Shown here: positions 1 to 64,000 of the stretch, piece by piece
Layout: each line of letters begins with the position of its first letter
Numbering within the stretch: the first letter of the stretch is position 1
Assembly: GCA_026708055.1 (NCBI GenBank)
Contig: JAPOVS010000021.1
Coordinates: 10,451 to 74,450 of the forward strand
Length of the DNA: 64,000 bases
Direction: 5' to 3'
From: a bacterium
GTDB taxonomy: Bacteria > Actinomycetota > Acidimicrobiia > Acidimicrobiales > CATQHL01
Notes under the pieces: generated by a model
Told to the model about the DNA's origin: nothing
Databases searched by the model: none
The model's input: the letters and a program-made list of their open reading frames with translations, nothing else
Translations under genes and position numbers: made by a program

Positions 1-1186
1 CGGTCAGAACTCCCGACATCCAGCGACGCATGTCGTCGAGAATCGGACCGCCATGGGTATCCAGCAACTCGTCAGGAAGCAATGCGATCGCTGCGGCCGT
101 CGCTGCTTCATCAGGGCGGCGACCGAGGAATCGACTGTATGCATCGAGTTCGTCGGTGCACTCCTCGGCCAAGTCCTTCAGTTTGTTGATTGGACCGATG
201 ACCGATGTCACGTCGGGAATCTCGTCGAGAGTGCACGACACCGTGCCACCGAAACCACCCGATGCTGGCCGGTAGGAAAACTCGAGATTCTTCGCGGGCC
301 GCCGCACCTTGATGCCGTCGCCGAATCGAGTCCGATATCGCAATAGGAACAGCTGATCAAATTGAGGCTGACAGCGCATTGCCGCGGTCCGCAAAGGAAC
401 GTATGGGTGGTGGCGTAGGTAGCTGAGTGCCCACTCTGCGGGGATCCGCTGCCCCTCACCCACAAGCCTTCCGATGCCGATTTGAAGCGCGAGGGACACC
501 TCCCAACGGTTCTCCTCGGGGTCCCACGCGACCGGCTCGAGGTCGGCGTTGACAAGACACAATGCTTCAATGAAGTCGACCAATTCGCCTGCGTAACCTG
601 CGAACGAGTAGTTGTCGCCGTAGATCGCGAGGAGGCGTCTGATCTCGGCGACGAGAACCGGGACTTCGGGGTTGTCCAAGTCTGATCCCAGGTCGACCAG
701 AAGTCGTCGCTCGAGGCCGTACAAGAACAGGAACACGTAACCGATGTAGGCGGACTCGTCCCGGCGACCGTTGATCAGCCAGATCAGGTATGCAGCACGG
801 GCGCGCTTGTCCAGACGATCGTACGACGGCCAGTAGCCCATCGTGCTCCCTGCCCAGTCGGGACGCTTCCAGTTAACGGGAAACCGGGGATCGATCAGGC
901 ACGGCTCGACTTGGGATTGGTCCGCCGATCGAGCACCACTGCCCACATATACCATCCCACCCGCAACTGGGCGGCCACCGACGATGATGCTCCCGCCGGC
1001 CGGAACCCACGTCGCCAAGCCCCTCGTCGGGCGCACAGGCGACGATGCGGGTCGTGTCGTCGCCTGTTGCCGAGAGGGGGAGTCGCTGTGCGCGGTCCGC
1101 GCCGAGGCCGGAACCGACGGAGTCGAGAGCGGTGGCCGGCCGTGATGTGAAGCCCGTCTTCTGCCGAATAGCTTGCCCAGGCCCAT
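1..1186 (-). CDS. TerB N-terminal domain-containing protein (TerB-N/TerB-C type); 3' end lies beyond the left edge
   Basis: Hand-translated open minus-strand frame, absent from the ORF track because it has no stop in the window. ATG at 1186 (alt 1222), upstream stop at 1241-1243. Contains WVPAGGSIIVGGRPVAGGMVYVGSG..EPCLIDPRFPV..MGYWPSYDRLDKRARAAYLIWL..YIGYVFLFLYGLERRLL, which I associate with TerB_N. Confidence 0.65.
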   Translation of the reverse strand, partial: MGLGKLFGRRRASHHGRPPLSTPSVPASARTAHSDSPSRQQATTRPASSPVRPTRGLATWVPAGGSIIVGGRPVAGGMVYVGSGARSADQSQVEPCLIDPRFPVNWKRPDWAGSTMGYWPSYDRLDKRARAAYLIWLINGRRDESAYIGYVFLFLYGLERRLLVDLGSDLDNPEVPVLVAEIRRLLAIYGDNYSFAGYAGELVDFIEALCLVNADLEPVAWDPEENRWEVSLALQIGIGRLVGEGQRIPAEWALSYLRHHPYVPLRTAAMRCQPQFDQLFLLRYRTRFGDGIKVRRPAKNLEFSYRPASGGFGGTVSCTLDEIPDVTSVIGPINKLKDLAEECTDELDAYSRFLGRRPDEAATAAAIALLPDELLDTHGGPILDDMRRWMSGVLT

Positions 1187-1377
1187 CAGACTCCTATCTC
1201 TCACGCCCTTCCACGGCGCCATCGCCGCCACGCGGTCGCCTCAGCAGCTCGGATTCGGCAGCGTGTCTTCTTCGTCGGACCGAATACTTCTAACACGCCC
1301 AAGACTTCGTCGCGTAACCTCCTGCGATTCCGGTCTGTCCGAGAGGACCCCAGACCTATTCTTCAGAACGTCGCGCC

Positions 1378-2268
1378 TCATGGTGCACGCCGCGCCGAGT
1401 TAGCACCCGTCGACTTCAGGTGCGCGCGACCAGGAAGCTGCGGAGGTGGTCGGTCAGGGTCTCTGGCTGGTCGATGGGGATGGTCGATGGGGATGAGGGT
1501 GTAGCTGTCGTCGATCCAGGCGAGTTGGGTGTTGCCGAAGTGGTCGGCGAGTCGTTGGGCGTGGGTGGGGGGCATGAGCTTGTCTTCTCGTGCCCAGATG
1601 ATGAGGACCGGGCCGGCGAAGCTGCGCTGCTGGTCGGCCCAGGAGAGCAACTGCTGGGGTTCGGGGACGGTGCGGAGGTACTTGGCGAGGTCGCGGCGGA
1701 CCTTGGGGTTGTGGCGCAGCGGACCGATCCAGGTCCCGAACAGGTCCTCGGGAACCCGCTGTTCGGACAGGGCGCCGAAGACCACGGGGAGATGGCGGAT
1801 CCAGCGCCGGCGCAACAACTGGGCGACCAGGAAGGTGCCCCCGGGCAGCGCCGCGGTGGCGCACAGCAGCCGGCCCGGCGCCCCGGGCGGGTAGTTGTCG
1901 AAGGCCTCACAGGAGACCAGGACCAAGTTGGCGACACGATCCGAGCCGCCGGGGCTGATGAGGAGCGGCGCGCCGCCCCAGTCGTTGCAGACCAGCGTGA
2001 CCCGCTGCAGGTCCAGTGCGGCGAGGAACTCGGCGAGGAGGGTGGCGATCGCCGGCAGGGACAGGTCGGCGCCGTCGGGCATCGGCGCGCTGTGCGCGCC
2101 GAACGGCAACTCCGGGACGACGCAGCGGTAGCGATCCCCCAGGCCCTCGACGACGGCGTCCCACAGGGAGCCACCCATCAACACCCCGTGCAGCAACACC
2201 ACCACCGGCCCATTGCCGCCGCTGTCGGAATGCATGAGGCCGGCGGATGTGGGGCCCTGAAGCTGCAT
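1378..2268 (-). CDS. alpha/beta hydrolase (Asp-nucleophile NDWGG type); 3' end frameshifted by a 13-bp tandem duplication
   Basis: ATG at 2268 (MQLQGPT..) inside track ORF 1378..2457. Motifs VVVLLHG and LVCNDWGG. The expected C-terminus IPIDQPETLTDHLRSFLVART* (stop 1416) is in another frame, seen in ORF 1416..2174. Confidence 0.85.
   Translation of the reverse strand: MQLQGPTSAGLMHSDSGGNGPVVVLLHGVLMGGSLWDAVVEGLGDRYRCVVPELPFGAHSAPMPDGADLSLPAIATLLAEFLAALDLQRVTLVCNDWGGAPLLISPGGSDRVANLVLVSCEAFDNYPPGAPGRLLCATAALPGGTFLVAQLLRRRWIRHLPVVFGALSEQRVPEDLFGTWIGPLRHNPKVRRDLAKYLRTVPEPQQLLSWADQQRSFAGPVLIIWAREDKLMPPTHAQRLADHFGNTQLAWIDDSYTLIPIDHPHRPARDPDRPPPQLPGRAHLKSTGANSARRAP
1468..1493. repeat. perfect 13-bp tandem duplication (tggtcgatgggga x2) inside the hydrolase gene
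   Basis: Read directly. On the coding strand it is ATCCCCATCGACC x2. Removing one copy restores ..DDSYTLIPIDQPETLTDHLRSFLVART*. Confidence 0.95.
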
Positions 2269-2399
2269 CCCCAGACCTCCTCGCCGGTGAGGGTCAAATC
2301 GGCAGATCGTCGACGCCGAGTCGCGGGGATCACGGTACCGGGGTCCGCCTCTGGCAGGTGCAGGTGTCCACGTCGACCTGGAATCGGGTGCAAAGGCCC

Positions 2400-2433
2400 A
2401 AAAAGAATGGGACCCCGTGCGTTCCGGGGTCCC
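2400..2433 (-). terminator. intrinsic terminator downstream of the DUF3800 gene
   Basis: Perfect 9-bp stem GGGACCCCG / CGGGGTCCC with a 7-nt loop. On the minus strand it is followed by ATTCTTTTTGGG. Confidence 0.8.
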
Positions 2434-2538
2434 GTTGCCGCGGTATTTCGGCTGCATTCGGCTGTCGCCTACTAGCCGAACCGACAGGCATCCCCCACGA
2501 TAGGCGCTTGGGCCTATGGCCGCAACGATCGCGCCCGC

Positions 2539-3249
2539 TCAGAACAGGACGATCTCATTGGTGTAGCGGCGGCCGCTGTGGGTGGTCGCGTTGGTGTTGT
2601 TCGGCAGCGTGCGCACTGCGGCCAGCCTGGAGCCGAGGACGCCGAGGCGGCGATCGCCCTCGACTACCCGTCGCCTGATGCCCGCTACCAAGTCGGCGAC
2701 TTGGATCGCCTGAGTCGTGAGAGAGCTTCCGTAGTAGACGCTGGGGTGCAGCGGCAGCCGCCGCGAGAGCACGAAGCTCGCCACGCACTAGCTGACGTGC
2801 GCGTCGAGTCCGTAGCCGGACCAGTCCGAGACGATGAGGCCTGTCTCGCCGTGGTGGGCACACTCAACTGCGAAGTGCTCCACGAGGGCTTGCATCTGTA
2901 GCGGCGCCGTCGTCTCCAGAGTCATGGGGTGATGCATCCGCTTCTTGTTGATGCTCACCGTGTAGACGGTGCAACTCAGCAGTCGGAGGATTTGCAGCGT
3001 CTCATCCACAAGATCGCGATTCTTGCGACGCTTCCAGGGGTTCGGCCTGATCGTCTCTGTCGCTTTGACCTCCCACTTTGTCGGATCGCCACGCGACGCG
3101 AAGAAGCGCGCCTTGACACCCGCGAACTTGCGGCTCAGCGCCGGGGCGTTCGCCGCCGGGATCGAGAAGCCGCCGATCACGACCGCGCCCGAGCTGTCAC
3201 GAAGGGCGGGCTTGCCCGAATCGTCTAGGAACAGCACACGGGCACTCAT
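2539..3249 (-). pseudogene. DUF3800 family protein interrupted by one in-frame TAG
   Basis: Track ORFs 2788..3249 and 2539..2784 share one frame, separated only by TAG (2788-2790) plus one codon. N-terminus VLFLDDSGKP and downstream QVADLVAG fit DUF3800. ATG at 3249 has no clear SD. Confidence 0.7.
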
Positions 3250-3487
3250 GAGCGCTGCACGTTACGGGCTCACGGTGACAGTGCCAGCGCTGGGTGTGCC
3301 CGGATCTCGGACCACTGCGCGCGGGCCTGGCGGTGGGGTTCGGTGGCTGCTGCTTCGTCCAGGACATCGAGGCGCATCCTGTCCGAAGCCGCCCGCTCGG
3401 CGATCACGTCGGGAAGGTCCTACCAGGCATCTCGACGACGGCCGTAACGGCGGGTCCCCGCACTCGGCTAGACCGATGCCTGACTCT

Positions 3488-4996
3488 TCAGGTGACTCGC
3501 GCAAGGGTTGGCTCGAGGTCAGGATCGGCCGATCGGAGCTTTCGGCGCCAGCAGGATCGCTTCGAGGGAGTCGACGCGTCTGGGGGCAGCGTCAGGGCGA
3601 AGGCTCGCCGAACGGAGAAGTCGCCAAGGTCGCACGCGTATTCGACGGCGCGTGCAGAGCGATGGGCCTCGGAGGAGCCCCAAGCCTTGGCCGCCCAAGC
3701 CCGAAGCGGGGCATGGCGTCGGAGACTGCTGTCGGTAGCGAGATCCAGCAGGCGGTTGCCATGCTCTTTGCCCAACCGAAGTTGGCTGGCAACTCGACAG
3801 AGGTGGAGCTCGCCTGCGGCGGATCGCGCCGTAGGGCTCGCCGTCGCCTGGTCAACGAGCCAGTCTTGATCAAGCTCCTGACGATTGTGGGGATGGCCAA
3901 CGACTGCCGAGAGGTAGTGACCCACGCTGAGCGGTATTTCTTGTAGCAACTGCGGTTGCTCATAGAGGATCGGTAGCGCGAGCGGACTCTGCGCAGATCT
4001 GAGCGAACCCAAATGGAACTTGACGAGGGTCAAGTCCGGTGTGTCTCGCTGGAGTTCGTCCCGAAGTTCGCCGGCAGCTCTCTGCGGTGGTCGGAACCCC
4101 GCGCCGGGTGAAGTCAGATAGGCGATCTGCCCGTGCTGGATGATGTGCTCGGCAGCTGCGCTGCCCTTCGGATGAACCTCCACCTTCGAGGCGTTGACTT
4201 CAAGTCCGAGATCTGACGCCAACGCGGCGTAGACCTCGAGAACCTCCGGCCACTCCGTCTCGGCTCCGAGAAACATCCAACTGTCGTCCGTGTACCGGAT
4301 GTGGCCTCGGACCCGGCAGGAGATCGCCGTGTCAAGCTCCATCAGGACGATGTTCCCTAGCAACCCGGACGCCTCGGGCCCGACGGGCAGACCACCTGGC
4401 GCGCCCATGGGCTCGAGGTCACGCAATAGATCACCGATGAGGGTGACGGCGCCCTGCGGCGAACCCGCCTGGCGCAGAGCATCCATGACGACCTCGGGTT
4501 CAACCGAGGGGTAGTAGTTCCTCAGGTCGGCAACGGCCATCGCATTGCAACCCGCCGCTGCGAGTAGCTCCCGTGCGCGCTCGCGCCGCAGCCCGAAAGC
4601 CACTCGCACGTCCTGCACGGACCACGCCGGCGGATCGTCCGCAAGCCGATAGCTGAACACGTCGGGGCCAAGCGCCGCTTCGACCGCGAGCGCAACACGT
4701 CCGACAACGATCCGGAGATGGAGATCGTCGTACGGGTTGAGCCACGCCATCTTGCGGACCTCGCCCTTGCCGCTCTTCGGCAGTGGGAACGTGTGGGCGA
4801 CGGACGGGCAGCGCCCCTCCTGTGAGCGGCTGATCAGGCGCTGACGCACCAACTCGGGAGCCGCAATGAAGTCGGCCCATCCGTCAACGTCCGGCAGATC
4901 CCGCCTGCCGACCCAGGGAGCGCCCGCCCGCAAGTTGACTGAGACTTCGTCCAACGTCGGCGGGTGGCCGCCGTCGTGGGGACATAGGGAGCCCAC
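3488..4996 (-). CDS. stand-alone reverse transcriptase (UG/Abi/DRT-like) with ~200-aa helical C-terminal extension
   Basis: RT motifs KMAWLNPYDD, ADLRNYYPSV (A), GLPVGPEASGLLGN (B), YTDD (C) and LEVNASK (D/E). GTG start preceded by AAAGGAGGAATC. No maturase/En domain and no retron VTG motif noticed. Confidence 0.9.
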   Translation of the reverse strand: MGSLCPHDGGHPPTLDEVSVNLRAGAPWVGRRDLPDVDGWADFIAAPELVRQRLISRSQEGRCPSVAHTFPLPKSGKGEVRKMAWLNPYDDLHLRIVVGRVALAVEAALGPDVFSYRLADDPPAWSVQDVRVAFGLRRERARELLAAAGCNAMAVADLRNYYPSVEPEVVMDALRQAGSPQGAVTLIGDLLRDLEPMGAPGGLPVGPEASGLLGNIVLMELDTAISCRVRGHIRYTDDSWMFLGAETEWPEVLEVYAALASDLGLEVNASKVEVHPKGSAAAEHIIQHGQIAYLTSPGAGFRPPQRAAGELRDELQRDTPDLTLVKFHLGSLRSAQSPLALPILYEQPQLLQEIPLSVGHYLSAVVGHPHNRQELDQDWLVDQATASPTARSAAGELHLCRVASQLRLGKEHGNRLLDLATDSSLRRHAPLRAWAAKAWGSSEAHRSARAVEYACDLGDFSVRRAFALTLPPDASTPSKRSCWRRKLRSADPDLEPTLARVT

Positions 4997-5021
4997 GATT
5001 CCTCCTTTGCGCCAGCGAGCG

Positions 5022-6140
5022 CTAGAAGAGCCGGTCGGCTAGGACGGTGCCGGGGCGTTCGGCTTCGAGACCGAGTTTCCACATGATGTATGTGGCGGTC
5101 GCCCGCCTCGTGGGCATGCGTGTGACTACTTCGTTGTCTGCCATGCAGATGCCTTGCCAATCGGGGTTCGTCTTGCGCCAGTCGATGTCGGCGAGTCCCT
5201 TGAGGGAATCGGTCCAGTGCCCGTTGGCGTGGTCATGCGCGGCGCGGGCTGCGGCGCCGGCGAAGCCGAGAGCCCACAGTGACAGCGCGTAGGACGACAC
5301 GTATACCTGGCGTGCCTCCTGCGCCTTCATGTCACCGTCGAGGATGTGGCACCAGGGTGCGACAAGATCGGTGAGGCGGGTCCAGTAGTCGACCGCCTGG
5401 GTTGTCAGCTCGCTTACTTGCTCTGCGGGGAGCTTCTCGGATGGGTTACCGAGGAGTTGAAGGTTGGCCTGTTGCAGACCCGAGAGGGTGGCGAACTTCG
5501 GCGAGCGCACCGACAGCGACACGCGCTCTTTGTCGATGCGGTCCTCGAACAGTGGGACTCCCTCGAGGCACGCCATGGTGATGCGGTTGATCGGCAGTCG
5601 GTGGTCGAAGAGGATGTCGAGAGACTTCGACGTCTTGCGCACGGTGCGGTTGAGGTCAGAGAAGATCTGCTGGCTGCGCTCCAGGCCGCCGTCGGGCAGC
5701 ACGACCACCGAGATGGTGTCCTCCGCGAGCTTCGGGTCCTGTCGCAGCGCCTCGGAGATGCCCGCCACGCGGTGCTGGCCGTCGTTGATCACATACTTCG
5801 CCTCCAACGGCAGGACCAGGTTGCCGATGTCGGCTCCCTCCTCGACGGGACGGAAATCGACCTCGTCGGAGTCAACCGAGACGGTGATCGAGGAGAAGAT
5901 GTAGTCATCGTGGTCCAGCACGTACTCGGCGATCTCGGGGACCCGCTTGGCGATCAGCGTTCTCTGGGAACGGTTCTCTGGCGTCAGCTCGAGCATCTTG
6001 TCGGGGTCGAAGGTGAAGAGCTTCGTGACTGCCCCGAACGGGAGCGTCGCCGTGTAGTAGTTGGTCGTGCCCATCCGGCCTCGGGTCGCGGGGACCTGAA
6101 AGGTGGGCCGGAGGCGGCTGCTAAAGCTTGCTGATGTCAT
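5022..6140 (-). CDS. DGQHR domain-containing protein (DndB-like, ParB/Srx fold)
   Basis: Literal motif YVINDGQHRVAG, plus QRTLIAKRVPEIAEYV and FSDLNRTVRK as in DndB-like proteins. SD GAGGAGA lies upstream of ATG 6140. Stop is 25 bp before the RT start. Confidence 0.88.
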   Translation of the reverse strand: MTSASFSSRLRPTFQVPATRGRMGTTNYYTATLPFGAVTKLFTFDPDKMLELTPENRSQRTLIAKRVPEIAEYVLDHDDYIFSSITVSVDSDEVDFRPVEEGADIGNLVLPLEAKYVINDGQHRVAGISEALRQDPKLAEDTISVVVLPDGGLERSQQIFSDLNRTVRKTSKSLDILFDHRLPINRITMACLEGVPLFEDRIDKERVSLSVRSPKFATLSGLQQANLQLLGNPSEKLPAEQVSELTTQAVDYWTRLTDLVAPWCHILDGDMKAQEARQVYVSSYALSLWALGFAGAAARAAHDHANGHWTDSLKGLADIDWRKTNPDWQGICMADNEVVTRMPTRRATATYIMWKLGLEAERPGTVLADRLF

Positions 6141-6202
6141 CGGATCTCCTCTGAGCTTGGTCAGTCAACGGCCGAGCAGCGATTTCGCCACCCGGCACCG
6201 GT

Positions 6203-6231
6203 ACTCTACCAGATACGTCGCACTATTGCAA
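6203..6231 (-). promoter_or_regulatory. sigma-A type promoter of the DGQHR-RT unit
   Basis: Minus strand reads TTGCAA-N17-TGG-TAGAGT (-35, 17-nt spacer, extended -10) in a locally AT-rich stretch. Predicted 5' UTR is about 55 nt. Confidence 0.6.
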
Positions 6232-6262
6232 CTAGTACGTCTCAAAGAGTCGCAAGTACGTC
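6214..6262 (-). promoter_or_regulatory. three phased direct repeats GACGTA(C/T) (plus-strand TACGTC at 6214, 6236, 6257)
   Basis: Hexamers spaced 22 and 21 bp. One sits in the promoter spacer and two lie just upstream of -35. Operator-like. Confidence 0.5.
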
Positions 6263-6461
6263 GACTTGGATGAGCAATTGGGACATCAGACTGCTCCTGC
6301 CTCTCCGCATGAGAGATTCATGATCGGACTGGATCACTGCACTCCGATGCAGCACCCGGCGTTACCTCGGACGGCAGAGGAGGACCTCACACCATCACCG
6401 GCACCAAATCGGAGCGACTTCGGCGCATTGCTCAGCGGATCTCAAGTGCGCTAGAGGGCAT

Positions 6462-6539
6462 CAGGGAGAGATCGGCGCCGTCGGGCATCGGCGTGGTGTG
6501 CGCGCCGAACGGCAGTTCCGGGACGACGCAGCGGTAGCG
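6462..6539 (-). pseudogene. 78-bp remnant of the alpha/beta-hydrolase gene (fragment A1)
   Basis: Aligns by eye to 2060-2133 of the full copy (..RYRCVVPELPFGAHTTPMPDGADLSL..). Its variant bases match fragment A3. Confidence 0.85.
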
Positions 6540-6576
6540 GCATCTCTGCGTGCCGCGACCGTGAGGACGACGTTCG

Positions 6577-6813
6577 TCAGGGACGGTCGGCTTCGAGGGT
6601 GCGGGTGACGGCTCGGCGGATCCATGACGACACCGAGCGGTCGTCGGCCTCGGCGGCGGCTCTGACCTGCTCGAGGACATCGGGCGGGAACCGCACCGGG
6701 ACCGGATCGGTCATCGGCTCCTTGCGTCGCCGGGGCGGGCCCTGGGGAATCTGGTTCTCGGACCTGCCGTAGAACTCGTGCTCCTCGGCGGGGGTCATCG
6801 TGGAGTCGTTCAT
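6577..6813 (-). CDS. ribbon-helix-helix (CopG/Arc-type) antitoxin-like protein
   Basis: ATG 6813 preceded by GGAGGA. C-terminal VPVRFPPDVLEQVRAAAEADDRSVSSWIRRAV is a typical RHH strand-helix-helix pattern. ATGA overlap with the upstream gene. Confidence 0.7.
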   Translation of the reverse strand: MNDSTMTPAEEHEFYGRSENQIPQGPPRRRKEPMTDPVPVRFPPDVLEQVRAAAEADDRSVSSWIRRAVTRTLEADRP

Positions 6814-7110
6814 CGGTCCTCCAAGTAGCGGGTGGCGAGGTGCGCTGTGGCGACGTAGCAACCGATCGGCCGACACTTCGTCGGGTCGCCGGAATCCGGG
6901 GGTGCCAGGGGACGACGAGAACAGTGCCGCTGACTTGCGCAACCATCAGCCAGTGGGCCGGCGGTTTGGCCGGATAGAACAGCGGGTCATTGCGCCACAC
7001 GTCGTGGATGTCGTCGATTCCGAGCGCTTCATGCTTGAACAGGTGCGGTGCCTGCCTGGTGATCTCGAACGGGTCGTCCTCATCGAGTAGGTCTATGTCG
7101 AACAGGCCAT
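6810..7110 (-). pseudogene. toxin-like small gene upstream of the RHH gene, frameshifted (family not named)
   Basis: ..DPFEITRQAPHLFKHEALGIDDIHDVWRNDPLFYPAKPPAHWLMVAQVSGTVLVVP continues in another frame as LAPPDSGDPTKCRPIGCYVATAHLATRYLEDR*. The break is at a G4 run (6908-6911). The start is also unclear: ATG 7110 hits a stop after 5 codons. Confidence 0.5.
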
Positions 7111-7130
7111 CCTCCCACGAAAGTGTAATA

Positions 7131-7151
7131 CAGACGAATACGAATTGTCTG
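7131..7151 (-). promoter_or_regulatory. palindromic operator-like site upstream of the decayed TA pair
   Basis: CAGAC-GAATACGAATT-GTCTG with an internal ACGAAT x2 tandem, just upstream of the SD/start region. Confidence 0.35.
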
Positions 7152-7283
7152 CGGCCGGCGAACTCGGGTCCTGCTCATCTCGGCAAGACGATCGACGAAC
7201 CCGCGGAACCGCGGGACTCCTGAGCGCCTCGGAAACCGATCACCGCAACTGCCGGCACCATGGCGAGGCCCCTCGCCGAAACC

Positions 7284-7343
7284 ATAAGCCCCGCCATTTC
7301 CGGCTAGCCAGAAAGGCGGGGAGGAATGTCGACATCTTACCGG
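7284..7343 (-). repeat. 60-bp hairpin repeat, copy 1
   Basis: ataagCCCCGCCatttccggctagccagaaaGGCGGGGaggaatgtcgacatcttaccgg. Near-identical to 8591-8650. Confidence 0.9.
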
Positions 7344-7457
7344 CGTTAGCCGGCGCGCACATGGCTACTGAGGTCGGCTGCCGAGTCGGCAGGCAGCGGA
7401 ACAGCCGTACGCCGCAGCGCCCGGAGCCGCGGCGGGAGTGAGGATAGGGAGGCAGAC

Positions 7458-7739
7458 ATGGCCAGGGGCAGGACCATCCACTTCCTCATCACGTATGACC
7501 GCTCGAATAGGCAACTCCTCAATCTGGAGCGGCTCCACAACGGCAAGAAGGCCGTCGACACCTACGGCGAGCGGGAGCGCGAGTACGCGGACCGGCCGCA
7601 GATCGAGGTGGTGTTGCTCGGCGCCGGTTCCGAGGTTGCCATCCGCGTGACTCGTCCCGTCTACTCCCGGACGGAACCGTCGTCGACGGAGCGGATCGCC
7701 GAACTACCGGGCATCTCCGCCGAGGCCGCCGTCCGCTGA
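7458..7739 (+). CDS. small hypothetical protein
   Basis: 93-aa ORF. GGGAGG lies 6 nt before the ATG. Composition looks protein-like (..ITYDRSNRQLLNLERL..PQIEVVLLGAGSE..). Family not recognised. Confidence 0.5.
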   Translation: MARGRTIHFLITYDRSNRQLLNLERLHNGKKAVDTYGEREREYADRPQIEVVLLGAGSEVAIRVTRPVYSRTEPSSTERIAELPGISAEAAVR

Positions 7740-7767
7740 GACGCCTCCGCGGCATCTCCATCGCCCC

Positions 7768-8216
7768 GCTGGGCAGCGCGGCGATGGGGCACAGCAGCCG
7801 GCCCGGCGCCCCGGGCGGGTAGTTGTCGAAGGCCTCACAGGAGACCAGGACCAAGTAGGCGACACGATCGGACCCGCCGGGGCTGATGACGAGCTGCGCG
7901 CCGCCCCAGTCGTTGCAGACCAGCGTGTCGTTGCCGACCAGCGTGACCTGGTGCAGGTCCAGTTCGGTGAGGAACTCGGCGAGGATGGTGACGATCGCGG
8001 CAGGGACAGGTCGGTGCCGTCGGGCATCGGCGCGCTGTTCGCGCCGAACGGCAGCTCCGGGACGACGCAGCGGTAGCGATTCCGCAGGCCCTCGGTGACG
8101 GTGTCCCACAGGGAGCCACCCATCAACGCCCCGTGCAGCAACACCACCACCGGCCCGTCGCCGCCGGAGTAGGAATACATGAGGCCGGCTGACGTGGGGC
8201 CCTGAAGCTGCATCAC
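7768..8216 (-). pseudogene. alpha/beta-hydrolase 5' fragment A2 (N-terminal ~145 codons; frameshift plus 18-bp tandem duplication)
   Basis: MMQLQGPTSAGLMYSYSGGDGPVVVLLHG.. aligns to 1840-2268. One C is missing relative to the full copy near 7997. Tandem duplication gtcgttgc(a/c)gaccagcgt lies at 7909-7944. Confidence 0.85.
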
Positions 8217-8261
8217 GATTTCCTGGCCGTCACGAGTCAGCGCCGAACTCCACGGTGGCGA

Positions 8262-8567
8262 TCAGGACGCGAGATAGTTCGTGTCGTCCCGCACATATCC
8301 GAATCGTCGTTCGTCCAGTTGGTGGTTCCAGAGGCGGTGAGTCGGGACGCGCAGCGGCCACTGCCGAGAGGCGGACCCCACCCACGTGGCCGTCTCGACT
8401 CGCCTACCGGCGTCGAGGGCTACCTCGATTGCCGGAACCAGGTCGGTATCGGCCGAGACGATCACGGCGACGTCGTAGCGGTCGTCCCGGGCGCCGAGAG
8501 CGATGTCGATGGCCATGAGCACGTGGTAGGCGTTCTGGTAGTCAAGGAAGACCGCGATGCGCGTCAC
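8262..8567 (-). CDS. NYN domain protein, apparently internally deleted
   Basis: RIAVFLDYQNAYHV is joined directly to AIDIALGARDDRYDVAVIVSADTDLVPAIE. The usual ~90 aa between these NYN motifs are absent. Confidence 0.55.
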   Translation of the reverse strand: MTRIAVFLDYQNAYHVLMAIDIALGARDDRYDVAVIVSADTDLVPAIEVALDAGRRVETATWVGSASRQWPLRVPTHRLWNHQLDERRFGYVRDDTNYLAS

Positions 8568-8590
8568 CAGTCCATCACCTCACGAAAAAG

Positions 8591-8650
8591 ATAAGCCCCG
8601 CCATTCCCGGCTAGCCGGAAAGGCGGGGAGGAATGTCAGCATCTTACCGG
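8591..8650 (-). repeat. 60-bp hairpin repeat, copy 2 (terminator-like on the minus strand)
   Basis: Same element as 7284-7343. The inner palindrome ccggctagccgg is perfect. On the minus strand the stem is followed by CTTATCTTTTTCG. Confidence 0.9.
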
Positions 8651-8727
8651 TTTTTCGTGGACGCGCAAGTAGCTGCTGGGTGCGCCGTCTCATCAGGATT
8701 GCGACCGCGGACGCCTGGAGTCGTCGC

Positions 8728-9164
8728 GACGAGGACCGGGCCGGCGAAGCTGCGCTGCTGGTCGGCCCAGGCGAGCAGCTGGTGAGGTTTGGGGACGGTG
8801 CGTAGGTAGGTCGCGGCGGACCTTGGCGTTGTGGCGCAGCGGACCGATCCAGCTCCCGAACAGGTCCTCGGGAACCCGCTGTTTGAACAGGGCGCCGAAG
8901 AGGGGAGGGCTCGTTGCAGACCAGCGTGACCTCATGTGGGTCCAGTTCGGTGAGGAACTCGGCGATGAGGGTGGCGATCGCCGGCAGGGACAGGTCGGCA
9001 CCATCGGGCATCGGCGTGGTGTGCGCGCCGAACGGCAACTCCGGGACGACGCAGCGGCAGCGGTCCCGCAGGCCCTCGATGACGGTGTTCCACAGGGAGT
9101 CACCCATCAACACCCCGTGCAGCAACACCACCACCGGCCCATCGCCGCCGGTGTCGGAGTACAT
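8728..9164 (-). pseudogene. alpha/beta-hydrolase fragment A3 (internal ~200-bp deletion plus small indels)
   Basis: Aligns to ~1598-1775 and ~1982-2268 of the full copy. Homology continues upstream of the start codon to about 9225. Confidence 0.85.
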
Positions 9165-9228
9165 GAGGCTGGCGGACGTGGGCCCGCGAGCTGCATCCGC
9201 GGACCTCCTTGCCGGTGGGCGTCGTGCC

Positions 9229-10341
9229 CTATTGGGGATGCTGTTCGCGTAGCCAGTCCCGGGCGGCGTGGTGGGCGAGAGTGATGCGCCCCCAGCCTGC
9301 GGGAAGGATCATGCCGGCGCGTAGTAGTCGCTGCCGGTAGACGCCGGCGTAGCTGGTGGTGGCGCCGAGGCGGTCGGCGATGTCGGTGAGCTTCGACTCA
9401 GCGTCGTCCTGAGCCATCGCCAGTAGGAATCGTCGGTCCACGTCCGAGAGCGTTCTCCAGGTGGGGGCAAAGACCATCCGGCCAATACGCCGCTGAGCCT
9501 CGGCGATTCCTGCTGTGACGTGCTCGTCGGTGATGACCGGGGAGTTGATGTCCGCTTGCCAACTATGGAACCCGACGAGCTGGACCATGAATGCGTATCC
9601 AGAGGTTGCGGCGGCGGCGCGTTCGAGAGCTGTGGAGTCGATGGAGCGACCGTGCTGGCTGATCGGTTCGGCGATGGCGCGCCGGGTCGCCTGCGGGTTC
9701 AGTCGGTCGATGTCGTAGCGAGAGCAGCGTTGCAGGAACGTGATGGCGTCGTCGGAGAGCAGGGTGTCCTCGATCTGGGGAAGGGCGGCGCCGATGAACG
9801 CGACCGGCCGCTCCTCGCGGCGCGACACATGCTGGAGGACCGAGCCGAACTCGCGGATCTCGTCGACGTCGCCACTCTGCATCTCGTCGACGGTGATCAA
9901 CAAGCCCGTCTTTTGCTCAGCGAGAGCGTCGCCGAGATCGGACAGGGCTCCCCGGAGGTCGTACTCGGCTTGGGGTGTTGGGACGGTCGCGAGTCCGACG
10001 CCGAACCCTGCGGCGGTCGCGCTGCTGAGGCGGCGCTTGGGTTCCGCCGGCCCGATTTCTTCGAGGAGATCGGATGCCGCGCGGGTGAGACGATCGGAGA
10101 GTCCCACCGATGAGGCGCTGTCGGACCGCGCGAGCCATCCCCGGCTCCGGGCGAGGTCCTCGACGGCATTGAGCATCACCGTCTTGCCGGCGCCCCGCAC
10201 GCCGATGAACAGGGCTGTGTAGTCCGGATGGGTCGGACCGGCGGCGAGGGCGTCGCCCACGCTGTCGAGAATGGCGTCGCGCCCGGCAAGCACCGGTGGC
10301 GAGGTTCCGAAGCTCGGCGAGAAGGGGTTGCGGACGGCCAA
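9229..10341 (-). CDS. AAA-type ATP-binding protein with C-terminal winged-helix DNA-binding region
   Basis: Walker A GVRGAGKT, Walker B LLITVDEM, C-terminal SDVDRRFLLAMAQ..LTDIADRLG..YRQRLL. Start placed at TTG 10341 after GAGGAGAA, because the longer track ORF runs into an AT-rich promoter-like region. Confidence 0.7.
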   Translation of the reverse strand: MAVRNPFSPSFGTSPPVLAGRDAILDSVGDALAAGPTHPDYTALFIGVRGAGKTVMLNAVEDLARSRGWLARSDSASSVGLSDRLTRAASDLLEEIGPAEPKRRLSSATAAGFGVGLATVPTPQAEYDLRGALSDLGDALAEQKTGLLITVDEMQSGDVDEIREFGSVLQHVSRREERPVAFIGAALPQIEDTLLSDDAITFLQRCSRYDIDRLNPQATRRAIAEPISQHGRSIDSTALERAAAATSGYAFMVQLVGFHSWQADINSPVITDEHVTAGIAEAQRRIGRMVFAPTWRTLSDVDRRFLLAMAQDDAESKLTDIADRLGATTSYAGVYRQRLLRAGMILPAGWGRITLAHHAARDWLREQHPQ

Positions 10342-10391
10342 TCGGTTCTCCTCGCTGCTTGCGGCGCAACACGAGTCTAGCCGTTTGTGGG

Positions 10392-10436
10392 CTTTATGAT
10401 CTTTGTTTCCTTTATTAGTTTTGAAATCTTTAGTGT
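10392..10436. repeat. five phased 9-bp units (CTTTnnnnn) in the AT-rich region upstream of the ATPase gene
   Basis: CTTT/TTTT starts at 10392, 10401, 10410, 10419 and 10428, an exact 9-bp period. Confidence 0.7.
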
Positions 10437-10658
10437 TCGGGCCTCTACTGGGGGTTATATCGGATGGTGCCGACGCGGGCGGTGAGAGGATGTCGCCGCC
10501 GCCGTGGGTTTGCCAGTGTTCGACGTTCTCAGGGTCAGGCTTGCGGGTGAGGATCGCTCGGAGCGCTTCCTCCGGCGTCATGCCGTCAGGTGGGGCGATG
10601 GGCTCGTCTCGTGGTGGCGTCTAGGGTGCGGGATCCCCCTGACGAGAGGTGGACGCAG

Positions 10659-11057
10659 ATGCGGATCACATTGACCAACGTCATCGTCGACGACCAGGCC
10701 AAGGCCGTCGCCTTCTACACCGAGGTCCTCGGATTCCAGAAGTATCACGACGTACCCGTCGGGGAGTATTCGTGGCTCACCGTGGTCTCCCCGGAGCAGC
10801 CTGACGGGCCGGAACTGCTGCTCGAGCCCGCAGCGCACCCGGCCGCCAGGGCATCCCGCGACGCTCTCACCGCCGACGGGGTCCCATCTGCACAGTTCAC
10901 CGTTGACGACGTTCATGCCGAGCACGCGCGGCTGCTTGCTGCCGGCGTGGAGTTCGCTCAGCCGCCCACCGATGTCGGCACCGTTGTGATGGCGGTCTTC
11001 GATGACACCTGCGGGAACCTGATCCAGATCGTGACCCCGGCTCCAAGACCTGCATAG
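10659..11057 (+). CDS. VOC family (glyoxalase/bleomycin-resistance fold) protein
   Basis: MRITLTNVIVDDQAKAVAFYTEVLGF..TVVMAVFDDTCGNLIQI. ATG 10659 lies after GAGAGGTGGA. Confidence 0.8.
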   Translation: MRITLTNVIVDDQAKAVAFYTEVLGFQKYHDVPVGEYSWLTVVSPEQPDGPELLLEPAAHPAARASRDALTADGVPSAQFTVDDVHAEHARLLAAGVEFAQPPTDVGTVVMAVFDDTCGNLIQIVTPAPRPA

Positions 11058-11092
11058 CGGCGCGGCCGGAGTTCACCGTGGTGGGACGTCGC

Positions 11093-11308
11093 TCAATCGT
11101 CCGTCCACGGGTCGAGGAGATCGACGCCCACATCGGTGAAGTCCCCGGTGTTGCGCGTTGCCACCGCCATGCCGCGGGATCGGGCTATGGCTGCAATCTG
11201 GGCATCCGCCAGGGCGATCGGGTGACCGGCGGCACGGCGATCTGCGGCGATCGCCGCATACGCACGAGCCGCATCGCTGTCGAACGGCAGGACGCGACCG
11301 GCGAATCC
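11093..11308 (-). pseudogene. C-terminal remnant of a PIN-domain VapC toxin
   Basis: Hand translation gives VLPFDSDAARAYAAIAADRRAAGHPIALADAQIAAIARSRGMAVATRNTGDFTDVGVDLLDPW. The frame is closed by TGA at 11309-11311. No N-terminal half and no start codon. Confidence 0.6.
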
Positions 11309-11359
11309 TCACGAATGAGGGTCCCTCTGTCGGCCTCGATGGGCCAGACTTGAGGTCTC

Positions 11360-12091
11360 ATGAGTGCCGAGCCCGTCACGGATCGCATCTATCTTCGGGA
11401 CGCCGATTGCCGGACGTTCGATGCCGTTGTCGTGGCGGTGGAGGACGGCGGGCGGGTGGCGCTGGATGCGACGGCGTTCTATGCCACCGGGGGCGGACAG
11501 CCGCATGACACCGGGACGCTGGCCTGGGACGGGGGGTCGGCGGCGGTGACCGACGTGCGGGGGCATGGGGCGGTGGTGTGGCACACGCTGGAGGGGGACG
11601 TGCCGGCGACCGGCGCTTCAGTGCGGGGGACTCTGGACTGGGAGCGGCGCTATGCGCTGATGCGCACGCACACCGCGCTGCACATCCTGTGCGGGGTGAT
11701 CTACAACACCTGGGGGGCGGCGGTGACCGGGGGGAACATGGAGCCGCTGCGGGCGCGGATGGACTTCGAGTTCGGGCCGCTGCCGGAGGGGTTCGGCGCC
11801 GAGGTGGCCGAGCTGGTGAACGCCGAGATCGCCGCCGACCGCCCGGTGGAAGTGTCGTTCTGGCCGCGGGCCGCCGCGCTGTCCGACGCGGACCTGATCC
11901 GCACCAAGGTGAACCTGATCCCCGAGTCGGTGACCGAGATCCGGGTGGTGGACATCGTGGGCCTGGACCGCCAGGCCGACGGCGGCACCCACGTGGCCTC
12001 CACCGCCGAGGTGGGCCGCTTCGAGGTCACCAGGACCGAGTCCAAGGGCAAGGCCAACAAGCGCCTGCGCATCGCCCTCAGCGACGCCTGA
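11360..12091 (+). CDS. AlaX-type alanyl-tRNA editing protein
   Basis: FYATGGGQPHDTG, RTHTALHIL and DRQADGGTHV match the Ala/Thr-tRNA synthetase editing-domain His/Cys motifs. Confidence 0.8.
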   Translation: MSAEPVTDRIYLRDADCRTFDAVVVAVEDGGRVALDATAFYATGGGQPHDTGTLAWDGGSAAVTDVRGHGAVVWHTLEGDVPATGASVRGTLDWERRYALMRTHTALHILCGVIYNTWGAAVTGGNMEPLRARMDFEFGPLPEGFGAEVAELVNAEIAADRPVEVSFWPRAAALSDADLIRTKVNLIPESVTEIRVVDIVGLDRQADGGTHVASTAEVGRFEVTRTESKGKANKRLRIALSDA

Positions 12092-12148
12092 GGCGAGCGC
12101 TGAGCCCGATCCTGGCGGCCTCCCCGGCCTCCGGTTCCGAACCACGAA

Positions 12149-12240
12149 CTGCTCGGATTACGAACGCAAAGGTGCTCGGATTCCGAAAGAAATAGTGCTC
12201 GAATTGCGAAAGTTCAGTGCTAGGGTTGTGCGGTGATGGA
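12149..12240 (+). repeat. about four degenerate tandem 22-23-bp repeats ((C/G)TGCTCGGATTxCGAA..)
   Basis: Units start at 12149, 12172, 12195 and 12217. Each contains a near-palindrome (TCGGATTCCGA, TCGAATTGCGA). The array abuts or overlaps the start of the next gene. Confidence 0.75.
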
Positions 12241-13492
12241 TCGTGTCGTGCGTCGTGTGCTGGGGCTGGTGCTGGCTCGGCTTGCTGAGGAGCCGGTGGT
12301 TGCGCTGCAGGGGCCGCGCACGGTCGGTAAGTCGACGCTGCTGGGTGAGGTCGCCGCCCGGCACGGCGTCGCGGTAATCGACCTCGATGAGCCGGCGGTG
12401 CGTGACGCGGTGAGGGCGGATCCGGGAACCTTCACAGCAGGTGCGCCGCCCGTGTGCATCGACGAGTTCCAGAAGGCTCCCGTGGTGCTCGACGCCATCA
12501 AGGCCGAACTCAACAGGCGCCTGGGGCCCGGCCGCTTCGTCCTCTGTGGCTCGACCCGATTCGACGCGCTGCCCCGTGCCGCGCAGGCCCTCACGGGACG
12601 TATCCACGTCATCGATCTGCTGCCGTTCTCCCAGGGAGAGATGGACGGTCGCGTGGAGGGCTTCCTTGCCGTGGCGATGACCACGCCCGACCTGCTGGTG
12701 AGTGCGCGTCGCTCGGCGACGAGCCGCGACGATTACATCGAACGGATCTGCCGCGGCGGGCTGCCGCTGGCCGTCGCCCGGCAGGCCGAGTCCCGCAATC
12801 GCTGGATCGATGACTACGTACGCGTCTCTCTGGCCCGCGACGTGACGGAGTTGGCGAGAATCCGCCAGGGGGCGCTGCTGCCGGCGCTGCTGCGGCGCCT
12901 CGCCGCGCAGACGGGGCAGGTCCTCAACATGGCCACTGCCGGCAGGGGTGCGGGTCTCGACCCCCGCACTGCCGAGACTTACACCAAGCTGCTGGAGGAT
13001 CTGTTCCTCGTGCGGCGTCTGGGAGCGTGGGGGCGCACTCTGCGGGCGCGCACCGCCGCGACCCCGAAGATTCACGTTCTCGACAGCGGTGTGGCGGCGC
13101 GGCTGCTGGGTCTGAGCCCGGCGAGGTTGGGGCGGCTCGATCCGGCTGCGCTGAGCGAGTTCGGGCACCTGCTGGAGACCTTCGTCGTGGGCGAACTCCT
13201 CAAGCAGGCGTCCTGGACCGGCGACATCGCCGGCGTCGGCCATTGGCGGACCCACGACGGCCACGAGGTCGATCTCGTCATCGAGCACCACGACGGCTCG
13301 GTCACCGCGTTCGAGGTCAAGTCCGCCGCACGGGTCACCACGCGGGACCTCCGGGGCCTGCGAACCCTCCGGGATGCCCTAGGGGAGGGATTCAACAGCG
13401 GGATCGTCCTGCACACCGGCGAACTCACCTACCGACTCGACGACCGGATCATCGTCGCGCCCATCGACCTGCTGTGGAGCGAGCACCGCTGA
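12233..13492 (+). CDS. ATP-binding protein (AAA_14 + DUF4143 family)
   Basis: LQGPRTVGKSTL, CIDEFQKAP and the C-terminal HWRTHDGHEVDLVIE..AFEVK restriction-endonuclease-like end typical of DUF4143 proteins. Confidence 0.8.
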   Translation: MMDRVVRRVLGLVLARLAEEPVVALQGPRTVGKSTLLGEVAARHGVAVIDLDEPAVRDAVRADPGTFTAGAPPVCIDEFQKAPVVLDAIKAELNRRLGPGRFVLCGSTRFDALPRAAQALTGRIHVIDLLPFSQGEMDGRVEGFLAVAMTTPDLLVSARRSATSRDDYIERICRGGLPLAVARQAESRNRWIDDYVRVSLARDVTELARIRQGALLPALLRRLAAQTGQVLNMATAGRGAGLDPRTAETYTKLLEDLFLVRRLGAWGRTLRARTAATPKIHVLDSGVAARLLGLSPARLGRLDPAALSEFGHLLETFVVGELLKQASWTGDIAGVGHWRTHDGHEVDLVIEHHDGSVTAFEVKSAARVTTRDLRGLRTLRDALGEGFNSGIVLHTGELTYRLDDRIIVAPIDLLWSEHR

Positions 13493-13493
13493 C

Positions 13494-13907
13494 GTGATCG
13501 CAACGATCGTTTCGGTCGGCTACCAGGGGCGCAGCGTCGACGAGTTGATCGACGTGCTCCGGGCCGGCGCGGTGAAGCTTCTCGTCGATGTCCGTCTGAA
13601 CCCGATCTCGCGCAAGGCGGGATTCTCCAAGAACCCGCTGAGCCAGGCCCTCGCCGAAGCCGGCATCCGGTACCGCCACGAGCGGTCGCTCGGGAACCCC
13701 CGGGACAACCGTGACCCGTTCGACCGGGAGCGGTGCGAGGCCTATCTAGTGGCGAACGGCTCCGAGGTGCTTGCCGAGATCATGGAGTTGGCCAGGTCCA
13801 CCCGGATCGCCCTGCTGTGCTACGAGCGCCAACACCGCGACTGCCACCGCTCGTGCATCCTGGATGTCGCCGCGCAGCAGCACGCCGTCCGTGTGCTGAA
13901 GTCGTGA
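13494..13907 (+). CDS. DUF488 family protein
   Basis: SVGYQGRSVDELIDVL..LLVDVRLNPISRKAGFSK..ALLCYERQHRDCHR. GTG start lies 1 nt after the upstream stop. Confidence 0.75.
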   Translation: MIATIVSVGYQGRSVDELIDVLRAGAVKLLVDVRLNPISRKAGFSKNPLSQALAEAGIRYRHERSLGNPRDNRDPFDRERCEAYLVANGSEVLAEIMELARSTRIALLCYERQHRDCHRSCILDVAAQQHAVRVLKS

Positions 13908-13979
13908 CCAGCCCAGGAGCGGCGGCAGCCGGGCAGCCGAGGCTCGGCGGCTGGGAGCGGCCGTGTACCTCCGCGCCGA

Positions 13980-14747
13980 CTACACGCAGCCCAAGGCGTC
14001 GCGCACGGCGGTGATCCCGTCGAGCACATAGGTGGCAGAGCCGCCGTCGCCGATGTCGCTGCCCGGGACGTAGTCGACGTACAGCGTCCCCCCCGATGCT
14101 GCCTGGATTACGCGTGCGATGAAGTTGCTATCGGGGTCCGCGAACAGGGTGCTCGCCGATTCCTCGTTGCTCCACCAAGTGTAGAGATCCGTCTCTGGTG
14201 ATTCCCATTCCGCCAGCCGGTAGGCGAGGCTAGACGAGTCGTTGTCGTAGTCGTTGAAGATCAGAAGGCTCGTACCGAAGAACACCTCCAAGGTGGTGCC
14301 TGTGCAGCGAATGACCAGGAAGTGCGGGCTCTCCCACTCATAGCCGGAGTCTGACTCTGCGGCGAGGGCGTAGCCCTCGAAGTTGCCTGCCGTGTTCGCG
14401 CCATCGAAGAATTCCCACCCGCCTGTCCCCGCTGTTCGAGCTGTGGTGTTGGTCGTGGTGTCGCCGCCAGCGGGCGAGGAGGAGCTCTGGACGCGGACGG
14501 GCCCGGTGTAGTACCACTCCCCGACCGGGGCGTCGGCAGCCAGGTGGCGGGGGCGAGGGAGGCGTTGGCCAGCCCAAGAGCCGTCCGGTTGCTGGTACTG
14601 CCACCCCAACTCGACACGACCATCCGCGAGCGGCCGAGCCATGATGCGCACGGTCCTGGAGTTGGGTTCTTGGCCGCCCACCGCCGTGGCTGGCAGGAGA
14701 ACAGCGAGCGCCGTCAGGGCGACGAATGCGGGGGCGAGGCGTTTCAC
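13980..14747 (-). CDS. secreted hypothetical protein
   Basis: Signal-peptide-like VKRLAPAFVALTALAVLLPATAVG. GTG 14747 lies after AAAGGA. The N-terminal module RIMARPLADGRVELGWQ..RLPRPRHL is shared with the 19452 gene. Confidence 0.65.
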   Translation of the reverse strand: MKRLAPAFVALTALAVLLPATAVGGQEPNSRTVRIMARPLADGRVELGWQYQQPDGSWAGQRLPRPRHLAADAPVGEWYYTGPVRVQSSSSPAGGDTTTNTTARTAGTGGWEFFDGANTAGNFEGYALAAESDSGYEWESPHFLVIRCTGTTLEVFFGTSLLIFNDYDNDSSSLAYRLAEWESPETDLYTWWSNEESASTLFADPDSNFIARVIQAASGGTLYVDYVPGSDIGDGGSATYVLDGITAVRDALGCV

Positions 14748-14839
14748 GGCCAGTCCTTTCGGGCGAGAACTCAACGGCGCGAAAACGAGCCGCAGCGAAA
14801 GGATGGGGCCTCAGGGTCTGGTGATATCCTCTTGGCTCA

Positions 14840-15043
14840 GTGAAGACATCTGTCGAAGTAGATCGAGATATTGCTGCGCAGGCGGCGGAGATTCTTGGCA
14901 CGACGACGCTGCGCGACACCATCGATGCCGCGCTGCGGGAGATCGTCAACGCGCGGCGCCGGCTGGAAGTTGTGGCACTCTTGGCCGAGGAGGGCCGGTT
15001 CGATTTCGGGGCAGCCGAGCGGGCGTGGGGCCGGTGGCGGCTA
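14840..15043 (+). CDS. vapB: VapB-type antitoxin; no in-frame stop before vapC
   Basis: MKTSVEVDRDIAAQAAEILGTTTLRDTIDAALREIV.. The ORF formally runs to 15367, out of frame over vapC. A TAG at 15042-15044 is 1 nt out of frame. Confidence 0.55.
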
Positions 15044-15044
15044 G

Positions 15045-15464
15045 GTGGCACGGGCCACCTTCCTGGCCGACACGAGCGTCCTCGCCCGCCTCTCCAAGCT
15101 GGCGGTGGCGACTGCGGTGTCCCCGTTGATCTTCGACGGGGACGTGGCCGTCTGCGCGCCTGTGGTCTTCGAGCTCGGATTCAGCGCCCGGAACGGCGCG
15201 GATCACGAAGCGTTGCTGAGCCGGATGGACGCCTTCGAGTCGGTTCCGGTCACCGACGGCGCCCATCGACGATCCATCGACATCCAGGGCCGGCTCGCCG
15301 AGCAGGGCGGACACCGGGCGATCTCGCTGGTGGACGCCCTCGTGGCCGCTGTCGCGGAGAGCCGTGACCTGACGGTGCTGCACTACGACGCCGACTTCGA
15401 GGCCATTGCCCGCATCACCGGCCAAGCCCACCGCTGGGCGGCGGAGCGGGGCACGGCGGATTGA
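15045..15464 (+). CDS. vapC: PIN-domain toxin VapC, copy 1
   Basis: FLADTSV..ELGFSAR..LVDALVAAVAE..LHYDADFE. GTG start immediately after TAG. Confidence 0.8.
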   Translation: MARATFLADTSVLARLSKLAVATAVSPLIFDGDVAVCAPVVFELGFSARNGADHEALLSRMDAFESVPVTDGAHRRSIDIQGRLAEQGGHRAISLVDALVAAVAESRDLTVLHYDADFEAIARITGQAHRWAAERGTAD

Positions 15465-15633
15465 CACCCGCCCCGGCGGGCGCCGGTCAGGGACGATCCG
15501 ACTGGGTTCGCGGGCGTCCTCGGCGCTGGATGCTCACGCCCCGTCGAATTGGGGGTCAATGGCGACCGACGAATTCCCGAGAAACACGACCAGCACTGGG
15601 CTGGGGTCCCGAACGTCCAGCAGGCGTCCCTGT

Positions 15634-16932
15634 TCAGGGACCGAGCGCAGTGATGGGTACGACTGTGGCGCCGTCGGGGTGTTCGTAGCCGTAGCCGCCC
15701 GCGGTGATCACCAGCAAGCGGGACGGTTGGGCTGTGCGATCGGTGTCGATGTTGTCGGCTAGGCGCCTGAGCGATCGGACGGCTCTGTTGATGCCGGCCT
15801 CGCCGCCGAGCTTGATCTCCGCGGCCAGCCAGCGGCCGTCGGGTCGCCTCACGATTGCGTCCACCTCGAGTCCGTTGCTGTCCCGGTAGTGGGACAGCTC
15901 GCAGCCGGTGGCCTGGCCGTAGATGCGCAGGTCGCGGACGACCAACGACTCGAAGAGTTGTCCGGCGAACCGAAGGTCGACCATGACCGCTTCGACGGTG
16001 GAGGCCAGCGCCGCGGCGGCCAGTGACGGGTCCGCCAGATGGCGCTTCGAGGATCCCCGCAGTTGGGCGCGCGACATGATGTGCGGCTTCCATGCCGGTA
16101 GGTCCTCGATCACGAACAGGCGCTCGAGTGCCGCCACGTACGAGGCGACCGTGAGACGGTGGACCGGCCCGATGTCGGCGTCCTCGCCGTCCTCGCCGGC
16201 GGTGTCGGCTGCGAGGGTCGTGAAGCTGGCCTCGGAGGCGGTGTTGCGCGCCAGGGACTCCAGGAGGCGCCGGACGCCTGCGGGGCTGCGGGAGACGCCG
16301 TCGACGCGGGAGACGTCAGTGCGGCTGATCTCGTCGAGATAGCCCCGCAGCAGGCGCAGCGACGTGGCCTGGTCGGCGGTGGTTCTGACAAGGTTCGGCC
16401 ACCCGCCGCGGCAGGCCATCTCCATGATGTCGCCGAGGCGGTGCCCGGAGTCGCCGGCGCCTCGCCGGCCGACTTCGAAGAGGCGTGCGAGCGAGACGCT
16501 CCCGCTGGATTCGCCGGACTCGAACAGGCTCATGGGGCGCATCCGCACGCGCAGCACCCGCCCGGTGCCGGAGTGGCGGGTGATGTCGTCGGGCGGGTCG
16601 GCGGACCCGGTCAGGATGAACTGTCCCGGCCGCCCCCGGTCGTCGCACGCCCGCCGCATCGGGTTCCAGATGCCCGGTGCCAGTTGCCACTCGTCGAGCA
16701 GGCGCGGCGGTGTGCCCTCCAGCAGCACCGCGGGGTCCACGTTGGCCGCCAGCCGGGCACTCACAGTTGCGTCCAGCAGTTGCTCGCTGGCCGCGAACCG
16801 TTTGGCGGTCGAGGTCTTGCCGCAGGCCCGGGGACCCTCGATCAGCACCGCAGGCGCGGCGGCCAGCGCGTCCCGCATCTCGGCGTCCACGACACGCGGG
16901 AGGTAACCGGTCGGTCCAAGATCCTCGTTCAC
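15634..16932 (-). CDS. ATP-binding protein (AAA_14 + DUF4143 family), second paralogue
   Basis: LIEGPRACGKTS, LLDEWQLAP and C-terminal YRDSNGLEVDAIV..AAEIK. Confidence 0.8.
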   Translation of the reverse strand: MNEDLGPTGYLPRVVDAEMRDALAAAPAVLIEGPRACGKTSTAKRFAASEQLLDATVSARLAANVDPAVLLEGTPPRLLDEWQLAPGIWNPMRRACDDRGRPGQFILTGSADPPDDITRHSGTGRVLRVRMRPMSLFESGESSGSVSLARLFEVGRRGAGDSGHRLGDIMEMACRGGWPNLVRTTADQATSLRLLRGYLDEISRTDVSRVDGVSRSPAGVRRLLESLARNTASEASFTTLAADTAGEDGEDADIGPVHRLTVASYVAALERLFVIEDLPAWKPHIMSRAQLRGSSKRHLADPSLAAAALASTVEAVMVDLRFAGQLFESLVVRDLRIYGQATGCELSHYRDSNGLEVDAIVRRPDGRWLAAEIKLGGEAGINRAVRSLRRLADNIDTDRTAQPSRLLVITAGGYGYEHPDGATVVPITALGP

Positions 16933-17025
16933 GGCGCGTTCAGCAGATCCTCCAGCTTGTCCGGGTGCATCGAGTATAGTCTGGACATCAACTTATGGAT
17001 GCTCAATACATCAATAAATAGATAC

Positions 17026-17176
17026 TTAGAGCATTAGCGGATAGGCAGCCACCACCGACTGGAGAATTCTCCCGTCATTCCGGCGAAGGCCGGAATCTAG
17101 GCTCCGGCGACACGATTCGCGCCGCCGCAGTCGACTGCAAAGCGCCTGCTCAGCGCCTATCCGCTAACGCTCTTAA
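17026..17176. mobile_element. MITE-like 151-bp element with imperfect terminal inverted repeats
   Basis: Left end TTA-GAGCATTAGCGGATAGGC versus reverse complement of the right end TTAA-GAGCGTTAGCGGATAGGC (17/18 identical). TTA/TTAA at both flanks. The core carries a REP-like hairpin (17074-17101). Confidence 0.6.
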
Positions 17177-17234
17177 TGTCTTGCCGACGATCTGAGGGGG
17201 AGAGACGGAGCGCTCGTCGGTACGATCCTCGCCG

Positions 17235-17936
17235 ATGGGTGAGTCAGACGCTGCTGGCGGGGCTGGGCCGGCTTCGGCGCGGACTCGGGTTCGACGGGGT
17301 GCGCCGCGGGCCCGGTATGAGCGGGACGAGGTGCTGGGGATCCTGGATGCCGGGCTGATCGCGCATGTGGGGGTGACGACGCCCGATGGGCCGCTGGTGC
17401 TGCCGATGGCGTACGGGCGGGACGAGGAGCGGCTTTACCTGCACGGCGCCGCCGCGAACCATCTGCTCGGCACGGGGGAGGGCGGGGAGATCTGCGTCAC
17501 CGTCACGCACCTGGACGGGCTGGTGATGGCCCGCACGCCGTTCCACAACTCGATGAACTATCGCTCGGTGGTGGTGCGAGGGAAGGCCGCGCGCATCGAC
17601 GGCGAGGAGCGCAAGCGCTACGCCCTGCAGCTCATCACCGACCACGTCGTGGCCAACTGGGACACGTCCCGGCCGCCGTCGGGGATCGACCTGCGGCGGA
17701 CTCTGGTGCTGGAGCTGCCGCTGGCGGAGGCGTCGGCCAAGGTGCGCACCGGCGACCCGATCGACGAGCCCGAGGACATCGCCGGGCCGTGGTGGGCCGG
17801 TGTGGTGCCCGTCAGCACCCGCTTCGAGGCGCCGGTGGTCTCCGCCGACTACACCGGTGACGCCGGGCCGCCGGCGGCGGTCGCGGATCTCGCCGGTCGC
17901 AGCCCCGACGACCGGGCGCCACCAGCCCGTAGGTAG
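17235..17936 (+). CDS. pyridoxamine 5'-phosphate oxidase family (FMN-binding split-barrel) protein
   Basis: RYERDEVLGILDAGLIAHVGV..PLVLPMAY..LYLHGA..NYRSVVVRGKA. Confidence 0.7.
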   Translation: MGESDAAGGAGPASARTRVRRGAPRARYERDEVLGILDAGLIAHVGVTTPDGPLVLPMAYGRDEERLYLHGAAANHLLGTGEGGEICVTVTHLDGLVMARTPFHNSMNYRSVVVRGKAARIDGEERKRYALQLITDHVVANWDTSRPPSGIDLRRTLVLELPLAEASAKVRTGDPIDEPEDIAGPWWAGVVPVSTRFEAPVVSADYTGDAGPPAAVADLAGRSPDDRAPPARR

Positions 17937-17944
17937 GGGGCGCG

Positions 17945-18925
17945 GTGAGGTTCGGTGGCACTGTCGAGTTGCACCTGCACATGGACATCTGCATGTCCTT
18001 CGAGGCGGTGGCGTCGCTGGACCCGAGCGTCGACGCCGACGCGTACCGGCGAGACTTCGTCGGCCCGGAGCGGTTCGATTCGCTCGTCTCGTTCCTGGCG
18101 TCGACCGGCCGCCACATCGACCTGTTGCAGACCGAGCGCGGGCTGCGGACCTGCATGCGCGACCTGCGAGCGCAACTGGCGGCCGACGATGCGCTGCACG
18201 CCGAGCCGCGGTTCGCTCCCCTGCAGCACCTCGAGGGCGACCTCACTGCCCGTGAGGCGGTCGAGATCGTGGTCGAGGAGGCGCGCGACTGGCAGCGGGA
18301 CGGGCTGAGCTGCGCGGTCATCCTCTGCACGCTCCGCCACTACAGCGAGGCCGAGAGCATCCAGACCGCAGAGCTCGCCACGGCGCTGCACAGCGAGGAC
18401 CTGCCTGTGGCTTTCGACCTGGCCGGAGACGAGGCCGGCTACCCGCTGGCGACCCATCTGCGGGCCTTCGAGATCGTGCGTGGGGCCGGTGCGCCCTTCA
18501 CGGTCCACGCCGGGGAGGCGGTCGGCGCCGAGAGCGTGGCAGAGGTGCTCGACTGCCTGCAGCCCCGGCGGATCAGCCACGGCGTCCGGTCGATCGAGGA
18601 CCCCGCCGTGGTGGCCCGCCTGGTGCGCGAGGGCGTACACCTGGAGGCCTGCCCTTCCTCCAACGTGCAGACCAGCACGGCGCCGTCCATCGCCGAGCAC
18701 CCCATCGACGCGCTCGCGGCGGCGGGCGTCTCGATCGGCATCTCCACCGACCAGCGGGGCATCACCGACACCACCCTCACCAACGAGATGCGCCTCCTCG
18801 TCGACGCCTTCGGGTGGGACCGGGCGGTGCTGGCACGCCGCCAACTGGACGCGCTGGAAGCCGCGTTCGTGACCGAGCCGAAGCGCGCCCGGCTGCGGGA
18901 GCGGCTCGTGGCGAGCTGGGCCTAG
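17945..18925 (+). CDS. add: adenosine deaminase family protein
   Basis: VELHLHMD, FDLAGDE, TVHAGE and ISTDQRGI metal/catalytic motifs. GTG start. Confidence 0.8.
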   Translation: MRFGGTVELHLHMDICMSFEAVASLDPSVDADAYRRDFVGPERFDSLVSFLASTGRHIDLLQTERGLRTCMRDLRAQLAADDALHAEPRFAPLQHLEGDLTAREAVEIVVEEARDWQRDGLSCAVILCTLRHYSEAESIQTAELATALHSEDLPVAFDLAGDEAGYPLATHLRAFEIVRGAGAPFTVHAGEAVGAESVAEVLDCLQPRRISHGVRSIEDPAVVARLVREGVHLEACPSSNVQTSTAPSIAEHPIDALAAAGVSIGISTDQRGITDTTLTNEMRLLVDAFGWDRAVLARRQLDALEAAFVTEPKRARLRERLVASWA

Positions 18926-19087
18926 TGTCCTGAGTTCCAAGTTCATGAGGATATGGCGTGGCCTCAACCGTTCGCCTTGGCGCGAAACCGCTGTTGAGAG
19001 GCTTGCTAACCTCACCAGATACCTCCGCCGAACTTCCGGCTCAGGACACTAGGAGGCTGCTGAGCAATGCTCTCGACGCCCCGACAC

Positions 19088-19115
19088 GTCATTCCGGCGA
19101 AGGCCGGAATCCAGG
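19088..19115 (+). repeat. REP-like palindrome GTCATTCCGGCGAAGGCCGGAATCCAGG
   Basis: Matches 17074-17101 except for one base. Its reverse-strand translation gives the IPAFAGMT artefact in track ORF 19012..19332. Confidence 0.85.
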
Positions 19116-19451
19116 ACTTCGCCGCCCGACCGGTGTGAGGCGTTGATTGTCCTGCAGTTTCCTGGTTGTGCATTCTGGGGTGGTGGAATCCCCGGCTCGC
19201 CTCGTGGTGGGCGTCGAGGGGTTTGGCCCCGAGGACGCTTGCCGTCTTGGTGAGGAATACTTGCCCTTCAACGACGGCTACTTCTGCCACTACTAACTGA
19301 TCGCTGGTGCTCTCCGCATTCCTCCCAACCAACCGGATGAGCAGCTCCTGGGAACAAATCCGGTGTGGGATCCGGGGCCCGTGTCCGCCAGTGGGGTGTC
19401 GATATAGTCATGATTGTCGTATAAGATAGTGAGAATCTTGCTCCTGTTAGG

Positions 19452-20063
19452 CTATTCAATGCCGTAAGCATTATAAACGTAATCAATTGCTCGTTGAAAG
19501 TGTTGAGCATAATCTCTGTTCATCTGCTCAATTCGTTGCTGGAATTCTTCAGTTAAATTATCGGGGCTACTGATTAGAGCACCCGTATCGCAATCATATT
19601 TATATGTTACTTTGCCGAGAAGATTGCCAGATTCATCCCACAAAGAGTATATTCTTGCGACAAGTACAATACCTCGATAAAGACTTCCAATAAGCGGTCT
19701 ATCATTATCGTCAGCACGTAGCACTATGCTTGTATATTCTGATATGCATCTATATTTTGCATATATATCCTCATCAGTCTCAGCTTCTGGCTCAGTCTCT
19801 ACGGGTAGAGGAATCTCTCCGACTACGGGTAGGGATTCGTCTTCGTCGGTCTCGGCTGGGGCGGTTGCGCTGTTGAGTGTGAGTGGTGTGCTGGCGAGCC
19901 AGCGGCCTTGGGTGGCGGCGGGGGGCAGGAACCGGGCCCGGGGCAGGATGCGGTCCCCCCAGGCGGTTCCGTGGATGCGTTGTTGGAGGGCGAACTCGGC
20001 GCGGCCGTCGGCGACGCGGCGGGCGACTATGCGGACCTCGGTCTCGTGCTCGGAGGTCTGCGC
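19452..20063 (-). pseudogene. N-terminally truncated paralogue of the 13980 secreted protein, with an unrelated low-GC C-terminal part
   Basis: VRIVARRVADGRAEFALQ..ILPRARFL matches the 13980 gene module. There is no signal peptide or start. The track ORF only stays open by reading antisense through vapC copy 2. Confidence 0.55.
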
Positions 20064-20087
20064 CGAGGCGGGCGAGGTGGCGGCTAG

Positions 20088-20507
20088 GTGGCACGGGCCA
20101 CCTTCCTGGCTGACACAAGCGTCTTCGCCGGGCTGTCCAAGCCGGCGGTGGCGGCTGCGGTGTCCCCGTTGATCTTCGACGGGGACGTGGCCGTCTGCGC
20201 GCCTGTGGTCTTCGAGCTCGGATTCAGCGCTCGGAGCGGAGTGGATCACGAAGCGTTGCTGAGCCGGATGGATGCCTTCGAGTCGGTTCCCGTCACCGAC
20301 GGTGACCATCAACGATCCATCGACATCCAGGGTCGGCTAGCCGAGCAGGGAGCACACCGGGCGGTCTCCCTGGTCGACGCTCTCGTGGCCGCCGTTGCGG
20401 AGAGCCGTGACCTGACGGTGCTGCACTATGACGGCGACTTCGAGACCATCGCTCGGATCACCGGCCAGCCCCACCGCTGGGCCGTCGAGCGAGGCACAGC
20501 GGACTGA
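20088..20507 (+). CDS. vapC: PIN-domain toxin VapC, copy 2 (no cognate vapB)
   Basis: 139 aa with 14 differences from copy 1 by my count. The upstream 30 nt also match the tail of vapB. Confidence 0.75.
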   Translation: MARATFLADTSVFAGLSKPAVAAAVSPLIFDGDVAVCAPVVFELGFSARSGVDHEALLSRMDAFESVPVTDGDHQRSIDIQGRLAEQGAHRAVSLVDALVAAVAESRDLTVLHYDGDFETIARITGQPHRWAVERGTAD

Positions 20508-20547
20508 CGCCGGTCTGGCGTTTACTGCTCGAAGGCTCCGAAAGCCG

Positions 20548-21288
20548 TCACGCCACGACGACGCGTCGTTCGAGGCGTCCGATGGCGAAGACGACGAGTG
20601 CGCCTCCCACGCCGATGAACAGGATGGCCGCGTACAGCTCCTCGACGGCGAAGGCGCCGCCGTAGCGCTGGATGATCCCGCCCAGGCCGATGAGGCCCAC
20701 GATCTGCTCGGCGATGATGGCGCCCTTGACGGCGCGTCCCGCTGCCAGGCGGATGCCGGCGACGACCAGTGGCAACGCGGCCGGGAGCATGACCCGGCGC
20801 AGCATGAGGGGCCATGCCGCCTCGAACGAGTGGGCCATGGCCACCTGCTCGGGGTCGACGCCGCCGATGCCCGCTGCGGTGTTGAGGACGAGCACGGGCA
20901 GCGTGTAGACGACGATGACCGCCATGATGGTCGGCCGGCCCAGACCGAAGATGCTGATGATCACGGGGATCACGCTGACGAGCGGGAGCGAGAGGCCGAG
21001 CGTGAGGTAGGGGTCCAGCGACCAGCGGGCCGGTCGCGCCACGGCCATGGCCACACCGAGCAACACGCCGGCCACGACGGTGAGAGGGAATGCGATCACG
21101 ATGGCCAACACCGTCGAGACCATCCCGTCGAGAAAGCGCTCGTCGGTCACCAGGTGGCGGAGGGTAGCGGCCACCGAGTGGAACGGCGGCAGCGCCGAGG
21201 AGAGGCCGAGCCGGCCGACGACCTCCCAGGCCGCCAGCGCGACGGCGACCGAGGCGACCTGGAGGATGCGGGTGCGATGCCTCCTCAA
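20548..21288 (-). CDS. ABC transporter permease (NitT/TauT family)
   Basis: Multi-TM sequence with the EAA-like loop AHSFEAAWPLMLRRVMLPAALP. TTG start overlaps the upstream stop (TTGA). Confidence 0.8.
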   Translation of the reverse strand: MRRHRTRILQVASVAVALAAWEVVGRLGLSSALPPFHSVAATLRHLVTDERFLDGMVSTVLAIVIAFPLTVVAGVLLGVAMAVARPARWSLDPYLTLGLSLPLVSVIPVIISIFGLGRPTIMAVIVVYTLPVLVLNTAAGIGGVDPEQVAMAHSFEAAWPLMLRRVMLPAALPLVVAGIRLAAGRAVKGAIIAEQIVGLIGLGGIIQRYGGAFAVEELYAAILFIGVGGALVVFAIGRLERRVVVA

Positions 21289-22091
21289 GCCGGACCCTCC
21301 CTGGACTCCATGTCGATCCGCTGCATGCCTTCGAGCTTGGACCACAGGAGGTTGGTGAACTCGTTGTACTCGGCGCTCGAGGTGATCTCGTGTTGGCGGG
21401 GGCGCCCGAACGGGACGTCGATGATCTCCTCGATGCGACCTGGCCGGGTGTTCATCAGCACGACCCTGTCGGACAGGAAGACCGCCTCGTCCATGCTGTG
21501 GGTGACGAACGCGGCCGTCCGCGGTTCGGAGTCCTGCCAGAGGGCGAGGAGGTCCTTCTGCATCAGCTGGCGGGTCAGGGCGTCGAGCGCCCCGAAAGGC
21601 TCGTCCATGAGCAGGTTGGCTGGATCGACCGCCAGGGCGCGGGCTATGCCGACCCTCTGCTGCATGCCGCCGGAGAGTTCCCGCGGGTAGTGGTTCTCGA
21701 AGCCCACCAGGCCCACGCGGGCCAGCTGCTCGGCGGCCACGCGGTGGCGCTCCTCCTTCTTCATGCCGCGGGCCTCGAGGCCGAAGGCGGCGTTGTCGAG
21801 AACCGTGGCCCACGGGAGCAGGACGAAGTTCTGGAACACGAGGGCCCGGTTGGGCCCGGGCCCGTCCACGACCTCGCCGTCCACGGCGACGGTGCCGGCA
21901 GTGGGCCTGAGGAGGCCGGCGATGATCTTCAGCAGCGTGGTCTTGCCGCATCCCGACGGGCCGATGATCGTGGTGAACTGGCCGTCGTCGATGGTGAAGG
22001 TCACGTCGCCGAGGGCCTGGAACGGTTCGCCGTCGCGCTCGAAGGTCATGCCGACATTGCGCAGCTCGATCACGCCGCCGCTCCTCTCCAT
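21285..22091 (-). CDS. ABC transporter ATP-binding protein
   Basis: GPSGCGKTT, LSGGMQQRVGIARAL, LLMDEPFGALD. Confidence 0.9.
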   Translation of the reverse strand: MERSGGVIELRNVGMTFERDGEPFQALGDVTFTIDDGQFTTIIGPSGCGKTTLLKIIAGLLRPTAGTVAVDGEVVDGPGPNRALVFQNFVLLPWATVLDNAAFGLEARGMKKEERHRVAAEQLARVGLVGFENHYPRELSGGMQQRVGIARALAVDPANLLMDEPFGALDALTRQLMQKDLLALWQDSEPRTAAFVTHSMDEAVFLSDRVVLMNTRPGRIEEIIDVPFGRPRQHEITSSAEYNEFTNLLWSKLEGMQRIDMESREGPA

Positions 22092-22906
22092 CGTTGCGTG
22101 CGCCGCTCGAGCGCCTGCATGAGTGCGTGGACGGCGAGCGCGAAGATCGCCAGGGAGACCACGACGGCGTAGAGCCGGGGCGCCTGGAAGAGGTCCCGGC
22201 TCCGGCTGATGAGCTTGCCCACGCCGACCGAGACCAGCAGCAGCTCCATGACGACCATGCCGACGACGGCGCGCCCGGTTCCCACCCGGACCGCCGCGGC
22301 GATGCCCGGGGCCGCTCCGGGGAGGATGATGCGCGTCAGCCGCCTGATGCGCCGCAGGCCGAACGATCGACCCATGTCCATGAGGTCCCTGTCGACGAAC
22401 CGCACACCTGAGGCGGTGGTGAGGGTGACCTCGACGATGGCGAAGAGGAACACGACGGCGGAGCGGGCCACCAGGTCGATGCCGAACACGATCACCACGA
22501 CCGGTACCAGCGTGGAGACCGGCAGGGTGTTGAAGAAGCCCAGGTGCGGCATCGACACCGTCGTGACGGGCCTGCTGAGGCCCATGACGAGGCCCAGCGT
22601 CAGGCCCAGGACCAGCGCGGAGGCCCACCCGTAGAAGAACGGCTCGAGCGTCGTGGCGTACGACGCCCAGAACTCGCGCTCACGGATCAGATCCCAGAAG
22701 GCGGACGCGATCGACGGGACCGTGGGGGTGAAGAGCTGGTCACCCGCCGTGCGCGTGTAGATGTCCCATGCCAGCAGCCCGACTATCACCGACAGCACGC
22801 CGACGACCAGGCGCGGCCCGTGGCCGGCCACGCGCGCTCGGAGCGCCGCAGCGCGCGGCCTCTCCGCCGTGGCCTGGCCGGGAAGTTGTGTCGGTTGGTC
22901 GGCCAC
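22070..22906 (-). CDS. ABC transporter permease (NitT/TauT family)
   Basis: Multi-TM sequence. MGRSFGLRRIRRLTRIILPGAAP is the EAA-type loop. Confidence 0.8.
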   Translation of the reverse strand: MADQPTQLPGQATAERPRAAALRARVAGHGPRLVVGVLSVIVGLLAWDIYTRTAGDQLFTPTVPSIASAFWDLIREREFWASYATTLEPFFYGWASALVLGLTLGLVMGLSRPVTTVSMPHLGFFNTLPVSTLVPVVVIVFGIDLVARSAVVFLFAIVEVTLTTASGVRFVDRDLMDMGRSFGLRRIRRLTRIILPGAAPGIAAAVRVGTGRAVVGMVVMELLLVSVGVGKLISRSRDLFQAPRLYAVVVSLAIFALAVHALMQALERRTQRWRGAAA

Positions 22907-22924
22907 GGCGGCGAGTCTTGTCGG

Positions 22925-23926
22925 TCAGCCGTCCAGTTCGCTCAGCGCAGACCGGAGGTACGAGAAGTCGAAGTACTTCGCCAGGCCGGCGTCATCGGTC
23001 GGCACCGCGATGTCGATCTCCTCCACGTCGTTGAAGAACTGCAGCGTGTCCAGCGCCCGGGCCGGGGTCAGCAACCCGTCGGCGGGCCAGAGACCTCGCT
23101 CGGAGTACTCGACGACGAGCTCTTCGAGGACGTCGCTGTCCATCTCGGGGAGCCGTTCCTCGGCCAGCTGCAGCGCGTAGTCGCTGTCCGCGGTGAGCTT
23201 GCGCATCGCCGCCACGACGGCCTCGACGACGCTGGTGGCGAGTTCGGGGTTGTCCTCGGCCCACTCGCGATCCAGCCACATGTCCTGCTCGATGAGCTCG
23301 GGGAACTCCTCGCCGATTGTGCTGAGCACCTTGAACTTGCCGGGGTACGTCTTGGCGAGCTGCACGATGTCGGGCAGGTCGATGACGGACGCGTCGATCT
23401 GACCCTGCGCCAGCGCTTCGGCGCGCACCTCCGAGCCCGGAATGATCAGCTCCTCGTACGTGAAGCCGTGCAGCCTGCTGAAGTACTGCGACACGGCCCG
23501 GGTGAACGAGGCCTCGCCGTGCACGGCCAGGCGTTTGCCCTCGAGGTCGGCGAACGAGTTGATGTCGGGTGCGACGGCGAGGGCCCACGTGGGTCGCTGC
23601 GTGGCGACGACGTCGACGATGTTCGCCCCCGCTTCGACGGCGGGAACGCCGACATTGACGCCGATGTTGTTGGCGATCTGAGCGTCGCCCCGCGTCACGG
23701 CCTGGATGGCGGTCGACGCATCCTCGAGGAACCGTTGCTCGACGATGATGCCCTCTTCGGCGAGGATCTCCCAGGCGGCCGTGGAGACGAGTGAGATGAA
23801 GTCCTCACTCGAACCGGCGACCGCGACCAGGCTGACGTCCTCGTCGTCGTCCCCACAGGCTGCGCCCAGTAAGGCGACGGCAAGCACCGCCGCAAGTAGC
23901 CGCCAACGTGTACTTCTGAGTCCCAT
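22925..23926 (-). CDS. ABC transporter substrate-binding lipoprotein (NMT1/SsuA-like)
   Basis: Lipobox LLGAACG and a periplasmic-binding-like body. First gene of the 4-gene minus-strand operon. Confidence 0.75.
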   Translation of the reverse strand: MGLRSTRWRLLAAVLAVALLGAACGDDDEDVSLVAVAGSSEDFISLVSTAAWEILAEEGIIVEQRFLEDASTAIQAVTRGDAQIANNIGVNVGVPAVEAGANIVDVVATQRPTWALAVAPDINSFADLEGKRLAVHGEASFTRAVSQYFSRLHGFTYEELIIPGSEVRAEALAQGQIDASVIDLPDIVQLAKTYPGKFKVLSTIGEEFPELIEQDMWLDREWAEDNPELATSVVEAVVAAMRKLTADSDYALQLAEERLPEMDSDVLEELVVEYSERGLWPADGLLTPARALDTLQFFNDVEEIDIAVPTDDAGLAKYFDFSYLRSALSELDG

Positions 23927-24193
23927 GATGCCCCCCCGGACTGGTCTGAATCAGCGGCCTCGCATTCCTGCTGAGCCGAACGAATCCTAGACTTCCGGCT
24001 CGCCGCGGGGCAAGGGGCCAACACCCGTCTGAGCAGGGAAAAATCGGTTCTCTGAACCCAATCTGAACTCTTTTCACTGGCGTTGTACTGCGGGGATCAC
24101 GAAGAGCGGAATCCGACGGGCGAATCGACTCGGGGCCGCAGCGCGGCGCGGGGTGGTGACCGCGGGATGGTCGAGCGCGGTACTGCGGACCGG

Positions 24194-24250
24194 CGCCGGG
24201 CCGCCGGCGCCGGTCGGGGACCTCGCCGGTCGCAGCCCCGACGACCGGGC
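24194..24250 (+). repeat. 57-bp copy of the 3' end of the 17235 PPOX-family gene
   Basis: cgccgggccgccggcg.cggtcg.gga.ctcgccggtcgcagccccgacgaccgggc matches 17861-17917 at about 53/57 positions. Confidence 0.8.
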
Positions 24251-24290
24251 ACGCCCCGCACCCGCCGACTGACGCCGCGGTCACCGGCGC

Positions 24291-25253
24291 TCAGCGGTCG
24301 TCGTCAGCTTCCGCGAGGTACTCCTGGCCCTCGGCGCAGTCGTCGCGGAGGGCGCACCAGCGGCAGGGCGGTCCGGGTCGCTTGAGCGGTTCGGCCGGCG
24401 GGCCGAGGTGGCCGTGCAACTCGGCGTAGCGTCGGATGCCGTCGACGGTGCGGCGCAGGGCCACATCCAGGAGGTTCTCGTCGACCTCCTCGATGTCGAT
24501 CTGGGCGGACTCGAGGTAGTAGGTGGCCAGGGTGCGCGGCGGGGTGCCCAGCTTGAGGGTCTCCAGCAGGGCGTAGAAGCGCAGATCCTCGCGGTGCGTG
24601 TGGGTGTGGCGGCGCCCGGCCTTGAGGTCGACGATGACCTTGCCGGCGCGCCGGCCGTCGGGGGTGCCGAGGGTGAGGTCGTACTTGCCGTTGAGCTGGA
24701 TGCGGCCGTCGCAGAGCTCAACCCGGCAGCGAGACTCGGTGGTGGGCCGCCACTGGGGCAGCAGCGGTGGCCAGCCTTCCCAGAAGGCCGCCACGCGGCT
24801 GACGGCGAGGCTGCGCAGGTCGGCCCGCTCGACCTCGGCGCAGCGGTGCAGCCAGTCCGCCAGACCGCTGTCGCCCCTGGTGAGCGAGTCGAGGGCGGCG
24901 TCGACGAGGTCGGTGGGCGCGGCGGGCGCGTGCCAGTTGAGGCCCAACTCGATGGCCTTGTGGGCGACCGCGCCGGTGGCCATCGGCGGGTTCCAGGCGA
25001 ACAGTTGCTCCTCGTCGTGGCGGAACGAGGCCTCGCAGCCGAACACACCTGCCAGCTCTCGCTTGCCGACGAACAGGGGCGCAACGGGGTCGACCGCCTC
25101 GGCCACGTCGACCAGACCGCTCTCGAGTTCCGCCCGGAGGCGGGTGGCCAGGTCGGCCTCGAAGCTGGGACGTTCGGCAGCCGGCCGCCGCAGCCGGTCG
25201 AGGACCTGCCGCTGGGCGGCGTTCAGTTCGGGCGCCGGCGCGTCGTCGCTCAC
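24291..25253 (-). CDS. PD-(D/E)XK nuclease family protein (Cas4/RecB-like, C-terminal Cys pair)
   Basis: GKYDLT..VIVDLKAG core and C-terminal CRWCALRDDC. Confidence 0.65.
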   Translation of the reverse strand: MSDDAPAPELNAAQRQVLDRLRRPAAERPSFEADLATRLRAELESGLVDVAEAVDPVAPLFVGKRELAGVFGCEASFRHDEEQLFAWNPPMATGAVAHKAIELGLNWHAPAAPTDLVDAALDSLTRGDSGLADWLHRCAEVERADLRSLAVSRVAAFWEGWPPLLPQWRPTTESRCRVELCDGRIQLNGKYDLTLGTPDGRRAGKVIVDLKAGRRHTHTHREDLRFYALLETLKLGTPPRTLATYYLESAQIDIEEVDENLLDVALRRTVDGIRRYAELHGHLGPPAEPLKRPGPPCRWCALRDDCAEGQEYLAEADDDR

Positions 25254-25300
25254 ACCCCGAGTCTTGCGCGCCCCTGTGACAGCCGCTGCCGGCTGCCCGG

Positions 25301-26122
25301 TCAGACCGCAGGCGCCCCGGCCACGACCTCGCCGTTCAGCCAGGCCCAGAACCCGCTGGGCTGGTCGGCCCAGCGGGTGAAGGCGGCGGAGATCGCCTCA
25401 AGGTCGCCCCGGGTGGCGAACCCGCCGGCGGTGGCGTGGCGGGCGAAGTCGCTCTCGGTGGCCCGCACCGCCCACATGCCGCCCCAGGCGGCCCGGCCCT
25501 CGGCGTCGGCGAAGGTGGTGGTGCTGGTGGTGACCGCCGGCTCCACGAAACCCGCGGCGCGCACCCACCCCGGCAGGTACCGGCCGGCGTTGGCCTCGCC
25601 GCCGTTGGCGGCCGCAACCTCCTGGACGATGTCGCGCCAGCGTTCGATGGCCGGCTCGACGGGGGCGTGCACCATCGTGGCGTAGACGGAGTCGCGCACC
25701 GCCACGAGGCCGCCGGGCCGCAGCACCCGCCGGAACTCCCGGAGGGCGGCCACCGGGTCGGCCAGATGCTGCAGCACCTGATGGGCGTAGACCATGTCGA
25801 AGGCGTCGCCGTCGAAGGGCAACTCGTAGGCCGAACCCGCCTCGAAGCTCACGTTGGCGACGCCCTCGCGGGCCGCCAGAGCGCCGCACGCCTCGACCAT
25901 CTCGGGCGACATGTCCACGCCGACCACCCGGCCGGCTCGCCGGGCCAGGCCCAGCGTGATGGTGCCGGGCCCGCAACCCACGTCGAGCACCTCGGCGTCG
26001 GAGCGCAGATGGGGCAGCAGGAAGGCGGCGCTGTTCTCGGCGGTGCGCCAGGTGTACGAGCCCACGATCGCCGGGTGGTAGCCGTGCGTGTAGCACTCAC
26101 CGGCGTAGCGGTCACCTGCCAT
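25301..26122 (-). CDS. class I SAM-dependent methyltransferase
   Basis: VLDVGCGPGTIT, VVGVDMSPEM, FDMVYAHQVLQH. ATG 26122. Confidence 0.85.
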   Translation of the reverse strand: MAGDRYAGECYTHGYHPAIVGSYTWRTAENSAAFLLPHLRSDAEVLDVGCGPGTITLGLARRAGRVVGVDMSPEMVEACGALAAREGVANVSFEAGSAYELPFDGDAFDMVYAHQVLQHLADPVAALREFRRVLRPGGLVAVRDSVYATMVHAPVEPAIERWRDIVQEVAAANGGEANAGRYLPGWVRAAGFVEPAVTTSTTTFADAEGRAAWGGMWAVRATESDFARHATAGGFATRGDLEAISAAFTRWADQPSGFWAWLNGEVVAGAPAV

Positions 26123-29100
26123 GGGCCCGAGGCTAGGGGCATCCCGCCCGGCGGCCTGTCTTGATCCCAGCACCCGGCGGCGTGGCAGTAGGGTCGAAAT
26201 CCTGAGCGCCGAGTCGACCACCCCCATCCGCAAGCTGCTCGTCGCCAACCGCGGCGAGATAGCCATCCGCGCCTTCCGGGCCGCCACCGAGTTGGACATC
26301 GCCACGGTAGCGGTGCACACCCGGGCCGACATCGGCAGCCTGCACCGCTCCAAGGCCGACGAGGCCTACGAGATCGGGCCGGAGGAGCACCCGCTGCGGC
26401 CCTACCTGGACATCGACACGATCGTCAGGGCGGCCCTGGCGTGCGGCGCCGACGCCGTGCACCCCGGCTACGGGTTCCTGTCCGAGAGCGCCGCGCTGGC
26501 GCGGGCCTGCGGGGAGGCCTCGCTGACCTACGTCGGCCCGACGCCCGACGTGCTGGAGCTGGCCGCCTCGAAGGTGGCGGCGCGGGGCGCCGCCGAGGCC
26601 GCCGGCGTGCCCGTGCTGGCGCAGTCGCCGGCGATGTCGGCGATCGACGATGCCGTCCGCTGGGGTGCGGGGATCGGTTTCCCGCTGTTCGTGAAGGCGG
26701 TCTCCGGTGGCGGCGGGCGGGGCATGCGCCGCGTCGAGCACCCCGAGGACCTCCCCGGCGCCGTGGAGGCCGCCCAGCGCGAGGCGGAATCGGCGTTCGG
26801 CGACGACGCCGTGTTCCTGGAGGAGGCGCTGTCGAACGTCCGCCACATCGAGGTTCAGGTGCTCGGCGACCGCACCGGCGAGGCGATCCACCTCTACGAG
26901 CGGGACTGCTCGGTGCAGCGGCGCTTCCAGAAGGTGATCGAATCGGCGCCGGCCAGGAACCTCGACGAGGCGGTCCGCCGGCAGATGCTGGACGACGCCG
27001 TGGCCTTCGCCCGCTCCATCGGCTACACGAACGCCGGCACCGTGGAGTTCCTGCTGGGGCACTCGGGCCGCTACGTCTTCATCGAGATGAACCCCCGCAT
27101 CCAGGTGGAGCACACCATCACCGAGGAGATCACCGGGGTGGACATCGTGACCGCCCAACTGCGCCTCGCCGGTGGCGCCACGCTGGAGGAACTCGGCCTG
27201 CGCCAGGAGCGCATCCGTGTCGACGGCTACGCCATCCAGACCCGGGTGACCGCCGAGGACCCCCGCAACGACTTCCGCCCCGACACCGGGCGGGTGCGGG
27301 TGTACCGCACGCCGGGCGGGGCGGGGGTGCGGGTCGACGACGCCGTCTACGTGGGCGCCGAGGTCACGCCGTACTTCGACTCGCTGCTGGCGAAGGTGAC
27401 CTGCCGCGGGCCGGACTTCGACACCGCCCGCCGCCGGGCCCTGCGGGCGATCGCCGAGCTGCGCGTGCGGGGCCTGGTCACCAACCGCTCCTTCATCCGG
27501 GCGGTGCTCAACGACCCGGACTTCTGCGCCGGCGCCGTGTCCACCGACTTCGTCGACACCCGGCCCGACCTGACCGCGGTGGCGCTCAGCGCCAACCGGG
27601 CCACCCGGCTGCTGACCTACCTGGCCGACGTGTCGCTGAACCGGCCCCACGGTCCGGTGCCGGCCGTCGCCGATCCCGCCACCAAGCTGCCACCCGTACC
27701 CCCCGGCCGGCCGCCGGCCGGCACCCGCCAGCGCCTCGCCGAACTGGGTCCCGAGGGATTCGCCCGCTGGATGCGGGACGCCTCCGAGGTGCTGGTCACC
27801 GACACGACGCTGCGCGACGCCCACCAGTCGATCCTGGCGACCCGGGTGCGCACCATCGACCTCGTGGCGGGGGCGCGCCGGCACGCCCACGGGTTGCCGC
27901 AGCTGCTGAGCCTGGAGTGCTGGGGCGGGGCCACCTTCGACGTGGCGCTGCGGTTCCTGCACGAGGACCCGTGGGAGCGCCTGGAGCGCATCAGCGCGGC
28001 GGCCCCCAACGTGTGCCTGCAGATGCTGCTGCGGGGCCGCAACACCGTCGGCTACTCCCCGTACCCCGACGTGGTCTGCGAGCGCTTCGTGGCCGAGGCC
28101 CGGCGCGGCGGCGTCGACATCTTCCGGATCTTCGACGCCCTCAACGACGTTGGCCAGATGCTGCCGGCCATCCGGGCCACCCGGGAGGCTGGCGGCCTCG
28201 TGGAGGGCACGCTGTGCTACTCCGGCGACCTGGCGAACCCCGACGAGCGGCTCTACACCCTGGACTACTACCTGCGCCTGGCCGAGGAGCTGGTGGCGGC
28301 CGGCTCGCACGTGCTGGCCATCAAGGACATGGCGGGGCTGCTGCGGGCGCCGGCGGCCACACGGCTCGTGGGCGCCCTGCGGGAGCGCTTCGACGTCCCG
28401 GTGCACCTGCACACCCACGACACCGCCGGAGGCCAGATCGGCACCTACCTGGCGGCCATCGAGGCCGGCGTGGACGCCATCGACGGCGCCATCCCGTCGC
28501 TGGCGGGCATGACCAGCCAGCCCTCGCTGGGCGCCATCGTGGCGCTCACCGACGGCGGGCCGCGGGAGACCGGCCTGCCGGCTGCGGCGATCAGCCGCCT
28601 GGAGCCGTACTGGGAGCTGGTGCGCCGCCTCAACGCCCCGTTCGAGGCGGGCCTGCTGTCGCCCACCAACGCCGTGTACCACCACGAGATCCCCGGCGGG
28701 CAGCTCTCCAACTTGCGCTTCCAGGCCTCGGCGCTGGGTCTGGCCGACCGTTTCGAGGAGGTTGCCGAGCTGTACGCGGTCTGCAGCCGGATCCTGGGAC
28801 GGCCCCCCAAGGTGACGCCCAGTTCCAAGGTCGTGGGCGACCTGGCGCTGCACCTGGTGTCCACCGGCACGACGCCCCGCCGGCTGGAGGAGCACCCCGA
28901 GGAGGTGGACCTGCCGGCCTCGGTCGTGGGGTTCCTGCAGGGCGCCCTGGGCGTGCCGCCGGGGGGCTTCCCCGAGCCGTTCCGCAGCGCCGCGCTCCAG
29001 GGGCGGCCCGAGGCGCCGCCGGCGCCCGCGCTCACGCCGGCGCAGGAGCAGCAACTGAAGTCGCCCGACGCCCGCGGCACGCTGTCGGCGCTGCTGTTCC

Positions 29101-29648
29101 CCGAGCCGGCCCGCTCGCAGGCGGCGATGCGCGACCGCCACGGCGACCTGTCGGTGCTCGGCACCAAGGAGTTCTGGTACGGCCTGGAGGAGGGCCCCGA
29201 CGACGTGCTGGTGGAGTTGGGGCCGGGTCAGCGGATCAGCGTCGGCATCGAGGCGCTCGGTGCGGTGGACGAGGCGGGCTTCAGTTCGGTCGTCTTCCGC
29301 CTGAACGGCGAGTTGCGCCCGATCAGCGCCCGGCTGCGGGACTCGGCCCTGCCGACCACCGGGGCCGAGCAGGCCGACCCGTCCGAGGCGGGGCACGTGG
29401 GGGCGCCGTTCCGCGGGGTCGCCGAGCTGTTCGTGGCCGCCGGTGAGTCGGTCACCAAGGGCCAGGCGCTGGCCACGATCGAGGCCATGAAGATGGAGAC
29501 GCGGGTGACGGCGCCGCTGGGGGGCACGGTGGGGCGGATCTGCATCGAGGGCTCGGCGGCGGTGGAGGCCGGCGACCTGCTGCTGGAGATCGTGCCCGGC
29601 GTCCCCGCGCCCGAGGGCACCGACGAGGAGGAGTCCCTGGCGGACTAG
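26121..29648 (+). CDS. pyc: pyruvate carboxylase
   Basis: KLLVANRGEIAIR biotin-carboxylase N-terminus, carboxyltransferase TIM region, C-terminal biotinyl motif EAMKME. The true start is uncertain, since ATG 26121 overlaps the divergent gene start. Confidence 0.9.
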   Translation: MGPRLGASRPAACLDPSTRRRGSRVEILSAESTTPIRKLLVANRGEIAIRAFRAATELDIATVAVHTRADIGSLHRSKADEAYEIGPEEHPLRPYLDIDTIVRAALACGADAVHPGYGFLSESAALARACGEASLTYVGPTPDVLELAASKVAARGAAEAAGVPVLAQSPAMSAIDDAVRWGAGIGFPLFVKAVSGGGGRGMRRVEHPEDLPGAVEAAQREAESAFGDDAVFLEEALSNVRHIEVQVLGDRTGEAIHLYERDCSVQRRFQKVIESAPARNLDEAVRRQMLDDAVAFARSIGYTNAGTVEFLLGHSGRYVFIEMNPRIQVEHTITEEITGVDIVTAQLRLAGGATLEELGLRQERIRVDGYAIQTRVTAEDPRNDFRPDTGRVRVYRTPGGAGVRVDDAVYVGAEVTPYFDSLLAKVTCRGPDFDTARRRALRAIAELRVRGLVTNRSFIRAVLNDPDFCAGAVSTDFVDTRPDLTAVALSANRATRLLTYLADVSLNRPHGPVPAVADPATKLPPVPPGRPPAGTRQRLAELGPEGFARWMRDASEVLVTDTTLRDAHQSILATRVRTIDLVAGARRHAHGLPQLLSLECWGGATFDVALRFLHEDPWERLERISAAAPNVCLQMLLRGRNTVGYSPYPDVVCERFVAEARRGGVDIFRIFDALNDVGQMLPAIRATREAGGLVEGTLCYSGDLANPDERLYTLDYYLRLAEELVAAGSHVLAIKDMAGLLRAPAATRLVGALRERFDVPVHLHTHDTAGGQIGTYLAAIEAGVDAIDGAIPSLAGMTSQPSLGAIVALTDGGPRETGLPAAAISRLEPYWELVRRLNAPFEAGLLSPTNAVYHHEIPGGQLSNLRFQASALGLADRFEEVAELYAVCSRILGRPPKVTPSSKVVGDLALHLVSTGTTPRRLEEHPEEVDLPASVVGFLQGALGVPPGGFPEPFRSAALQGRPEAPPAPALTPAQEQQLKSPDARGTLSALLFPEPARSQAAMRDRHGDLSVLGTKEFWYGLEEGPDDVLVELGPGQRISVGIEALGAVDEAGFSSVVFRLNGELRPISARLRDSALPTTGAEQADPSEAGHVGAPFRGVAELFVAAGESVTKGQALATIEAMKMETRVTAPLGGTVGRICIEGSAAVEAGDLLLEIVPGVPAPEGTDEEESLAD

Positions 29649-31447
29649 GGGGCGCCCTCGTCGCCGGCGTGCTCGGCGACGACGGCCAGCAATTCGGGCC
29701 CCAGCCGGTTGAGGCGGGAGGCGCCGAGGTCGGTGATGATGCCCAACTCGGCGACCGTGGCCGGGCGGCTCTCGGCGATGGCGGCCAGGTCGGTGTCGCT
29801 GAGCACCGCCGGTGGTGCGACGCGCGCCACCCGGGCCACCTGCTCTCGCCACGCTGACAGTGCGGCGATGAGGGGCTCGGCGGGTGAGCCCATGTCGGGG
29901 GGAGGCCGACCGGCCGGCCGTGACCCCTGCCAACGTGAAGTTCCGGGCGGGTCAGGCTCGCCCGCCTCGGCGAGCGCGGCCAGCCAGCGGCACGGCCGCC
30001 GTTCGCCGGGTTGGCCCGGGGTGTCCCGCTGCTGCGCCCAGCTGAGGTGGACGTGGCGACGCGCCCGGGTGAGCGCCACGTACAGCAGGCGCCGCTCCTC
30101 GTCGAGTGATCGGCCGCGCCCGGCGCCGGCAATGGGGACGAGGCCCTCCTCGAGGCCGGGCACGTGCACCACCGGCCACTCCAAGCCCTTGGCGGCGTGC
30201 ATGGTGGAGACGCAGACCGCGTCGGGGTCGCCGGGTGTGGCGGCGGCGTCGGGATCCGAGACGTGCACCGGCACCCCGGCGGCCTCCAGCGCCCCGGCGA
30301 CGGCGGCGACCTGGCGGCGGGTCCGCACCAGCACCGCCTGGGCGGACCAGCGGTCGCCGGGCGCCCGGGCGCCGCGCACCGCCCCGGCCACGCCGGCGGC
30401 CTCGGCGGCCTCGTCGGGATAGGCCACAATCAGCGGGGCCGGCGTAGTGAACGGGTCGGGGGCGGCGGCCGGCCGGGCGGCGGCGCCGGAGGGCGTGCCC
30501 TCGTCTCGCAGCACGGCCGACAGGGCGACGATCGGCGGGGTGCAGCGATAGTTCTGCCGCAGGTCGACGACGGTGGCGCCGGCGAACAACTCGGCGAAGT
30601 CGTCCAGGATGCGCCGGTCGGCGCCGCTCCAGCCGAAGATGGCCTGATCGGGGTCGCCGACGGCGCACAGATCGGACCGGTCGCCGAGCCAGGCCCGCAG
30701 CAGCCGGAGCTGCGCGGGGTTGAGGTCCTGCAGCTCGTCGACGAAGAAGTGGCGGCGGCCCCAGCGCCAGGCCTCGGCGGTGGCGGCGTCGTTCTCGAGC
30801 CGCTCGGCGGCCAGCCGGAGCAGGTCGCCGAAGTCCACCAGGCCGAGCCTCCGCTTCTTTCGTTCGTAGGCGACCAGCAGCTCGGCGAGGCGCCCGGGCG
30901 CCAGCGGAGGCCGCCGACCAGCCTCGGCGGCGGCACCGGCGTAGTCGGCGGGCCGCACGCTCTGGGCGGCGCACCAGTCCAGTTCGGCCTGCGCCGCCTG
31001 GGGCGACTCGCCGCCGCGGAGCAGGTCGCCGAGCAGGCGCGAGGGGTCGGCCAGGATGTCCGGGACGGAGCGGCCGTCGTCTTCCGCGTGGCGGCGCAGC
31101 TGCCGGGCCGCCAGACCGTGGAACGTGCCGACCGCCACCCGGTCGCGAATCCCCAACTCCCCGAGGCGCCCCCGCAACTCGGCGGCGGCCCGCTGGGTGA
31201 AAGTGACCGCCACCGAGAAGCGCGCCTCGCAGTCGGCGGTGGCGATCCGGTAGGCGATGCGCCGTGTGAGGACCCTGGTCTTGCCGCTGCCGGGGCCCGC
31301 CCGGATGCACAGGGGCGCCGCCGGCGTGGTGACGGCGTGGCGCTGCGCCTCATCGAGGTCGGCCAGCAGGTGGGCGGCGTCGCCGTCGGGCCCGGCAGGA
31401 TCCCGGTCGTCGGGGTCCGGGAGGCCCGGCGCGGCGCCGCTACTCAC
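29645..31447 (-). CDS. UvrD/Rep-family DNA helicase with HRDC-like C-terminus
   Basis: AGPGSGKTRVLT, FVDELQDLN, NYRCTPPI, MHAAKGLEWPVV, LYVALTRA. GTG 31447 chosen to avoid the REP-containing upstream stretch. Confidence 0.85.
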   Translation of the reverse strand: MSSGAAPGLPDPDDRDPAGPDGDAAHLLADLDEAQRHAVTTPAAPLCIRAGPGSGKTRVLTRRIAYRIATADCEARFSVAVTFTQRAAAELRGRLGELGIRDRVAVGTFHGLAARQLRRHAEDDGRSVPDILADPSRLLGDLLRGGESPQAAQAELDWCAAQSVRPADYAGAAAEAGRRPPLAPGRLAELLVAYERKKRRLGLVDFGDLLRLAAERLENDAATAEAWRWGRRHFFVDELQDLNPAQLRLLRAWLGDRSDLCAVGDPDQAIFGWSGADRRILDDFAELFAGATVVDLRQNYRCTPPIVALSAVLRDEGTPSGAAARPAAAPDPFTTPAPLIVAYPDEAAEAAGVAGAVRGARAPGDRWSAQAVLVRTRRQVAAVAGALEAAGVPVHVSDPDAAATPGDPDAVCVSTMHAAKGLEWPVVHVPGLEEGLVPIAGAGRGRSLDEERRLLYVALTRARRHVHLSWAQQRDTPGQPGERRPCRWLAALAEAGEPDPPGTSRWQGSRPAGRPPPDMGSPAEPLIAALSAWREQVARVARVAPPAVLSDTDLAAIAESRPATVAELGIITDLGASRLNRLGPELLAVVAEHAGDEGAP

Positions 31448-31512
31448 GATTCCGGAGGCTACCGAAGCGCTGAGACAGCGTCCGCTCGTGCAGGCCGGCG
31501 GCTTCGCGGCCT

Positions 31513-31539
31513 CTGGATCCCGGCCCTCGCCGGGATCAC
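31513..31539 (-). repeat. REP-like palindrome CTGGATCCCGGCCCTCGCCGGGATCAC
   Basis: Same family as 31586-31612 and 36723-36748. Intergenic. Confidence 0.75.
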
Positions 31540-31585
31540 GGCTCGTGTGCAGGTCCAACCGGCGCACCGGCGCGGGAATCACGAA

Positions 31586-31612
31586 CTGGATCCCGGCTTT
31601 CGCCGGGATGAC
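31586..31612 (-). repeat. REP-like palindrome CTGGATCCCGGCTTTCGCCGGGATGAC
   Basis: Translates as IPAFAGMT in track ORFs. Stem CCCGGC/GCCGGG. Confidence 0.8.
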
Positions 31613-31714
31613 GGCTGGTGGGCGCGGTGCCGAGGGATCGTTGGGGAGCGGATTGGCGCACGGTTAGCGTCGCGCCGCGATGGCTCGGTGGGGAGTGCGG
31701 CAGGTGGGAGCGGC

Positions 31715-32911
31715 GTGAGCGATCGCTACGACGTGGTTGTGGTCGGCGCGGGGATCGTCGGGCTGGCCACGGCGCGGGCGCTGGCGGCGCGGCTGCCCGG
31801 TGCGGCCCTGGCGATCATCGAGAAGGAGGCCGAGCCGGCCACCCACCAGACCGGCCACAACAGCGGCGTGCTGCACACGGGCATCTACTACACGCCCGGC
31901 TCGCTGCGGGCGACGCTGTGCGTGCGGGGCCACCGCGCCATGGCGGAGTTCTGCCGGAACGAGGGACTGCCGCTCCGCGACGGCGGCAAGGTGATCGTCG
32001 CCGCCACCGAGGCGCAGCTGCCGCGCCTGCAGGAACTGCACCGGCGCGGCAGCCTCAACGGCGTGCGCGGCCTGCGGCGCCTCGACGGCGACGAGTTGCG
32101 CGAGCGGGAGCCGCACGCCCGGGGTCTCGCTGCGCTGGAGGTCCCCGAGGCTGCGTCGGTGGACTTCGCCGCCGTGGCCCGGCGCATCGCAGCAGGGCTG
32201 CCCGCGGATGTGCGCACCGGCGCACCCCTGGAGGCCGTCGAGGTCGGCGAAGCTGTCACCCTGCATGCGGGCGGCTCGACGTGCCGGGCCCGCCTGGTGG
32301 TCAACTGCGCCGGCCTGCACAGCGACCGGGTTGCCCGCCTGGCCGGCGTCACCCCGGCGGTGCGGATCGTCCCCTTCCGCGGCGAGTACTACCGGCTCCG
32401 CCACGAGGCCGCCTCACTGGTGCGCTCGCTCATCTACCCGGTCCCCGACCCGACCTTCCCGTTCCTGGGCGTGCACTTCACCCGCCGCGTCGACGGCACG
32501 GTGGAGGTGGGTCCCAACGCCGTCCTGGCGCTGGGGCGCGAGCACTACCGGGGCGGCCGCCCCAACGCCCGCGACGTCGCCGAGCTGCTGCGCTTCGGCG
32601 GCTTCTGGTGCCTCCTCGGCCGCCACTGGCGGGCCGGGAGCGCCGAGATCTGGCGGTCGCGGATCCGGCGGGTGTACGCCCGCTCGGCCCGGGCGCTGGT
32701 GCCGGAGCTCCGCGGCTCAGACCTCCTGCCCGGCGGCGCAGGCGTACGGGCCCAGGCGGTCGGCCGCGACGGCCGGTTGCTGGACGACTTCTGCATCCAG
32801 GAATCACCGGGGTTCATCCACGTCCTGAACGCGCCCTCCCCGGCGGCGACGGCCTCCCTGGCCATCGGCGACCACATCGCCGACCTGGTGGTCCGACGCC
32901 TGGACTCCTAG
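31715..32911 (+). CDS. lhgO: L-2-hydroxyglutarate oxidase (FAD-dependent)
   Basis: YDVVVVGAGIVGLATA, HQTGHNSGVLHTGIYY, NAPSPAATASL. GTG 31715 lies after GGTGGGAG. Confidence 0.8.
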   Translation: MSDRYDVVVVGAGIVGLATARALAARLPGAALAIIEKEAEPATHQTGHNSGVLHTGIYYTPGSLRATLCVRGHRAMAEFCRNEGLPLRDGGKVIVAATEAQLPRLQELHRRGSLNGVRGLRRLDGDELREREPHARGLAALEVPEAASVDFAAVARRIAAGLPADVRTGAPLEAVEVGEAVTLHAGGSTCRARLVVNCAGLHSDRVARLAGVTPAVRIVPFRGEYYRLRHEAASLVRSLIYPVPDPTFPFLGVHFTRRVDGTVEVGPNAVLALGREHYRGGRPNARDVAELLRFGGFWCLLGRHWRAGSAEIWRSRIRRVYARSARALVPELRGSDLLPGGAGVRAQAVGRDGRLLDDFCIQESPGFIHVLNAPSPAATASLAIGDHIADLVVRRLDS

Positions 32912-33073
32912 GGGCCGCCGCGCAGGTGGACGGCGACCCGGCCGATGTCGGCGTCGCCGAGTCCGGCCCGCCCGCTGCGTGTACTCCAGGCCGGAGGTGC
33001 CCATGTCCACGACGACGTCGCCGGATCCTGCCGATGGTGGGGTGGCGTCGGTCATGGGAGCCTCCATGGCCGT

Positions 33074-34327
33074 CTAGTAGGCGTTGGCCACCATCAGTTC
33101 CTCGCACGGGAACAGGGTGATGACCTGCGGCCCCTCCGCGGTGACGACGACCTCCTCCTCGATGCGGGCCGCCGAGCGCCCGTCGGTGGCGGGGGCGTAG
33201 GTCTCGAGGGCGAACACCATGCCCTCGACGATCTCGATGGGCTCGGTCAGGGAGTTCAGCCGGCTGATGATCGGCCGCTCGTGCAGCCCCACGCCCACCC
33301 CGTGGCCGAACTGCAGCCCGAAGGCCTCCATCTCGTTCTCGAAGCCGTACTCGTGCGCCTCGGGCCACACCCTGGCGATCTCGTCGGTCGTGACTCCGGG
33401 GCGCACCAGATCGATGGCGGCATCCATCCACTCACGGGCCTGCTTGAAGGCGTCCCGCTGGGGCTGGGTCGCCCGGCCGACGGCGAAGGTGCGGTAGTAG
33501 CAGGTGCGGTAGCCGTTGAACACGTTGATGATGTCGAAATAGGCCTGGTCGCCGGGGCGCAGCAGGCGGTCGGAGAACACGTGCGGGTGCGGGCTGCAGC
33601 GCTCGCCGGCGATGGAGTTGACGGCCTCCACGGTCTCGGCGCCCACGTCGAAGAGGTACGCCGTCGCCAGCGCCACGATCTGGCTCTCGCGGATGCCCGG
33701 CTTGAGCGCCTCGAAGATGTGCTGGTAGACGCCGTCGACCATGGCGCAGGCCTGGGTTAGCAGCATGACCTCGTCGGGGCTCTTGACCTCGCGGGCCAGC
33801 ATCATCGGCTGCTGGCCGTCGCGCACGTCGAACCCCTGGGCCTGAAGCTCCAGGAAGATCGAGGTCTCGGCCATGTCCACGCCGACGGGGGCGCCGGCCA
33901 GGCCCTGATCGGCCAGGACGTCGCGGATCTCGGCCATGGCGGCGGTGTGCAGGCCCGCGCTCGGGGCGATGGCCCCCTGCAGGCCCGTGTTGCCGCCCCG
34001 GGAGTTCTCCTCGTCGTACAGGTGGGGCAACTGCAGCCGGTGCGCCCGGGCCGCCGAGCCGAAGTCCCAGATCCACGGCCCGCCGTCGCGGGTCACCAGC
34101 GCGTAGCGCTCCCCCTTGTTGAAGGCCCAGTAGCCGATGTGGGTGCTGGTGGCGTAGCGGATGTTCGACGTCTCGAACAGCAACAGCGCGCCCAACTCGA
34201 AGGCCTCCAACTGCTCGCGGACACGCTGCAGCCGCCAGGAGCGGAGACGATCGAAGTCCACCCGCTGCTCCCAGTCCACGTTCATGAAGCCGGGTGCGGG
34301 GCTCGTGGCGACCGGGAACTCGTCCAT
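33074..34327 (-). CDS. M24 family metallopeptidase (creatinase/prolidase fold)
   Basis: Pita-bread metal-ligand pattern ..DIINVFNGY..GHGVGVGLHE..LETY..IEEEV. ATG 34327 lies after AAGGAG. Confidence 0.8.
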   Translation of the reverse strand: MDEFPVATSPAPGFMNVDWEQRVDFDRLRSWRLQRVREQLEAFELGALLLFETSNIRYATSTHIGYWAFNKGERYALVTRDGGPWIWDFGSAARAHRLQLPHLYDEENSRGGNTGLQGAIAPSAGLHTAAMAEIRDVLADQGLAGAPVGVDMAETSIFLELQAQGFDVRDGQQPMMLAREVKSPDEVMLLTQACAMVDGVYQHIFEALKPGIRESQIVALATAYLFDVGAETVEAVNSIAGERCSPHPHVFSDRLLRPGDQAYFDIINVFNGYRTCYYRTFAVGRATQPQRDAFKQAREWMDAAIDLVRPGVTTDEIARVWPEAHEYGFENEMEAFGLQFGHGVGVGLHERPIISRLNSLTEPIEIVEGMVFALETYAPATDGRSAARIEEEVVVTAEGPQVITLFPCEELMVANAY

Positions 34328-34449
34328 GGAGGCTCCTTGGCGTTGCCGGTTTGGGGGCGAGGTCTCGCCCGACACGGCGGAGGCTACCCAACACGTCCCG
34401 AGCCGTCCGGCGGCGCCCCCGCCCGGATCTCCACGGTTAGCGTGGCGGT

Positions 34450-34791
34450 GTGGAGGTGCCGCACGAGCGCTTCGAGGCCCTCGTGGCCGAGGCGCTGGAC
34501 CTGATCCCCGACGAACTGGCCGAGGCCATCGAGAACCTGTGGGTATCCGTGGAGGACTGCTCGCCGGATGATCCTGAGCTGCTGGGCCTCTACTACGGCA
34601 TCGCGCTGACCGACCGGGAGCACTACAGCGGCGTCATGCCCGACCGCATCTACATCTACCGCAAGCCGATCTGTGCCCTCTGCGAAGACGAGGAGGAAAT
34701 CCGCGAGCAGGTAAAGGTGACGGTCATCCACGAGGTGGCCCACCACTTCGGCATCGACGACGAGCGGCTCGAAGAGCTCGGCTGGGACTGA
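34450..34791 (+). CDS. small zinc metallopeptidase-like protein (zincin, HExxH)
   Basis: VIHEVAHHFG motif, 113 aa. Confidence 0.7.
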   Translation: MEVPHERFEALVAEALDLIPDELAEAIENLWVSVEDCSPDDPELLGLYYGIALTDREHYSGVMPDRIYIYRKPICALCEDEEEIREQVKVTVIHEVAHHFGIDDERLEELGWD

Positions 34792-34802
34792 CCGCCGGGC
34801 AC

Positions 34803-35513
34803 TTGGAGTCCCCGGCGGCTCCCGGCTCGCCTCGGCGGGCTCGGTACGATGGCGGTGTGCCGTTTCCCGCCCGGCTGCTCTCGATCGACGAGGAGGTGGC
34901 GGTCGAGACCCGGCCCCACTGGACCTACCTGGCGGCGCAACTCGGCGCCCTCGTCGTGATGATCACCGCGGTCATCTGCGTCACCGTCGTGGTGGACGGG
35001 TTCCCGCTGGCGGCGATCATCACGATCGGGGTGGTGGCCGGCGTGTCGACGGCCGCCGCGGCCATCCGGCTGGTCCGCTGGGCCAACACCTACTACCTCG
35101 TGACCGACCGCCGGATCGTCTACTGGAAGGGCGTGCCGCGCTGGCGGGGCATCGAGCTGGGCCTCGACCTGGTGGACGAGATCGACGTCAAGCAGACGAT
35201 CTGGCAGCGCCTGCTGGGCGTCGGCACGGTGGCGGTCCGGTCGCAGGTGGAGGGCCACGTGCGCAGGCTCGCCTTCGTGCCGCGCCCGGCTGCGGTGCGC
35301 CAGCAGGTGTACCGCCTGCAGCGCGAAGCCACCGAGCGTGCGACCGAGCCCGCCCCGGCGGGGGGGCACGAGCCGGCGATGGGCGACGAGTTCCACGAGC
35401 CCGCGCTGGACATCCCCGACCAGATCCGCAAGCTGTACGAGCTCGTGGAGTTGGGGATCCTCTCCGAGGCGGAGTTCGAGGAGAAGAAGCGCGACCTGCT
35501 GAGGCGGCTCTGA
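34803..35513 (+). CDS. membrane bacterial-PH-domain protein with C-terminal SHOCT domain
   Basis: ETRPHW.., two TM helices, YYLVTDRRIV, C-terminal LYELVELGILSEAEFEEKKRDLL. Start uncertain. Confidence 0.65.
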   Translation: MESPAAPGSPRRARYDGGVPFPARLLSIDEEVAVETRPHWTYLAAQLGALVVMITAVICVTVVVDGFPLAAIITIGVVAGVSTAAAAIRLVRWANTYYLVTDRRIVYWKGVPRWRGIELGLDLVDEIDVKQTIWQRLLGVGTVAVRSQVEGHVRRLAFVPRPAAVRQQVYRLQREATERATEPAPAGGHEPAMGDEFHEPALDIPDQIRKLYELVELGILSEAEFEEKKRDLLRRL

Positions 35514-35559
35514 GGGCCGCAGGCACTCCCGGGGCGCAACGGACCGAGAGGAGGCCCCG

Positions 35560-36699
35560 ATGGGTCCACTGCAAGGCGTGAGGATCGTGGAGCTGGCCGG
35601 GATCGGTCCCGGCCCGTTCGCGGCCATGATGCTGGCCGACATGGGCGCGGACGTGATCTGCGTGGACCGGGCCGTCCCGGCGGCGAACCCGGAGTACCGC
35701 GCCCTGTCCGGCTCGATCCTGCGCCGGGGTCGCCGCTCGCTGGGCGTGGACCTCAAGAACCCGGAGGGTCAGGAGCTGGTGCTGCGCCTCGTCGCCGGCG
35801 CCGACGGCCTCATCGAGGGGTTCCGCCCGGGGGTGGCCGAGCGCCTGGGCGTCGGCCCCGACGTCTGCGGTGCCCGCAACCCCCGCCTGGTCTACGGGCG
35901 CATGACGGGTTGGGGCCAGGACGGTCCGCTGGCGCCGACCGTCGGCCACGACATCAACTACATCGCACTGTCGGGTGTGCTGTCGGCGATCGGGACACTC
36001 GGCGGGCCGCCGGTCCAGCCGCTGAACCTCATCGGGGACTTCGGGGGCGGCGGCATGCTGCTGGCCCTGGGGATGGTCGCCGGGATGCTGGAGGCACGGC
36101 GTTCGGGTCAGGGGCAGGTGATCGACGCCGCCATGAGCGAGGGCGCCGCGCTGCTGGCGACGGCGGTCTACGGCCTGCACGGCGCCGGGTGGTGGGGCGA
36201 GCGCGGCACCAACATCTTCGACGGCGGCGCCCACTTCTACGGCGTCTACGAGTGCGCCGACGGGGGCTACATGAGCGTCGGCCCCATGGAGCCGCAGTTC
36301 TACGCCGAGTTGCTGCAACTGCTGGAACTCGACCCGGCCGGATTGCCCCACCAGTACGACCAGGCCCGCTGGCCGGAAGCACGTGAGCGCCTGGCCGAGG
36401 TGTTCGCCACCCGGACCCGTGACGAGTGGTGCGCCGTCTTCGACGGCAGCGACGCCTGTGTGGCCCCCGTCCTGGACTTCGCCGAGGCCCCCACCCACCC
36501 CCACAACGAGGCCCGGGGGAACTTCTTCGAGTTCGACGGGGTCACCCAGCCCGCTCCCGCGCCGCGCTTCAGCCGCACGCCGTCGACGGTGGGCCGCCCG
36601 CCGCCGGAGCCCGGCGCCGACACCGACGAGGTGCTCGCGGAGTTGGGACTGAGCGCCGGCGAGATGGCGACGCTGCGCGCTGGCGGTGTCATCGCCTGA
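35560..36699 (+). CDS. CaiB/BaiF family III CoA-transferase (alpha-methylacyl-CoA racemase-like)
   Basis: GPLQGVRIVELAGIGPGPFAAMMLADMGADVI..GHDINYIA. Confidence 0.85.
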   Translation: MGPLQGVRIVELAGIGPGPFAAMMLADMGADVICVDRAVPAANPEYRALSGSILRRGRRSLGVDLKNPEGQELVLRLVAGADGLIEGFRPGVAERLGVGPDVCGARNPRLVYGRMTGWGQDGPLAPTVGHDINYIALSGVLSAIGTLGGPPVQPLNLIGDFGGGGMLLALGMVAGMLEARRSGQGQVIDAAMSEGAALLATAVYGLHGAGWWGERGTNIFDGGAHFYGVYECADGGYMSVGPMEPQFYAELLQLLELDPAGLPHQYDQARWPEARERLAEVFATRTRDEWCAVFDGSDACVAPVLDFAEAPTHPHNEARGNFFEFDGVTQPAPAPRFSRTPSTVGRPPPEPGADTDEVLAELGLSAGEMATLRAGGVIA

Positions 36700-36722
36700 G
36701 CACCCGGCCGGCGGCGCGCCCA

Positions 36723-36748
36723 TGGATCCCGGCCTACGCCGGGATGAC
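36723..36748 (-). repeat. REP-like palindrome TGGATCCCGGCCTACGCCGGGATGAC
   Basis: Intergenic copy of the family seen at 31513 and 31586. Confidence 0.75.
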
Positions 36749-36863
36749 GGTGTTAGGAGCCATCGCCTGAGCACCGCCGGGCGGCGACGCTGGCCGCGTC
36801 CTGGTCCGTCGCGCCGGTCACCGTCCCGGCCCGTCGCGCCCGCCGCTCCGTAGCCTGAGCGCC

Positions 36864-37655
36864 GTGGCGACCCTGGTCTGCTTCCATGCCCACCCCGACG
36901 ACGAGGCGATCGCCACCGGGGGCACCATGGCCAAGGCCGCCGCGGCCGGGCACCGGGTGGTGCTGGTGCTGGCCACGCGGGGCGAGGAGGGCGAGCAGAT
37001 CCCCGGCGTCGTGCCCGACGGCGAGGACCTCGGCGCCTGGCGCGAGCGGGAGACCCGGGACTCGGCGGCCGTGCTGGGATGCCATCGCGTGGTGTTCCTG
37101 GGCTACCGCGACTCGGGAATGGCTGGCGTGCCCACCAACGACGCCCCCGAGTCGTTCTGGCAGGCAGACGTGAACGAAGCCGCCCGGCGCCTGGCCGGGA
37201 TCCTGGCGACCGAGGGCGCGGACGTGCTGACCATCTACGACAGCCACGGCGGCTACGGCCATCCCGACCACGTGGCCGTGCACCGGGTCGGCACCCGGGC
37301 GGCCGAGCTGGCGGGCACGCCGCGGGTCTACTGGGCGACGATGAACCGCGATCGGGTCCGCGAGATGGTCGAGGCGGCCGAACGCGCCGGCACACCGCTC
37401 AACGCCGAGCGCACCGAGCGCGTCGACAGCGAGGAGTTCGGCCTGCCCGACGCCGACATCACCCACGCCGTGGACGTCACCGGCGTGCTGGACCGGAAGC
37501 GGGCCGCGATGGCCGCCCACGCCAGCCAGATCGGGGCGGACTCGTTCTTCCTGAACCTGCCGGAGGGGGACTTCGCCGCCGCCTTCGGCACCGAATGGTT
37601 CGTGCGTCCCGACCGGCCGCGCAACGGCCCGCAGGCGCCCGACTTGTTCGCCTGA
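36864..37655 (+). CDS. PIG-L/LmbE family deacetylase
   Basis: VCFHAHPDDEAIATGG..GYGHPDHV. Confidence 0.85.
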   Translation: MATLVCFHAHPDDEAIATGGTMAKAAAAGHRVVLVLATRGEEGEQIPGVVPDGEDLGAWRERETRDSAAVLGCHRVVFLGYRDSGMAGVPTNDAPESFWQADVNEAARRLAGILATEGADVLTIYDSHGGYGHPDHVAVHRVGTRAAELAGTPRVYWATMNRDRVREMVEAAERAGTPLNAERTERVDSEEFGLPDADITHAVDVTGVLDRKRAAMAAHASQIGADSFFLNLPEGDFAAAFGTEWFVRPDRPRNGPQAPDLFA

Positions 37656-37691
37656 GGATGGTCGGCGCCGCCCGGAGCCGCTGAGGCGACG

Positions 37692-38063
37692 GTGGGGTTC
37701 GGCTCGCTCTCGGCGGCGCACGGCACGCTCGCCTGGGTCGCCCTGGCCGGCAACGGGGCCGCCGCGGTCTGGGCCCTGGCCGCGCACCGCCTGGCGCCGC
37801 TGCGCGGGCGCCCCCTGTGGTGGTTCGTGGCCCTCGCCCAGGTGCTGCTGGCCGTCGAGGTGGCGCTCGGCGTGGGGCTCATGGCGGGCCAGGGGCGGGC
37901 GGTGTCGGGCATCCACACCTTCTACGGCTTCATCACGCTCGCCGCGGTGGGGATCCTCTTCAGCTATCGCGGCCACCTGAGCCGGACGCGGCGCTACCTG
38001 CTCTACGGCTGGGGCGGGCTGTTCATCACCGGCCTCGTGATCAGGACGATGATCATCGGCTGA
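37692..38063 (+). CDS. hypothetical membrane protein
   Basis: Four hydrophobic helices. No recognised family. Confidence 0.5.
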   Translation: MGFGSLSAAHGTLAWVALAGNGAAAVWALAAHRLAPLRGRPLWWFVALAQVLLAVEVALGVGLMAGQGRAVSGIHTFYGFITLAAVGILFSYRGHLSRTRRYLLYGWGGLFITGLVIRTMIIG

Positions 38064-38240
38064 GCCCCCGCATCACCCCAACACCCGGACCGCCCCCGAT
38101 CGGTCAAGCACCCACGGGCGCACCGCGCCGGGGTGGGCGGATTCCGGGGGCTTCGGGAATAAACCCGGCCGGGGAATGTTGTACAGGTCGAATCCCGCCG
38201 CCGTGCGGGAAACAGCCGACGAGGAACCGAGAGGAGTCAC

Positions 38241-38669
38241 ATGATGTTCCCGCGGACGATCAGCCCAGGCCTGTTCGAGCGTCTCGCTCCTTTGGCCTTC
38301 CCCACGACAGAGACACTCGCCGCCCCCTACGACGTCTACCGGTTCGAGGACCGGGTGGAGGTGTGGATGGATCTGCCGGGCGTGGACCCGGCCGACATCG
38401 ACATCACCGTCGAGGGGAGGGACGTCACCATCGCCGGCCGGCGGCAGGCCCCCGAGGTCTCCGAGGCCGAACTGGCCGCCGCAGGGCGCCGGCACGGAAC
38501 CTTCCAGAGGCGCCTGCACCTCGGCCGGACCCTCAGTCTGGAGGCGATCGAGGCCGACTACCGCGACGGCGTCCTGAAGCTCGCCATCCCGCTCGCCGAG
38601 GTCGCCCGGCCTCGCAAGGTGCTCGTCAACACCGCACCGGCGGAGGCCATCGACGTGACCGCCGGCTGA
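38241..38669 (+). CDS. Hsp20/alpha-crystallin family chaperone
   Basis: DVYRFEDRVEVWMDLPGVDPADIDITVEGRDVTIAG..GTFQRRLHL..ADYRDGVLKLAIP. Confidence 0.85.
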   Translation: MMFPRTISPGLFERLAPLAFPTTETLAAPYDVYRFEDRVEVWMDLPGVDPADIDITVEGRDVTIAGRRQAPEVSEAELAAAGRRHGTFQRRLHLGRTLSLEAIEADYRDGVLKLAIPLAEVARPRKVLVNTAPAEAIDVTAG

Positions 38670-38822
38670 TCCACTCCCTTCCCTCCCCCCCCGTTCGTGG
38701 CCCGGCCGGTGCCGGGCCACGAACGCGTCGGGTGGCCGTGCGCGCCGGCGTGGTCGTCGCGACGACCTGTTGGGTGCGGTCACCTACGATTGTCCCGTCG
38801 CCTCAACGCGGAGGAGGTCGAG

Positions 38823-39059
38823 ATGTCGGTGAGTGCGTACATCCTCATCCAGACCGAGATGGACCAGGCGGCGGACGTGGCCCGCAGCATCCGGGGCATG
38901 GACGGCGTGGAGGCAACCGACGTGATGACCGGTCCCTATGACGTGATCGTGAAGGCCACCGCCCCCGACATGAACAGCCTCGGGCACATGGTGATCAGCC
39001 GGATCCAGGCGGTGGGCGGCATCACGCGCACCCTGACCTGCCCCGTCGTGGAGATCTGA
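38823..39059 (+). CDS. Lrp/AsnC ligand-binding-domain-only protein
   Basis: SAYILIQTE..V..TGPYDVIVKATAPDMNSLGHMVISRIQAVGGITRT. ATG lies after GAGGAGG. Confidence 0.7.
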   Translation: MSVSAYILIQTEMDQAADVARSIRGMDGVEATDVMTGPYDVIVKATAPDMNSLGHMVISRIQAVGGITRTLTCPVVEI

Positions 39060-39064
39060 GCCCC

Positions 39065-40876
39065 TCAGGCCGCCAGACGCTTCTCCAGGAGCGCCAGTTC
39101 CTCCCAGAGTTCGCCCGGCAGGTGCCTGCCGAAGCCGGCGAAGTGTTCCCGGATGAGGTCCACCTCGGCTCGCCAGGCCTCCCGGTCCACCGCCAGCAGC
39201 TCGTCCATGTCTTCCGGCGGCACCTCCAGCCCCGACAGGTCCAGGGCGCCGGGCGGCGGGGTCAGCCCCAGCGGGGTCTCGACGGCCTCGCCGCGCCCCT
39301 CGGTCCGCTCGACGATCCAGCGCAGCACGCGGCAGTTCTCGCCGAATCCGGGCCACAGGAAGCGCCCGTCGTCGCCGCGCCGGAACCAGTTCACCCAGAA
39401 CATCTGCGGCAGGCGGGAGGGGTCGCGGGCGGCGCCCACCTCCAGCCAGTGGGCCATGTAGTCGCCCATGTTGTAGCCGCAGAAGGGCCGCATGGCGAAG
39501 GGGTCGAAGCGCACCCTGCCCATCTCGCCTTCGGCTGCCGCGGTGGTCTCCGAACTGAGGATCGAGCCCAGGAACACGCCGTGGCGCCAGTCGCGCGCCG
39601 CGGTGATCAGCGGGGCGTTGCGTGCCCGGCGGCCGCCGAAGACGATGGCCGAGATCGGCACGCCCGCCGGGTCCTCCCATTCGGGCGCTATCGAGGGGCA
39701 TTGGGAGGCGGGAGCCGTGAAGCGGGCGTTGGGATGCGCCGCCGGTTCGCCGCTTCCGGGCGACCAGGCTCGTCCACGCCAGTCGGTCAGTCCTTCCGGC
39801 GGGGTGGGGGTGAGGTCGGCCCACCAGACGTCACCGTCGGCGGTGGCGGCCACGTTGGTGAAGATGCAGTTGCCCCACAGGGTGTCGATGCCGTTGGGGT
39901 TGGTGCGGTACGACGTATTGGGGGCCACGCCGAAGAAGCCGTGCTCGGGGTTGATGGCGTACAGGCGCCCGTCGTCGCCGAATTGCATCCAGGCGATGTC
40001 GTCGCCCAGGGTCTCGACCTTCCAGCCCGGAAGCGTCGGCACCATCATGGCCATGTTGGTCTTGCCGCAGGCCGACGGGAAGGCCCCGGCCACGTAGTGC
40101 TTCTGCCCTCCGGGCGGGGTGACGCTCATGATCAGCATGTGCTCGGCCAGCCAGCCCTCGTCGCGGGCCATGACCGAGGCGATGCGCAGGGCGAAGCACT
40201 TCTTGCCCAGCAGGGCGTTGCCGCCGTAGCCCGAGCCGTACGACATGATCTCCCGGGTCTCGGGGAAGTGGGCGATGTACTTGTTGTCGGCGTCGCAGGG
40301 CCACGGATCGTCGGGGCGCCCGTCACTCAGCGGCTGCCCGACCGAGTGCAGGCACGGCACGAAGTCGCCGTCCTCGCCGAGTTGGGCCAGCACCTCGTCG
40401 CCGATGCGCGCCATGATCCGCATGTTCACCACGACGTAGGCCGAGTCGGTGAGCTGCACGCCGATCTGGGAGATGTGCGACCGCAGCGGTCCCATGCTGA
40501 AGGGGATCACGTACATCGTGCGTCCCCGCATGGCGCCCCGGAAGTGCTCGAGAAGCTCTGCCTTCAGTTCGGTGGGGGCGCGCCAGTTGTTGGTCGGTCC
40601 GGCGTCGTCGGGGTCGGCCGAGGCGATGAACGTGCGATTCTCCACCCGGGCGACGTCCGCGGGATCCGAGCGTGCCAGGAAGCTGTTGGGGCGCAGCTCG
40701 GGATTGAGCCGGTGGAGGGTCCCTGAGGCCTCCAGGGAGGCGCAGAGCCGCTCCCACTCGGCCTCGCTGCCGTCGCACCAGTGGACGTCGTCGGGCCCGA
40801 GGACCTGCCGGCACTCCTCCACCCAGGCCAGGAGGCGCCGGTGGGTGGTGGCGGCTCTGACGTCGGTGGTGGTCAT
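39065..40876 (-). CDS. pckG: phosphoenolpyruvate carboxykinase (GTP)
   Basis: [37 protein letters not shown]. Confidence 0.95.
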
Positions 40877-40906
40877 GGGGCTGCTCGCAGCACGGCGCCG
40901 GCGGTC

Positions 40907-41134
40907 TCAGTAGAGATGCGTCGGGGTGCCCATGTCGACCTCGCTGCCGAGGCGCAGGGCGGTGGCCCGGCCGTCGTCGTCGAGATCGAAGATCACCCTC
41001 TGGCCCTGGCGGAGGAACCGGAACACGGATCCCTCGAGAGCGCCCTCGGCGAGGTCGCACTCGATGAAGTCGGTGTCGCGCACGACGACGCCGTCACCGG
41101 TGACGGGGTCGTAGGACTTGATGACTCCCTGCAT
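40907..41134 (-). CDS. small conserved hypothetical protein (cold-shock/OB-like)
   Basis: MQGVIKSYDPVTGDGVVV..FRFLRQGQRVIFDL. ATG lies after GGGGAGAA. Confidence 0.5.
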   Translation of the reverse strand: MQGVIKSYDPVTGDGVVVRDTDFIECDLAEGALEGSVFRFLRQGQRVIFDLDDDGRATALRLGSEVDMGTPTHLY

Positions 41135-41332
41135 GCGCGATTCTCCCCGCTGTGTGGTCCGCGGTGGGTGGTCCCCGGTATGTGACAGCGCTCGGCGAGG
41201 TCCCCGCCGAGCGTGCCCGCAGGGTAGTCGGCCGCGCACCGGCGCGAGGCGGATCGCGCCGCCGGTGTGACGAGGGTCGCATCGCCGGTGGCTGGCCGGG
41301 CCGGCAACCCGCCGTCGCTATTGTGTAGCGGC

Positions 41333-42940
41333 GTGGCTCCCCTCGACAGTTTGACCGCCGATCACGTTGACCTGCTGATGCGGCGCTACAGCGAGGCGCT
41401 GGCTGCTCACCGGTCCGTCATCGACGCCCTCAACGTCTACCCGGTGCCCGACGGCGACACGGGCACGAACATGTCGCTGACGCTGCGGGCGGTGGTCGAT
41501 GCCCTGCCCCCCGACTGTGATCTGCGTTCGGTGTGCCAGGCCATCTACGACAGCGCCCTGGCCGCGGGCCGCGGCAACTCGGGGATCATCGTGTCGCAGT
41601 TCCTGCGCGCCATGGCGGGCGCCTGGCGCGAGGAGGTGACGATCGACGCCGCCGGCCTGGCCGGCAGCCTGGAGGCCGCCTCGGTGGCGGCCTACGGCGC
41701 CGTGGCGCGGCCGGTGGAGGGCACAATCCTGACGGTGGGGAAGGACGTGGCGGCGGCCGCCGCGGCCGCGGCCCGCCGGGACGCGCCCCTCGCCGAGGTG
41801 ATCGAGGCGGCCATCGAGGCCGGCCGGGAGAGCCTGGAGCGCACCCCGGAGCTGCTGGAGGTGCTGCGCACCGCCGGGGTGGTGGACGCCGGCGGCAAGG
41901 GTCTGCTGCTGCTGCTGGACGCCCTGGCGCACGTGGTCGACGGGCGCCCCCTGCCCGAGCCGCCCGAGGTGAGCGCCCCGCTGCTCGGCGACGACCCCCA
42001 CCACATCGAGGGCGCCGGCGACGTGGCCGACCTGCGCTACGAGGTGATGTTCCTGCTGGACGCCGGCGGCGACCGGATCGCCGCCTTCCGGGACCGCTGG
42101 GAGCAGTTGGGGGACTCCATCGTGGTCGTCGGCGGCGACGGGCTGTGGAACTGCCACATCCACACCGACGACATCGGCGGTTCCATCGAAGCCGGGATCG
42201 AGGCCGGCCGCCCGCACCGCATCCAGGTCACCGACCTCCACGAGCAGGTCTCCCACGTCGACCACGTGGCGGCGCCGGTGCGCACCACGACAGGGGTCGT
42301 GGCCGTGGCCACCGGCGACGGTGTGGGGCGCATCTTCAAGGGGCTGGGGGCCGCCGAGCTGGTGACCGGCGGCCAGACCATGAACCCCTCGGTGGCCACG
42401 CTCCTGGAGGCGGTGGAGCGCACCCCCTCCCACGGCGTCGTGGTGCTGCCCAACAACAAGAACATCGTCCTGGCCGCCCAGCAGCTGCAGGAGCTCACCG
42501 ATAAGGTCGTGGTGGTGGTGCCGACGGTCAGCATCCCCGCCGGCCTCAGCGCCATGGTGGAGTTCGATCCCGAGTCCGAGGCGGCGCGCAACGGCGAGGT
42601 GATGGCCGCCCTGGCCGAGGAGGTGACCGCCGGCGAGGTGACCCGCGCCGTGCGCGACGCCGCCACGCCGGCGGGCCCGGTGGCCGAGGGCGACTTCATG
42701 GGTCTCAGCGCCGGCGACGTGCAGTGCGTCGCTCAGGATCTGGTCACCGTCACCTGCGGCCTGCTGGACCGGATCGTCGGCGACGAGCACGAGATCGTGA
42801 CGCTCATCTGCGGCGCCGAGGCCACCGAGGCGGACACCGAGGCGGTGGCGAGTTGGCTGGCGGACGCCCGGCCGCACGTCGAGCTGGAGGTGCACGCCGG
42901 TGGCCAGCCCCTCTACCACTACTACGTCGGCGTCGAATAG
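41333..42940 (+). CDS. DAK2 domain fusion protein (YloV family)
   Basis: LNVYPVPDGDTGTNM, GNSGII. Start is either GTG 41333 or 41267. Confidence 0.85.
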   Translation: MAPLDSLTADHVDLLMRRYSEALAAHRSVIDALNVYPVPDGDTGTNMSLTLRAVVDALPPDCDLRSVCQAIYDSALAAGRGNSGIIVSQFLRAMAGAWREEVTIDAAGLAGSLEAASVAAYGAVARPVEGTILTVGKDVAAAAAAAARRDAPLAEVIEAAIEAGRESLERTPELLEVLRTAGVVDAGGKGLLLLLDALAHVVDGRPLPEPPEVSAPLLGDDPHHIEGAGDVADLRYEVMFLLDAGGDRIAAFRDRWEQLGDSIVVVGGDGLWNCHIHTDDIGGSIEAGIEAGRPHRIQVTDLHEQVSHVDHVAAPVRTTTGVVAVATGDGVGRIFKGLGAAELVTGGQTMNPSVATLLEAVERTPSHGVVVLPNNKNIVLAAQQLQELTDKVVVVVPTVSIPAGLSAMVEFDPESEAARNGEVMAALAEEVTAGEVTRAVRDAATPAGPVAEGDFMGLSAGDVQCVAQDLVTVTCGLLDRIVGDEHEIVTLICGAEATEADTEAVASWLADARPHVELEVHAGGQPLYHYYVGVE

Positions 42941-42968
42941 CCGCCGGGCCCGGCGGTGCTGCTGACCC

Positions 42969-45122
42969 GTGGCTGAGGCGCCCGCCCCGCTGACCTGGCG
43001 GGACCTGGCCGGGATCGGTCTGGCGCGCCTGAAGCGCGGCAACGAGCGCAGGGTTCAGGCGCTGAGCGAGCTGGGCGTGGCGCACCTGGGAGACCTGCTC
43101 ACCTACTACCCCCGCCGCTACCTGGACCGCAGCCGCGAGGCCACCGTCGACGAGCTGAACGTGGGCGAGGACGCCATGGTCCTGGCCACCGTCGAGAAGG
43201 TGAGGGCCATCCCGGGCCGCAACCGGCGCGCCCGCGTGGAGGTGCTGGTGAGCGACCGGGAGGGCGCCCGCCTGAGCTGCGTCTTCTTCAACCAGCCGTG
43301 GCGGGCCAAGCAGCTGCGCGAGGACATGCAGGCGGTGCTGTACGGGCGCCTGGAGGTGTTCCGGGGCGGGCTGCAGATGACCAACCCGGTCGTGGATCTG
43401 GTGGGCAACCGCACCGGGGGGATATTCGCCGTCTACCCGCAGTCGGCCAAGGCGGCCATCACCACCTGGGAGATCGCCGACATGGTGGGCGAGGGGCTGC
43501 GGCGCTGCGACCAGCGCGGCATCGCCGACCCCGTGCCGCCGGAGCTGCTGGCGGACCACGACCTGTGCGGGCGGCACGAGGCCCTGCGGCTGGTGCACAG
43601 CCCGGAGTCCTTCGCCGAGGCGACCCGGGGCAGGAACCGGCTGGTCTTCGACGAGCTGCTGCGGATGCAGGTGGTGCTGGTGGGTCGCAAGCGGCTGCGG
43701 GAGCGCTCCGGCGACGGCATCGCCCACCGGCTGGACGCCGAACTGCTGGATGGCTTCCGCCGGCGGCTGCCCTTCGCCTTGACCGCCGCTCAGAGCCGCA
43801 CCGTCGACGAGATCCTGACCGACCTGCAACAGCCGTGGCCGATGCACCGGCTGCTGCAGGGAGAGGTGGGTTCGGGCAAGACGGTGGTGGCTCTGATGGC
43901 CATGCTGGCGGTGGTCTGCGGCGGCGGCCAGGCCGCCCTGATGGCGCCCACCGAGGTGCTGGCCGAGCAGCACTACCTGGGTCTCAGCGAGCTGCTGCGC
44001 TCGCTGGACGGCGCCGGCGGCTTCGGGAGCGGCGGCGGGCGGCTGGCCCTCGGCGGCCTGCCGCCGGTGACCCTGGAGTTGCTGACGGGTCGCGTCCGCG
44101 CCTCGGGGCGCGAGCGGATCCTCGGCGGCCTCGCCTCCGGGGAGATCCCCATGGTCGTGGGCACGCACGCCCTCATCAGCGAAGGCGTGGCCTTCGAGTC
44201 CCTGGGCCTGGCCGTGGTCGACGAGCAGCACCGCTTCGGCGTGGAGCAGCGCGCCGCCCTGCGGGCCCGCGGCGCCGGCGGTGGCCTGCCGGACGTGCTG
44301 GTCATGACGGCCACGCCCATCCCGCGCACGGCCGCCATGACCGTCTACGGCGACCTGGACGTCTCACGCCTCGACGAGCTGCCCGCCGGGCGGGCCGGCG
44401 TCACCACCGCGGCGGTGACCGAGGCGCTCCAGCAGACCGCCGTGTGGGAGCGGCTGCGGGACGAGGTCGCCGCCGGCCGGCAGGCGTACGTGGTGTGCCC
44501 ACTCATCGAGGAGTCCGACAAGGTGGAGGCGGCCGGGGCGGAGGCGACCTACGAGGAGCTGCGCGCCGGCGAGCTGGCCGGCCTGCGGGTGGGGCTGCTG
44601 CACGGGCGCCTGCCGGCGAGCGCCCGGGAGCCCGTGATGGCCGCCTTCCGGCGCGGCGAGCTCGACGTGCTGGTCGCCACGACGGTCATCGAGGTGGGTG
44701 TGGACGTGCCCAACGCCACCGTCATGGTCATCCTCGGCGCCGACCGCTTCGGCATCGCCCAACTCCACCAGTTGCGGGGCAGGGTGGGGCGCGGGTCCCA
44801 GCCGGGATGGTGCTTCCTGGTGGCCGAGAGCCCCTCGCCGCCGGCGCAGGCGCGCCTGGCTGCCCTCGTGGACAACACCGACGGTTTCGAACTGTCCGAG
44901 ATCGACTTGGACCTGCGCGGCGAGGGCACCCTGATGGACTCCCGCCAGACCGGCCGCAGCGACCTGAAGCTGGCCTCGCTGCGCCGGGACCGCGACTGGA
45001 TCCCCCTGGCGCGCCGGGCGGCCGAGTCGATCTGCGACGCCGGCGGCCCGGACGCCGTGCTCGCCGATGAGATCGCGCTGCTGCTGAGCGACGCCGACAT
45101 CGACTATTTCGACAAGTCCTAG
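42969..45122 (+). CDS. recG: ATP-dependent DNA helicase RecG
   Basis: Wedge domain, LQGEVGSGKT, VVDEQHRFG, MTATPIPRT, QLHQLRGRVGRG. Confidence 0.95.
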   Translation: MAEAPAPLTWRDLAGIGLARLKRGNERRVQALSELGVAHLGDLLTYYPRRYLDRSREATVDELNVGEDAMVLATVEKVRAIPGRNRRARVEVLVSDREGARLSCVFFNQPWRAKQLREDMQAVLYGRLEVFRGGLQMTNPVVDLVGNRTGGIFAVYPQSAKAAITTWEIADMVGEGLRRCDQRGIADPVPPELLADHDLCGRHEALRLVHSPESFAEATRGRNRLVFDELLRMQVVLVGRKRLRERSGDGIAHRLDAELLDGFRRRLPFALTAAQSRTVDEILTDLQQPWPMHRLLQGEVGSGKTVVALMAMLAVVCGGGQAALMAPTEVLAEQHYLGLSELLRSLDGAGGFGSGGGRLALGGLPPVTLELLTGRVRASGRERILGGLASGEIPMVVGTHALISEGVAFESLGLAVVDEQHRFGVEQRAALRARGAGGGLPDVLVMTATPIPRTAAMTVYGDLDVSRLDELPAGRAGVTTAAVTEALQQTAVWERLRDEVAAGRQAYVVCPLIEESDKVEAAGAEATYEELRAGELAGLRVGLLHGRLPASAREPVMAAFRRGELDVLVATTVIEVGVDVPNATVMVILGADRFGIAQLHQLRGRVGRGSQPGWCFLVAESPSPPAQARLAALVDNTDGFELSEIDLDLRGEGTLMDSRQTGRSDLKLASLRRDRDWIPLARRAAESICDAGGPDAVLADEIALLLSDADIDYFDKS

Positions 45123-45135
45123 GCAGGATGGGGCG

Positions 45136-45771
45136 ATGACCACCCAACGGCGACCCAGCGAGTTGGCCCGCCTCGAGGAGGTTCGCCGGGTCGGCGGCGA
45201 GCGCACCGCCCAGGTGGCTGGCGTTCTGGCGGAGGCCTTCGCCGCCGACCCGCTGCAGGCCTGGCTGCTGGAGGGCGTGGCGGCTGGCGAGCGTGTTGCC
45301 TGGCGCACCGCCTGGTGGAGCTTCATGGTGACCCACGCGCCGCAGGGCACCGAACTGCACGTCACCGGCGACGGGTCCGGCGCGGCCTGCTGGCACCCGC
45401 CGGGCGCCGGGCAGCTGCCGGCGGGGGCGGTGGAGGAGTTCCGGCGCATGGTCGGCGAGATGGCGGGCGAGCGCGCCCCGGTGGTGCTCGCCAGCCTCGC
45501 CCGGATCGCCCGCCGGGCGCCGGCCGAGCCGCACTGGCACCTGGCGGCGGTCGGCGTGGCGCCCGACCGCCAGGGGGAGGGCCTCGGGGCGCGCCTGCTG
45601 GGGGCGATGCTGGCCCGCTGCGACCGGCTGGGGCTGCCGGCCTACCTGGAGTCCTCCAACTCCCGGAACCTCACCTTCTACGAACGCCTGGGGTTCGCCG
45701 TCACGGGCGAGGTCCGCACCGTCGACGAGCGGGTGGCGCTGACGCTCTTGTGGCGCCCGCCCGGCCGATGA
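45136..45771 (+). CDS. GNAT family N-acetyltransferase
   Basis: LAAVGVAPDRQGEGLGARLL..NLTFYERLGF. Confidence 0.8.
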   Translation: MTTQRRPSELARLEEVRRVGGERTAQVAGVLAEAFAADPLQAWLLEGVAAGERVAWRTAWWSFMVTHAPQGTELHVTGDGSGAACWHPPGAGQLPAGAVEEFRRMVGEMAGERAPVVLASLARIARRAPAEPHWHLAAVGVAPDRQGEGLGARLLGAMLARCDRLGLPAYLESSNSRNLTFYERLGFAVTGEVRTVDERVALTLLWRPPGR

Positions 45772-45801
45772 ACGGCCCGACCCGATGAACGGCCCGTCCC
45801 C

Positions 45802-46374
45802 ATGACCCGCATCATCGGCGGTGAGGCCCGGGGGCGCCGGCTGAAGGTCCCCCGCGGCGACCGGGTGCGCCCCACCACCGACATGGTGCGCGAGTCCATC
45901 TTCGGGGCGCTCGGCAGCCTCGGTGACGTGGCGGGCACGGTGGCGCTCGACGCCTTCGCCGGCAGCGGCGCGCTGGGGCTCGAGGCGCTCTCCCGGGGCG
46001 CGGCGCACGTCACCTTCGTGGAGCGGCACCGTGCCACGGCGGCGATCCTGCGCGCCAACGTTGCGGCGCTGGACTTCGGCGACCGCTGCCGCATCGTGAC
46101 CGGCGACGTGGTGGGCTGGCTGCACAAGACCGACGAGTCCTTCGACGTGGCGTTCTGCGACCCGCCCTACGACTTCCCCGATCACGGCTGGCAGCGGCTG
46201 CTGGGGCGGCTGGACGCCGGGATTCTCGTCGCCGAATCCGATCGCCCGGTGCCCGCCCACCCGGACTGGATAGTCATCTCCGAGCGTCGCCGGGGGAGTA
46301 CCGTTGTGCAAATGGCGAGACGTCGAGTCGCCGGGGACGCCGAGACCCCGGCGGGACCTGAGGGACGTGACTGA
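45802..46374 (+). CDS. rsmD: 16S rRNA (guanine966-N2)-methyltransferase RsmD
   Basis: RIIGGEARGRRL..RPTTDMVRESIF..DAFAGSGALGLEALSRGA..CDPPY. Confidence 0.9.
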   Translation: MTRIIGGEARGRRLKVPRGDRVRPTTDMVRESIFGALGSLGDVAGTVALDAFAGSGALGLEALSRGAAHVTFVERHRATAAILRANVAALDFGDRCRIVTGDVVGWLHKTDESFDVAFCDPPYDFPDHGWQRLLGRLDAGILVAESDRPVPAHPDWIVISERRRGSTVVQMARRRVAGDAETPAGPEGRD

Positions 46375-46375
46375 C

Positions 46376-46858
46376 GTGGTCCGCGTGCTGTACCCCGGTT
46401 CGTTCGATCCCGTGCACAACGGTCACGTGGAGGTCGTCGAGATGGCGGCCGAACTCTTCGACGAGGTGATCGTGGCGGCGATGCGCAACCCCACCAAGGG
46501 CGAGACGCTGTTCAGCATGACCGAGCGCGAGGCCATGCTGAACGAGACGTTCGCGCACCTCCCGAACGTGCGCACCACCATGTTCGGCGAGTTGGTGGTG
46601 AGCCTGGCGCGCCGGGAGGGGGCCGACTTCATCATGAAGGGCCTGCGCGCCGTGTCGGACTTCGAGAGCGAACTGCAGATGGCCCAGACCAACCGCAAGG
46701 TGGCCGGCGTGCACACCGTCTTCCTCCCGTCCACCTCGGCCAGCTCCTTCATCGCCTCGAAGTACATCCGGGAGATCGCCCGCTTCGGGGGCGACGTGGA
46801 CTCGATGGTGCCCGCCCCGGTGGCCAAGCGCCTCGCCGAGAACCGGTCGGTCTCGTGA
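46376..46858 (+). CDS. coaD: phosphopantetheine adenylyltransferase
   Basis: YPGSFDPVHNGHVEVV..ISASKYIRE-like SFIASKYIREI. GTG lies 1 nt after the rsmD stop. Confidence 0.9.
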   Translation: MVRVLYPGSFDPVHNGHVEVVEMAAELFDEVIVAAMRNPTKGETLFSMTEREAMLNETFAHLPNVRTTMFGELVVSLARREGADFIMKGLRAVSDFESELQMAQTNRKVAGVHTVFLPSTSASSFIASKYIREIARFGGDVDSMVPAPVAKRLAENRSVS

Positions 46859-47493
46859 GCCGCTACGACGATCCCTTCGCGCCCGGCGGCGACGAGCCGG
46901 ACTTCTCCCCGGGCGGGCCGGCCGGCGAGCCGGGGCCGTTCGAGTCCCTCGCCGGCGGCGGCCCCGAAGTCGTCGAGGACGTGGAGGCGGCACTCGCCGA
47001 CCTGGAGCGGTACGTCAGCGGGGCGCGCGCCTCGAGCCTGTCCTCGCAGGTCCGGCTGGACCGTGACCACCTCCTGGAGCTGATCCGCATCGCCCGGGCC
47101 CGGCTGCCGGTGGCCCTGCGCAGCGCCAGGTGGCTCATCAAGGAGCGCAACGACTACCTGGCCAAGGCGCGCCGGGACGCCGAGGAGCTCATCGACGACG
47201 TGAAGGCCGAGGCGGGGCGCATGGTGCAGCGCACCGAGGTCGTCAAGCAGGCGGAGGTGCGGGCCCGCCGGATCACCGAGGCGGCCGAGGAGCAGGCCCG
47301 CCGCCAGCGGCTGGAACTCGAGGACTACTGCGACGAGCACCTCGCCCGCTTCGAGGAGGCCATGGAGCGCGCCCTGGACAACGTGCGGCAGGGACGCCGG
47401 CGGTTGCAGGGCTCGATCCCGCCCGCCCCCTCGCCGGACCCCACCGAGGCCGAGGAGGCCGACCCGCTCTTCTTCGACCAAGACGAGGAGTGA
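46855..47493 (+). CDS. conserved coiled-coil hypothetical protein (coaD-yceD interval)
   Basis: Charged heptad-like central region with 4-nt overlaps at both ends. Family not named. Confidence 0.6.
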   Translation: MSRYDDPFAPGGDEPDFSPGGPAGEPGPFESLAGGGPEVVEDVEAALADLERYVSGARASSLSSQVRLDRDHLLELIRIARARLPVALRSARWLIKERNDYLAKARRDAEELIDDVKAEAGRMVQRTEVVKQAEVRARRITEAAEEQARRQRLELEDYCDEHLARFEEAMERALDNVRQGRRRLQGSIPPAPSPDPTEAEEADPLFFDQDEE

Positions 47494-48008
47494 GCGAGCC
47501 GCGCCCGGGCGCGCGCCCGGTCCTGGTCACCGTCGCCGACCTGCTGGCGACCCCCGGCCGGCGGCGGGAGTTGACAGGCAGGCGGGTTCTGGAGGACCTG
47601 GCGGTCGGCGGCGGGGCGATCGCCGGGGACGCCGTCGAGTTGCAGCTCGTGCTGGAGGCACAGGCGGGGCGCATCATCTGCTCGGGCGAGGTGCACGCCC
47701 GCTGGGAACTCGAGTGCCGGCGCTGCCTGGGACCGGTGCTCGTCCCCGTGACGCCCGACGTGACCGAGGTGTTCGAGCAGGTGCCGGCCGAGGGCGAGAC
47801 GTTCCCGCTGGAGGGCGAGGTCGTGGACCTGGCGCCGATGCTGCGCGAGGCGGTGCTGCTGACGCTGCCGCTCGCCCCGCTCTGCGACGAGTCCTGCGGT
47901 GGGCCCGCCGAAGGCTCGTACTACGGGCCGCCGCCCACCGAGGACGAGGCGGCCGGCGAGGCGCCACGCGATCCGCGCTGGGCGGCCCTCGACGACTTCC
48001 AGCCCTGA
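47490..48008 (+). CDS. YceD/DUF177 family protein
   Basis: ECRRCLGPV..LPLAPLCDESC, immediately upstream of rpmF as usual. Confidence 0.8.
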   Translation: MSEPRPGARPVLVTVADLLATPGRRRELTGRRVLEDLAVGGGAIAGDAVELQLVLEAQAGRIICSGEVHARWELECRRCLGPVLVPVTPDVTEVFEQVPAEGETFPLEGEVVDLAPMLREAVLLTLPLAPLCDESCGGPAEGSYYGPPPTEDEAAGEAPRDPRWAALDDFQP

Positions 48009-48053
48009 CTCCGGGCCTGAGGAACCGGCAGGGGAGGCCGCTACCGTCACGGT

Positions 48054-48233
48054 GTGGCCGTTCCCAAGAAGAAGACCTCCAAGTCGCGCTCCCGCAGCCG
48101 CCGCGCCGCCGCTTGGCGCCTGCGGGCGCCGTCCCGCTCGTCCTGCTCCCGCTGCGGAGCCGCCAAGCTGCCGCACCGGGTCTGCGGGCAGTGCGGCTGG
48201 TACCGCGACCGGCAGGCGGTCGAACTCGGCTGA
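48054..48233 (+). CDS. rpmF: 50S ribosomal protein L32
   Basis: 59 codons, below the track cut-off. Hand-translated as VAVPKKKTSKSRSRSRRAAAW..CSRCGAAKLPHRVCGQCGWY. Confidence 0.85.
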   Translation: MAVPKKKTSKSRSRSRRAAAWRLRAPSRSSCSRCGAAKLPHRVCGQCGWYRDRQAVELG

Positions 48234-48302
48234 GGTGGTTCGCCGGCCTGTGAGCCGACCTGCCACCGACACGCAGCGCAATCCCCGATTCCTGCGGTCA
48301 TC

Positions 48303-49292
48303 GTGAGCCCGCTGCCGGTCGCCGTCGACGCCATGGGGGGCGACAACGCGCCCGAGGCGATCGTGGCGGGTGCCCGCATGGCGGCGGGCGAGGGGCTCGG
48401 CGTGGTGCTGGTGGGCCCGCCCGAGCAGCTCGACGGCAGCGGCCTGGAGGTGATCCCGGCGCGTGAGGTCGTCGACATGGACGCCGACCCGGGTGTCAGC
48501 GTCCGGCGTCTCAAGGACGCCTCGGTGGTGCGGGCGGCCGAGGCCGTGCGCGACGGCAAGGCCTGCGCCATGCTCTCCGCCGGCAACACCGGCGCCGCCA
48601 TGGCGAGCGCGCTGCTGCGCTTCGGGCGGATCAAGGGGGTCGTGCGCCCCGCGGTGGCCTGCCTCTTCCCGGTGCCCGGGCGGGCGACGCCCACCGTGGT
48701 GCTGGACTGCGGGGCCAACTCCGACTGCGTCGCCGGCTGGCTGGTGCAGTTCGCCCGCATGGGCGCGGTGTACAGCCGCGCCGCTTTCGGCACCGCCGAG
48801 CCGCGGGTGGGGCTGCTGTCCATCGGCGAGGAGGCCGGCAAGGGTTCGGCCCTGGTCAAGGAGGTCTTCGGGCTGCTGGAGGATCCGGGCTGGCAGGACC
48901 GCGCCGGGGCCCGCTTCGTGGGCAACGTGGAGGGGCGCGACCTGTTGCTGGACTGCGCGGACGTCATCGTGACCGACGGATTCACCGGCAACGTGATGCT
49001 GAAGACCGCCGAGGGAGTGGCCGCCGTCATCGCCGCCCAGATCATCGGCCTGGCCGACAGCTCCCCCGAGGCCCGGGCCGGCGCCGACCTGTTCTTCCCC
49101 GCGCTCATGGGCCTCTACGAGACCTTCGACCCGGAGAACACCGGCGGTGCGGTCCTGCTGGGTGTGCGGGGCGTGTGCACCATCTCGCACGGATCCTCGA
49201 GTCCCAAGGCGATCGCCAGCGCCATCGGCGTGTCCCATCGACTGGCGGCGGCGGGGGTCCCCTCACAGATCGCCGACGCGGTGACCGGGTAG
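48303..49292 (+). CDS. plsX: phosphate acyltransferase PlsX
   Basis: VAVDAMGGDNAP..GNTGA..TDGFTGNVMLK..HGSSS. Confidence 0.95.
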   Translation: MSPLPVAVDAMGGDNAPEAIVAGARMAAGEGLGVVLVGPPEQLDGSGLEVIPAREVVDMDADPGVSVRRLKDASVVRAAEAVRDGKACAMLSAGNTGAAMASALLRFGRIKGVVRPAVACLFPVPGRATPTVVLDCGANSDCVAGWLVQFARMGAVYSRAAFGTAEPRVGLLSIGEEAGKGSALVKEVFGLLEDPGWQDRAGARFVGNVEGRDLLLDCADVIVTDGFTGNVMLKTAEGVAAVIAAQIIGLADSSPEARAGADLFFPALMGLYETFDPENTGGAVLLGVRGVCTISHGSSSPKAIASAIGVSHRLAAAGVPSQIADAVTG

Positions 49293-49385
49293 GATTCGAT
49301 CTCGCCACGGCGCGCCGCCCGGCGCGCCGGCCCTCGAGAGGAGGCAGCAGCCGTGCCGGCGGAGACCCACGTTTCGCAGAGTCCG

Positions 49386-49643
49386 ATGCCGCGGTCGGAG
49401 ATCCTGGAGCAGATCAGGGGCCGGCTGGCCGACATTCTCGAGATCGACCCCGCCGACGTCGCCGAGGGCGATTCCTTCCTCGACGACCTCGACGCCGACT
49501 CGCTGGCGCTGATCGAGCTGGTCGAGGCGCTGGAGGAGGAGTTCGGCGAACGCACCGTGGGCTTCCGGATCGACGACGAGGACCTGCAGGACCTGCGGAC
49601 GGTCCGCGACGCGGTCGACTACGTCGAGGCGCGACTGGGTTGA
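49386..49643 (+). CDS. acpP: acyl carrier protein
   Basis: LDDLDADSLALIELVEALEEEF (phosphopantetheine Ser). Start is ATG 49386 or GTG 49353. Confidence 0.85.
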   Translation: MPRSEILEQIRGRLADILEIDPADVAEGDSFLDDLDADSLALIELVEALEEEFGERTVGFRIDDEDLQDLRTVRDAVDYVEARLG

Positions 49644-50444
49644 GTGGCTGCTGTCGAGGGCGACAACCTGCCGGAGCGCATCGGCTACCGGTTCGCTGAC
49701 GAGACGCTGAAGGAGTTGGCGCTGCGCCACCGGTCCTGGGTGGCCGAGCAGCGTCCGGTCGCCGGCGCCAGGCCCGCCTCCAACGAGCGCCTCGAATTGC
49801 TGGGCGACGCCGTGCTGGACGTGGTCGTCTCCGAGCACCTCTACACCCGCTACCCCGACCTGGACGTGGGCCAACTCGCCAAGGTGCGGGCCTCGGTGGT
49901 GTCGGCCGACTGCCTGGCGGAGCTGGCCGGCGAGCTGCGACTCGGGGAGGAACTGCTGTTGGGGCGGGGCGAGGAGGCGGCCGGCGGTCGGGCCAAGCGT
50001 TCCATCCTGGCCGACGCCGCCGAGGCCCTCATCGGCGCCGTGTATCTCGACGGGGGCTGGGAGCCGGCGCGGCGGCTGGTGCTGTCGCTGATCACCGAGC
50101 GCATCGCCACTGTGGCGACCGATCCCGGGCGGGACGACCACAAGACCGTGTTGCAGGAGCGGGCGGCGCACGCCGGGGACGCCGTGCCCGGCTACCGCCT
50201 GAGCCACAGCGGTCCCGACCACGAGCTCACCTGGCGGGCCGTCGTGATGGTCGGCGACATCGAGTGCGGCGCCGGCGAGGGGCGCACCAAGAAGCAGGCC
50301 GAGCAGGCGGCCGCGCACGCCGCGCTGGCCCGCTACGAGCCGGCGTCGCCGGCCCGTGCGCCATCCCCGGACGCCCCCGGCGCGGGTGCGAAGATGGTCT
50401 CCGGCCCCCCTGGGTCCGGAGACGACGCGGCAAGGACACCATGA
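49644..50444 (+). CDS. rnc: ribonuclease III
   Basis: NERLELLGDAVLD, AEALIGAVYLD, C-terminal dsRBD KTVLQE..GEGRTKKQAEQAAA. Confidence 0.95.
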   Translation: MAAVEGDNLPERIGYRFADETLKELALRHRSWVAEQRPVAGARPASNERLELLGDAVLDVVVSEHLYTRYPDLDVGQLAKVRASVVSADCLAELAGELRLGEELLLGRGEEAAGGRAKRSILADAAEALIGAVYLDGGWEPARRLVLSLITERIATVATDPGRDDHKTVLQERAAHAGDAVPGYRLSHSGPDHELTWRAVVMVGDIECGAGEGRTKKQAEQAAAHAALARYEPASPARAPSPDAPGAGAKMVSGPPGSGDDAARTP

Positions 50445-51268
50445 TCGAGTCACCCGAAATAGAGGTCGTGCGCCGTGAGCTGGAGCGCGAGGTCCTGGAC
50501 AGGCGGGTGAAGGCGGTCGAGGTGCTGTCCGAGAGCGTCACCCCCCACAGCGCCGAGGAACTGAACGAGCGACTGGAGCGGGCCAAGATCACCGGGGAGG
50601 TCTCCCGGCAGGGCCTGCAGCTGCTGCTCTCCTTCGACAACGAGGAGATCATGGGGGTCACCCTCGGCGCCGGCGGCCACCTGCGCCGCCAACCCAACAG
50701 GGATCGGGTCGATCCCGCCACGCGCCTCGTCATCACGTTCACGCAGTACGGGGGGCTGCGCCTGCTGGACTTCAAGGAAGGGGCCCGGCTGCGCCTGTTG
50801 AGTCCCGAGCAGGCGCAGGAGCAGCAGCACGGGGGCATCGACCCGCTCGTCACGTCGCTCTCCTGGACCGACTTCTCGAGCCTGCTGGCGACCCCGTCGC
50901 GCCCGATCTACCTGAAGGCCTTCCTCACCAACTCCGGCGCGATCGTCGGCGTCGGCGACATGTACGCCGATGAGATCCTCTTCAACGCCGGGCTGCGCCA
51001 CGACCGGATGACCGACTCGCTGGGGCGCCAGGAGATCCGCCGGCTGTGGCGGGCCATCGTGGAGGTGCTGCACGACGCCGTGAAGTACCGGGGCTCCACG
51101 CTGGAGGACAATCACTTCGTGTCGCTGTCGGGCGAGCCCGGCGCGTACCAGAACCATCACAACGTCTTCCGCAGGCACGGCCGGCTGAGCCCGCGCTCGC
51201 GCCGGCCGATCGTGCGGGTCAAGTACCGGGGGCGCTGGACCTACTACTGCGAGCAGTCACAGGTGTAG
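50441..51268 (+). CDS. Fpg/Nei-family protein lacking the catalytic N-terminal Pro and 3 of 4 zinc-finger Cys
   Basis: MIESPEIEVVRREL versus canonical MPELPEVE. H2TH VGVGDMYADEILFNAGL is intact. C-terminal SPRSRRPI..YYCEQSQV replaces CxxC..CxxC. ATGA overlap with rnc. Confidence 0.8.
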   Translation: MIESPEIEVVRRELEREVLDRRVKAVEVLSESVTPHSAEELNERLERAKITGEVSRQGLQLLLSFDNEEIMGVTLGAGGHLRRQPNRDRVDPATRLVITFTQYGGLRLLDFKEGARLRLLSPEQAQEQQHGGIDPLVTSLSWTDFSSLLATPSRPIYLKAFLTNSGAIVGVGDMYADEILFNAGLRHDRMTDSLGRQEIRRLWRAIVEVLHDAVKYRGSTLEDNHFVSLSGEPGAYQNHHNVFRRHGRLSPRSRRPIVRVKYRGRWTYYCEQSQV

Positions 51269-51270
51269 CC

Positions 51271-54249
51271 GTGTTCCTGCAGGCCCTGACCCTGAAGGGT
51301 TTCAAGTCGTTCGCCGAGACCACGACGATCGGCTTCGCCCCCGGTCTGTCGGTGATCGTCGGACCCAACGGCAGCGGCAAGTCCAACATCGTGGACGCCA
51401 TCAGCTGGGTGCTGGGTTCGCAGTCCCCGACGGCTCTGCGCTCCCAGCAGATGGACGACGTGATCTTCGCGGGCAACCCGGGCCGGGCGGCGCTGGGGCG
51501 GGCGGAGGTCACCCTCGGCTTCGACAACGCCGACCGCCGCCTGCCGCTGGATCTCGACGAGGTCGCCATCAGCCGCACCCTGTTCCGCAGCGGCGACAGC
51601 GCCTACGCCATCAACGCCACGCAGACCCGCCTCATCGACATCGCCGAGATGCTCTCCGCCGCCGGGGTGGGGCGGCACCGTCACGTGATCGTGTCCCAGG
51701 GCCACATTGACGCCGTGCTGAGGGCCAAGCCGGCCGAGCGGCGGGCCATCCTGGAGGAGGCCGCCGGCGTGTCCGCCTACCGGGTGCGCAAGGAGAAGGC
51801 GGTGCGGCGGCTGACCGACACCGAGGCGAACCTGGCTCGCCTCGGGGACCAGTTGAACGAGGTCAGGCGGGCGCTGCGGCCCCTGGAGCAGCAGGCCTCG
51901 GTGGCGCGCCGTCACGGCGCGCTGGCTGCGGAGTTGGCCGCCCTGCAGATCCACCGGCTCGGAGCCGAGCTCGGCGAGCTGCGGGAGCGCCGGCGCGAGG
52001 CGGCGACCCGGCGGCGGGACCTGGCGGACCGCCGCGCCGCGGACGGCCGTGAGCTCGCCGCCCTCGACGGGCGCATCGCCACCGCCGAGGCGCGCCTGTC
52101 GGCTCCGGACCACGTGGCGCTGGCCACCGCCGGCGAGCGCCTCGCCTCCCTGGAGGACCGCGTGCAGCAGGCCCGGCGGGCCATCGACCGCCGCCGGCAG
52201 GACTACGAGCGCCGCCGCCGGGGATGGTTGGCCGACGACCTGCTGGCCTCCCTCGGCGACGAGTCCACCCGCATCGAGGCCGCCCTGACCGAACTGGACG
52301 GCGCCGAGGCCGGGCTGTCCGCCGAGGGGGCCCGCCTCGACGACGACGCCGCCGTGCTGGCCGCCGCCGAGCGGCAGCGGGCGCAGGCGGTGGTCGCCGA
52401 GACGGCCGCCCGGCGGGCACAGGCCGACGCCGCCGGCGAGTGCAACCGGTGGAAGGCGCGGGTCGACGCCCTGGCCCTGACCTTGGGCGACGAGCGGGCG
52501 CGCTCGGGCATGGAGGTGCTCGAACAGACCGCCGGCGTCCTGGGGGCGCTCGGCGACCTGGTGACCGTGGAGGAGGGTTGGGAGGCGGCGTTCGAGGCCG
52601 CCGCCGGGGAAGCCCTGGCGGCCGCCGTCCTGGACGGCCGCGCCGCGGCCCGGCCGGCGCTGGAGGCGCTGGTGCGGGCGGGGACCGCCGGCGCGGTGCT
52701 GCCGGCGCAGGCGCCGGGTGCCGGGCCGCCGCCGGTGGGGCAGCCGCTGCGCCCGCACGTGCGCGGCCGGCGCGGGGGAGTGGACGAGGTGCTCGACGGG
52801 CTCATCGGCCCCGTCGTCGTCGTGCCGACCTGGCAGGAGGCCTGCGACGCCGTCGCCGACCATCCCGACGCCACGATCGTCACGCCGGCGGGCGATTGCT
52901 TCTCCCGGACCGGCTGGCGGGTGGGGGTGCACCGCTCGGGGGCGGTGGGCGAGGCGCTGGAGGAGTCCCGCCGGCGGCTCCGCCAGGCCGAGGACTCGCT
53001 GGCCGGCGCCGACCGGGCGCTCCGCGAGGCGGCCGCCGCCGTCGCCACCGCCGGCGGGGAGGGAGCCGACTTGCAGCGGCGCCGCACCGATCTGGAGGCC
53101 GAGCGCCGGTCGCTGGAGATGCGGGTCTCGGGGGTCAGGGCGCGCCGTGCGGTGCTGTCCGATCGCCGGGACGAGCTCCGGGCGCGCCTGGCGGGTCACG
53201 AGGCGGCGGTCGCCTCCGCCGGTGCCGACGCCCGGCGCAGCGCGGCCCTGGCGGAGCTGGCGGCTCGGCTGGCCGGCAGCGCCGAGGAGTGCCGCAGCGG
53301 TCTGGAGCGGCTGCGCGCCCGCCAGCGCCGGCTGGCGGAGGCGGGCCGGCTCACCGCGGCGCGGCTCGACGGGGACCGCAGGGCGCGCGCCGCGCTGGCC
53401 GCGTCGATCGCCGAGGTGGGTGAGGAACTGCTCGGCGCCCAGCGCGCCGAGGACGAACTCCGGCTGCGCATCGAATCGGTCACCGAGACCCTGCGCAGCC
53501 GGCACGACTGCGACGAGGTCCGGGCCACCCGAACCGCCCCGCCCGACCTCCCCGAGGGCGTCACCGCCCCGCAGCGCATCCGCGAGCTGGAGCGGCTGTT
53601 GCGCGGCATCGGCCCGGTGAACCCGCTGGCCGTGCGCGAGCACGACGTCCTGCGGGAGCGGCACGACCAGCTGGCCGCCCAGATCTCCGACGTCCGCAGC
53701 GCCCGCCGGGACCTCACGAAGCTCGTCCGGAGCGTCGACAGCGAGATCCTGGAGGCGTTCTCCCGCTGCTACCGCGAGGTCGCGGAGAGTTTCGAGACGG
53801 TCTTCGGCGTGCTCTTCGACGGGGGCGCGGGCCGGCTGTCCCTCACCGAGCCGCAGGATCCGCTCAACTCGGGCGTGGAGATCGAGGCGCAGCCCGCCGG
53901 GAAGAACCTGCGCAGGCTGGCACTGCTGTCCGGCGGTGAGCGCTCCCTGGCGGCGCTGGCGTTCCTGTTCGCGGTGTTCCGGTCGCAGGACTGCCCGTTC
54001 TACGTGCTGGACGAGGTGGACGCCGCCCTCGACGACGTCAACCTGCACCGCTTCCTGCGGCTGCTCGAGGACTTCCGCGCCACTGCGCAGCTCATTCTGG
54101 TCACGCACCAGAAGCCCACCATGGAGATCGCCGACAGCCTGTACGGCGTGACGATGCGCCCGGGCGGCACCAGCAGGGTGATCGCCGAGCGCCGGCACAC
54201 CCTGCTTCCCCTGCAGGCGACCGGCGCGGGGGTTTCGCCCGGCGCCTGA
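51271..54249 (+). CDS. smc: chromosome segregation protein SMC
   Basis: GPNGSGKSNIVDA N-terminus, long coiled coils, hinge, C-terminal LSGGERSLAALAFLFA..YVLDEVDAALD. GTG 51271. Confidence 0.9.
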   Translation: MFLQALTLKGFKSFAETTTIGFAPGLSVIVGPNGSGKSNIVDAISWVLGSQSPTALRSQQMDDVIFAGNPGRAALGRAEVTLGFDNADRRLPLDLDEVAISRTLFRSGDSAYAINATQTRLIDIAEMLSAAGVGRHRHVIVSQGHIDAVLRAKPAERRAILEEAAGVSAYRVRKEKAVRRLTDTEANLARLGDQLNEVRRALRPLEQQASVARRHGALAAELAALQIHRLGAELGELRERRREAATRRRDLADRRAADGRELAALDGRIATAEARLSAPDHVALATAGERLASLEDRVQQARRAIDRRRQDYERRRRGWLADDLLASLGDESTRIEAALTELDGAEAGLSAEGARLDDDAAVLAAAERQRAQAVVAETAARRAQADAAGECNRWKARVDALALTLGDERARSGMEVLEQTAGVLGALGDLVTVEEGWEAAFEAAAGEALAAAVLDGRAAARPALEALVRAGTAGAVLPAQAPGAGPPPVGQPLRPHVRGRRGGVDEVLDGLIGPVVVVPTWQEACDAVADHPDATIVTPAGDCFSRTGWRVGVHRSGAVGEALEESRRRLRQAEDSLAGADRALREAAAAVATAGGEGADLQRRRTDLEAERRSLEMRVSGVRARRAVLSDRRDELRARLAGHEAAVASAGADARRSAALAELAARLAGSAEECRSGLERLRARQRRLAEAGRLTAARLDGDRRARAALAASIAEVGEELLGAQRAEDELRLRIESVTETLRSRHDCDEVRATRTAPPDLPEGVTAPQRIRELERLLRGIGPVNPLAVREHDVLRERHDQLAAQISDVRSARRDLTKLVRSVDSEILEAFSRCYREVAESFETVFGVLFDGGAGRLSLTEPQDPLNSGVEIEAQPAGKNLRRLALLSGGERSLAALAFLFAVFRSQDCPFYVLDEVDAALDDVNLHRFLRLLEDFRATAQLILVTHQKPTMEIADSLYGVTMRPGGTSRVIAERRHTLLPLQATGAGVSPGA

Positions 54250-54307
54250 GCGGTCGCGGCAGCGGTCGGAAGTGACGCATCGCGGCCGGATTGGTACCGT
54301 CACAGGC

Positions 54308-55090
54308 GTGCGCGTGCTCGTCGCCGACGACGAAGAGGACCTGGTAGGAGCGATCGCCCGCGGCCTGCGCCGGGACGGCTACGCCGTGGACGAGGCCTAC
54401 GACGGGGCCGAGGCGCTGGCCAAGGCCTCGGTGGTGGATTACGACGTCATCTGCCTGGACCTGACGATGCCCGCGGTCGACGGCAGGGAGGTGTGCCGCC
54501 GCCTGCGCGACCCGTCCTGGAGCAGTCACCGCCCGCGCATCCTGATGCTCACGGCCCGCGACAGCCTCGAGGACCGCATCGGGGGGCTCGACGACGGCGC
54601 CGACGACTACCTCGTCAAGCCGTTCGCGTTCGAAGAGTTGACGGCGCGGATCCGGGCGCTGCTGCGCCGGGACGCCGGACGCCGCGGGTCCCGCCTCGTC
54701 GTCGGCGACATCGAGATGGACCTCAGCCGGCACGCCGTGCGGCGCCAGGGCCACGAGATCACCCTGACGCCGAAGGAGTTCACGCTGCTGCGGTACTTCT
54801 GCAGCCGCCCCGGCGAGGTCGTCTCGCAGGAGGAGTTGCTGGACCACGTCTGGGACGAGCACACCGACCCGTTCACCAACACCGTGCGGGTGACCGTCGG
54901 GACCTTGCGGCGCAAGCTCGGCCTGCCCGGCAGCCCGGCGCCGATTGAGACGGTCGTGGGGACGGGTTACCGGCTGGACGCCCCGCCGGGCGGCGACGGC
55001 CCCGATGGGCCGACCGGACCCGAGGATCCGGCGTACGTGCTCGGCGACGTCGCCTCGCCCGCCTCGCCCACGTCGGCCCCCTATCCCTGA
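54308..55090 (+). CDS. OmpR-family response regulator (MprA-like)
   Basis: VLVADDE..DVICLDLTMP receiver domain plus winged helix EFTLLRYF..TVVGTGYRL. Pro/Gly-rich C-terminal tail. Confidence 0.9.
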   Translation: MRVLVADDEEDLVGAIARGLRRDGYAVDEAYDGAEALAKASVVDYDVICLDLTMPAVDGREVCRRLRDPSWSSHRPRILMLTARDSLEDRIGGLDDGADDYLVKPFAFEELTARIRALLRRDAGRRGSRLVVGDIEMDLSRHAVRRQGHEITLTPKEFTLLRYFCSRPGEVVSQEELLDHVWDEHTDPFTNTVRVTVGTLRRKLGLPGSPAPIETVVGTGYRLDAPPGGDGPDGPTGPEDPAYVLGDVASPASPTSAPYP

Positions 55091-55127
55091 TAGTGGGCGC
55101 AGGGTGGAACCCGCGGGCGCTGAGTCC

Positions 55128-56381
55128 ATGACCGGTGCCCGTTCCCGCGAACGGTTCCTCCGCCGCTTCTACCGCTCGCTGGGCTCCATCCGCTTCCGCC
55201 TGGCGCTGGTCTACAGCCTGCTCCTCTTCGGCCTGGGCGCCGTCGCGGTGGGAGGCATCTACTGGGGACTGGCTCGGAACCTCGACGAGTCGCCGCTCTC
55301 GCAGTCGATCGGCCTGGACGAGTTCCGGGCCGGCGGCATCACCTCCGCCGAGGAGCCGGCCGTCAGGGAGTTGCTGGCGGCCACCGAGATCGACGCCAAC
55401 GAGCGGGCCATGCAGACGCTGCGGGACTACTCGCTCATCGCTCTGGCGATCCTGTTCGGCGCCAGCATGATCGTCGGTTGGTCCCTGGCCGGTCACGTGC
55501 TGAAGCCCGTGGGCCGCATCACCGCGGTGGCCCGGCGGATCAGCGCCACCGACCTCTCCCAGCGCATCGCCTTGGACGGTCCGCCCGACGAGCTGCGGCG
55601 ACTGGCCGACACCTTCGACGACATGCTGGACCGCCTGGACCGTTCTTTCGACGCCCAACGGGGGTTCGTGGAGGACGCCTCCCACGAGTTGCGCAACCCG
55701 CTGGCGGTGATCCGCAGCAACCTGGACACGACACTGGCCGATCCCGACGCCACCACCGAGGACTACCGGGTCGTGGCCGAGCAGGTGAGCCGGTCCACCG
55801 AGCGCATGTCGCGCGTCGTCGACGACTTGGTCACCTTCGCCCGGCACGAGACCCGGCCGCAGCACCTCACCCTGGTGGACGTCGGGGAGCTCTCGAGCCA
55901 GGCGACCGCCGAGTTCGAGGGCTACGCCGCCAACCACGACGTGATGCTGACGCACTACGCGCCCAGCGGCCTGCTGGCCCTCGGCGACGCCGGCAGCCTC
56001 CGGCAGGCGCTGGCGAACCTGCTCTCCAACGCCCTGAGCGTGGCGCCCGCGGGATCCGAGGTGCGCATCACCGCGGGGGGTGAGGGCGCCTGGATCTGGG
56101 TGGCGGTGGAGGATCAGGGCCCCGGTATTCCCGCGGACGAGCAGGAGCGCGTCTTCCAGCGGTTCCAGCGCGGCAGGCAGGCGTCGGCCGAGGGGCGGGG
56201 CCTGGGTCTGGCGATCGTGCGCCAGATCGCCGAGTCGCATCGCGGCGAGGCGCGCCTCACCTCGACCGAAGGCTTCGGATCCACCTTCACGATCCTGCTG
56301 CCGGCGACGGGGGCGAGCAGCCCGGGCGCCCGGATCAGACGCAGGGGCCGGGTCGCGGAGAACGTTCCGATCCCTCTCTGA
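55128..56381 (+). CDS. sensor histidine kinase (MprB-like)
   Basis: TM-HAMP, H-box FVEDASHELRNPLA, N/G boxes LLSNAL..EDQGPGI..GLGLAI. Confidence 0.9.
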   Translation: MTGARSRERFLRRFYRSLGSIRFRLALVYSLLLFGLGAVAVGGIYWGLARNLDESPLSQSIGLDEFRAGGITSAEEPAVRELLAATEIDANERAMQTLRDYSLIALAILFGASMIVGWSLAGHVLKPVGRITAVARRISATDLSQRIALDGPPDELRRLADTFDDMLDRLDRSFDAQRGFVEDASHELRNPLAVIRSNLDTTLADPDATTEDYRVVAEQVSRSTERMSRVVDDLVTFARHETRPQHLTLVDVGELSSQATAEFEGYAANHDVMLTHYAPSGLLALGDAGSLRQALANLLSNALSVAPAGSEVRITAGGEGAWIWVAVEDQGPGIPADEQERVFQRFQRGRQASAEGRGLGLAIVRQIAESHRGEARLTSTEGFGSTFTILLPATGASSPGARIRRRGRVAENVPIPL

Positions 56382-56474
56382 ATCGACCGGGGGCGGATCC
56401 GAGGCTCCGGCGCGCCGCCCCAATAGCGTGGACGGTGTCCAGCGCACGACCGTGACCCCGGAGACGGAGTTCAC

Positions 56475-58070
56475 ATGGCACCTGACCAGCCCGACTCGCC
56501 GAGCGATCCCGGCGAGGGCCCGTTCGAGGACCGGCCGGCCGCCGCCGGAGGTTTCTCGGGGCCCGGCCCGTCGCGCGGCGGGGCCCCCGGCGGCGCGCCG
56601 GGCGACTCGTGGCCCCGGGACTACGACCTGGCCTGGACGCTTTGGTCGAGCGAGGAGGGGCTGCCGCGGGACCCCGGTCCGCCCGGCGGCCGCCGCCGGC
56701 GGCGCTTCAGCGCCGAGGCCTTCGCGGTGCTCGTCAGCCTGTCGGCGCTCGCACTCGGAGCGGTGGCGGTCGTGCAGTCCTCGGGCGAGCCCGACGAGGC
56801 GGTCCGCTACATCCCCGTCCGGCCACCGGAGATCATCGGTCCGGCGCCGCAGTCGGGTGCCGCGGCCGCCCCGGCGCCGCCCCCCGCCGACGAGCCGCTC
56901 CCACCGCAGGCGACGGAGGTTGCACCGCAGCCGACCGCCGCGCCGCCGGACGCCGCCGGGGCCGTCGCGCCGGCGCCCTCGCCGGCGCCGCAGGAGACGG
57001 TGCCCGCGCCCGCGCCGCCAGCCGGTCCGGCACAGGAGCCGGTGGTCTACGCCGCCGGCCGGGTGGAGCCGGCGGTCGTGCTGATCCAGACGTCCCAGGG
57101 CCAGGGATCGGGGATCATCTACGACGATGCCGGGCTGATCCTGACCGCCGCGCACGTCGTCGAGAACGCCGAACCTCTCGCCGACCTGTTCGCCGGGGAA
57201 GGAGCGGGCGGGCCCGGGCGCCCCGAGGGCCTCGAGATCGACCCCCCCGACGGGCTCGACGTTCCGGAAGCCCTGATAGGGGAGGTGCCCGACGTCATCG
57301 TGCACCTGGCCAGCGGTCTGCGCACCGGCGGCAAGGTCGTGGGGGCGAACCGGGAGCTCGACGTGGCCGTCGTGCAGATCGACCCGGCGCTCGACGTGGA
57401 CGTGGCGGAGATCGGTCCGCTGTCGACGGTGCAGGTGGGCCAGACCGCCGTGGCGGTGGGCAGCCCGTTCGGCATGGAGAACGTCGTGACCGTCGGCGTG
57501 GTGAGCGCCCTCAACCAGGTGCTGGGGGGCCAGAACATGCCGCCGCTGGGCATGATCCAGACCGACGCTCCGATCAATAAGGGCAACAGCGGCGGCGCCC
57601 TGGCCGATCTGGAGGGACGTGTGATCGGCATGAACGTGGCGATCCAGGCCACCTTCGGCGGGGGGAACATCGGCGTGGGCTTCGCCACTCCCATCGAGGT
57701 GGCCATCTGGATCGCCGAGGAGCTGCGTGCCGGGCGCGACGTGCGTTTCGGCTTCCTGGGCATAACCGGCTACACCCCGCCGCTGGGGGAACCGGGAGCG
57801 ATCGTGGCCTCGGTAACCCCCGGCGGGCCCGCCGAGGCGGCCGGGATGCAGGTGAACGACCGCATCGTCGCCTTCGACGGTCAGCCCGTGGGTTCGATGG
57901 GCGAGTTGACCGTCGCCGTCCGGCTGCGGGCGCCGGGGACCGAGGTGCCCGTCGAGGTGGTCCGCGGCGACCAGCTCATCCGCCTGTTCGTCCCCCTCGG
58001 CGACCGGGGCGCCTCACTGGACATCGAGCCGGTCCCCGACGAGTCGCTCGAGCCCGAGATCGAGCCCTAG
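56475..58070 (+). CDS. HtrA/PepD-like S1C serine protease with PDZ domain
   Basis: LTAAHVV, DVAVVQI, GNSGGAL catalytic triad contexts. C-terminal PDZ. Long Pro/Ala-rich N-terminal region. Confidence 0.9.
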   Translation: MAPDQPDSPSDPGEGPFEDRPAAAGGFSGPGPSRGGAPGGAPGDSWPRDYDLAWTLWSSEEGLPRDPGPPGGRRRRRFSAEAFAVLVSLSALALGAVAVVQSSGEPDEAVRYIPVRPPEIIGPAPQSGAAAAPAPPPADEPLPPQATEVAPQPTAAPPDAAGAVAPAPSPAPQETVPAPAPPAGPAQEPVVYAAGRVEPAVVLIQTSQGQGSGIIYDDAGLILTAAHVVENAEPLADLFAGEGAGGPGRPEGLEIDPPDGLDVPEALIGEVPDVIVHLASGLRTGGKVVGANRELDVAVVQIDPALDVDVAEIGPLSTVQVGQTAVAVGSPFGMENVVTVGVVSALNQVLGGQNMPPLGMIQTDAPINKGNSGGALADLEGRVIGMNVAIQATFGGGNIGVGFATPIEVAIWIAEELRAGRDVRFGFLGITGYTPPLGEPGAIVASVTPGGPAEAAGMQVNDRIVAFDGQPVGSMGELTVAVRLRAPGTEVPVEVVRGDQLIRLFVPLGDRGASLDIEPVPDESLEPEIEP

Positions 58071-58085
58071 GCGGGGCGGGACCCG

Positions 58086-59063
58086 GTGACGGCGGCGCGC
58101 CACCTGCCCGAAGGCGTATTCGAGGACCCGGAACCGGCCCCGCGCTGGCGTGCGCGGCTGGCGAAGGCCCGGTCGGCGATGGGCGGGCGGCTCGGCGCCG
58201 CGCTGGCGCGTCCCGACCTCGACGCCGGCACCTGGGAGGCGCTGGAGGAGGCCCTGCTGGGCGCGGACGTGAGTTGGGAGGTGACCGAGCGGCTGCTGGG
58301 GCAGTTGCGCGCCGAGGCCTCCCAGCGGCGCATCGATGATCCCGGGGAGTTGCGCTCCCTGCTCGCAGCGGCCGTGACCGAGACGATGGACGCCCCCGAC
58401 ACGGGGCTGGATCGGTCGGGTTCGCCCGCGGTCTGGCTGTTCGTGGGGGTCAACGGCTCGGGCAAGACGACGACCATCGGGAAGCTGGCGCACGCCGAGG
58501 TGGCGGCGGGCCGGCGGGTGGTCCTCGCCGCCGCCGACACCTTCCGCGCCGCCGCCACCGAGCAGCTCGCCGCCTGGGCGGAGCGGGCGGGCGCGCAGCT
58601 CGTGCGCGGCAACCCGGGTGGCGACCCCGCGGCGGTGGCATTCGACGCCGCCTCCCACGCCGCGGCCACCGGCGCCGACCTGGTGATGATCGACACCGCC
58701 GGACGCCTGCACACCAACCACAACCTCATGGGCGAGCTGGCGAAGATCCGCCGCGTGGCCGAGCGGGCGCCGGGCGAGTTGCGCGAGGTGCTCGTCACCC
58801 TCGACGCCACGGTCGGCCAGAACGGTCTCACCCAGGCCCGGATGTTCGGCGAGGCCGCCGGCGTGACGGGCGCGGTGCTGACCAAGCTGGACGGCTCGGC
58901 CCGGGGCGGCTCGCTGCTGTCGGTGCGGGCGGAGTTGAATGTGACGGTCAAGCTGGTGGGCCTCGGCGAGGGGCTGGGTGATCTGGTGCCGTTCGACGCT
59001 GCGGCCTTCGCGGCCGCGCTCGTGGGCGACGACGAGGAGCACGCCGATGTTCGAGGCACTTAG
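58086..59063 (+). CDS. ftsY: signal recognition particle receptor FtsY
   Basis: GVNGSGKTTTIGKLA, DTAGRLH, TKLDGSARGG. Confidence 0.95.
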   Translation: MTAARHLPEGVFEDPEPAPRWRARLAKARSAMGGRLGAALARPDLDAGTWEALEEALLGADVSWEVTERLLGQLRAEASQRRIDDPGELRSLLAAAVTETMDAPDTGLDRSGSPAVWLFVGVNGSGKTTTIGKLAHAEVAAGRRVVLAAADTFRAAATEQLAAWAERAGAQLVRGNPGGDPAAVAFDAASHAAATGADLVMIDTAGRLHTNHNLMGELAKIRRVAERAPGELREVLVTLDATVGQNGLTQARMFGEAAGVTGAVLTKLDGSARGGSLLSVRAELNVTVKLVGLGEGLGDLVPFDAAAFAAALVGDDEEHADVRGT

Positions 59064-60537
59064 CGGCAACCTCAACGCCGTCTTCGACCGGCTGCGGCGC
59101 AAGGGCAGGCTGCGTCCGGAGGACATCACCGAGGCGCTGGGCGAGATCCGCCGGGCACTGCTGGCGGCCGACGTGGCCACCGGGGTGGTGACGGAGTTCC
59201 AGGACCGGGTGCGCAGCCAGGCGCTCGCCGCCGATCTGAACCGTGCTCTCAACCCGACCCAGCAGGTGGTGCGGATCGTGCACGCCGAACTGGTGCGCTC
59301 CCTCGGCGGCGAGGCGATGTCGATCAGCTTCGCCCCCCGTCCGCCCACGGTCGTGCTCCTGGCCGGCCTGCAAGGCTCGGGCAAGACGACGGCGGCCGCC
59401 AAGCTGGCCCGCTGGTTCCGCAGCCAGGGGCGCAGCCCGCTGCTCGTGGGCGCCGACCTCTCGCGCCCCGCCGCGGTCGAGCAGTTGCGCATCCTGGCCG
59501 CCGAGATCGCCGTGCCGGTCTTCAGCGAGGCGACCGACCCTGTCGCGGTGTCGGCGGCCGGGCTCGCCGAGGCCCGCCGGCTGGGTCGGGACGTGGTGAT
59601 CTGCGACACGGCCGGGCGCCAGGTGGTCGACGAGGCCCTGATGGCCGAGGTGCGGGCCATCGGCCAGGAAATCCAGCCCCACTACACGTTCCTGGTGCTC
59701 GACGCCATGACCGGCCAGGAGGCCGTGCGCGTCGGCCGAAGCTTCCACACCGCCGTCGGGCTCGACGCCGTGATCCTGACCAAACTCGACGGCGACGCCC
59801 GCGGCGGGGCCGCGCTGTCGGTGCGCGCGGCGGTGGGCGCCCCGGTGGCGTTCGCCTCGGTCGGCGAGCGCCTCGGCGACTTCGAGCGCTTCCATCCCGA
59901 CCGCCTGGCGGGACGGATCCTGGGCATGGGCGACCTGCTGTCGCTGGCGGAGAAGGCGGAGGCCGCCTACGAGGGGCGCCAGGCCGCCGAGGCCGCCGGC
60001 GCCGCCGAACGCGTCCTGGCGGGCGACTTCACGCTGGACGACTTCTTGGAGCAGATGCGCCGGATGCGCAAGCTGGGCGGGCTCGGTGACGTGCTGGCCC
60101 ACCTGCCCGCCGAGCAGGCGGCGCAGGCGACCGAAGCCGGCGTGGACGACCGGCGCCTGGGGAGGATGGAGGCGATCATCTGCTCGATGACCCCCGGCGA
60201 ACGCGCCCAGCCCGCCATCATCGACGGGTCCCGCCGGCGCAGGATCGCCGCCGGCAGCGGCACCACGACCGCAGAGGTGGGCGAGCTGCTGCGCAACTTC
60301 AGCGCGGCGCGGAAGATGATGCGCGGCGCCCGCCCGGGCGGGGGCCGCCGCTCCAAGGGATCCAAGGGTCGCAAGTCCAGGGGCTCGGGGCGGGTCACGC
60401 CCGCGGGCGGAGCCCGGAACCGGTCCGCCGCCGACCTGCTCGAGCAGCTGGAGGGGCTGGAGAGGCCCGACGGCGGCACCGCCGGGTCGGCGCCGGGCTC
60501 GCAGCCTCCGGGCCCGCTGGCCTGGCCGGGACGCTGA
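59047..60537 (+). CDS. ffh: signal recognition particle protein Ffh
   Basis: MFEALSGNL.., GLQGSGKTT, DTAGR, TKLDGDARGGAALS, Met-rich M domain. ATG 59047 overlaps the ftsY end. Confidence 0.95.
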   Translation: MFEALSGNLNAVFDRLRRKGRLRPEDITEALGEIRRALLAADVATGVVTEFQDRVRSQALAADLNRALNPTQQVVRIVHAELVRSLGGEAMSISFAPRPPTVVLLAGLQGSGKTTAAAKLARWFRSQGRSPLLVGADLSRPAAVEQLRILAAEIAVPVFSEATDPVAVSAAGLAEARRLGRDVVICDTAGRQVVDEALMAEVRAIGQEIQPHYTFLVLDAMTGQEAVRVGRSFHTAVGLDAVILTKLDGDARGGAALSVRAAVGAPVAFASVGERLGDFERFHPDRLAGRILGMGDLLSLAEKAEAAYEGRQAAEAAGAAERVLAGDFTLDDFLEQMRRMRKLGGLGDVLAHLPAEQAAQATEAGVDDRRLGRMEAIICSMTPGERAQPAIIDGSRRRRIAAGSGTTTAEVGELLRNFSAARKMMRGARPGGGRRSKGSKGRKSRGSGRVTPAGGARNRSAADLLEQLEGLERPDGGTAGSAPGSQPPGPLAWPGR

Positions 60538-60665
60538 GGGTCAGGGCCCCGGCGACGCGGTCGCCGATCCCCGGAGATGGAATGGCGACGATTTCACGGC
60601 ACACTTATGCGTCGAAGCCGGCGCCACGGGGCCCGGCCGGGAATCTCCTGTGGAGGCGACGAATC

Positions 60666-60974
60666 GTGGCAGTGCGGCTTCGCTTGATGCGCAGAGGCAA
60701 GAAGCGCCAGCCCACCTACCGGGTGGTGGCGGCGGACAAGCGGTCGGCTCGCAACGGGCGCTTCATCGAATCGATCGGCTACTACGACCCGCGCCAGGAG
60801 CCGTCGCTGGTGAACATCGACAACGAGAAGGCCCTGAAGTGGCTCCGCAACGGCGCCCAGCCGAGTGAGCGTGTCGAGAAGCTTCTGAAGATCTCCGGCG
60901 CCTGGGACGAGTTCAAGGGCACCGGCTCGCGGCTCGAGGAGCTGGACTCCGCAACCACGGGATCATCCTCGTGA
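60666..60974 (+). CDS. rpsP: 30S ribosomal protein S16
   Basis: VAVRLRLMRRGKKRQPTYRVVAADKRSARNGRFIE. GTG lies after GGAGG. Confidence 0.95.
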   Translation: MAVRLRLMRRGKKRQPTYRVVAADKRSARNGRFIESIGYYDPRQEPSLVNIDNEKALKWLRNGAQPSERVEKLLKISGAWDEFKGTGSRLEELDSATTGSSS

Positions 60975-61228
60975 GCGACGCCGGCGCGCCCCGCGCCCAA
61001 GCGGTTCTCGAACACATCGTCCGGTCGGTGGTCGAGGCGCCCGAGGCGGCCCGGGTGGTGGCCAGCGCCGACGGCGAGGATGTTCGGCTCGACGTGCACG
61101 TGGACCGGGCCGACATCGGCAGGGTCATCGGCCGGCGGGGCCGGGTGGCGAGCGCCATCCGCACCGTCGTGCGGGCGGCCGCGGTCAACGACGGCCGCAG
61201 CGTCACCGTCGACTTCGTCGAGCCCTGA
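60971..61228 (+). CDS. KH-domain RNA-binding protein (YlqC family)
   Basis: IGRVIGRRGRVASAIRTVV, conserved position between rpsP and rimM. Confidence 0.85.
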   Translation: MSDAGAPRAQAVLEHIVRSVVEAPEAARVVASADGEDVRLDVHVDRADIGRVIGRRGRVASAIRTVVRAAAVNDGRSVTVDFVEP

Positions 61229-61234
61229 TCGGCC

Positions 61235-61738
61235 GTGGCGCCCCCGGTGCGCCCGCCGACGGATCTCCTGGAGGTCGGGCGGGTCGACCGGCCCCACGGC
61301 ATCAAGGGTGAGGTTGTCGTCTCCCTGGTCACGAACCGCACTGAGCGGCTCGAGCCCGGTGCCGAGTTGCAGACCGCCGAGGTCACCCTGGTCGTGCGGC
61401 GGGCGCGCCTACGCCAGGACCGCTGGCTGGTGGCCTTCGAGGGCTACGAGGACCGCGACGCCGCCGAGGGGCTGCGCGGCGCCACACTGCTCGCCGCGCC
61501 GCTGGAGGATCCCGACGAGCTCTGGGTGCACCGGCTCATCGGCGCCGAGGTGATCTCCGCCGACGGCCTGGCGCGGGGCACCGTCAGCGCCGTGCAGGCC
61601 AACCCGGCCAGCGACCTGCTGGTCACCGAAGGCGGCGCGCTGGTGCCGCTGACGTTCGTGGTGAGGGTCGAGGAGGGCGACGGGAGACCGGCCCGCATCG
61701 TCGTCGACGCGCCGGCGGGGCTCTTCGAGTTGCCCTGA
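61235..61738 (+). CDS. rimM: ribosome maturation factor RimM
   Basis: LEVGRVDRPHGIKGEV.. PRC-barrel C-terminus and synteny. Confidence 0.9.
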   Translation: MAPPVRPPTDLLEVGRVDRPHGIKGEVVVSLVTNRTERLEPGAELQTAEVTLVVRRARLRQDRWLVAFEGYEDRDAAEGLRGATLLAAPLEDPDELWVHRLIGAEVISADGLARGTVSAVQANPASDLLVTEGGALVPLTFVVRVEEGDGRPARIVVDAPAGLFELP

Positions 61739-61755
61739 CGCACCGGGGAGGCGCC

Positions 61756-62487
61756 ATGAGGATCGACGTGATCTCCATCTTTCCCGACATGATCGAGCAG
61801 TTCGCCTCCCACAGCCTGCTGGGCAAGGCCCGCAGGGACGGGCTCTTCGAGTTGCGGGTGCTGGATCTCCGCTCGGTGGCCACCGACCCGCACCGCTCCG
61901 TGGACGACGCGCCCTTCGGCGGCGGCCCCGGCATGGTGCTGGCGCCAGAGCCCGTCTTCGAGACCGTCGAGCGGGCCGAGGTGGCGCGCCCGCTGATCCT
62001 GCTGTCGGCGGCGGGGCGCCGGCTGGACCAGCGCACCGTCGAGACCCTCGCCGCCGGCGACGGTTTCTCGCTGCTGTCCGGCCGCTACGAGGGCGTCGAC
62101 GAGCGGGTGCGCCTGGCGCTCGTCGATGACGAGATATCGGTGGGGGACTACGTGCTCGCCGGCGGTGAGGTGGCCGCCATGGTGGTGCTGGAGGCGGTCG
62201 TGCGGCTGCTGCCGGGCGTGATGGGCAACACCGACTCCGGCGGGGACGACTCCTTCAGCAGCGGGCTCCTGGGCCACCCGCAGTACACCCGGCCGGCGGA
62301 GTACCGCGGCATGGCGGTACCGGAGGTGCTGCGCTCGGGGGACCACGGGCGCGTCGAGCGCTGGCGCCGGGCGCAGGCCCTGGCGCGCACGCAGCGGCAG
62401 CGTCCCGACCTGATCGCCGCCCGCGGCGGTCTCAGCGAGGCCGACGTGGAGCTCCTCGAGGAGTTCGATCTGCTTCCCGACGGCTGA
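61756..62487 (+). CDS. trmD: tRNA (guanine37-N1)-methyltransferase TrmD
   Basis: MRIDVISIFPDM..GGGPGMV..GRYEGVDERV..SVGDYVLAGGE. Confidence 0.95.
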   Translation: MRIDVISIFPDMIEQFASHSLLGKARRDGLFELRVLDLRSVATDPHRSVDDAPFGGGPGMVLAPEPVFETVERAEVARPLILLSAAGRRLDQRTVETLAAGDGFSLLSGRYEGVDERVRLALVDDEISVGDYVLAGGEVAAMVVLEAVVRLLPGVMGNTDSGGDDSFSSGLLGHPQYTRPAEYRGMAVPEVLRSGDHGRVERWRRAQALARTQRQRPDLIAARGGLSEADVELLEEFDLLPDG

Positions 62488-62586
62488 GCGGACCCGCTGA
62501 CCGGTGGCACCGGGGAACTTCGGCCCTATCCTGCACTATCCCGTTTCCCCCGTCCCGCCTGACGTGTCCGTGATAGGAGACCGGCC

Positions 62587-62934
62587 ATGCAGCCCACCGA
62601 CCTGGTCGATGTGCAGAGCCTGCGAACCGACGTACCGGACTTCCGGCCGGGGGACACCGTCAAGGTGCACGTCCGGGTCACCGAGGGAAGTCGCGAGCGC
62701 ATCCAGATCTTCCAGGGCGTGGTGATCGCCCGGCGGGGGTCGGGTGTGCGCGAGTCCTTCACCGTGCGCAAGGTGAGCTTCGGCGTGGGCGTCGAGCGCA
62801 CCTTCCCCACCCACACGCCCAGCATCAGGGAGCTGGAGGTGGTCAGCCGCGGCCGGGTGCGCCGGGCCAAGCTGTACTACCTGCGCGACCGGATCGGCAA
62901 AGCGGCGAAAGTACCCGAGCGGCGCGTGGTCTGA
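62587..62934 (+). CDS. rplS: 50S ribosomal protein L19
   Basis: [33 protein letters not shown]. Confidence 0.95.
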
Positions 62935-62951
62935 GCCGCCCCGCCCGGCCG

Positions 62952-63296
62952 ATGACCGCCGGTCGGCAACGGCTCGGTCGCTGGGGGGAGGACAAGGCCG
63001 CCGCCTGGTACCTCGAGCGCGGCTGGGAGGTGCTGGACCGCAACTGGCGCGGCACCGGCGGTGAGTTGGATCTGGTGCTCGGCCGTGGCGGCACCGTGGT
63101 GTTCTGCGAGGTCAAGACGCGCTCCAGCAGGGCGTACGGGCACCCGGCGGAGGCCGTGGATCGCCGCAAGCAGCAGCGCATCCGCGCCCTGGCCGTCCAG
63201 TGGTTGCGCCAGCACCACGAGCCGGCGGCGAACCTGCGCTTCGACGTGGCCTGCGTGCTGAAGGGCCGACTGGAGGTGCTGGAGGGGGCGTTCTGA
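62952..63296 (+). CDS. YraN family (UPF0102) endonuclease-like protein
   Basis: GEDKAAAWYLERGWEVLDRNWR..GELDLV..VFCEVKTR. Confidence 0.85.
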   Translation: MTAGRQRLGRWGEDKAAAWYLERGWEVLDRNWRGTGGELDLVLGRGGTVVFCEVKTRSSRAYGHPAEAVDRRKQQRIRALAVQWLRQHHEPAANLRFDVACVLKGRLEVLEGAF

Positions 63297-63328
63297 GGTC
63301 GCCCGCAGGTACAGTGATGCCTCCGGAA

Positions 63329-63403
63329 CGGGCTGTGGCGCAGCTTGGTTAGCGCGTTGGTCTGGGGGACCAAAGGTCCCGGGTTCAAATCCCGGCAGCC
63401 CGA
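63329..63403 (+). tRNA. tRNA-Pro (anticodon GGG)
   Basis: Cloverleaf drawn by hand. Acceptor CGGGCTG/CAGCCCG, D arm GCGC-AGCTTGGTTA-GCGC, anticodon arm TTGGT-CTGGGGG-ACCAA, T arm CCGGG-TTCAAAT-CCCGG, discriminator A. CCA is not encoded. Confidence 0.9.
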
Positions 63404-63453
63404 CTAGGATCCTCCGGAATCGGAAGGGTTCCAACTAGCCACGGAGGTCGGAC

Positions 63454-64000
63454 ATGCCTACGCCGCAACCCGCAATTTTCGCCGAAATGGGACAGCACCA
63501 GTGGTACGTCCACCTGAGCCGAGTGGACGGCGCCGATCTGGGTCACATCAAGAGCGTGATCGCCGACACCCGCGCCGCAGCCGACGCCGCCGGCGTCAAC
63601 CTCGTGGTGGGCCTCGGGCCGAGCCTGCTGGCCGAGTTGACCGATGACGTCCCCGACGACTTCCAGGACTTCGTCACCATCGAGTCCACCGACGGCAGCG
63701 GGCGCGAGGCCAAGGGCACCCAGGAGGAGTTGCTGTTCTGGCTGAACAGCCCCGACAAGGACAAGGTCTGGCAGACGCAGTACGACGCCCGCACCGCCCT
63801 GACCGGCCACATGGTCGTGCCGCGCGACACGAACACCTTCATCCTGGGCGACTCGCTGGACATGACCGGGTTCATCGACGGCACCGGCAACCCCGAGCCC
63901 GAGCGTGAGCCCGAGGTGGCCCTCGTGCCCGACGGGTCGCCGGGCGCCGGCGGCAGCTTCATCCTCGCCCAGCGCTGGGTCCACGACCTCGAGGCCTGGA
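63454..64000 (+). CDS. Dyp-type peroxidase family protein (partial; runs off the right edge)
   Basis: Hand-translated open frame, not in the track because it has no stop. ATG lies after GGAGG. ..DMTGFIDGTGNPEPE.. fits the GxxDG DyP motif. Confidence 0.7.
   Translation, partial: MPTPQPAIFAEMGQHQWYVHLSRVDGADLGHIKSVIADTRAAADAAGVNLVVGLGPSLLAELTDDVPDDFQDFVTIESTDGSGREAKGTQEELLFWLNSPDKDKVWQTQYDARTALTGHMVVPRDTNTFILGDSLDMTGFIDGTGNPEPEREPEVALVPDGSPGAGGSFILAQRWVHDLEAW

Follow-up and report, generated by a model that had tools for sequence, protein, structure and literature searches.

The locus described here raises the question of how a resident alpha/beta-hydrolase gene (H) has turned into a family of direct repeats within an island, with cargo genes between its copies. 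The DNA examined is a 64,000-nt stretch (the window) from an uncultured, metagenome-derived Acidimicrobiia bacterium, whose relatives are metagenome-assembled genomes (MAGs) named Candidatus Poriferisodalis and Candidatus Poriferisocius, so that the host is presumably sponge-associated. At this locus lies the core of an island of about 17 kb that holds defence and toxin-antitoxin genes and has a GC content below that of the rest of the window (66.7% for positions 1-17000 versus 72.4% for the remainder); housekeeping genes start at about 17 kb. Base composition, to which the preliminary description of this DNA had pointed as a check, also sets the cargo apart, at 63-66% GC versus 72% in the core genome, with the H copies at about 70%. 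A NucS-like gene is 95% identical across lineages whose AlaX flank shows 87-90% identity, and the distribution of DarTG types departs from that of the lineages. On these three grounds the cargo is acquired DNA that has been swapped between lineages.

One near-full H copy and three fragments (A1, A2 and A3) separate three cargo blocks, all four on the minus strand and at the places previously given for them. The near-full copy (1416..2340; Abhydrolase_1, E 9e-19) extends from gene nt -72, in a conserved upstream region, as far as the original TGA stop codon (1416-1418), and is 93% identical in nucleotides to L001 10001-10824 (L numbers denote related loci). It is frameshifted over its last ~20 codons by a 13-bp tandem duplication (CATCCCCATCGAC twice, minus strand, 1470..1495), and the frameshifted reading frame continues to 1378 (called ORF 1378-2268). 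The duplication is missing in all eight other full copies aligned (8/8) and present in the independent scaffold L080; even the window's best H copy carries a frameshift. A1 (6462..6539), a 78-nt remnant of gene nt 136-213, shares 92% identity with the full copy. A2 (7766..8229) covers nt -17..431, and A3 (8728..9223) joins nt -26..287 (8911-9223) to nt 488-669 (8728-8901). The decay reported earlier for the fragments was recovered: A2 has lost 1 nt and carries an 18-bp tandem duplication, and nt 288-487 (~200 bp) are gone from A3, which also has an 8-nt deletion, a 1-nt deletion and a further deletion from nt 670 to about +60 past the stop codon. The window copies are 88-91% identical to one another. 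A 38-nt stretch that had been noticed in all of them occurs exactly four times in the window (chance expectation 0); its presence in every copy follows solely from the small size of A1, the shortest of the remnants, and from the conserved RYRCVVPELPFGA motif encoded by the stretch.

The array's left neighbour, next to the full copy, is the 5' part of an SngA gene (2..1231, minus strand; TerB domain, Shango defence system; PADLOC SngA, E 9e-45) that extends beyond the window start; in L080, a TerB_N/TerB/TerB_C gene precedes genes for a BrxC/BrxD-like ATPase and a DEAD helicase. Cargo block 1 comprises three minus-strand genes. A DUF3800 gene (2539..3249; Pfam DUF3800, E 5e-4) forms one frame with an in-frame stop at 2788-2790 (ORFs 2788-3249 and 2539-2784), and its halves are called as genes of 153 and 81 aa in L080 and L081. 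The reverse transcriptase (3488..4996; PADLOC RT_UG23 9e-27, Drt8 1e-25; Pfam RVT_1 1e-6) is of the defence-associated UG/Abi type, nearest to the UG23 and Drt8 profiles, with homologues at L003 12720-14455 (88%) and L097 10738-12270 (85%). Its pairing with a DndB-like (DGQHR) gene (5022..6140; Pfam DndB 4e-91; PADLOC DndB 2e-91) is repeated in L097 (DndB at 9399-10517).

The division of the cargo into three blocks stands as first described, except that no intact toxin gene was found in block 2. This block consists of an Arc/RHH antitoxin-like gene (6577..6813, minus strand; Pfam Arc, 2e-5) and a 93-aa reading frame, ORF93 (7458..7739), on the plus strand, opposite to H. The upstream partner of the Arc/RHH gene (~6820-7297) is broken in the window and 159 aa long in L003, where 10958-11718 match window 6574-7342 at 87%. 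In about eight more distant genomes, Arc/RHH homologues lie 0.1-1.7 kb downstream of a single H and convergent with it. Homologues of ORF93 occur in L086 (9108-9389, by junction alignment), where the junction of H (nt ~431) with ORF93 is found as well, and in L001, L017 and L076; 93-aa genes adjoin RelA_SpoT in L090 (7116-8142). Because it elsewhere comes after a RelA_SpoT-domain gene, ORF93 appears to be what is left of a toxSAS-like pair. Block 3 is a truncated NYN gene (8262..8567, minus strand, 101 aa; Pfam NYN 4e-7, profile positions 74-124 of 145) with an internal deletion of ~318 nt relative to a 207-aa gene of L097 (7383-8006). The right neighbour of the array, an AAA_16 ATPase gene (9229..10581, minus strand; Pfam AAA_16; 84% identical to L017 1008-2204), still lies in the low-GC island, which reaches to ~17 kb.

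Sequences at the ends of the cargo blocks bear on the former extent of the fragments. A terminator scan found an element between block 1 and the full copy (2401..2475, minus strand; hairpin 2409-2433, then a T-run; fold -32.7 kcal/mol) that is 99% identical to L017 9576-9650. Another terminator-like hairpin, the repeat D6, has just two copies in the window (7271-7343 and 8578-8650). D6a (7271..7343, minus strand), which by folding has a 14-bp stem and then a U-rich tail, matches L003 10970-11027, directly past an intact H, and is sequence that natively follows H. D6b (8578..8720, minus strand) combines a hairpin, by folding, with ~70 nt of native H-downstream sequence; window 8591-8695 is 92% identical to L003 10911-11016, which is +71..+176 past the stop codon of an intact H. 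Retention of H's own downstream terminator by A3 and A2 indicates that both were once whole genes. The same is suggested for A2 by its 5' junction into the NYN gene, across which the alignment is unbroken, as in L097 (7746-8512), where this junction is joined to an intact H.

Fourteen non-redundant contigs of the same clade each carry 2-7 H pieces within 20 kb, and all of these ~58 pieces are co-oriented, with none inverted. From A2 to the full copy the window is collinear with L003 10000-14851. The window order A2, D6, RHH, A1, DndB/RT, terminator and full H corresponds in L003 to full H, D6, RHH, an H fragment, RT, terminator and H(..144), so that the A2 equivalent is intact there and the equivalent of the full copy is cut at nt 144. 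In L003 an H remnant (12221-12433, nt 162-375) occupies the place of A1, as does another in L106 (7003-7080), upstream of DndB; the junction of A3's nt 288-487 deletion is common to L106 and L090, and A3's 5' junction to AAA_16 is common to L101. Every H copy of the window has a positional counterpart in another genome that is truncated differently, which indicates that the array is inherited and decays differentially. The events had been taken to be old, and this is supported: the window array, with at least four copies, is older than the split from the related genomes, and which copy is intact varies by genome. An arrangement shared with L003 is, in part, what vertically inherited paralogues would give, against the idea of serial insertion; the empty-site comparison, on the other hand, yielded equivalents of the kind that this idea predicts. 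L097 has one intact H in place of A2, block 2 and A1, and L101 has one H piece in place of A3, block 3 and A2, with A3's 5' junction, a cut at nt 442, close to A2's end at nt 431, and an ORF93 homologue within ~250 nt after the cut.

In several of these islands the cargo is flanked by overlapping H segments, the overlap being of variable length. L086 has the order H(1..433), ORF93 with a 173-aa gene, H(-72..786), DarG-DarT-UvrD, H(-72..8); L003 has DarTG-UvrD between H(..144) and H(-72..105); and L087 has SduA_C-DarTG-UvrD between H(..667) and H(-68..end). Where cargo modules adjoin an H 5' region, that region often starts at nt -72 to -95, a boundary that recurs, and the same cargo-to-H(-72) junction (e.g., UvrD-DarTG-H) occurs in five genomes with differing partners on its other side. 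Modules of cargo and H are also duplicated within genomes, RelA_SpoT-H being present three times on the L017/L076 contig, and in L003 the remnant of the 5' end of a 567-aa gene lies upstream of H pieces in two places.

The H copies also appear to have exchanged sequence with one another. A tract of 320 nt is identical between the full copies L001 and L002, which lie on one contig and have 94.8% identity over the coding region; a tract of this kind was reached in 0/5000 permutations of an aligned stretch that included the divergent upstream region. The window copy matches L002 without a difference over 143 nt, versus 93% identity overall, and the differences between L004 and L090 (96-97% identical) are confined to the 5' part of the same fragment, with a switch at nt ~203. 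These three patterns indicate that homologous recombination acts on H copies. A deletion of nt 82-203, which removes the core (the 38-nt stretch), recurs in four genomes at five places, twice within L014, and the deletion of nt 288-487 in three genomes in different contexts, a recurrence that points to propagation of dead H alleles.

We favour, with a probability of roughly 0.55, the reading that cassettes of defence and toxin-antitoxin genes were gained and lost by homologous recombination, through Campbell-type insertion or unequal crossing-over, together with gene conversion and decay; the island pattern resembles a scar left by blocks that were inserted, duplicated and lost through homology, with no integrase involved. 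Cargo blocks lie between two H pieces whose overlap in gene coordinates varies and is often considerable, in the form H(1..j), cargo, H(-72 or -17/-26 ...), where j is 144, 433, 667 or 786. Such an arrangement is what single-crossover, Campbell-type homologous insertion of a circle of cargo and an H segment produces, and unequal crossing-over between H copies yields the same. The reverse crossover would remove the block, leave one hybrid H and regenerate the circle. Afterwards, on this reading, gene conversion evens out the H copies patch by patch; copies are ruined where sequence is deleted, duplicated in short tandem repeats or frameshifted, or where an IS inserts, and dead alleles go on being copied. 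From these end products we infer circular intermediates, a need for RecA of the host, movement from cell to cell and the sequence in which the events took place. The history of the array permits more than one reconstruction; to leave A1 (nt 136-213), for instance, any Campbell-type event has to be followed by one further deletion or more. At the ~90% identity of the window copies, RecA-dependent recombination would be inefficient today.

A competing account, rather unlikely in our estimate, treats the copies as passive paralogues, products of an old tandem or segmental duplication of H that were inherited vertically and decayed, while cargo turned over by unrelated illegitimate events in which H homology had no part. 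The differently truncated counterparts of all four window copies, the age implied by the copies' mutual identity, breakpoints scattered as random deletions would scatter them, and a dN/dS of 0.35-0.8 between full copies, which suggests weak constraint, are all in keeping with it. It leaves unexplained the co-orientation of ~58 pieces, the recurrent cargo-to-H(-72) junction with its different partners, the dead alleles in several unrelated contexts and twice in one genome, and the 320-nt conversion tract. The preliminary description had instead proposed a hotspot of serial site-specific integration at one att core in H, the 38-nt stretch, with each element bringing a replacement 5' end and the integrases lost later. 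Its picture of repeated copies of one gene, with cargo between direct repeats, was borne out, and the 38-nt stretch in all four copies, the foreign composition of the cargo, the recurrent boundary at nt -72 to -95 and a like architecture in tRNA-targeting tycheposons (10.1101/2020.12.28.424599) all suit integration. The defining features of the proposal are contradicted, however, by scattered ends, pieces lacking the core and the failure to find a tyrosine or serine recombinase in ~12 annotated islands, and we consider it very improbable. H pieces on related contigs have 3' ends at nt 8, 20, 33, 46, 65, 71, 105, 144, 159, 186, 194, 205, 213, 244, 253, 279, 313, 324, 375, 426-453, 524, 574, 621, 667-669 and 786; repeat ends are spread over 840 nt, and no single intragenic att core was found among the pieces of the 14 contigs. 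The ends are not evenly distributed: seven of them, joined to four or more different sequences, cluster at nt 426-453 and a second group lies at nt 204-213, a non-uniformity that could reflect a sequence-dependent process. Several 5' fragments stop short of the core (nt 136-173), and in others it is deleted. Nor are the fragments simply 5' parts displaced from an intact gene: some are internal or 3' parts, in L003, L014 and L088 an intact copy has fragments downstream of it, both sides of intact copies are occupied by fragments, A3 and A2 with H's own terminator were complete genes, and the copy intact in L003 is the one predicted to be displaced.

As stated before, no integrase is present in the Pfam annotation of called genes from window position 1 to ~40 kb. 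The expectation that relatives would still carry a recombinase failed: a tyrosine or serine recombinase was found in none of ~12 islands, including those of L080 and L084-L090 (~20 kb round each array), nor in 20 further array ORFs, and the only transposases in the annotated islands were of IS630, IS481, IS3, ISL3 and DDE_Tnp_1 types. It is possible that a recombinase encoded elsewhere in the genome acts in trans on the arrays. We give still less credence to a gene-conversion reservoir, in which truncated copies would be silent cassettes diversifying an expressed hydrolase, as pilS does for pilE, with the cargo incidental. Mosaic full copies and the high dN/dS would fit such a role; the fragments, however, retain the 5' end and upstream region instead of losing them and are frameshifted with large deletions, the "expressed" copy of the window is frameshifted too, and in other phyla H is a single-copy gene in an ordinary metabolic context. 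That an assembler joined strain variants of one gene might be suspected of a metagenomic window whose copies, at 88-93% identity, fall in the range of strain or species variants, and is practically negligible as an explanation. An independent ENA scaffold is identical to window 1-16140 save for one mismatch, a Logan contig from a separate read set covers 3347-6515 at 100% identity and crosses the A1/DndB junction, complete chromosome-level MAGs (OZ220687.1, OZ242194.1) have comparable arrays, and another species is collinear; the arrangement is not an assembly artefact.

Homology-driven gain and loss of cassettes can be set beside several known systems. Accretion of elements at a gene end is exemplified by phage 21 and e14 at icd. 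Tycheposons of Prochlorococcus are integrase-borne islands that accrete in tandem at a tRNA or gene end, older elements being shoved inward and decaying (10.1101/2020.12.28.424599). The H array resembles them in growing at one target gene and in having same-orientation partial target copies between cargo. Tycheposon-type elements, however, have tyrosine or serine recombinases and repeats that all end at one short att core, whereas in the H array no recombinase was found, ends are spread over 840 nt, overlaps reach hundreds of nucleotides, and some repeats were once whole genes with their own terminator. In Campbell-type insertion, a circle with homology enters by one crossover, leaving direct repeats round the cargo, and recombination between the repeats frees the circle; amplifiable units and the translocatable units of IS26 are comparable single-crossover systems. 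In contrast to these, H is an ordinary host gene and not an insertion sequence or plasmid fragment, its copies are ~90% identical, and the process is known here from its end products in sequence. Rhs/CDI orphan modules and T6SS effector-immunity arrays are sequential displacement arrays of polymorphic toxin loci. As in these arrays, recombination in a conserved segment would import modules, and displaced fragments and linked genes pile up. Orphans in such arrays are 3' tips without a 5' end that share a function with the main gene through toxin and immunity, whereas most H fragments retain a 5' end and no functional link to the hydrolase is evident for the cargo (reverse transcriptase/DndB, DarTG, Shedu, toxin-antitoxin pairs). 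The core defence hotspots (cDHS) of Pseudomonas aeruginosa share with the present locus a fixed position, conserved flank genes, variable, defence-rich, low-GC content and no obvious mobile-element hallmark; their authors suggest that homologous recombination of the conserved flanks mediates transfer, and call the way in which such hotspots are assembled unknown (PMC10250203). The marker genes of cDHS are single-copy boundaries, whereas here one marker gene is repeated 2-7 times inside the island, and its reiteration is a record of recombination events.

The preliminary description's island of one near-full copy of the alpha/beta-hydrolase gene H and three pieces of it in the same orientation was borne out, with each copy at the place described. 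H encodes an Abhydrolase_1 protein that normally comprises 279-280 aa in relatives, and lies on the minus strand of the window, where the full copy occupies 1416-2340. The three broken copies, all oriented like H, retain nt 136-213 of the gene in A1 (6462-6539), nt -17 to 431 in A2 (7766-8229), and nt -26 to 287 plus nt 488-669 in A3 (8728-9223). The 18-bp duplication, the ~200-bp deletion, and the frameshifts claimed for the fragments are all present. The 'near-full' copy itself carries a 13-bp tandem duplication (1470-1495), missing from eight other full copies, and the frame of its last ~20 codons is shifted. A 38-nt stretch occurs exactly four times in the window, with a chance expectation of none. 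It is common to all four copies because the conserved RYRCVVPELPFGA motif is encoded in it and no remnant is smaller than A1.

A second repeat, the terminator-like hairpin D6, is located at 7271-7343 and 8578-8650. In L003, one of the related loci compared with the window, D6 and the ~100 nt preceding it directly follow the stop codon of an intact H. The same native H-downstream sequence follows the break of A3 at nt 669, which indicates that A3 was once a whole gene from which nt 670 to about +60 has since been deleted. The order in the window is A2, a 93-aa open reading frame (ORF93), D6, and an RHH module, while L003 has intact H, D6, and the same RHH module. The window copies are 88-91% identical to one another (the full copy is 93% identical to its orthologue in L001), so that recombination among them would be inefficient now. 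The window array is probably a decaying relic, as marked by the broken NYN gene, the broken RHH partner, the stop codon in the DUF3800 gene, and the frameshifted H. Protein-level constraint on H appears weak in the array-bearing clade, with dN/dS of 0.35-0.8 between intact copies (window, L001-L004, L076, L085, L088, L090); codon-position and dN/dS analysis did not separate fragments imported in functional form from fragments decayed in place.

Among one genome per species and metagenome contigs, 14 non-redundant contigs from the same Acidimicrobiia clade each carried two to seven H pieces within 20 kb, and none of the about 58 pieces was inverted. The closest named relatives are Acidimicrobiia/Acidimicrobiales MAGs, some of them Candidatus Poriferisodalis or Poriferisocius, and judging by these names the host is presumably a sponge symbiont. 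An ENA metagenome scaffold (ROBB21-1, scaffold_119; L080) matches window 1-16140 with one mismatch. All four window copies have a match elsewhere at the same position but in a different state. The AAA_16-A3 arrangement corresponds to AAA_16 followed by H (nt -26 to 442) in L101, NYN-A2 to NYN followed by intact H in L097, A1-DndB to an H remnant followed by DndB in L106 or by a reverse transcriptase gene in L003, and terminator-full H to a terminator followed by H (up to nt 144) in L003. The window from A2 to the full copy is collinear with L003 10000-14851, but the states of the end copies are swapped: in L003 truncation affects the last copy, and the first is intact. Positional counterparts and reversed states together indicate that the array predates the lineage split and decays differentially. 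The collinearity of L003 shows a relative with the same multi-copy array as inherited paralogues, which agrees in part with the outcome named beforehand as contrary to serial site-specific integration. A neighbour-joining tree of all copies (nt 46-185) was poorly resolved, with only loose clustering by lineage.

That partial gene copies were left by blocks inserted in one gene, as the preliminary description proposed, holds; the site-specific mechanism attached to this proposal does not, and three of its four predictions fail. Integration at the single 38-nt core is contradicted by scattered ends and by pieces without the core. The 3' ends are spread over more than 30 sites from nt 8 to nt 792, and the 5' starts over nt -105 to 777. 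Several 5' fragments stop short of the 38-nt stretch, nt 136-173 is missing from several pieces, and an allele shared by four genomes has lost the stretch through deletion of nt 82-203. The pieces are not one-sided 5' fragments either, as 5', internal, and 3' pieces flank intact copies on both sides (L003, L014, L086, L088, L097). No tyrosine or serine recombinase was present in the Pfam annotation of L080, L084-L090, and L096 or in 20 further array ORFs from L003, L004, L014, L017, and L045, though a recombinase acting in trans is possible. For the window itself, the annotation covered genes up to ~40 kb and likewise showed no integrase. The transposases found were of DDE and rve IS types only (IS630, IS481, IS3, ISL3, DDE_Tnp_1), and some of these elements sit inside H copies (IS3 in L014, DDE_Tnp_1 in L017). 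The search for an empty site in relatives, proposed as a check, was successful: NYN and DndB enclose a single intact H in L097, and a single H piece separates AAA_16 from ORF93 in L101. An empty site is, however, equally expected under homologous recombination.

Other routes to the array were also rejected. An att-like role was entertained and discarded for a conserved, dyad-containing motif at nt -80 to -50 (CGGTACCGTGAYCC..CACGGCGTCGAC). The motif is confined to the region upstream of H copies, with a single occurrence in the window and none at A2 or A3, and more probably serves as a promoter or operator. Retro-copying by the reverse transcriptase of the island is expected to yield 5'-truncated cDNA copies, but the pieces are mostly 3'-truncated. 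An integron was rejected, as no integrase was found in the annotated arrays and the sole recurrent hairpin, D6 with its two copies in the window, is the terminator of H. Rfam searches of 1-12000 at a permissive threshold returned no family. The sole tRNA in the window is encoded at 63329, and the island is therefore not tRNA-linked.

Gain and loss of cargo blocks at H by homologous crossover is the most likely explanation. In the recurrent layout, H from nt 1 to 144, 433, 667, or 786 is followed by cargo and then by H starting at nt -72, -26, or -17, such that the gene coordinates of the pieces bounding one block overlap, to an extent that varies and is often long. Overlapping H pieces around cargo are the signature of Campbell-type insertion or of unequal crossing-over between H copies. 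In a Campbell-type insertion, a circle consisting of cargo and an H segment would enter the chromosomal H by one homologous crossover, and the reverse crossover would remove the block, leave a single hybrid H, and regenerate the circle. Unequal crossing-over between H copies could take the place of circle insertion. We infer that circles, RecA dependence, and transfer between cells would be steps of such a route.

Consistent with homologous crossover are the states of L097, in which one intact H stands in place of window A2, block 2, and A1, and of L101, in which one H piece has the 5' junction of A3, is cut at nt 442 near the nt-431 end of A2, and is followed ~250 nt further on by an ORF93 homologue. 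Segment-wise identity gave no signal for an A3/A2 hybrid in this L101 piece, as the lineage is too divergent (81-92% identical). Equally consistent is the junction between H (nt ~431) and ORF93 at A2, which is identical by descent with a junction in L086. Conversion tracts fit as well: a 320-nt tract is identical in two full copies that lie on one contig and have coding regions 94.8% identical (0/5000 permutations, with a permuted alignment that took in the divergent upstream region). The full copy of the window is a mosaic, with nt 316-451 100% identical to copies on the L001/L002 contig (L001_16, L002_full), a 143-nt identical run in common with L002, and at most 90% identity to any sequence over nt 1-91. 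The sole difference between L004 and L090, which are 96-97% identical, is the 5' part of the same fragment. Two dead alleles, one with nt 82-203 deleted and the other with the deletion of nt 288-487 seen in A3, recur in different contexts in several genomes, and one of the two is present twice in the same genome; cargo-plus-H modules are duplicated within genomes. Between lineages, cargo genes are more alike than their flanks, and DarTG types do not track lineages. These recurring alleles, duplications, and similarities are likewise consistent with homologous crossover.

The 3' breakpoints are concentrated in two intervals. Seven pieces end within nt 426-453 (about 1.4 expected), joined to at least four different sequences, and a second cluster, also with different sequences joined, spans nt 204-213. 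The sites concerned are window 7766-7771 and 6462, L014 7598, L076 12174, L086 9082, L097 13560 and 15346, and L101 1052. No motif was identified at either cluster; they may represent a recombination or breakage hotspot. It is tempting to propose, at a probability that we put at about 0.3, that H repeats act as portable homology or landing pads, with H-flanked defence and toxin-antitoxin cassettes excising as circles and re-inserting into any H copy by host homologous recombination alone, and that a recombination-stimulating site might lie behind the clusters at nt ~430 and ~205. If true, landing pads would provide integrase-free cassette exchange for this sponge-associated Acidimicrobiia clade, and the building of a defence hotspot without mobile-element hallmarks could be read from its reiterated gene fragments.

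GC content is 66.7% in window 1-17000 vs 72.4% in the rest; cargo blocks have 63-66% and H copies ~70%, and by this contrast H looks native and the cargo acquired. Block 1 comprises the DUF3800 gene with its in-frame stop, a UG/Abi-type reverse transcriptase gene with UG23 and Drt8 as nearest profiles, and a gene for a DndB-like DGQHR protein. Block 2 contains the Arc/RHH gene, its broken partner gene, and ORF93, which elsewhere sits after a RelA_SpoT-domain gene; block 3 is the NYN gene with an internal deletion. A Shango system adjoins the full H copy on its downstream (left) side, at 2-1231 and past the window start (L080 15300-21119). SngA, with TerB domains, lies at the window start, and the BrxC/D-like ATPase and the DEAD helicase with an RNase_T domain lie outside the window. 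To the right of the array, 9229-17000 encodes AAA_16, glyoxalase, AlaX, two AAA_14/DUF4143, DUF488, and PIN proteins, and housekeeping genes start at about 17 kb. AlaX, DUF488, AAA_14/DUF4143, Pyridox_ox_2, and adenosine deaminase genes form a right flank that the window has in common with L001, L004, L017, L086, and L090; the left flank falls outside the window, past the contig end. Defence or toxin-antitoxin genes make up the cargo of related arrays, namely DarTG with UvrD, Shedu SduA_C, HEPN_Swt1/DUF499/DUF1156, a PLD/MZB/helicase/methylase set, HipA, Fic, HepT/MNT, RelA_SpoT, AAA_13, and a NucS-like nuclease. The arrays thus have the defence-rich, variable content at lower GC that characterizes core defence hotspots, and they bear assorted IS only, with no hallmark of a single mobile-element family.

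The low-GC island itself runs on rightward of the array through 9229-17000; its AlaX gene encodes a free-standing AlaX-like editing domain and is partly duplicated in L086. Within block 1, the gene for the DndB-like DGQHR protein is directly upstream of the UG/Abi reverse transcriptase gene (3488-6140), with the DUF3800 gene next, and the DndB-like/reverse transcriptase pair is found again in L097 (9399-12258) at 85-90% nucleotide identity. A survey of UG/Abi reverse transcriptases gives NUDIX and SLATT as partners of UG23 and nowhere mentions DGQHR or DUF3800 (PMC9226505). DGQHR and reverse transcriptase may constitute an undescribed defence gene pair. A contig from sample SHAF22-1 (L081) is 100% identical to window 2453-6385 except for 36 missing nucleotides (window 4503-4538) inside the reverse transcriptase gene, which is called there as two ORFs; the reverse transcriptase of L081 represents a population variant. 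Upstream of H, a 75-nt terminator element (2401-2475) is 99% identical to L017 9576-9650, with adjacent DNA only ~84% identical between the two, and has further copies in L003, L004, L090, and L106.

The architecture is real, recurrent, and unusual: an integrase-free defence hotspot with a reiterated anchor gene. Its layout resembles that of integrase-borne islands accreted in tandem, but neither of the features that define those, a recombinase and an att core, was found here. Campbell-type insertion and IS26-like translocatable units follow a similar logic, yet the repeat here is an ordinary gene. In the orphan arrays formed by sequential displacement in Rhs, CDI, and T6SS loci, fragments likewise accumulate by homologous recombination; those orphans, however, come from the other end of the gene and have a functional tie to the main gene, unlike the H fragments. 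Many defence islands occupy fixed chromosomal hotspots without an integrase or transposase. The core defence hotspots of Pseudomonas aeruginosa are similar in their defence-rich low-GC content, their lack of mobile-element hallmarks, and probably their fixed locus, but their marker genes are single-copy, whereas the anchor gene is reiterated here. How defence hotspots are assembled and exchanged without integrase or transposase has been stated as an open question (PMC10250203). The scars left in the clade studied here include a flank gene present up to seven times, segments of which overlap around each cargo block, as well as dead alleles common to several genomes, tracts of conversion, and equivalents of empty sites. 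They open the homologous-recombination route to direct testing on long-read sponge metagenomes that already exist. They also call for caution in annotation, as strings of partial target-gene copies are usually taken as proof of site-specific integration, a conclusion that fails here.

Outside the array, H has ~70% protein identity across MAGs of Acidimicrobiia, Acidobacteriota, Gammaproteobacteria, and Chloroflexota. The hydrolase family (window 1416-2268 and homologues P0001-P0120) retains the Asp nucleophile motif CNDWGG and, in every phylum sampled, has Thr (DDS[YR]TLIPIDQP) where haloalkane dehalogenases have the catalytic His (GLHFLQEDQP). These sequences suggest horizontal spread of a possibly non-canonical enzyme. 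There is no sign of H travelling on known mobile elements; it was not found in IMG/VR viral contigs, and all plasmid homologues had <50% identity. H is single-copy in a more distant member of the clade and in another phylum, where it lies among metabolic genes (P0010), and on account of the latter the idea that H is a conserved module of a mobile element was dropped. In about eight more distant genomes, an RHH homologue is located 0.1-1.7 kb downstream of the single H and is convergent with it.

Follow-up and report, generated by a model that had tools for sequence, protein, structure and literature searches.

The question raised by this locus is whether three co-directional genes, coding for a DndB-like protein, a reverse transcriptase (RT) and a DUF3800 protein, constitute a self-contained defence module, as was proposed in a sequence-only reading of the same DNA. 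In the 64,000-nucleotide stretch analysed (hereafter, the window), the three minus-strand genes were confirmed at 5022-6140 (DndB), 3488-4996 (RT) and 2539-3249 (DUF3800, interrupted by a TAG codon), with a conserved promoter ahead of the set (6203-6231) and a strong terminator at its end (2400-2433); genes, motifs, promoter and terminator all lie where that reading had placed them. The new three-gene system itself finds little support, since its parts assort independently, and we consider it likely that the locus is a recombinational mosaic in which three unrelated, independent defence-island genes have been brought side by side. The lower GC content claimed for the island is real but modest (0.64-0.67 vs 0.69-0.73 outside), and it is plainer at the third codon position (GC3), with values of 0.74-0.88 for island genes vs 0.92-0.96 for the housekeeping genes located past 17 kb; among the island genes GC3 is lowest in the RT (0.74), and it is 0.85 in DndB.

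The RT gene (GTG start) codes for an intact protein of 502 aa that belongs to the stand-alone defence type and, within Class 1 of the UG/Abi enzymes, is a divergent relative of UG23; it is composed of an RT domain (residues ~1-290) and an alpha-repeat domain (~304-501). It contains the motifs ADLRNYYPSV, GLPVGPEASGLLGN, YTDD and LEVNASK, scores 28.7 bits against Pfam RVT_1 (marginally under the gathering score of 29.6) and reaches at most 92 bits with the PADLOC UG/DRT models, the best of them, at 92, being RT_UG23, which is also the top model for every tested member of the RT family. This family comprises proteins of ~500 aa, mainly from Acidimicrobiales, and a relative with 26% identity is a bona fide UG23 (320 bits). 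The AF2 model (pLDDT 90.8) has an all-helical C-terminal region of ~200 aa, and over its full length the fold matches, by Foldseek, DRT6 (TM 0.64), followed by DRT4, Abi-P2, AbiK and AbiA. The assignment to the defence-type UG/Abi RTs with a helical C-terminal extension is thus upheld by PADLOC, Foldseek and the structural model, as is, by profile and structure searches, the lack of a maturase/endonuclease domain and of retron features. The catalytic residues are invariant in 103/103 family members, all family-invariant residues checked (catalytic set included) are intact in the window RT, and its dN/dS against relatives (0.24-0.40) indicates purifying selection. Within this RT a single internal loop is disordered (residues 290-300); it contains Tyr293, which is an invariant Tyr only inside the clade; because the wider family (n=103) has Tyr in 39 members and Ser in 30 at this position, this residue is simply a candidate for priming. 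Two reports (PMC12783706; PMC13174585) describe Class 1 enzymes as protein-primed and untemplated, with DRT4 and DRT6 as single-gene systems.

The neighbourhood of the RT was surveyed in ~24 independent loci (designated by L numbers), a small and phylogenetically clumped sample. No neighbour is common to the whole RT family; partners differ from clade to clade (AbiEi-like, HmaA, nrdJ, DndB), the RT flanks show no conservation when divergent loci are compared, and most RTs have their own AT-rich upstream motif. Homology between loci begins 11 nt ahead of the RT start and stops past an AbiEi remnant. As part of the mosaic reading, the RT is likely to be an autonomous single-gene module.

Downstream of the RT, the 238 nt that precede DUF3800 had been described as a gap; the spacing is correct, but the interval is not empty, as it holds the 3' end (~50 codons, frameshifted; 3270-3425, minus strand) of an AbiEi/DUF6088-like wHTH gene, identified by alignment to intact genes. 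Intact 204-aa counterparts are found in L007 (11617-12228), L006 (18204-18812) and L009 (6580-7188), the Pfam matches of the remnant to DUF6088 and AbiEi_4 are weak, and in L036 an intact homologue is paired with AbiEii. The interval thus represents this remnant, which moves together with the RT block (3239-5007), and not an ncRNA. The DUF3800 gene that follows (236 codons) is a stand-alone gene with a Pfam score of 34 bits vs a cut-off of 21 and no PADLOC match. The single in-frame TAG that had been reported was confirmed at 2788-2790, where a CAG-to-TAG change substitutes a Gln kept in 6 of the 9 aligned homologues; these are mostly 236 aa long, and the four closest (88-92% identity) carry Q at this site. 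Its recurrent neighbour is a hydrolase gene (in the window, a full-length alpha/beta-hydrolase at 1381-2268, minus strand; Pfam Abhydrolase_1 9e-19) and not the RT: in L007 the DUF3800 C-terminus, the terminator and the hydrolase block are found again, at 6 kb from the RT, and in L006 the DUF3800 gene is missing while its first 10 nt are retained. The intrinsic terminator (minus strand; GGGACCCCG-loop-CGGGGTCCC and then a T-run) was called at 2433-2409 plus the T-run, with 9 pairs, 8 of them G-C, and belongs to the DUF3800/hydrolase-upstream block. Rather than a member of an RT module, DUF3800 is thus likely, within the same mosaic reading, to be a stand-alone gene of a common kind, the copy here having been inactivated recently.

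The DndB gene codes for an intact, solo DndB-like DGQHR (ParB-fold) protein of 372 aa containing INDGQHR, whose earlier identification was confirmed by profile searches (Pfam DndB, 4e-91; PADLOC DndB, 2.3e-91). It scores 185.7 bits with the DGQHR model TIGR03187, over the cut-off, and 290.5 bits with the DndB equivalog TIGR03233, under its cut-off of 328; its dN/dS against relatives (0.14-0.22) also indicates purifying selection. A PADLOC scan of the ten large proteins of the window detected no Dnd, Ssp or Dpd partner. As the sequence-only reading had supposed, DndB appears uncatalogued as an RT partner, no mention of it having been found in Mestre et al. 2022.

The alternative that survives best, although we regard it as doubtful, is a genuine two-gene system of DndB and the RT, restricted to a clade, in which DndB would repress or sense, and would free a potentially toxic effector upon infection, the held effector being the RT here and NYN or SLFN/AlbA_2 elsewhere. 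DndB is in fact the commonest single neighbour of the RT family, above random genome-wide adjacency, and the 5 of ~24 independent loci in which it adjoins the RT represent two independent juxtaposition events, one co-directional, restricted to a shallow clade (the window, L007 and L022) with DndB-less RTs nested within it, and the other head-to-head (L032 and L033). Against this, DndB is missing from the remaining loci (~19 of 24), including L005 and L036, whose RTs are the closest to that of the window, and no RT was found near DndB in an unbiased sample taken from the DndB side (0/5 loci), so that a DGQHR neighbour is largely not kept among RT homologues. The two families also differ in size (at least 832 clusters for DndB vs 70 for the RT). 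The neighbours of DndB differ by locus, being RT, NYN, SLFN/AlbA_2 or none: NYN (L034, L040/41) or SLFN_AlbA_2 (L039) lies 40-97 nt after DndB, which could mean a modular regulator-effector logic and leaves a residual possibility that DndB regulates swappable effectors, whereas DndB is alone amid housekeeping genes in L035 and lacks an effector in L038, and DndB, RT, NYN and SLFN/AlbA_2 genes are all common island cargo.

The tight coupling that had been proposed between both genes is exact for the window, where the spacer measures 25 nt (4997-5021, minus strand) and holds the RT ribosome-binding site AAAGGAGG (5001-5008), but not for its relatives, where the distance is ~235-245 nt. At the position of the window junction, L007 and L022 have a ~210-nt spacer, which speaks against a two-gene system, and the RT-proximal upstream sequence common to L005, L007 and L022 is absent from the window. 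The boundaries of the blastn blocks fall at 5007/5008, within the spacer, which, judged from these alignments, is the junction (~5007/5008) of two independently assorting DNA blocks. The mosaic blocks are delimited by 5' fragments of the hydrolase gene, repeated across the island according to repeat maps (6462-6539, 7771-8229 and 8728-9223). The terminator scan called none between DndB and the RT, and this interval retains no RT promoter region, both of which favour the two-gene alternative.

The DndB promoter (minus strand) consists of a -35 box TTGCAA (6226-6231), a 17-nt spacer and a -10 box TAGAGT (6203-6208), and was missed by a consensus scan because only 8 of 12 consensus positions match; 8/10 aligned loci keep this -35 box and a -10 box of the form TAnnnT upstream of DndB, the exceptions being the head-to-head L032 and L033. 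Three phased direct repeats GACGTA(C/T) (6214-6262, minus strand; at 6257-6262, 6236-6241 and 6214-6219), spaced by 21-22 nt, flank and overlap the -35 box and the spacer. Phased GACGTA occurs in 1-4 copies in 10/10 DndB promoters vs 0.028 expected, and in none of the 19 regions upstream of RTs. The array is a putative DndB operator, to which DndB may bind by analogy with that of S. enterica, an autorepressor whose own promoter has the TACG-N10-CGTA sites that it binds (PMC4507180). An operator-like array on a promoter shared by DndB and the RT would suit a two-gene system; its absence upstream of RTs that stand alone argues against it. The DndB 5' UTR contains, in addition, a conserved hairpin (6171-6196, minus strand; GCCGGGTGGCG-aaat-CGCTGCTCGGC) that aligns among DndB loci with compatible changes.

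Under the mosaic reading, the mechanism of the RT most likely resembles that of its closest solved relatives. By analogy with DRT6, DRT4, AbiK, Abi-P2 and AbiA, the RT would oligomerise, most likely as a hexamer, and carry out protein-primed, template-independent synthesis of ssDNA, which would be stabilised by a phage factor, resulting in toxicity and abortive infection; this activity would need neither an ncRNA nor a dedicated partner. DndB would be a free-standing protein of the ATP-dependent-repressor type with its own promoter bearing the phased GACGTA operator-like repeats, and it most likely autoregulates. In this genome alone, ~210 nt would have been lost, leaving the ribosome-binding site of the RT 25 nt after the DndB stop, and therefore the RT is probably co-transcribed from the DndB promoter, under its incidental control.

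It is quite improbable that the stretch as a whole consists of decaying island remains, with the RT and DndB intact by chance and non-functional or unexpressed: pseudogenes and fragments lie all around (DUF3800 with its TAG, the AbiEi remnant, an NYN fragment and the hydrolase fragments), but RT and DndB both retain their full length, the RT invariant residues checked are all intact, dN/dS against relatives is 0.14-0.40, and promoter, ribosome-binding site and terminator are each present. That the RT comes from a retroelement, be it a retron, a group II intron or a DGR, with its associated RNA or TR/VR pair, is effectively refuted. In favour of this reading, the core palm motifs match group II and retron models weakly (25-38 bits) and hydrolase fragments are repeated close to the RT; against it, TIGR04416 gives 37.9 bits vs a cut-off of 300, the retron models stay far under their cut-offs, Rfam gave no matches on either strand, a coding remnant occupies the 3' gap, the 5' spacer measures just 25 nt, the mismatches of the hydrolase repeats show no adenine specificity, and the fold has the alpha-repeat domain typical of Class 1 UG/Abi.

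Among known systems, retron type VII is composed of an RT and DUF3800 (PMC7736814), the sequence-only reading having correctly linked DUF3800 with one retron type, and the window also has a DUF3800 gene downstream of the RT, although this RT is non-retron and has no msr/msd, and the DUF3800 gene carries a nonsense mutation, comes from a family that stands alone and is not conserved as a neighbour of the RT. The DGQHR/ParB fold of the window DndB strongly matches the models of DndB/DptB from dndBCDE operons, and its promoter, like that of S. enterica DndB, is overlain by a CGTA-containing array; in contrast, its repeats are direct and phased rather than palindromic, it falls below the equivalog cut-off, its gene neighbours are variable and neither dndCDE nor dndFGH is nearby. 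UG23 (Class 1 UG/Abi; Mestre et al. 2022, PMC9226505) shares with the window RT the size (~500 aa) and an RT followed by a C-terminal HEAT-like alpha-repeat domain, but the window RT scores 92 bits vs 320 for a true member, nearly tied with Drt8/UG7 and UG32, has no NUDIX-TM or SLATT partner and belongs to a lineage largely confined to Acidimicrobiales. DRT6 (UG12) and DRT4 (UG15) are the best full-length structural matches (TM 0.54-0.65) and share with it the condition of single genes with no ncRNA; the catalytic YxDD of DRT4, whose D240A/D241A mutant is catalytically dead, is also present. By this analogy the window RT would act as a hexamer, priming from a Tyr and polymerising ssDNA with no template, and would cause abortive infection (PMC12783706), although sequence identity is just 12-14% and homology gives no identifiable priming residue. 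AbiA, AbiK and Abi-P2 have the same RT plus alpha-repeat architecture and protein priming, which the window RT may share by analogy; unlike AbiA, it has no HEPN domain, but in AbiA the priming Tyr lies in the flexible linker between RT and alphaRep, and Tyr293 is a candidate for this role in the window RT.

The three co-directional minus-strand ORFs that the sequence-only reading had proposed as a self-contained defence system are present exactly as it described them. The first (5022-6140, minus strand) codes for a DndB-like protein of 372 aa that contains the INDGQHR motif and matches both Pfam DndB (4e-91) and the DGQHR domain model. The second (3488-4996, minus strand) codes for a reverse transcriptase (RT) of 502 aa with motifs A-E, whose GTG start lies 25 nt past the DndB stop and is preceded by AAAGGAGG. 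The third (2539-3249, minus strand) is a DUF3800 gene with a single in-frame TAG at 2788-2790. A terminator scan recovered the strong terminator claimed for the end of the unit (2433-2400), and the island is indeed of lower GC (GC3 of 0.74-0.88 vs. 0.92-0.96 in the housekeeping part of the window). The suggested promoter (TTGCAA-17-TAGAGT, 6203-6231) was missed by a consensus scan (8/12 matches) and is kept upstream of DndB in 8 of 10 aligned loci. The three-gene system itself did not stand by the sequence-only reading's own standard, since DGQHR adjacency is largely not conserved among the RT homologues; DndB, RT and DUF3800 were found as one unit in no other locus compared. Judged by comparison with related loci, the locus is a mosaic whose parts assort independently: a DndB block (5008-6264), a block of the RT with a remnant of an AbiEi-like gene (3239-5007) and a third block of DUF3800 and the terminator, which sit amid repeated fragments of a hydrolase gene. 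What looked like a tight DGQHR-RT operon consists of independent island genes that became fused in one lineage, and a false lead is thereby removed.

Of ~24 RT loci, 5 have DndB next to the RT. The two genes are co-directional, with DndB immediately upstream, in the window, L007 (L021 is the same sequence) and L022 alone, and DndB is found head-to-head with the RT, in a longer form of 550-558 aa, in L032 and L033; ~19 other independent RT loci are without it. The RTs with co-directional DndB fall together in a single shallow clade of the RT tree, and nested in it, closest to the window, are the DndB-less L005 and L036. The point at which DNA homology between loci breaks off, 5007/5008, falls exactly between DndB and RT. 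The DndB-RT spacer measures ~210 nt in L007 and L022, and RT-proximal upstream sequence common to L005, L007 and L022 is absent in the window, so that the 25-nt coupling is most simply explained, from these alignments, as a window-specific deletion. A palindromic AT-rich motif (TGTAATTACA / ...TACA...GTAATTACA...), which precedes the RT start by ~25-35 nt in divergent loci whose surrounding DNA is otherwise unalignable (L004, L010, L012-L014, L016, L023 and L024), may serve the RT as a promoter or operator of its own, and is absent upstream of the window RT. Neighbour clustering identified DndB as the commonest single RT neighbour (5 loci) and no neighbour as universal, other RT clades lying beside HmaA or directly after nrdJ; maps of the lower-GC loci rest on pre-called genes, and a GC3-based caller missed genes there. 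The nrdJ arrangement belongs to a distant clade (32-35% identity; Modestobacter and metagenomes), in which the RT is directly downstream of the class II ribonucleotide reductase gene nrdJ (L019:1235-4141; L029:2117-5812, intein-containing; L026:25-312), and this synteny with a gene for dNTP supply is conserved.

The other junction of the presumed operon is a 238-nt gap between RT and DUF3800. By blastn, a 168-nt piece of it (3285-3452) recurs apart from RTs in related loci; its alignment has a codon-like conservation pattern, and the copies away from RTs form the 3' end of a 204-aa gene that is intact there and has weak DUF6088, PaaX and AbiEi_4 matches; in L036 this gene immediately precedes an AbiEii toxin gene. 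The intact gene stands 3' of the RT in L007/L021/L027 and L037, and only its last ~50 codons are left after the RT in the window (where the AbiEi-like remnant is frameshifted), L005, L006 and L036. The gap thus holds what is left of a pseudogene, the 3' end of an AbiEi/DUF6088-like gene, and is neither an ncRNA nor a regulatory spacer.

The window's DUF3800 type adjoins an RT only in the window. L007 has just a 49-aa C-terminal fragment, ~6 kb away from its RT, in a block formed by the DUF3800 C-terminus, the terminator and the hydrolase gene, and in L006 the RT block passes straight into the region upstream of the hydrolase gene, with only the first 10 nt of DUF3800 left. In one metagenomic ORF, DUF3800 is fused to the hydrolase. 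Homologues of the window DUF3800 are numerous (273 clusters, mostly of 236 aa). The window gene has no PADLOC match; its TAG stands where the closest homologues have Gln (CAG), and the remaining invariant residues are intact. The DUF3800 gene beside the closest relative of the window RT, in L036, does not speak for a tie between DUF3800 and the RT, as it is of a different DUF3800 lineage and tblastn aligns it nowhere with the window gene. The sequence-only reading was right that DUF3800 belongs to one retron type (type VII, PMC7736814), which is irrelevant to this locus.

Fragments from the 5' part of one alpha/beta-hydrolase gene, all in the same orientation, recur through the island and bound its gene blocks. 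The full gene with its upstream region occupies 1378-2522, fragments are found at 6462-6539, 7771-8229 and 8728-9223, and others occur in L006 (8 copies), L007, L009 and L022. Their breakpoints vary, so that no single att site exists, and the idea of cassettes bounded by one fixed att site within the hydrolase gene is not supported. At block junctions there is also a 73-nt direct repeat (7271-7343 and 8578-8650, 88% identical) holding a perfect-stem hairpin (CCCGCC...GGCGGG); it may act as a terminator or be REP-like. A 93-aa ORF without Pfam match (7458-7739, plus strand), which shares 76-82% DNA identity with its counterparts in L007, L009 and, in two copies, L005, is on that evidence another recurrent island block. 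Further on, two AAA_14/DUF4143 ATPase genes (12233-13489, plus strand; 15637-16932, minus strand) match the PADLOC phage-defence candidate PDC-S01 with 477 and 226 bits; a DUF488 and a PIN gene are close by, and the island thereby extends to ~17 kb. The region offers a worked example of how blocks bounded by hydrolase fragments are shuffled in Acidimicrobiales defence islands.

The DndB protein passes the DGQHR domain and Pfam DndB models and scores 290.5 bits against the TIGR03233 equivalog, below its cut-off of 328. Its family is far larger than that of the RT, with at least 832 clusters, and both genes are under purifying selection (dN/dS of 0.14-0.22 for DndB and 0.24-0.40 for the RT). No Dnd, Ssp or Dpd partners were found among the window gene calls or in a PADLOC scan of ten large window proteins, nor dndCDE/dndFGH in 8 other DndB loci. 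GACGTA(C/T) direct repeats, in 1-4 copies phased by 21-22 nt (positions -143, -122, -101 and -80), flank the -35 box of DndB in 10/10 DndB loci, vs. 0.028 expected per locus; the array lies at 6214-6262 in the window, and likewise upstream of DndB in L007, L022, L034, L035, L038, L039 and L040. It looks like a putative operator array of Dnd-less DndB. The DndB of S. enterica acts on TACG-N10-CGTA sites to repress the operon to which it belongs (PMC4507180), and a DndB-like protein binds ATP and GTP (PMC12704722). The 5' UTR of DndB contains in addition a conserved hairpin (6171-6196) with compatible substitutions across loci. In the best reading of these data, DndB would be a free-standing autoregulator whose promoter has, in the window, incidentally captured the RT. 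This large Dnd-less population, with its conserved operator-like array, makes the role of DndB outside phosphorothioation tractable.

The genes beside DndB elsewhere bear on whether it regulates what it precedes. Five unbiased look-ups from the DndB side gave no RT. DndB stands alone among housekeeping genes in L035, and has a hydrolase gene upstream and a 72-aa ORF downstream in L038. In L039 (5001-7512) a Fic gene is upstream and an SLFN/AlbA_2 gene follows co-directionally after 40 nt, and in L034 (6001-7860) and L040/L041 (5001-6860) a co-directional NYN gene follows after 97 nt; the DndB-NYN and DndB-SLFN/AlbA_2 arrangements are possible alternative DndB-effector pairs. The long DndB form (L032:6001-7677 and L033:3387-5039; P0079 and P0092) has a C-terminal extension of ~190 aa. 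That DndB and its variable downstream gene stand in a regulator-effector relation is, in our judgement, improbable. A fuller version of the same idea, which we hold to be more doubtful still, is that in Acidimicrobiales the solo DndBs, as repressors that depend on nucleotide but not on Dnd, were recruited to serve swappable effectors (UG23-like RT, NYN RNases, SLFN/AlbA_2) as regulators or sensors, and that the window RT was captured into a DndB transcription unit; infection would then de-repress the promoter with the GACGTA operators and switch on the synthesis of toxic ssDNA by the RT. Regulation of RTs by DndB in trans through GACGTA sites is rejected, as such sites are carried by 0/19 RT upstream regions.

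For the RT, protein searches gave a family of ~70 clusters, uniformly of ~502 aa and 37-85% identical, and an exhaustive profile search (E<=1e-30) gave at least 241 representatives at 50% identity, nearly all full length. The genomic loci are chiefly from Acidimicrobiales MAGs (Poriferisodalis, Spongiisocius and Aldehydirespirator) and Modestobacter; no relatives were found in the phage collection, and the plasmid collection gave only distant group II palm matches. Some genomes carry two diverged paralogues (L006 and L009 in OZ220687.1, ~20 kb apart; L005 and L008 on one contig), and in many cases one of the pair has suffered truncation or a frameshift (L006 is split, and the first 86 codons of L008 are missing). 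The window RT falls narrowly below the Pfam RVT_1 threshold and scores clearly with PADLOC UG/DRT models (RT_UG23 92 bits, Drt8 89, UG32 78), RT_UG23 being the top model in every family member tested (86-134 bits); L030, related to the window RT at 26% identity, reaches 320 bits and is a true UG23. An AlphaFold (AF2) model from the family alignment (pLDDT 90.8, pTM 0.90) has an all-helical domain at residues 304-501 (pLDDT above 90), and the full-length model best matches hexameric DRT6 in Foldseek (TM 0.64/0.65), followed by DRT4/UG15, Abi-P2, AbiK and AbiA, group II, retron and DGR RTs matching only palm and fingers. The protein has the features of Class 1 UG/Abi enzymes, palm and fingers with YxDD and the motif A Asp and a C-terminal alphaRep/HEAT-like domain, and R81, D157, G202, D222, D237, D238, K271 and R464 are unchanged in 103/103 members. 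By profile, fold and conserved residues, the RT is a new and divergent Class 1 UG/Abi enzyme, probably related to UG23. It is not a retron RT (models at 25-32 bits, far under cut-offs; no Rfam retron RNA; no upstream room), nor a group II intron RT (TIGR04416 at 37.9 bits vs. a cut-off of 300; no Rfam intron match; an alpha-repeat C-terminal domain), nor a DGR RT (nearby repeats are hydrolase fragments only, with mismatches that are not A-specific; no Avd-like gene).

Class 1 enzymes are reported to synthesize DNA without a template and Class 2 enzymes to use an ncRNA (PMC13174585). DRT4 and DRT6 are single-gene systems that form hexamers and are tyrosine-primed; their product is random ssDNA, normally cleared by host exonucleases, and a phage ssDNA-binding protein shields it, leading to toxicity and abortive infection (PMC12783706). 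By analogy with these structural relatives only, the window RT would have the same Class 1 mode of action. Nothing points to a template RNA: an E-value scan of window 1-12000 gave 0 Rfam matches, and room and conservation for one are scant, with a 5' spacer of 25 nt, a 3' gap that is a gene remnant and flanks unconserved between divergent loci. The priming residue varies among enzymes, being in AbiA a Tyr in the flexible RT-alphaRep linker (PMC12783706). In the window RT, Tyr293 is clade-invariant and lies in the sole disordered internal loop (residues 290-300). No priming tyrosine is universally conserved across the wide RT family, Tyr293 being invariant within the clade alone, and because its column is mixed there (Tyr 39/103, Ser 30/103), it is only a candidate priming residue.

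Compared with known systems, the window DndB differs from that of Dnd phosphorothioation systems in lying under the equivalog cut-off and in having no linked dndCDE. UG23 belongs to Class 1 UG/Abi, a class defined by an alpha-repeat domain C-terminal to the RT, and is reported with NUDIX-TM or SLATT partners and an inconclusive defence prediction (Mestre et al. 2022, PMC9226505). Such a partner is absent here, the window neighbours being DndB, the AbiEi remnant and DUF3800, and the NUDIX-TM/SLATT Pfam families do not appear among the called neighbours in related RT loci. These RTs define a divergent lineage, probably related to UG23, that is free of UG23's NUDIX/SLATT partners and is carried by mostly uncultured, partly sponge-associated Acidimicrobiales.
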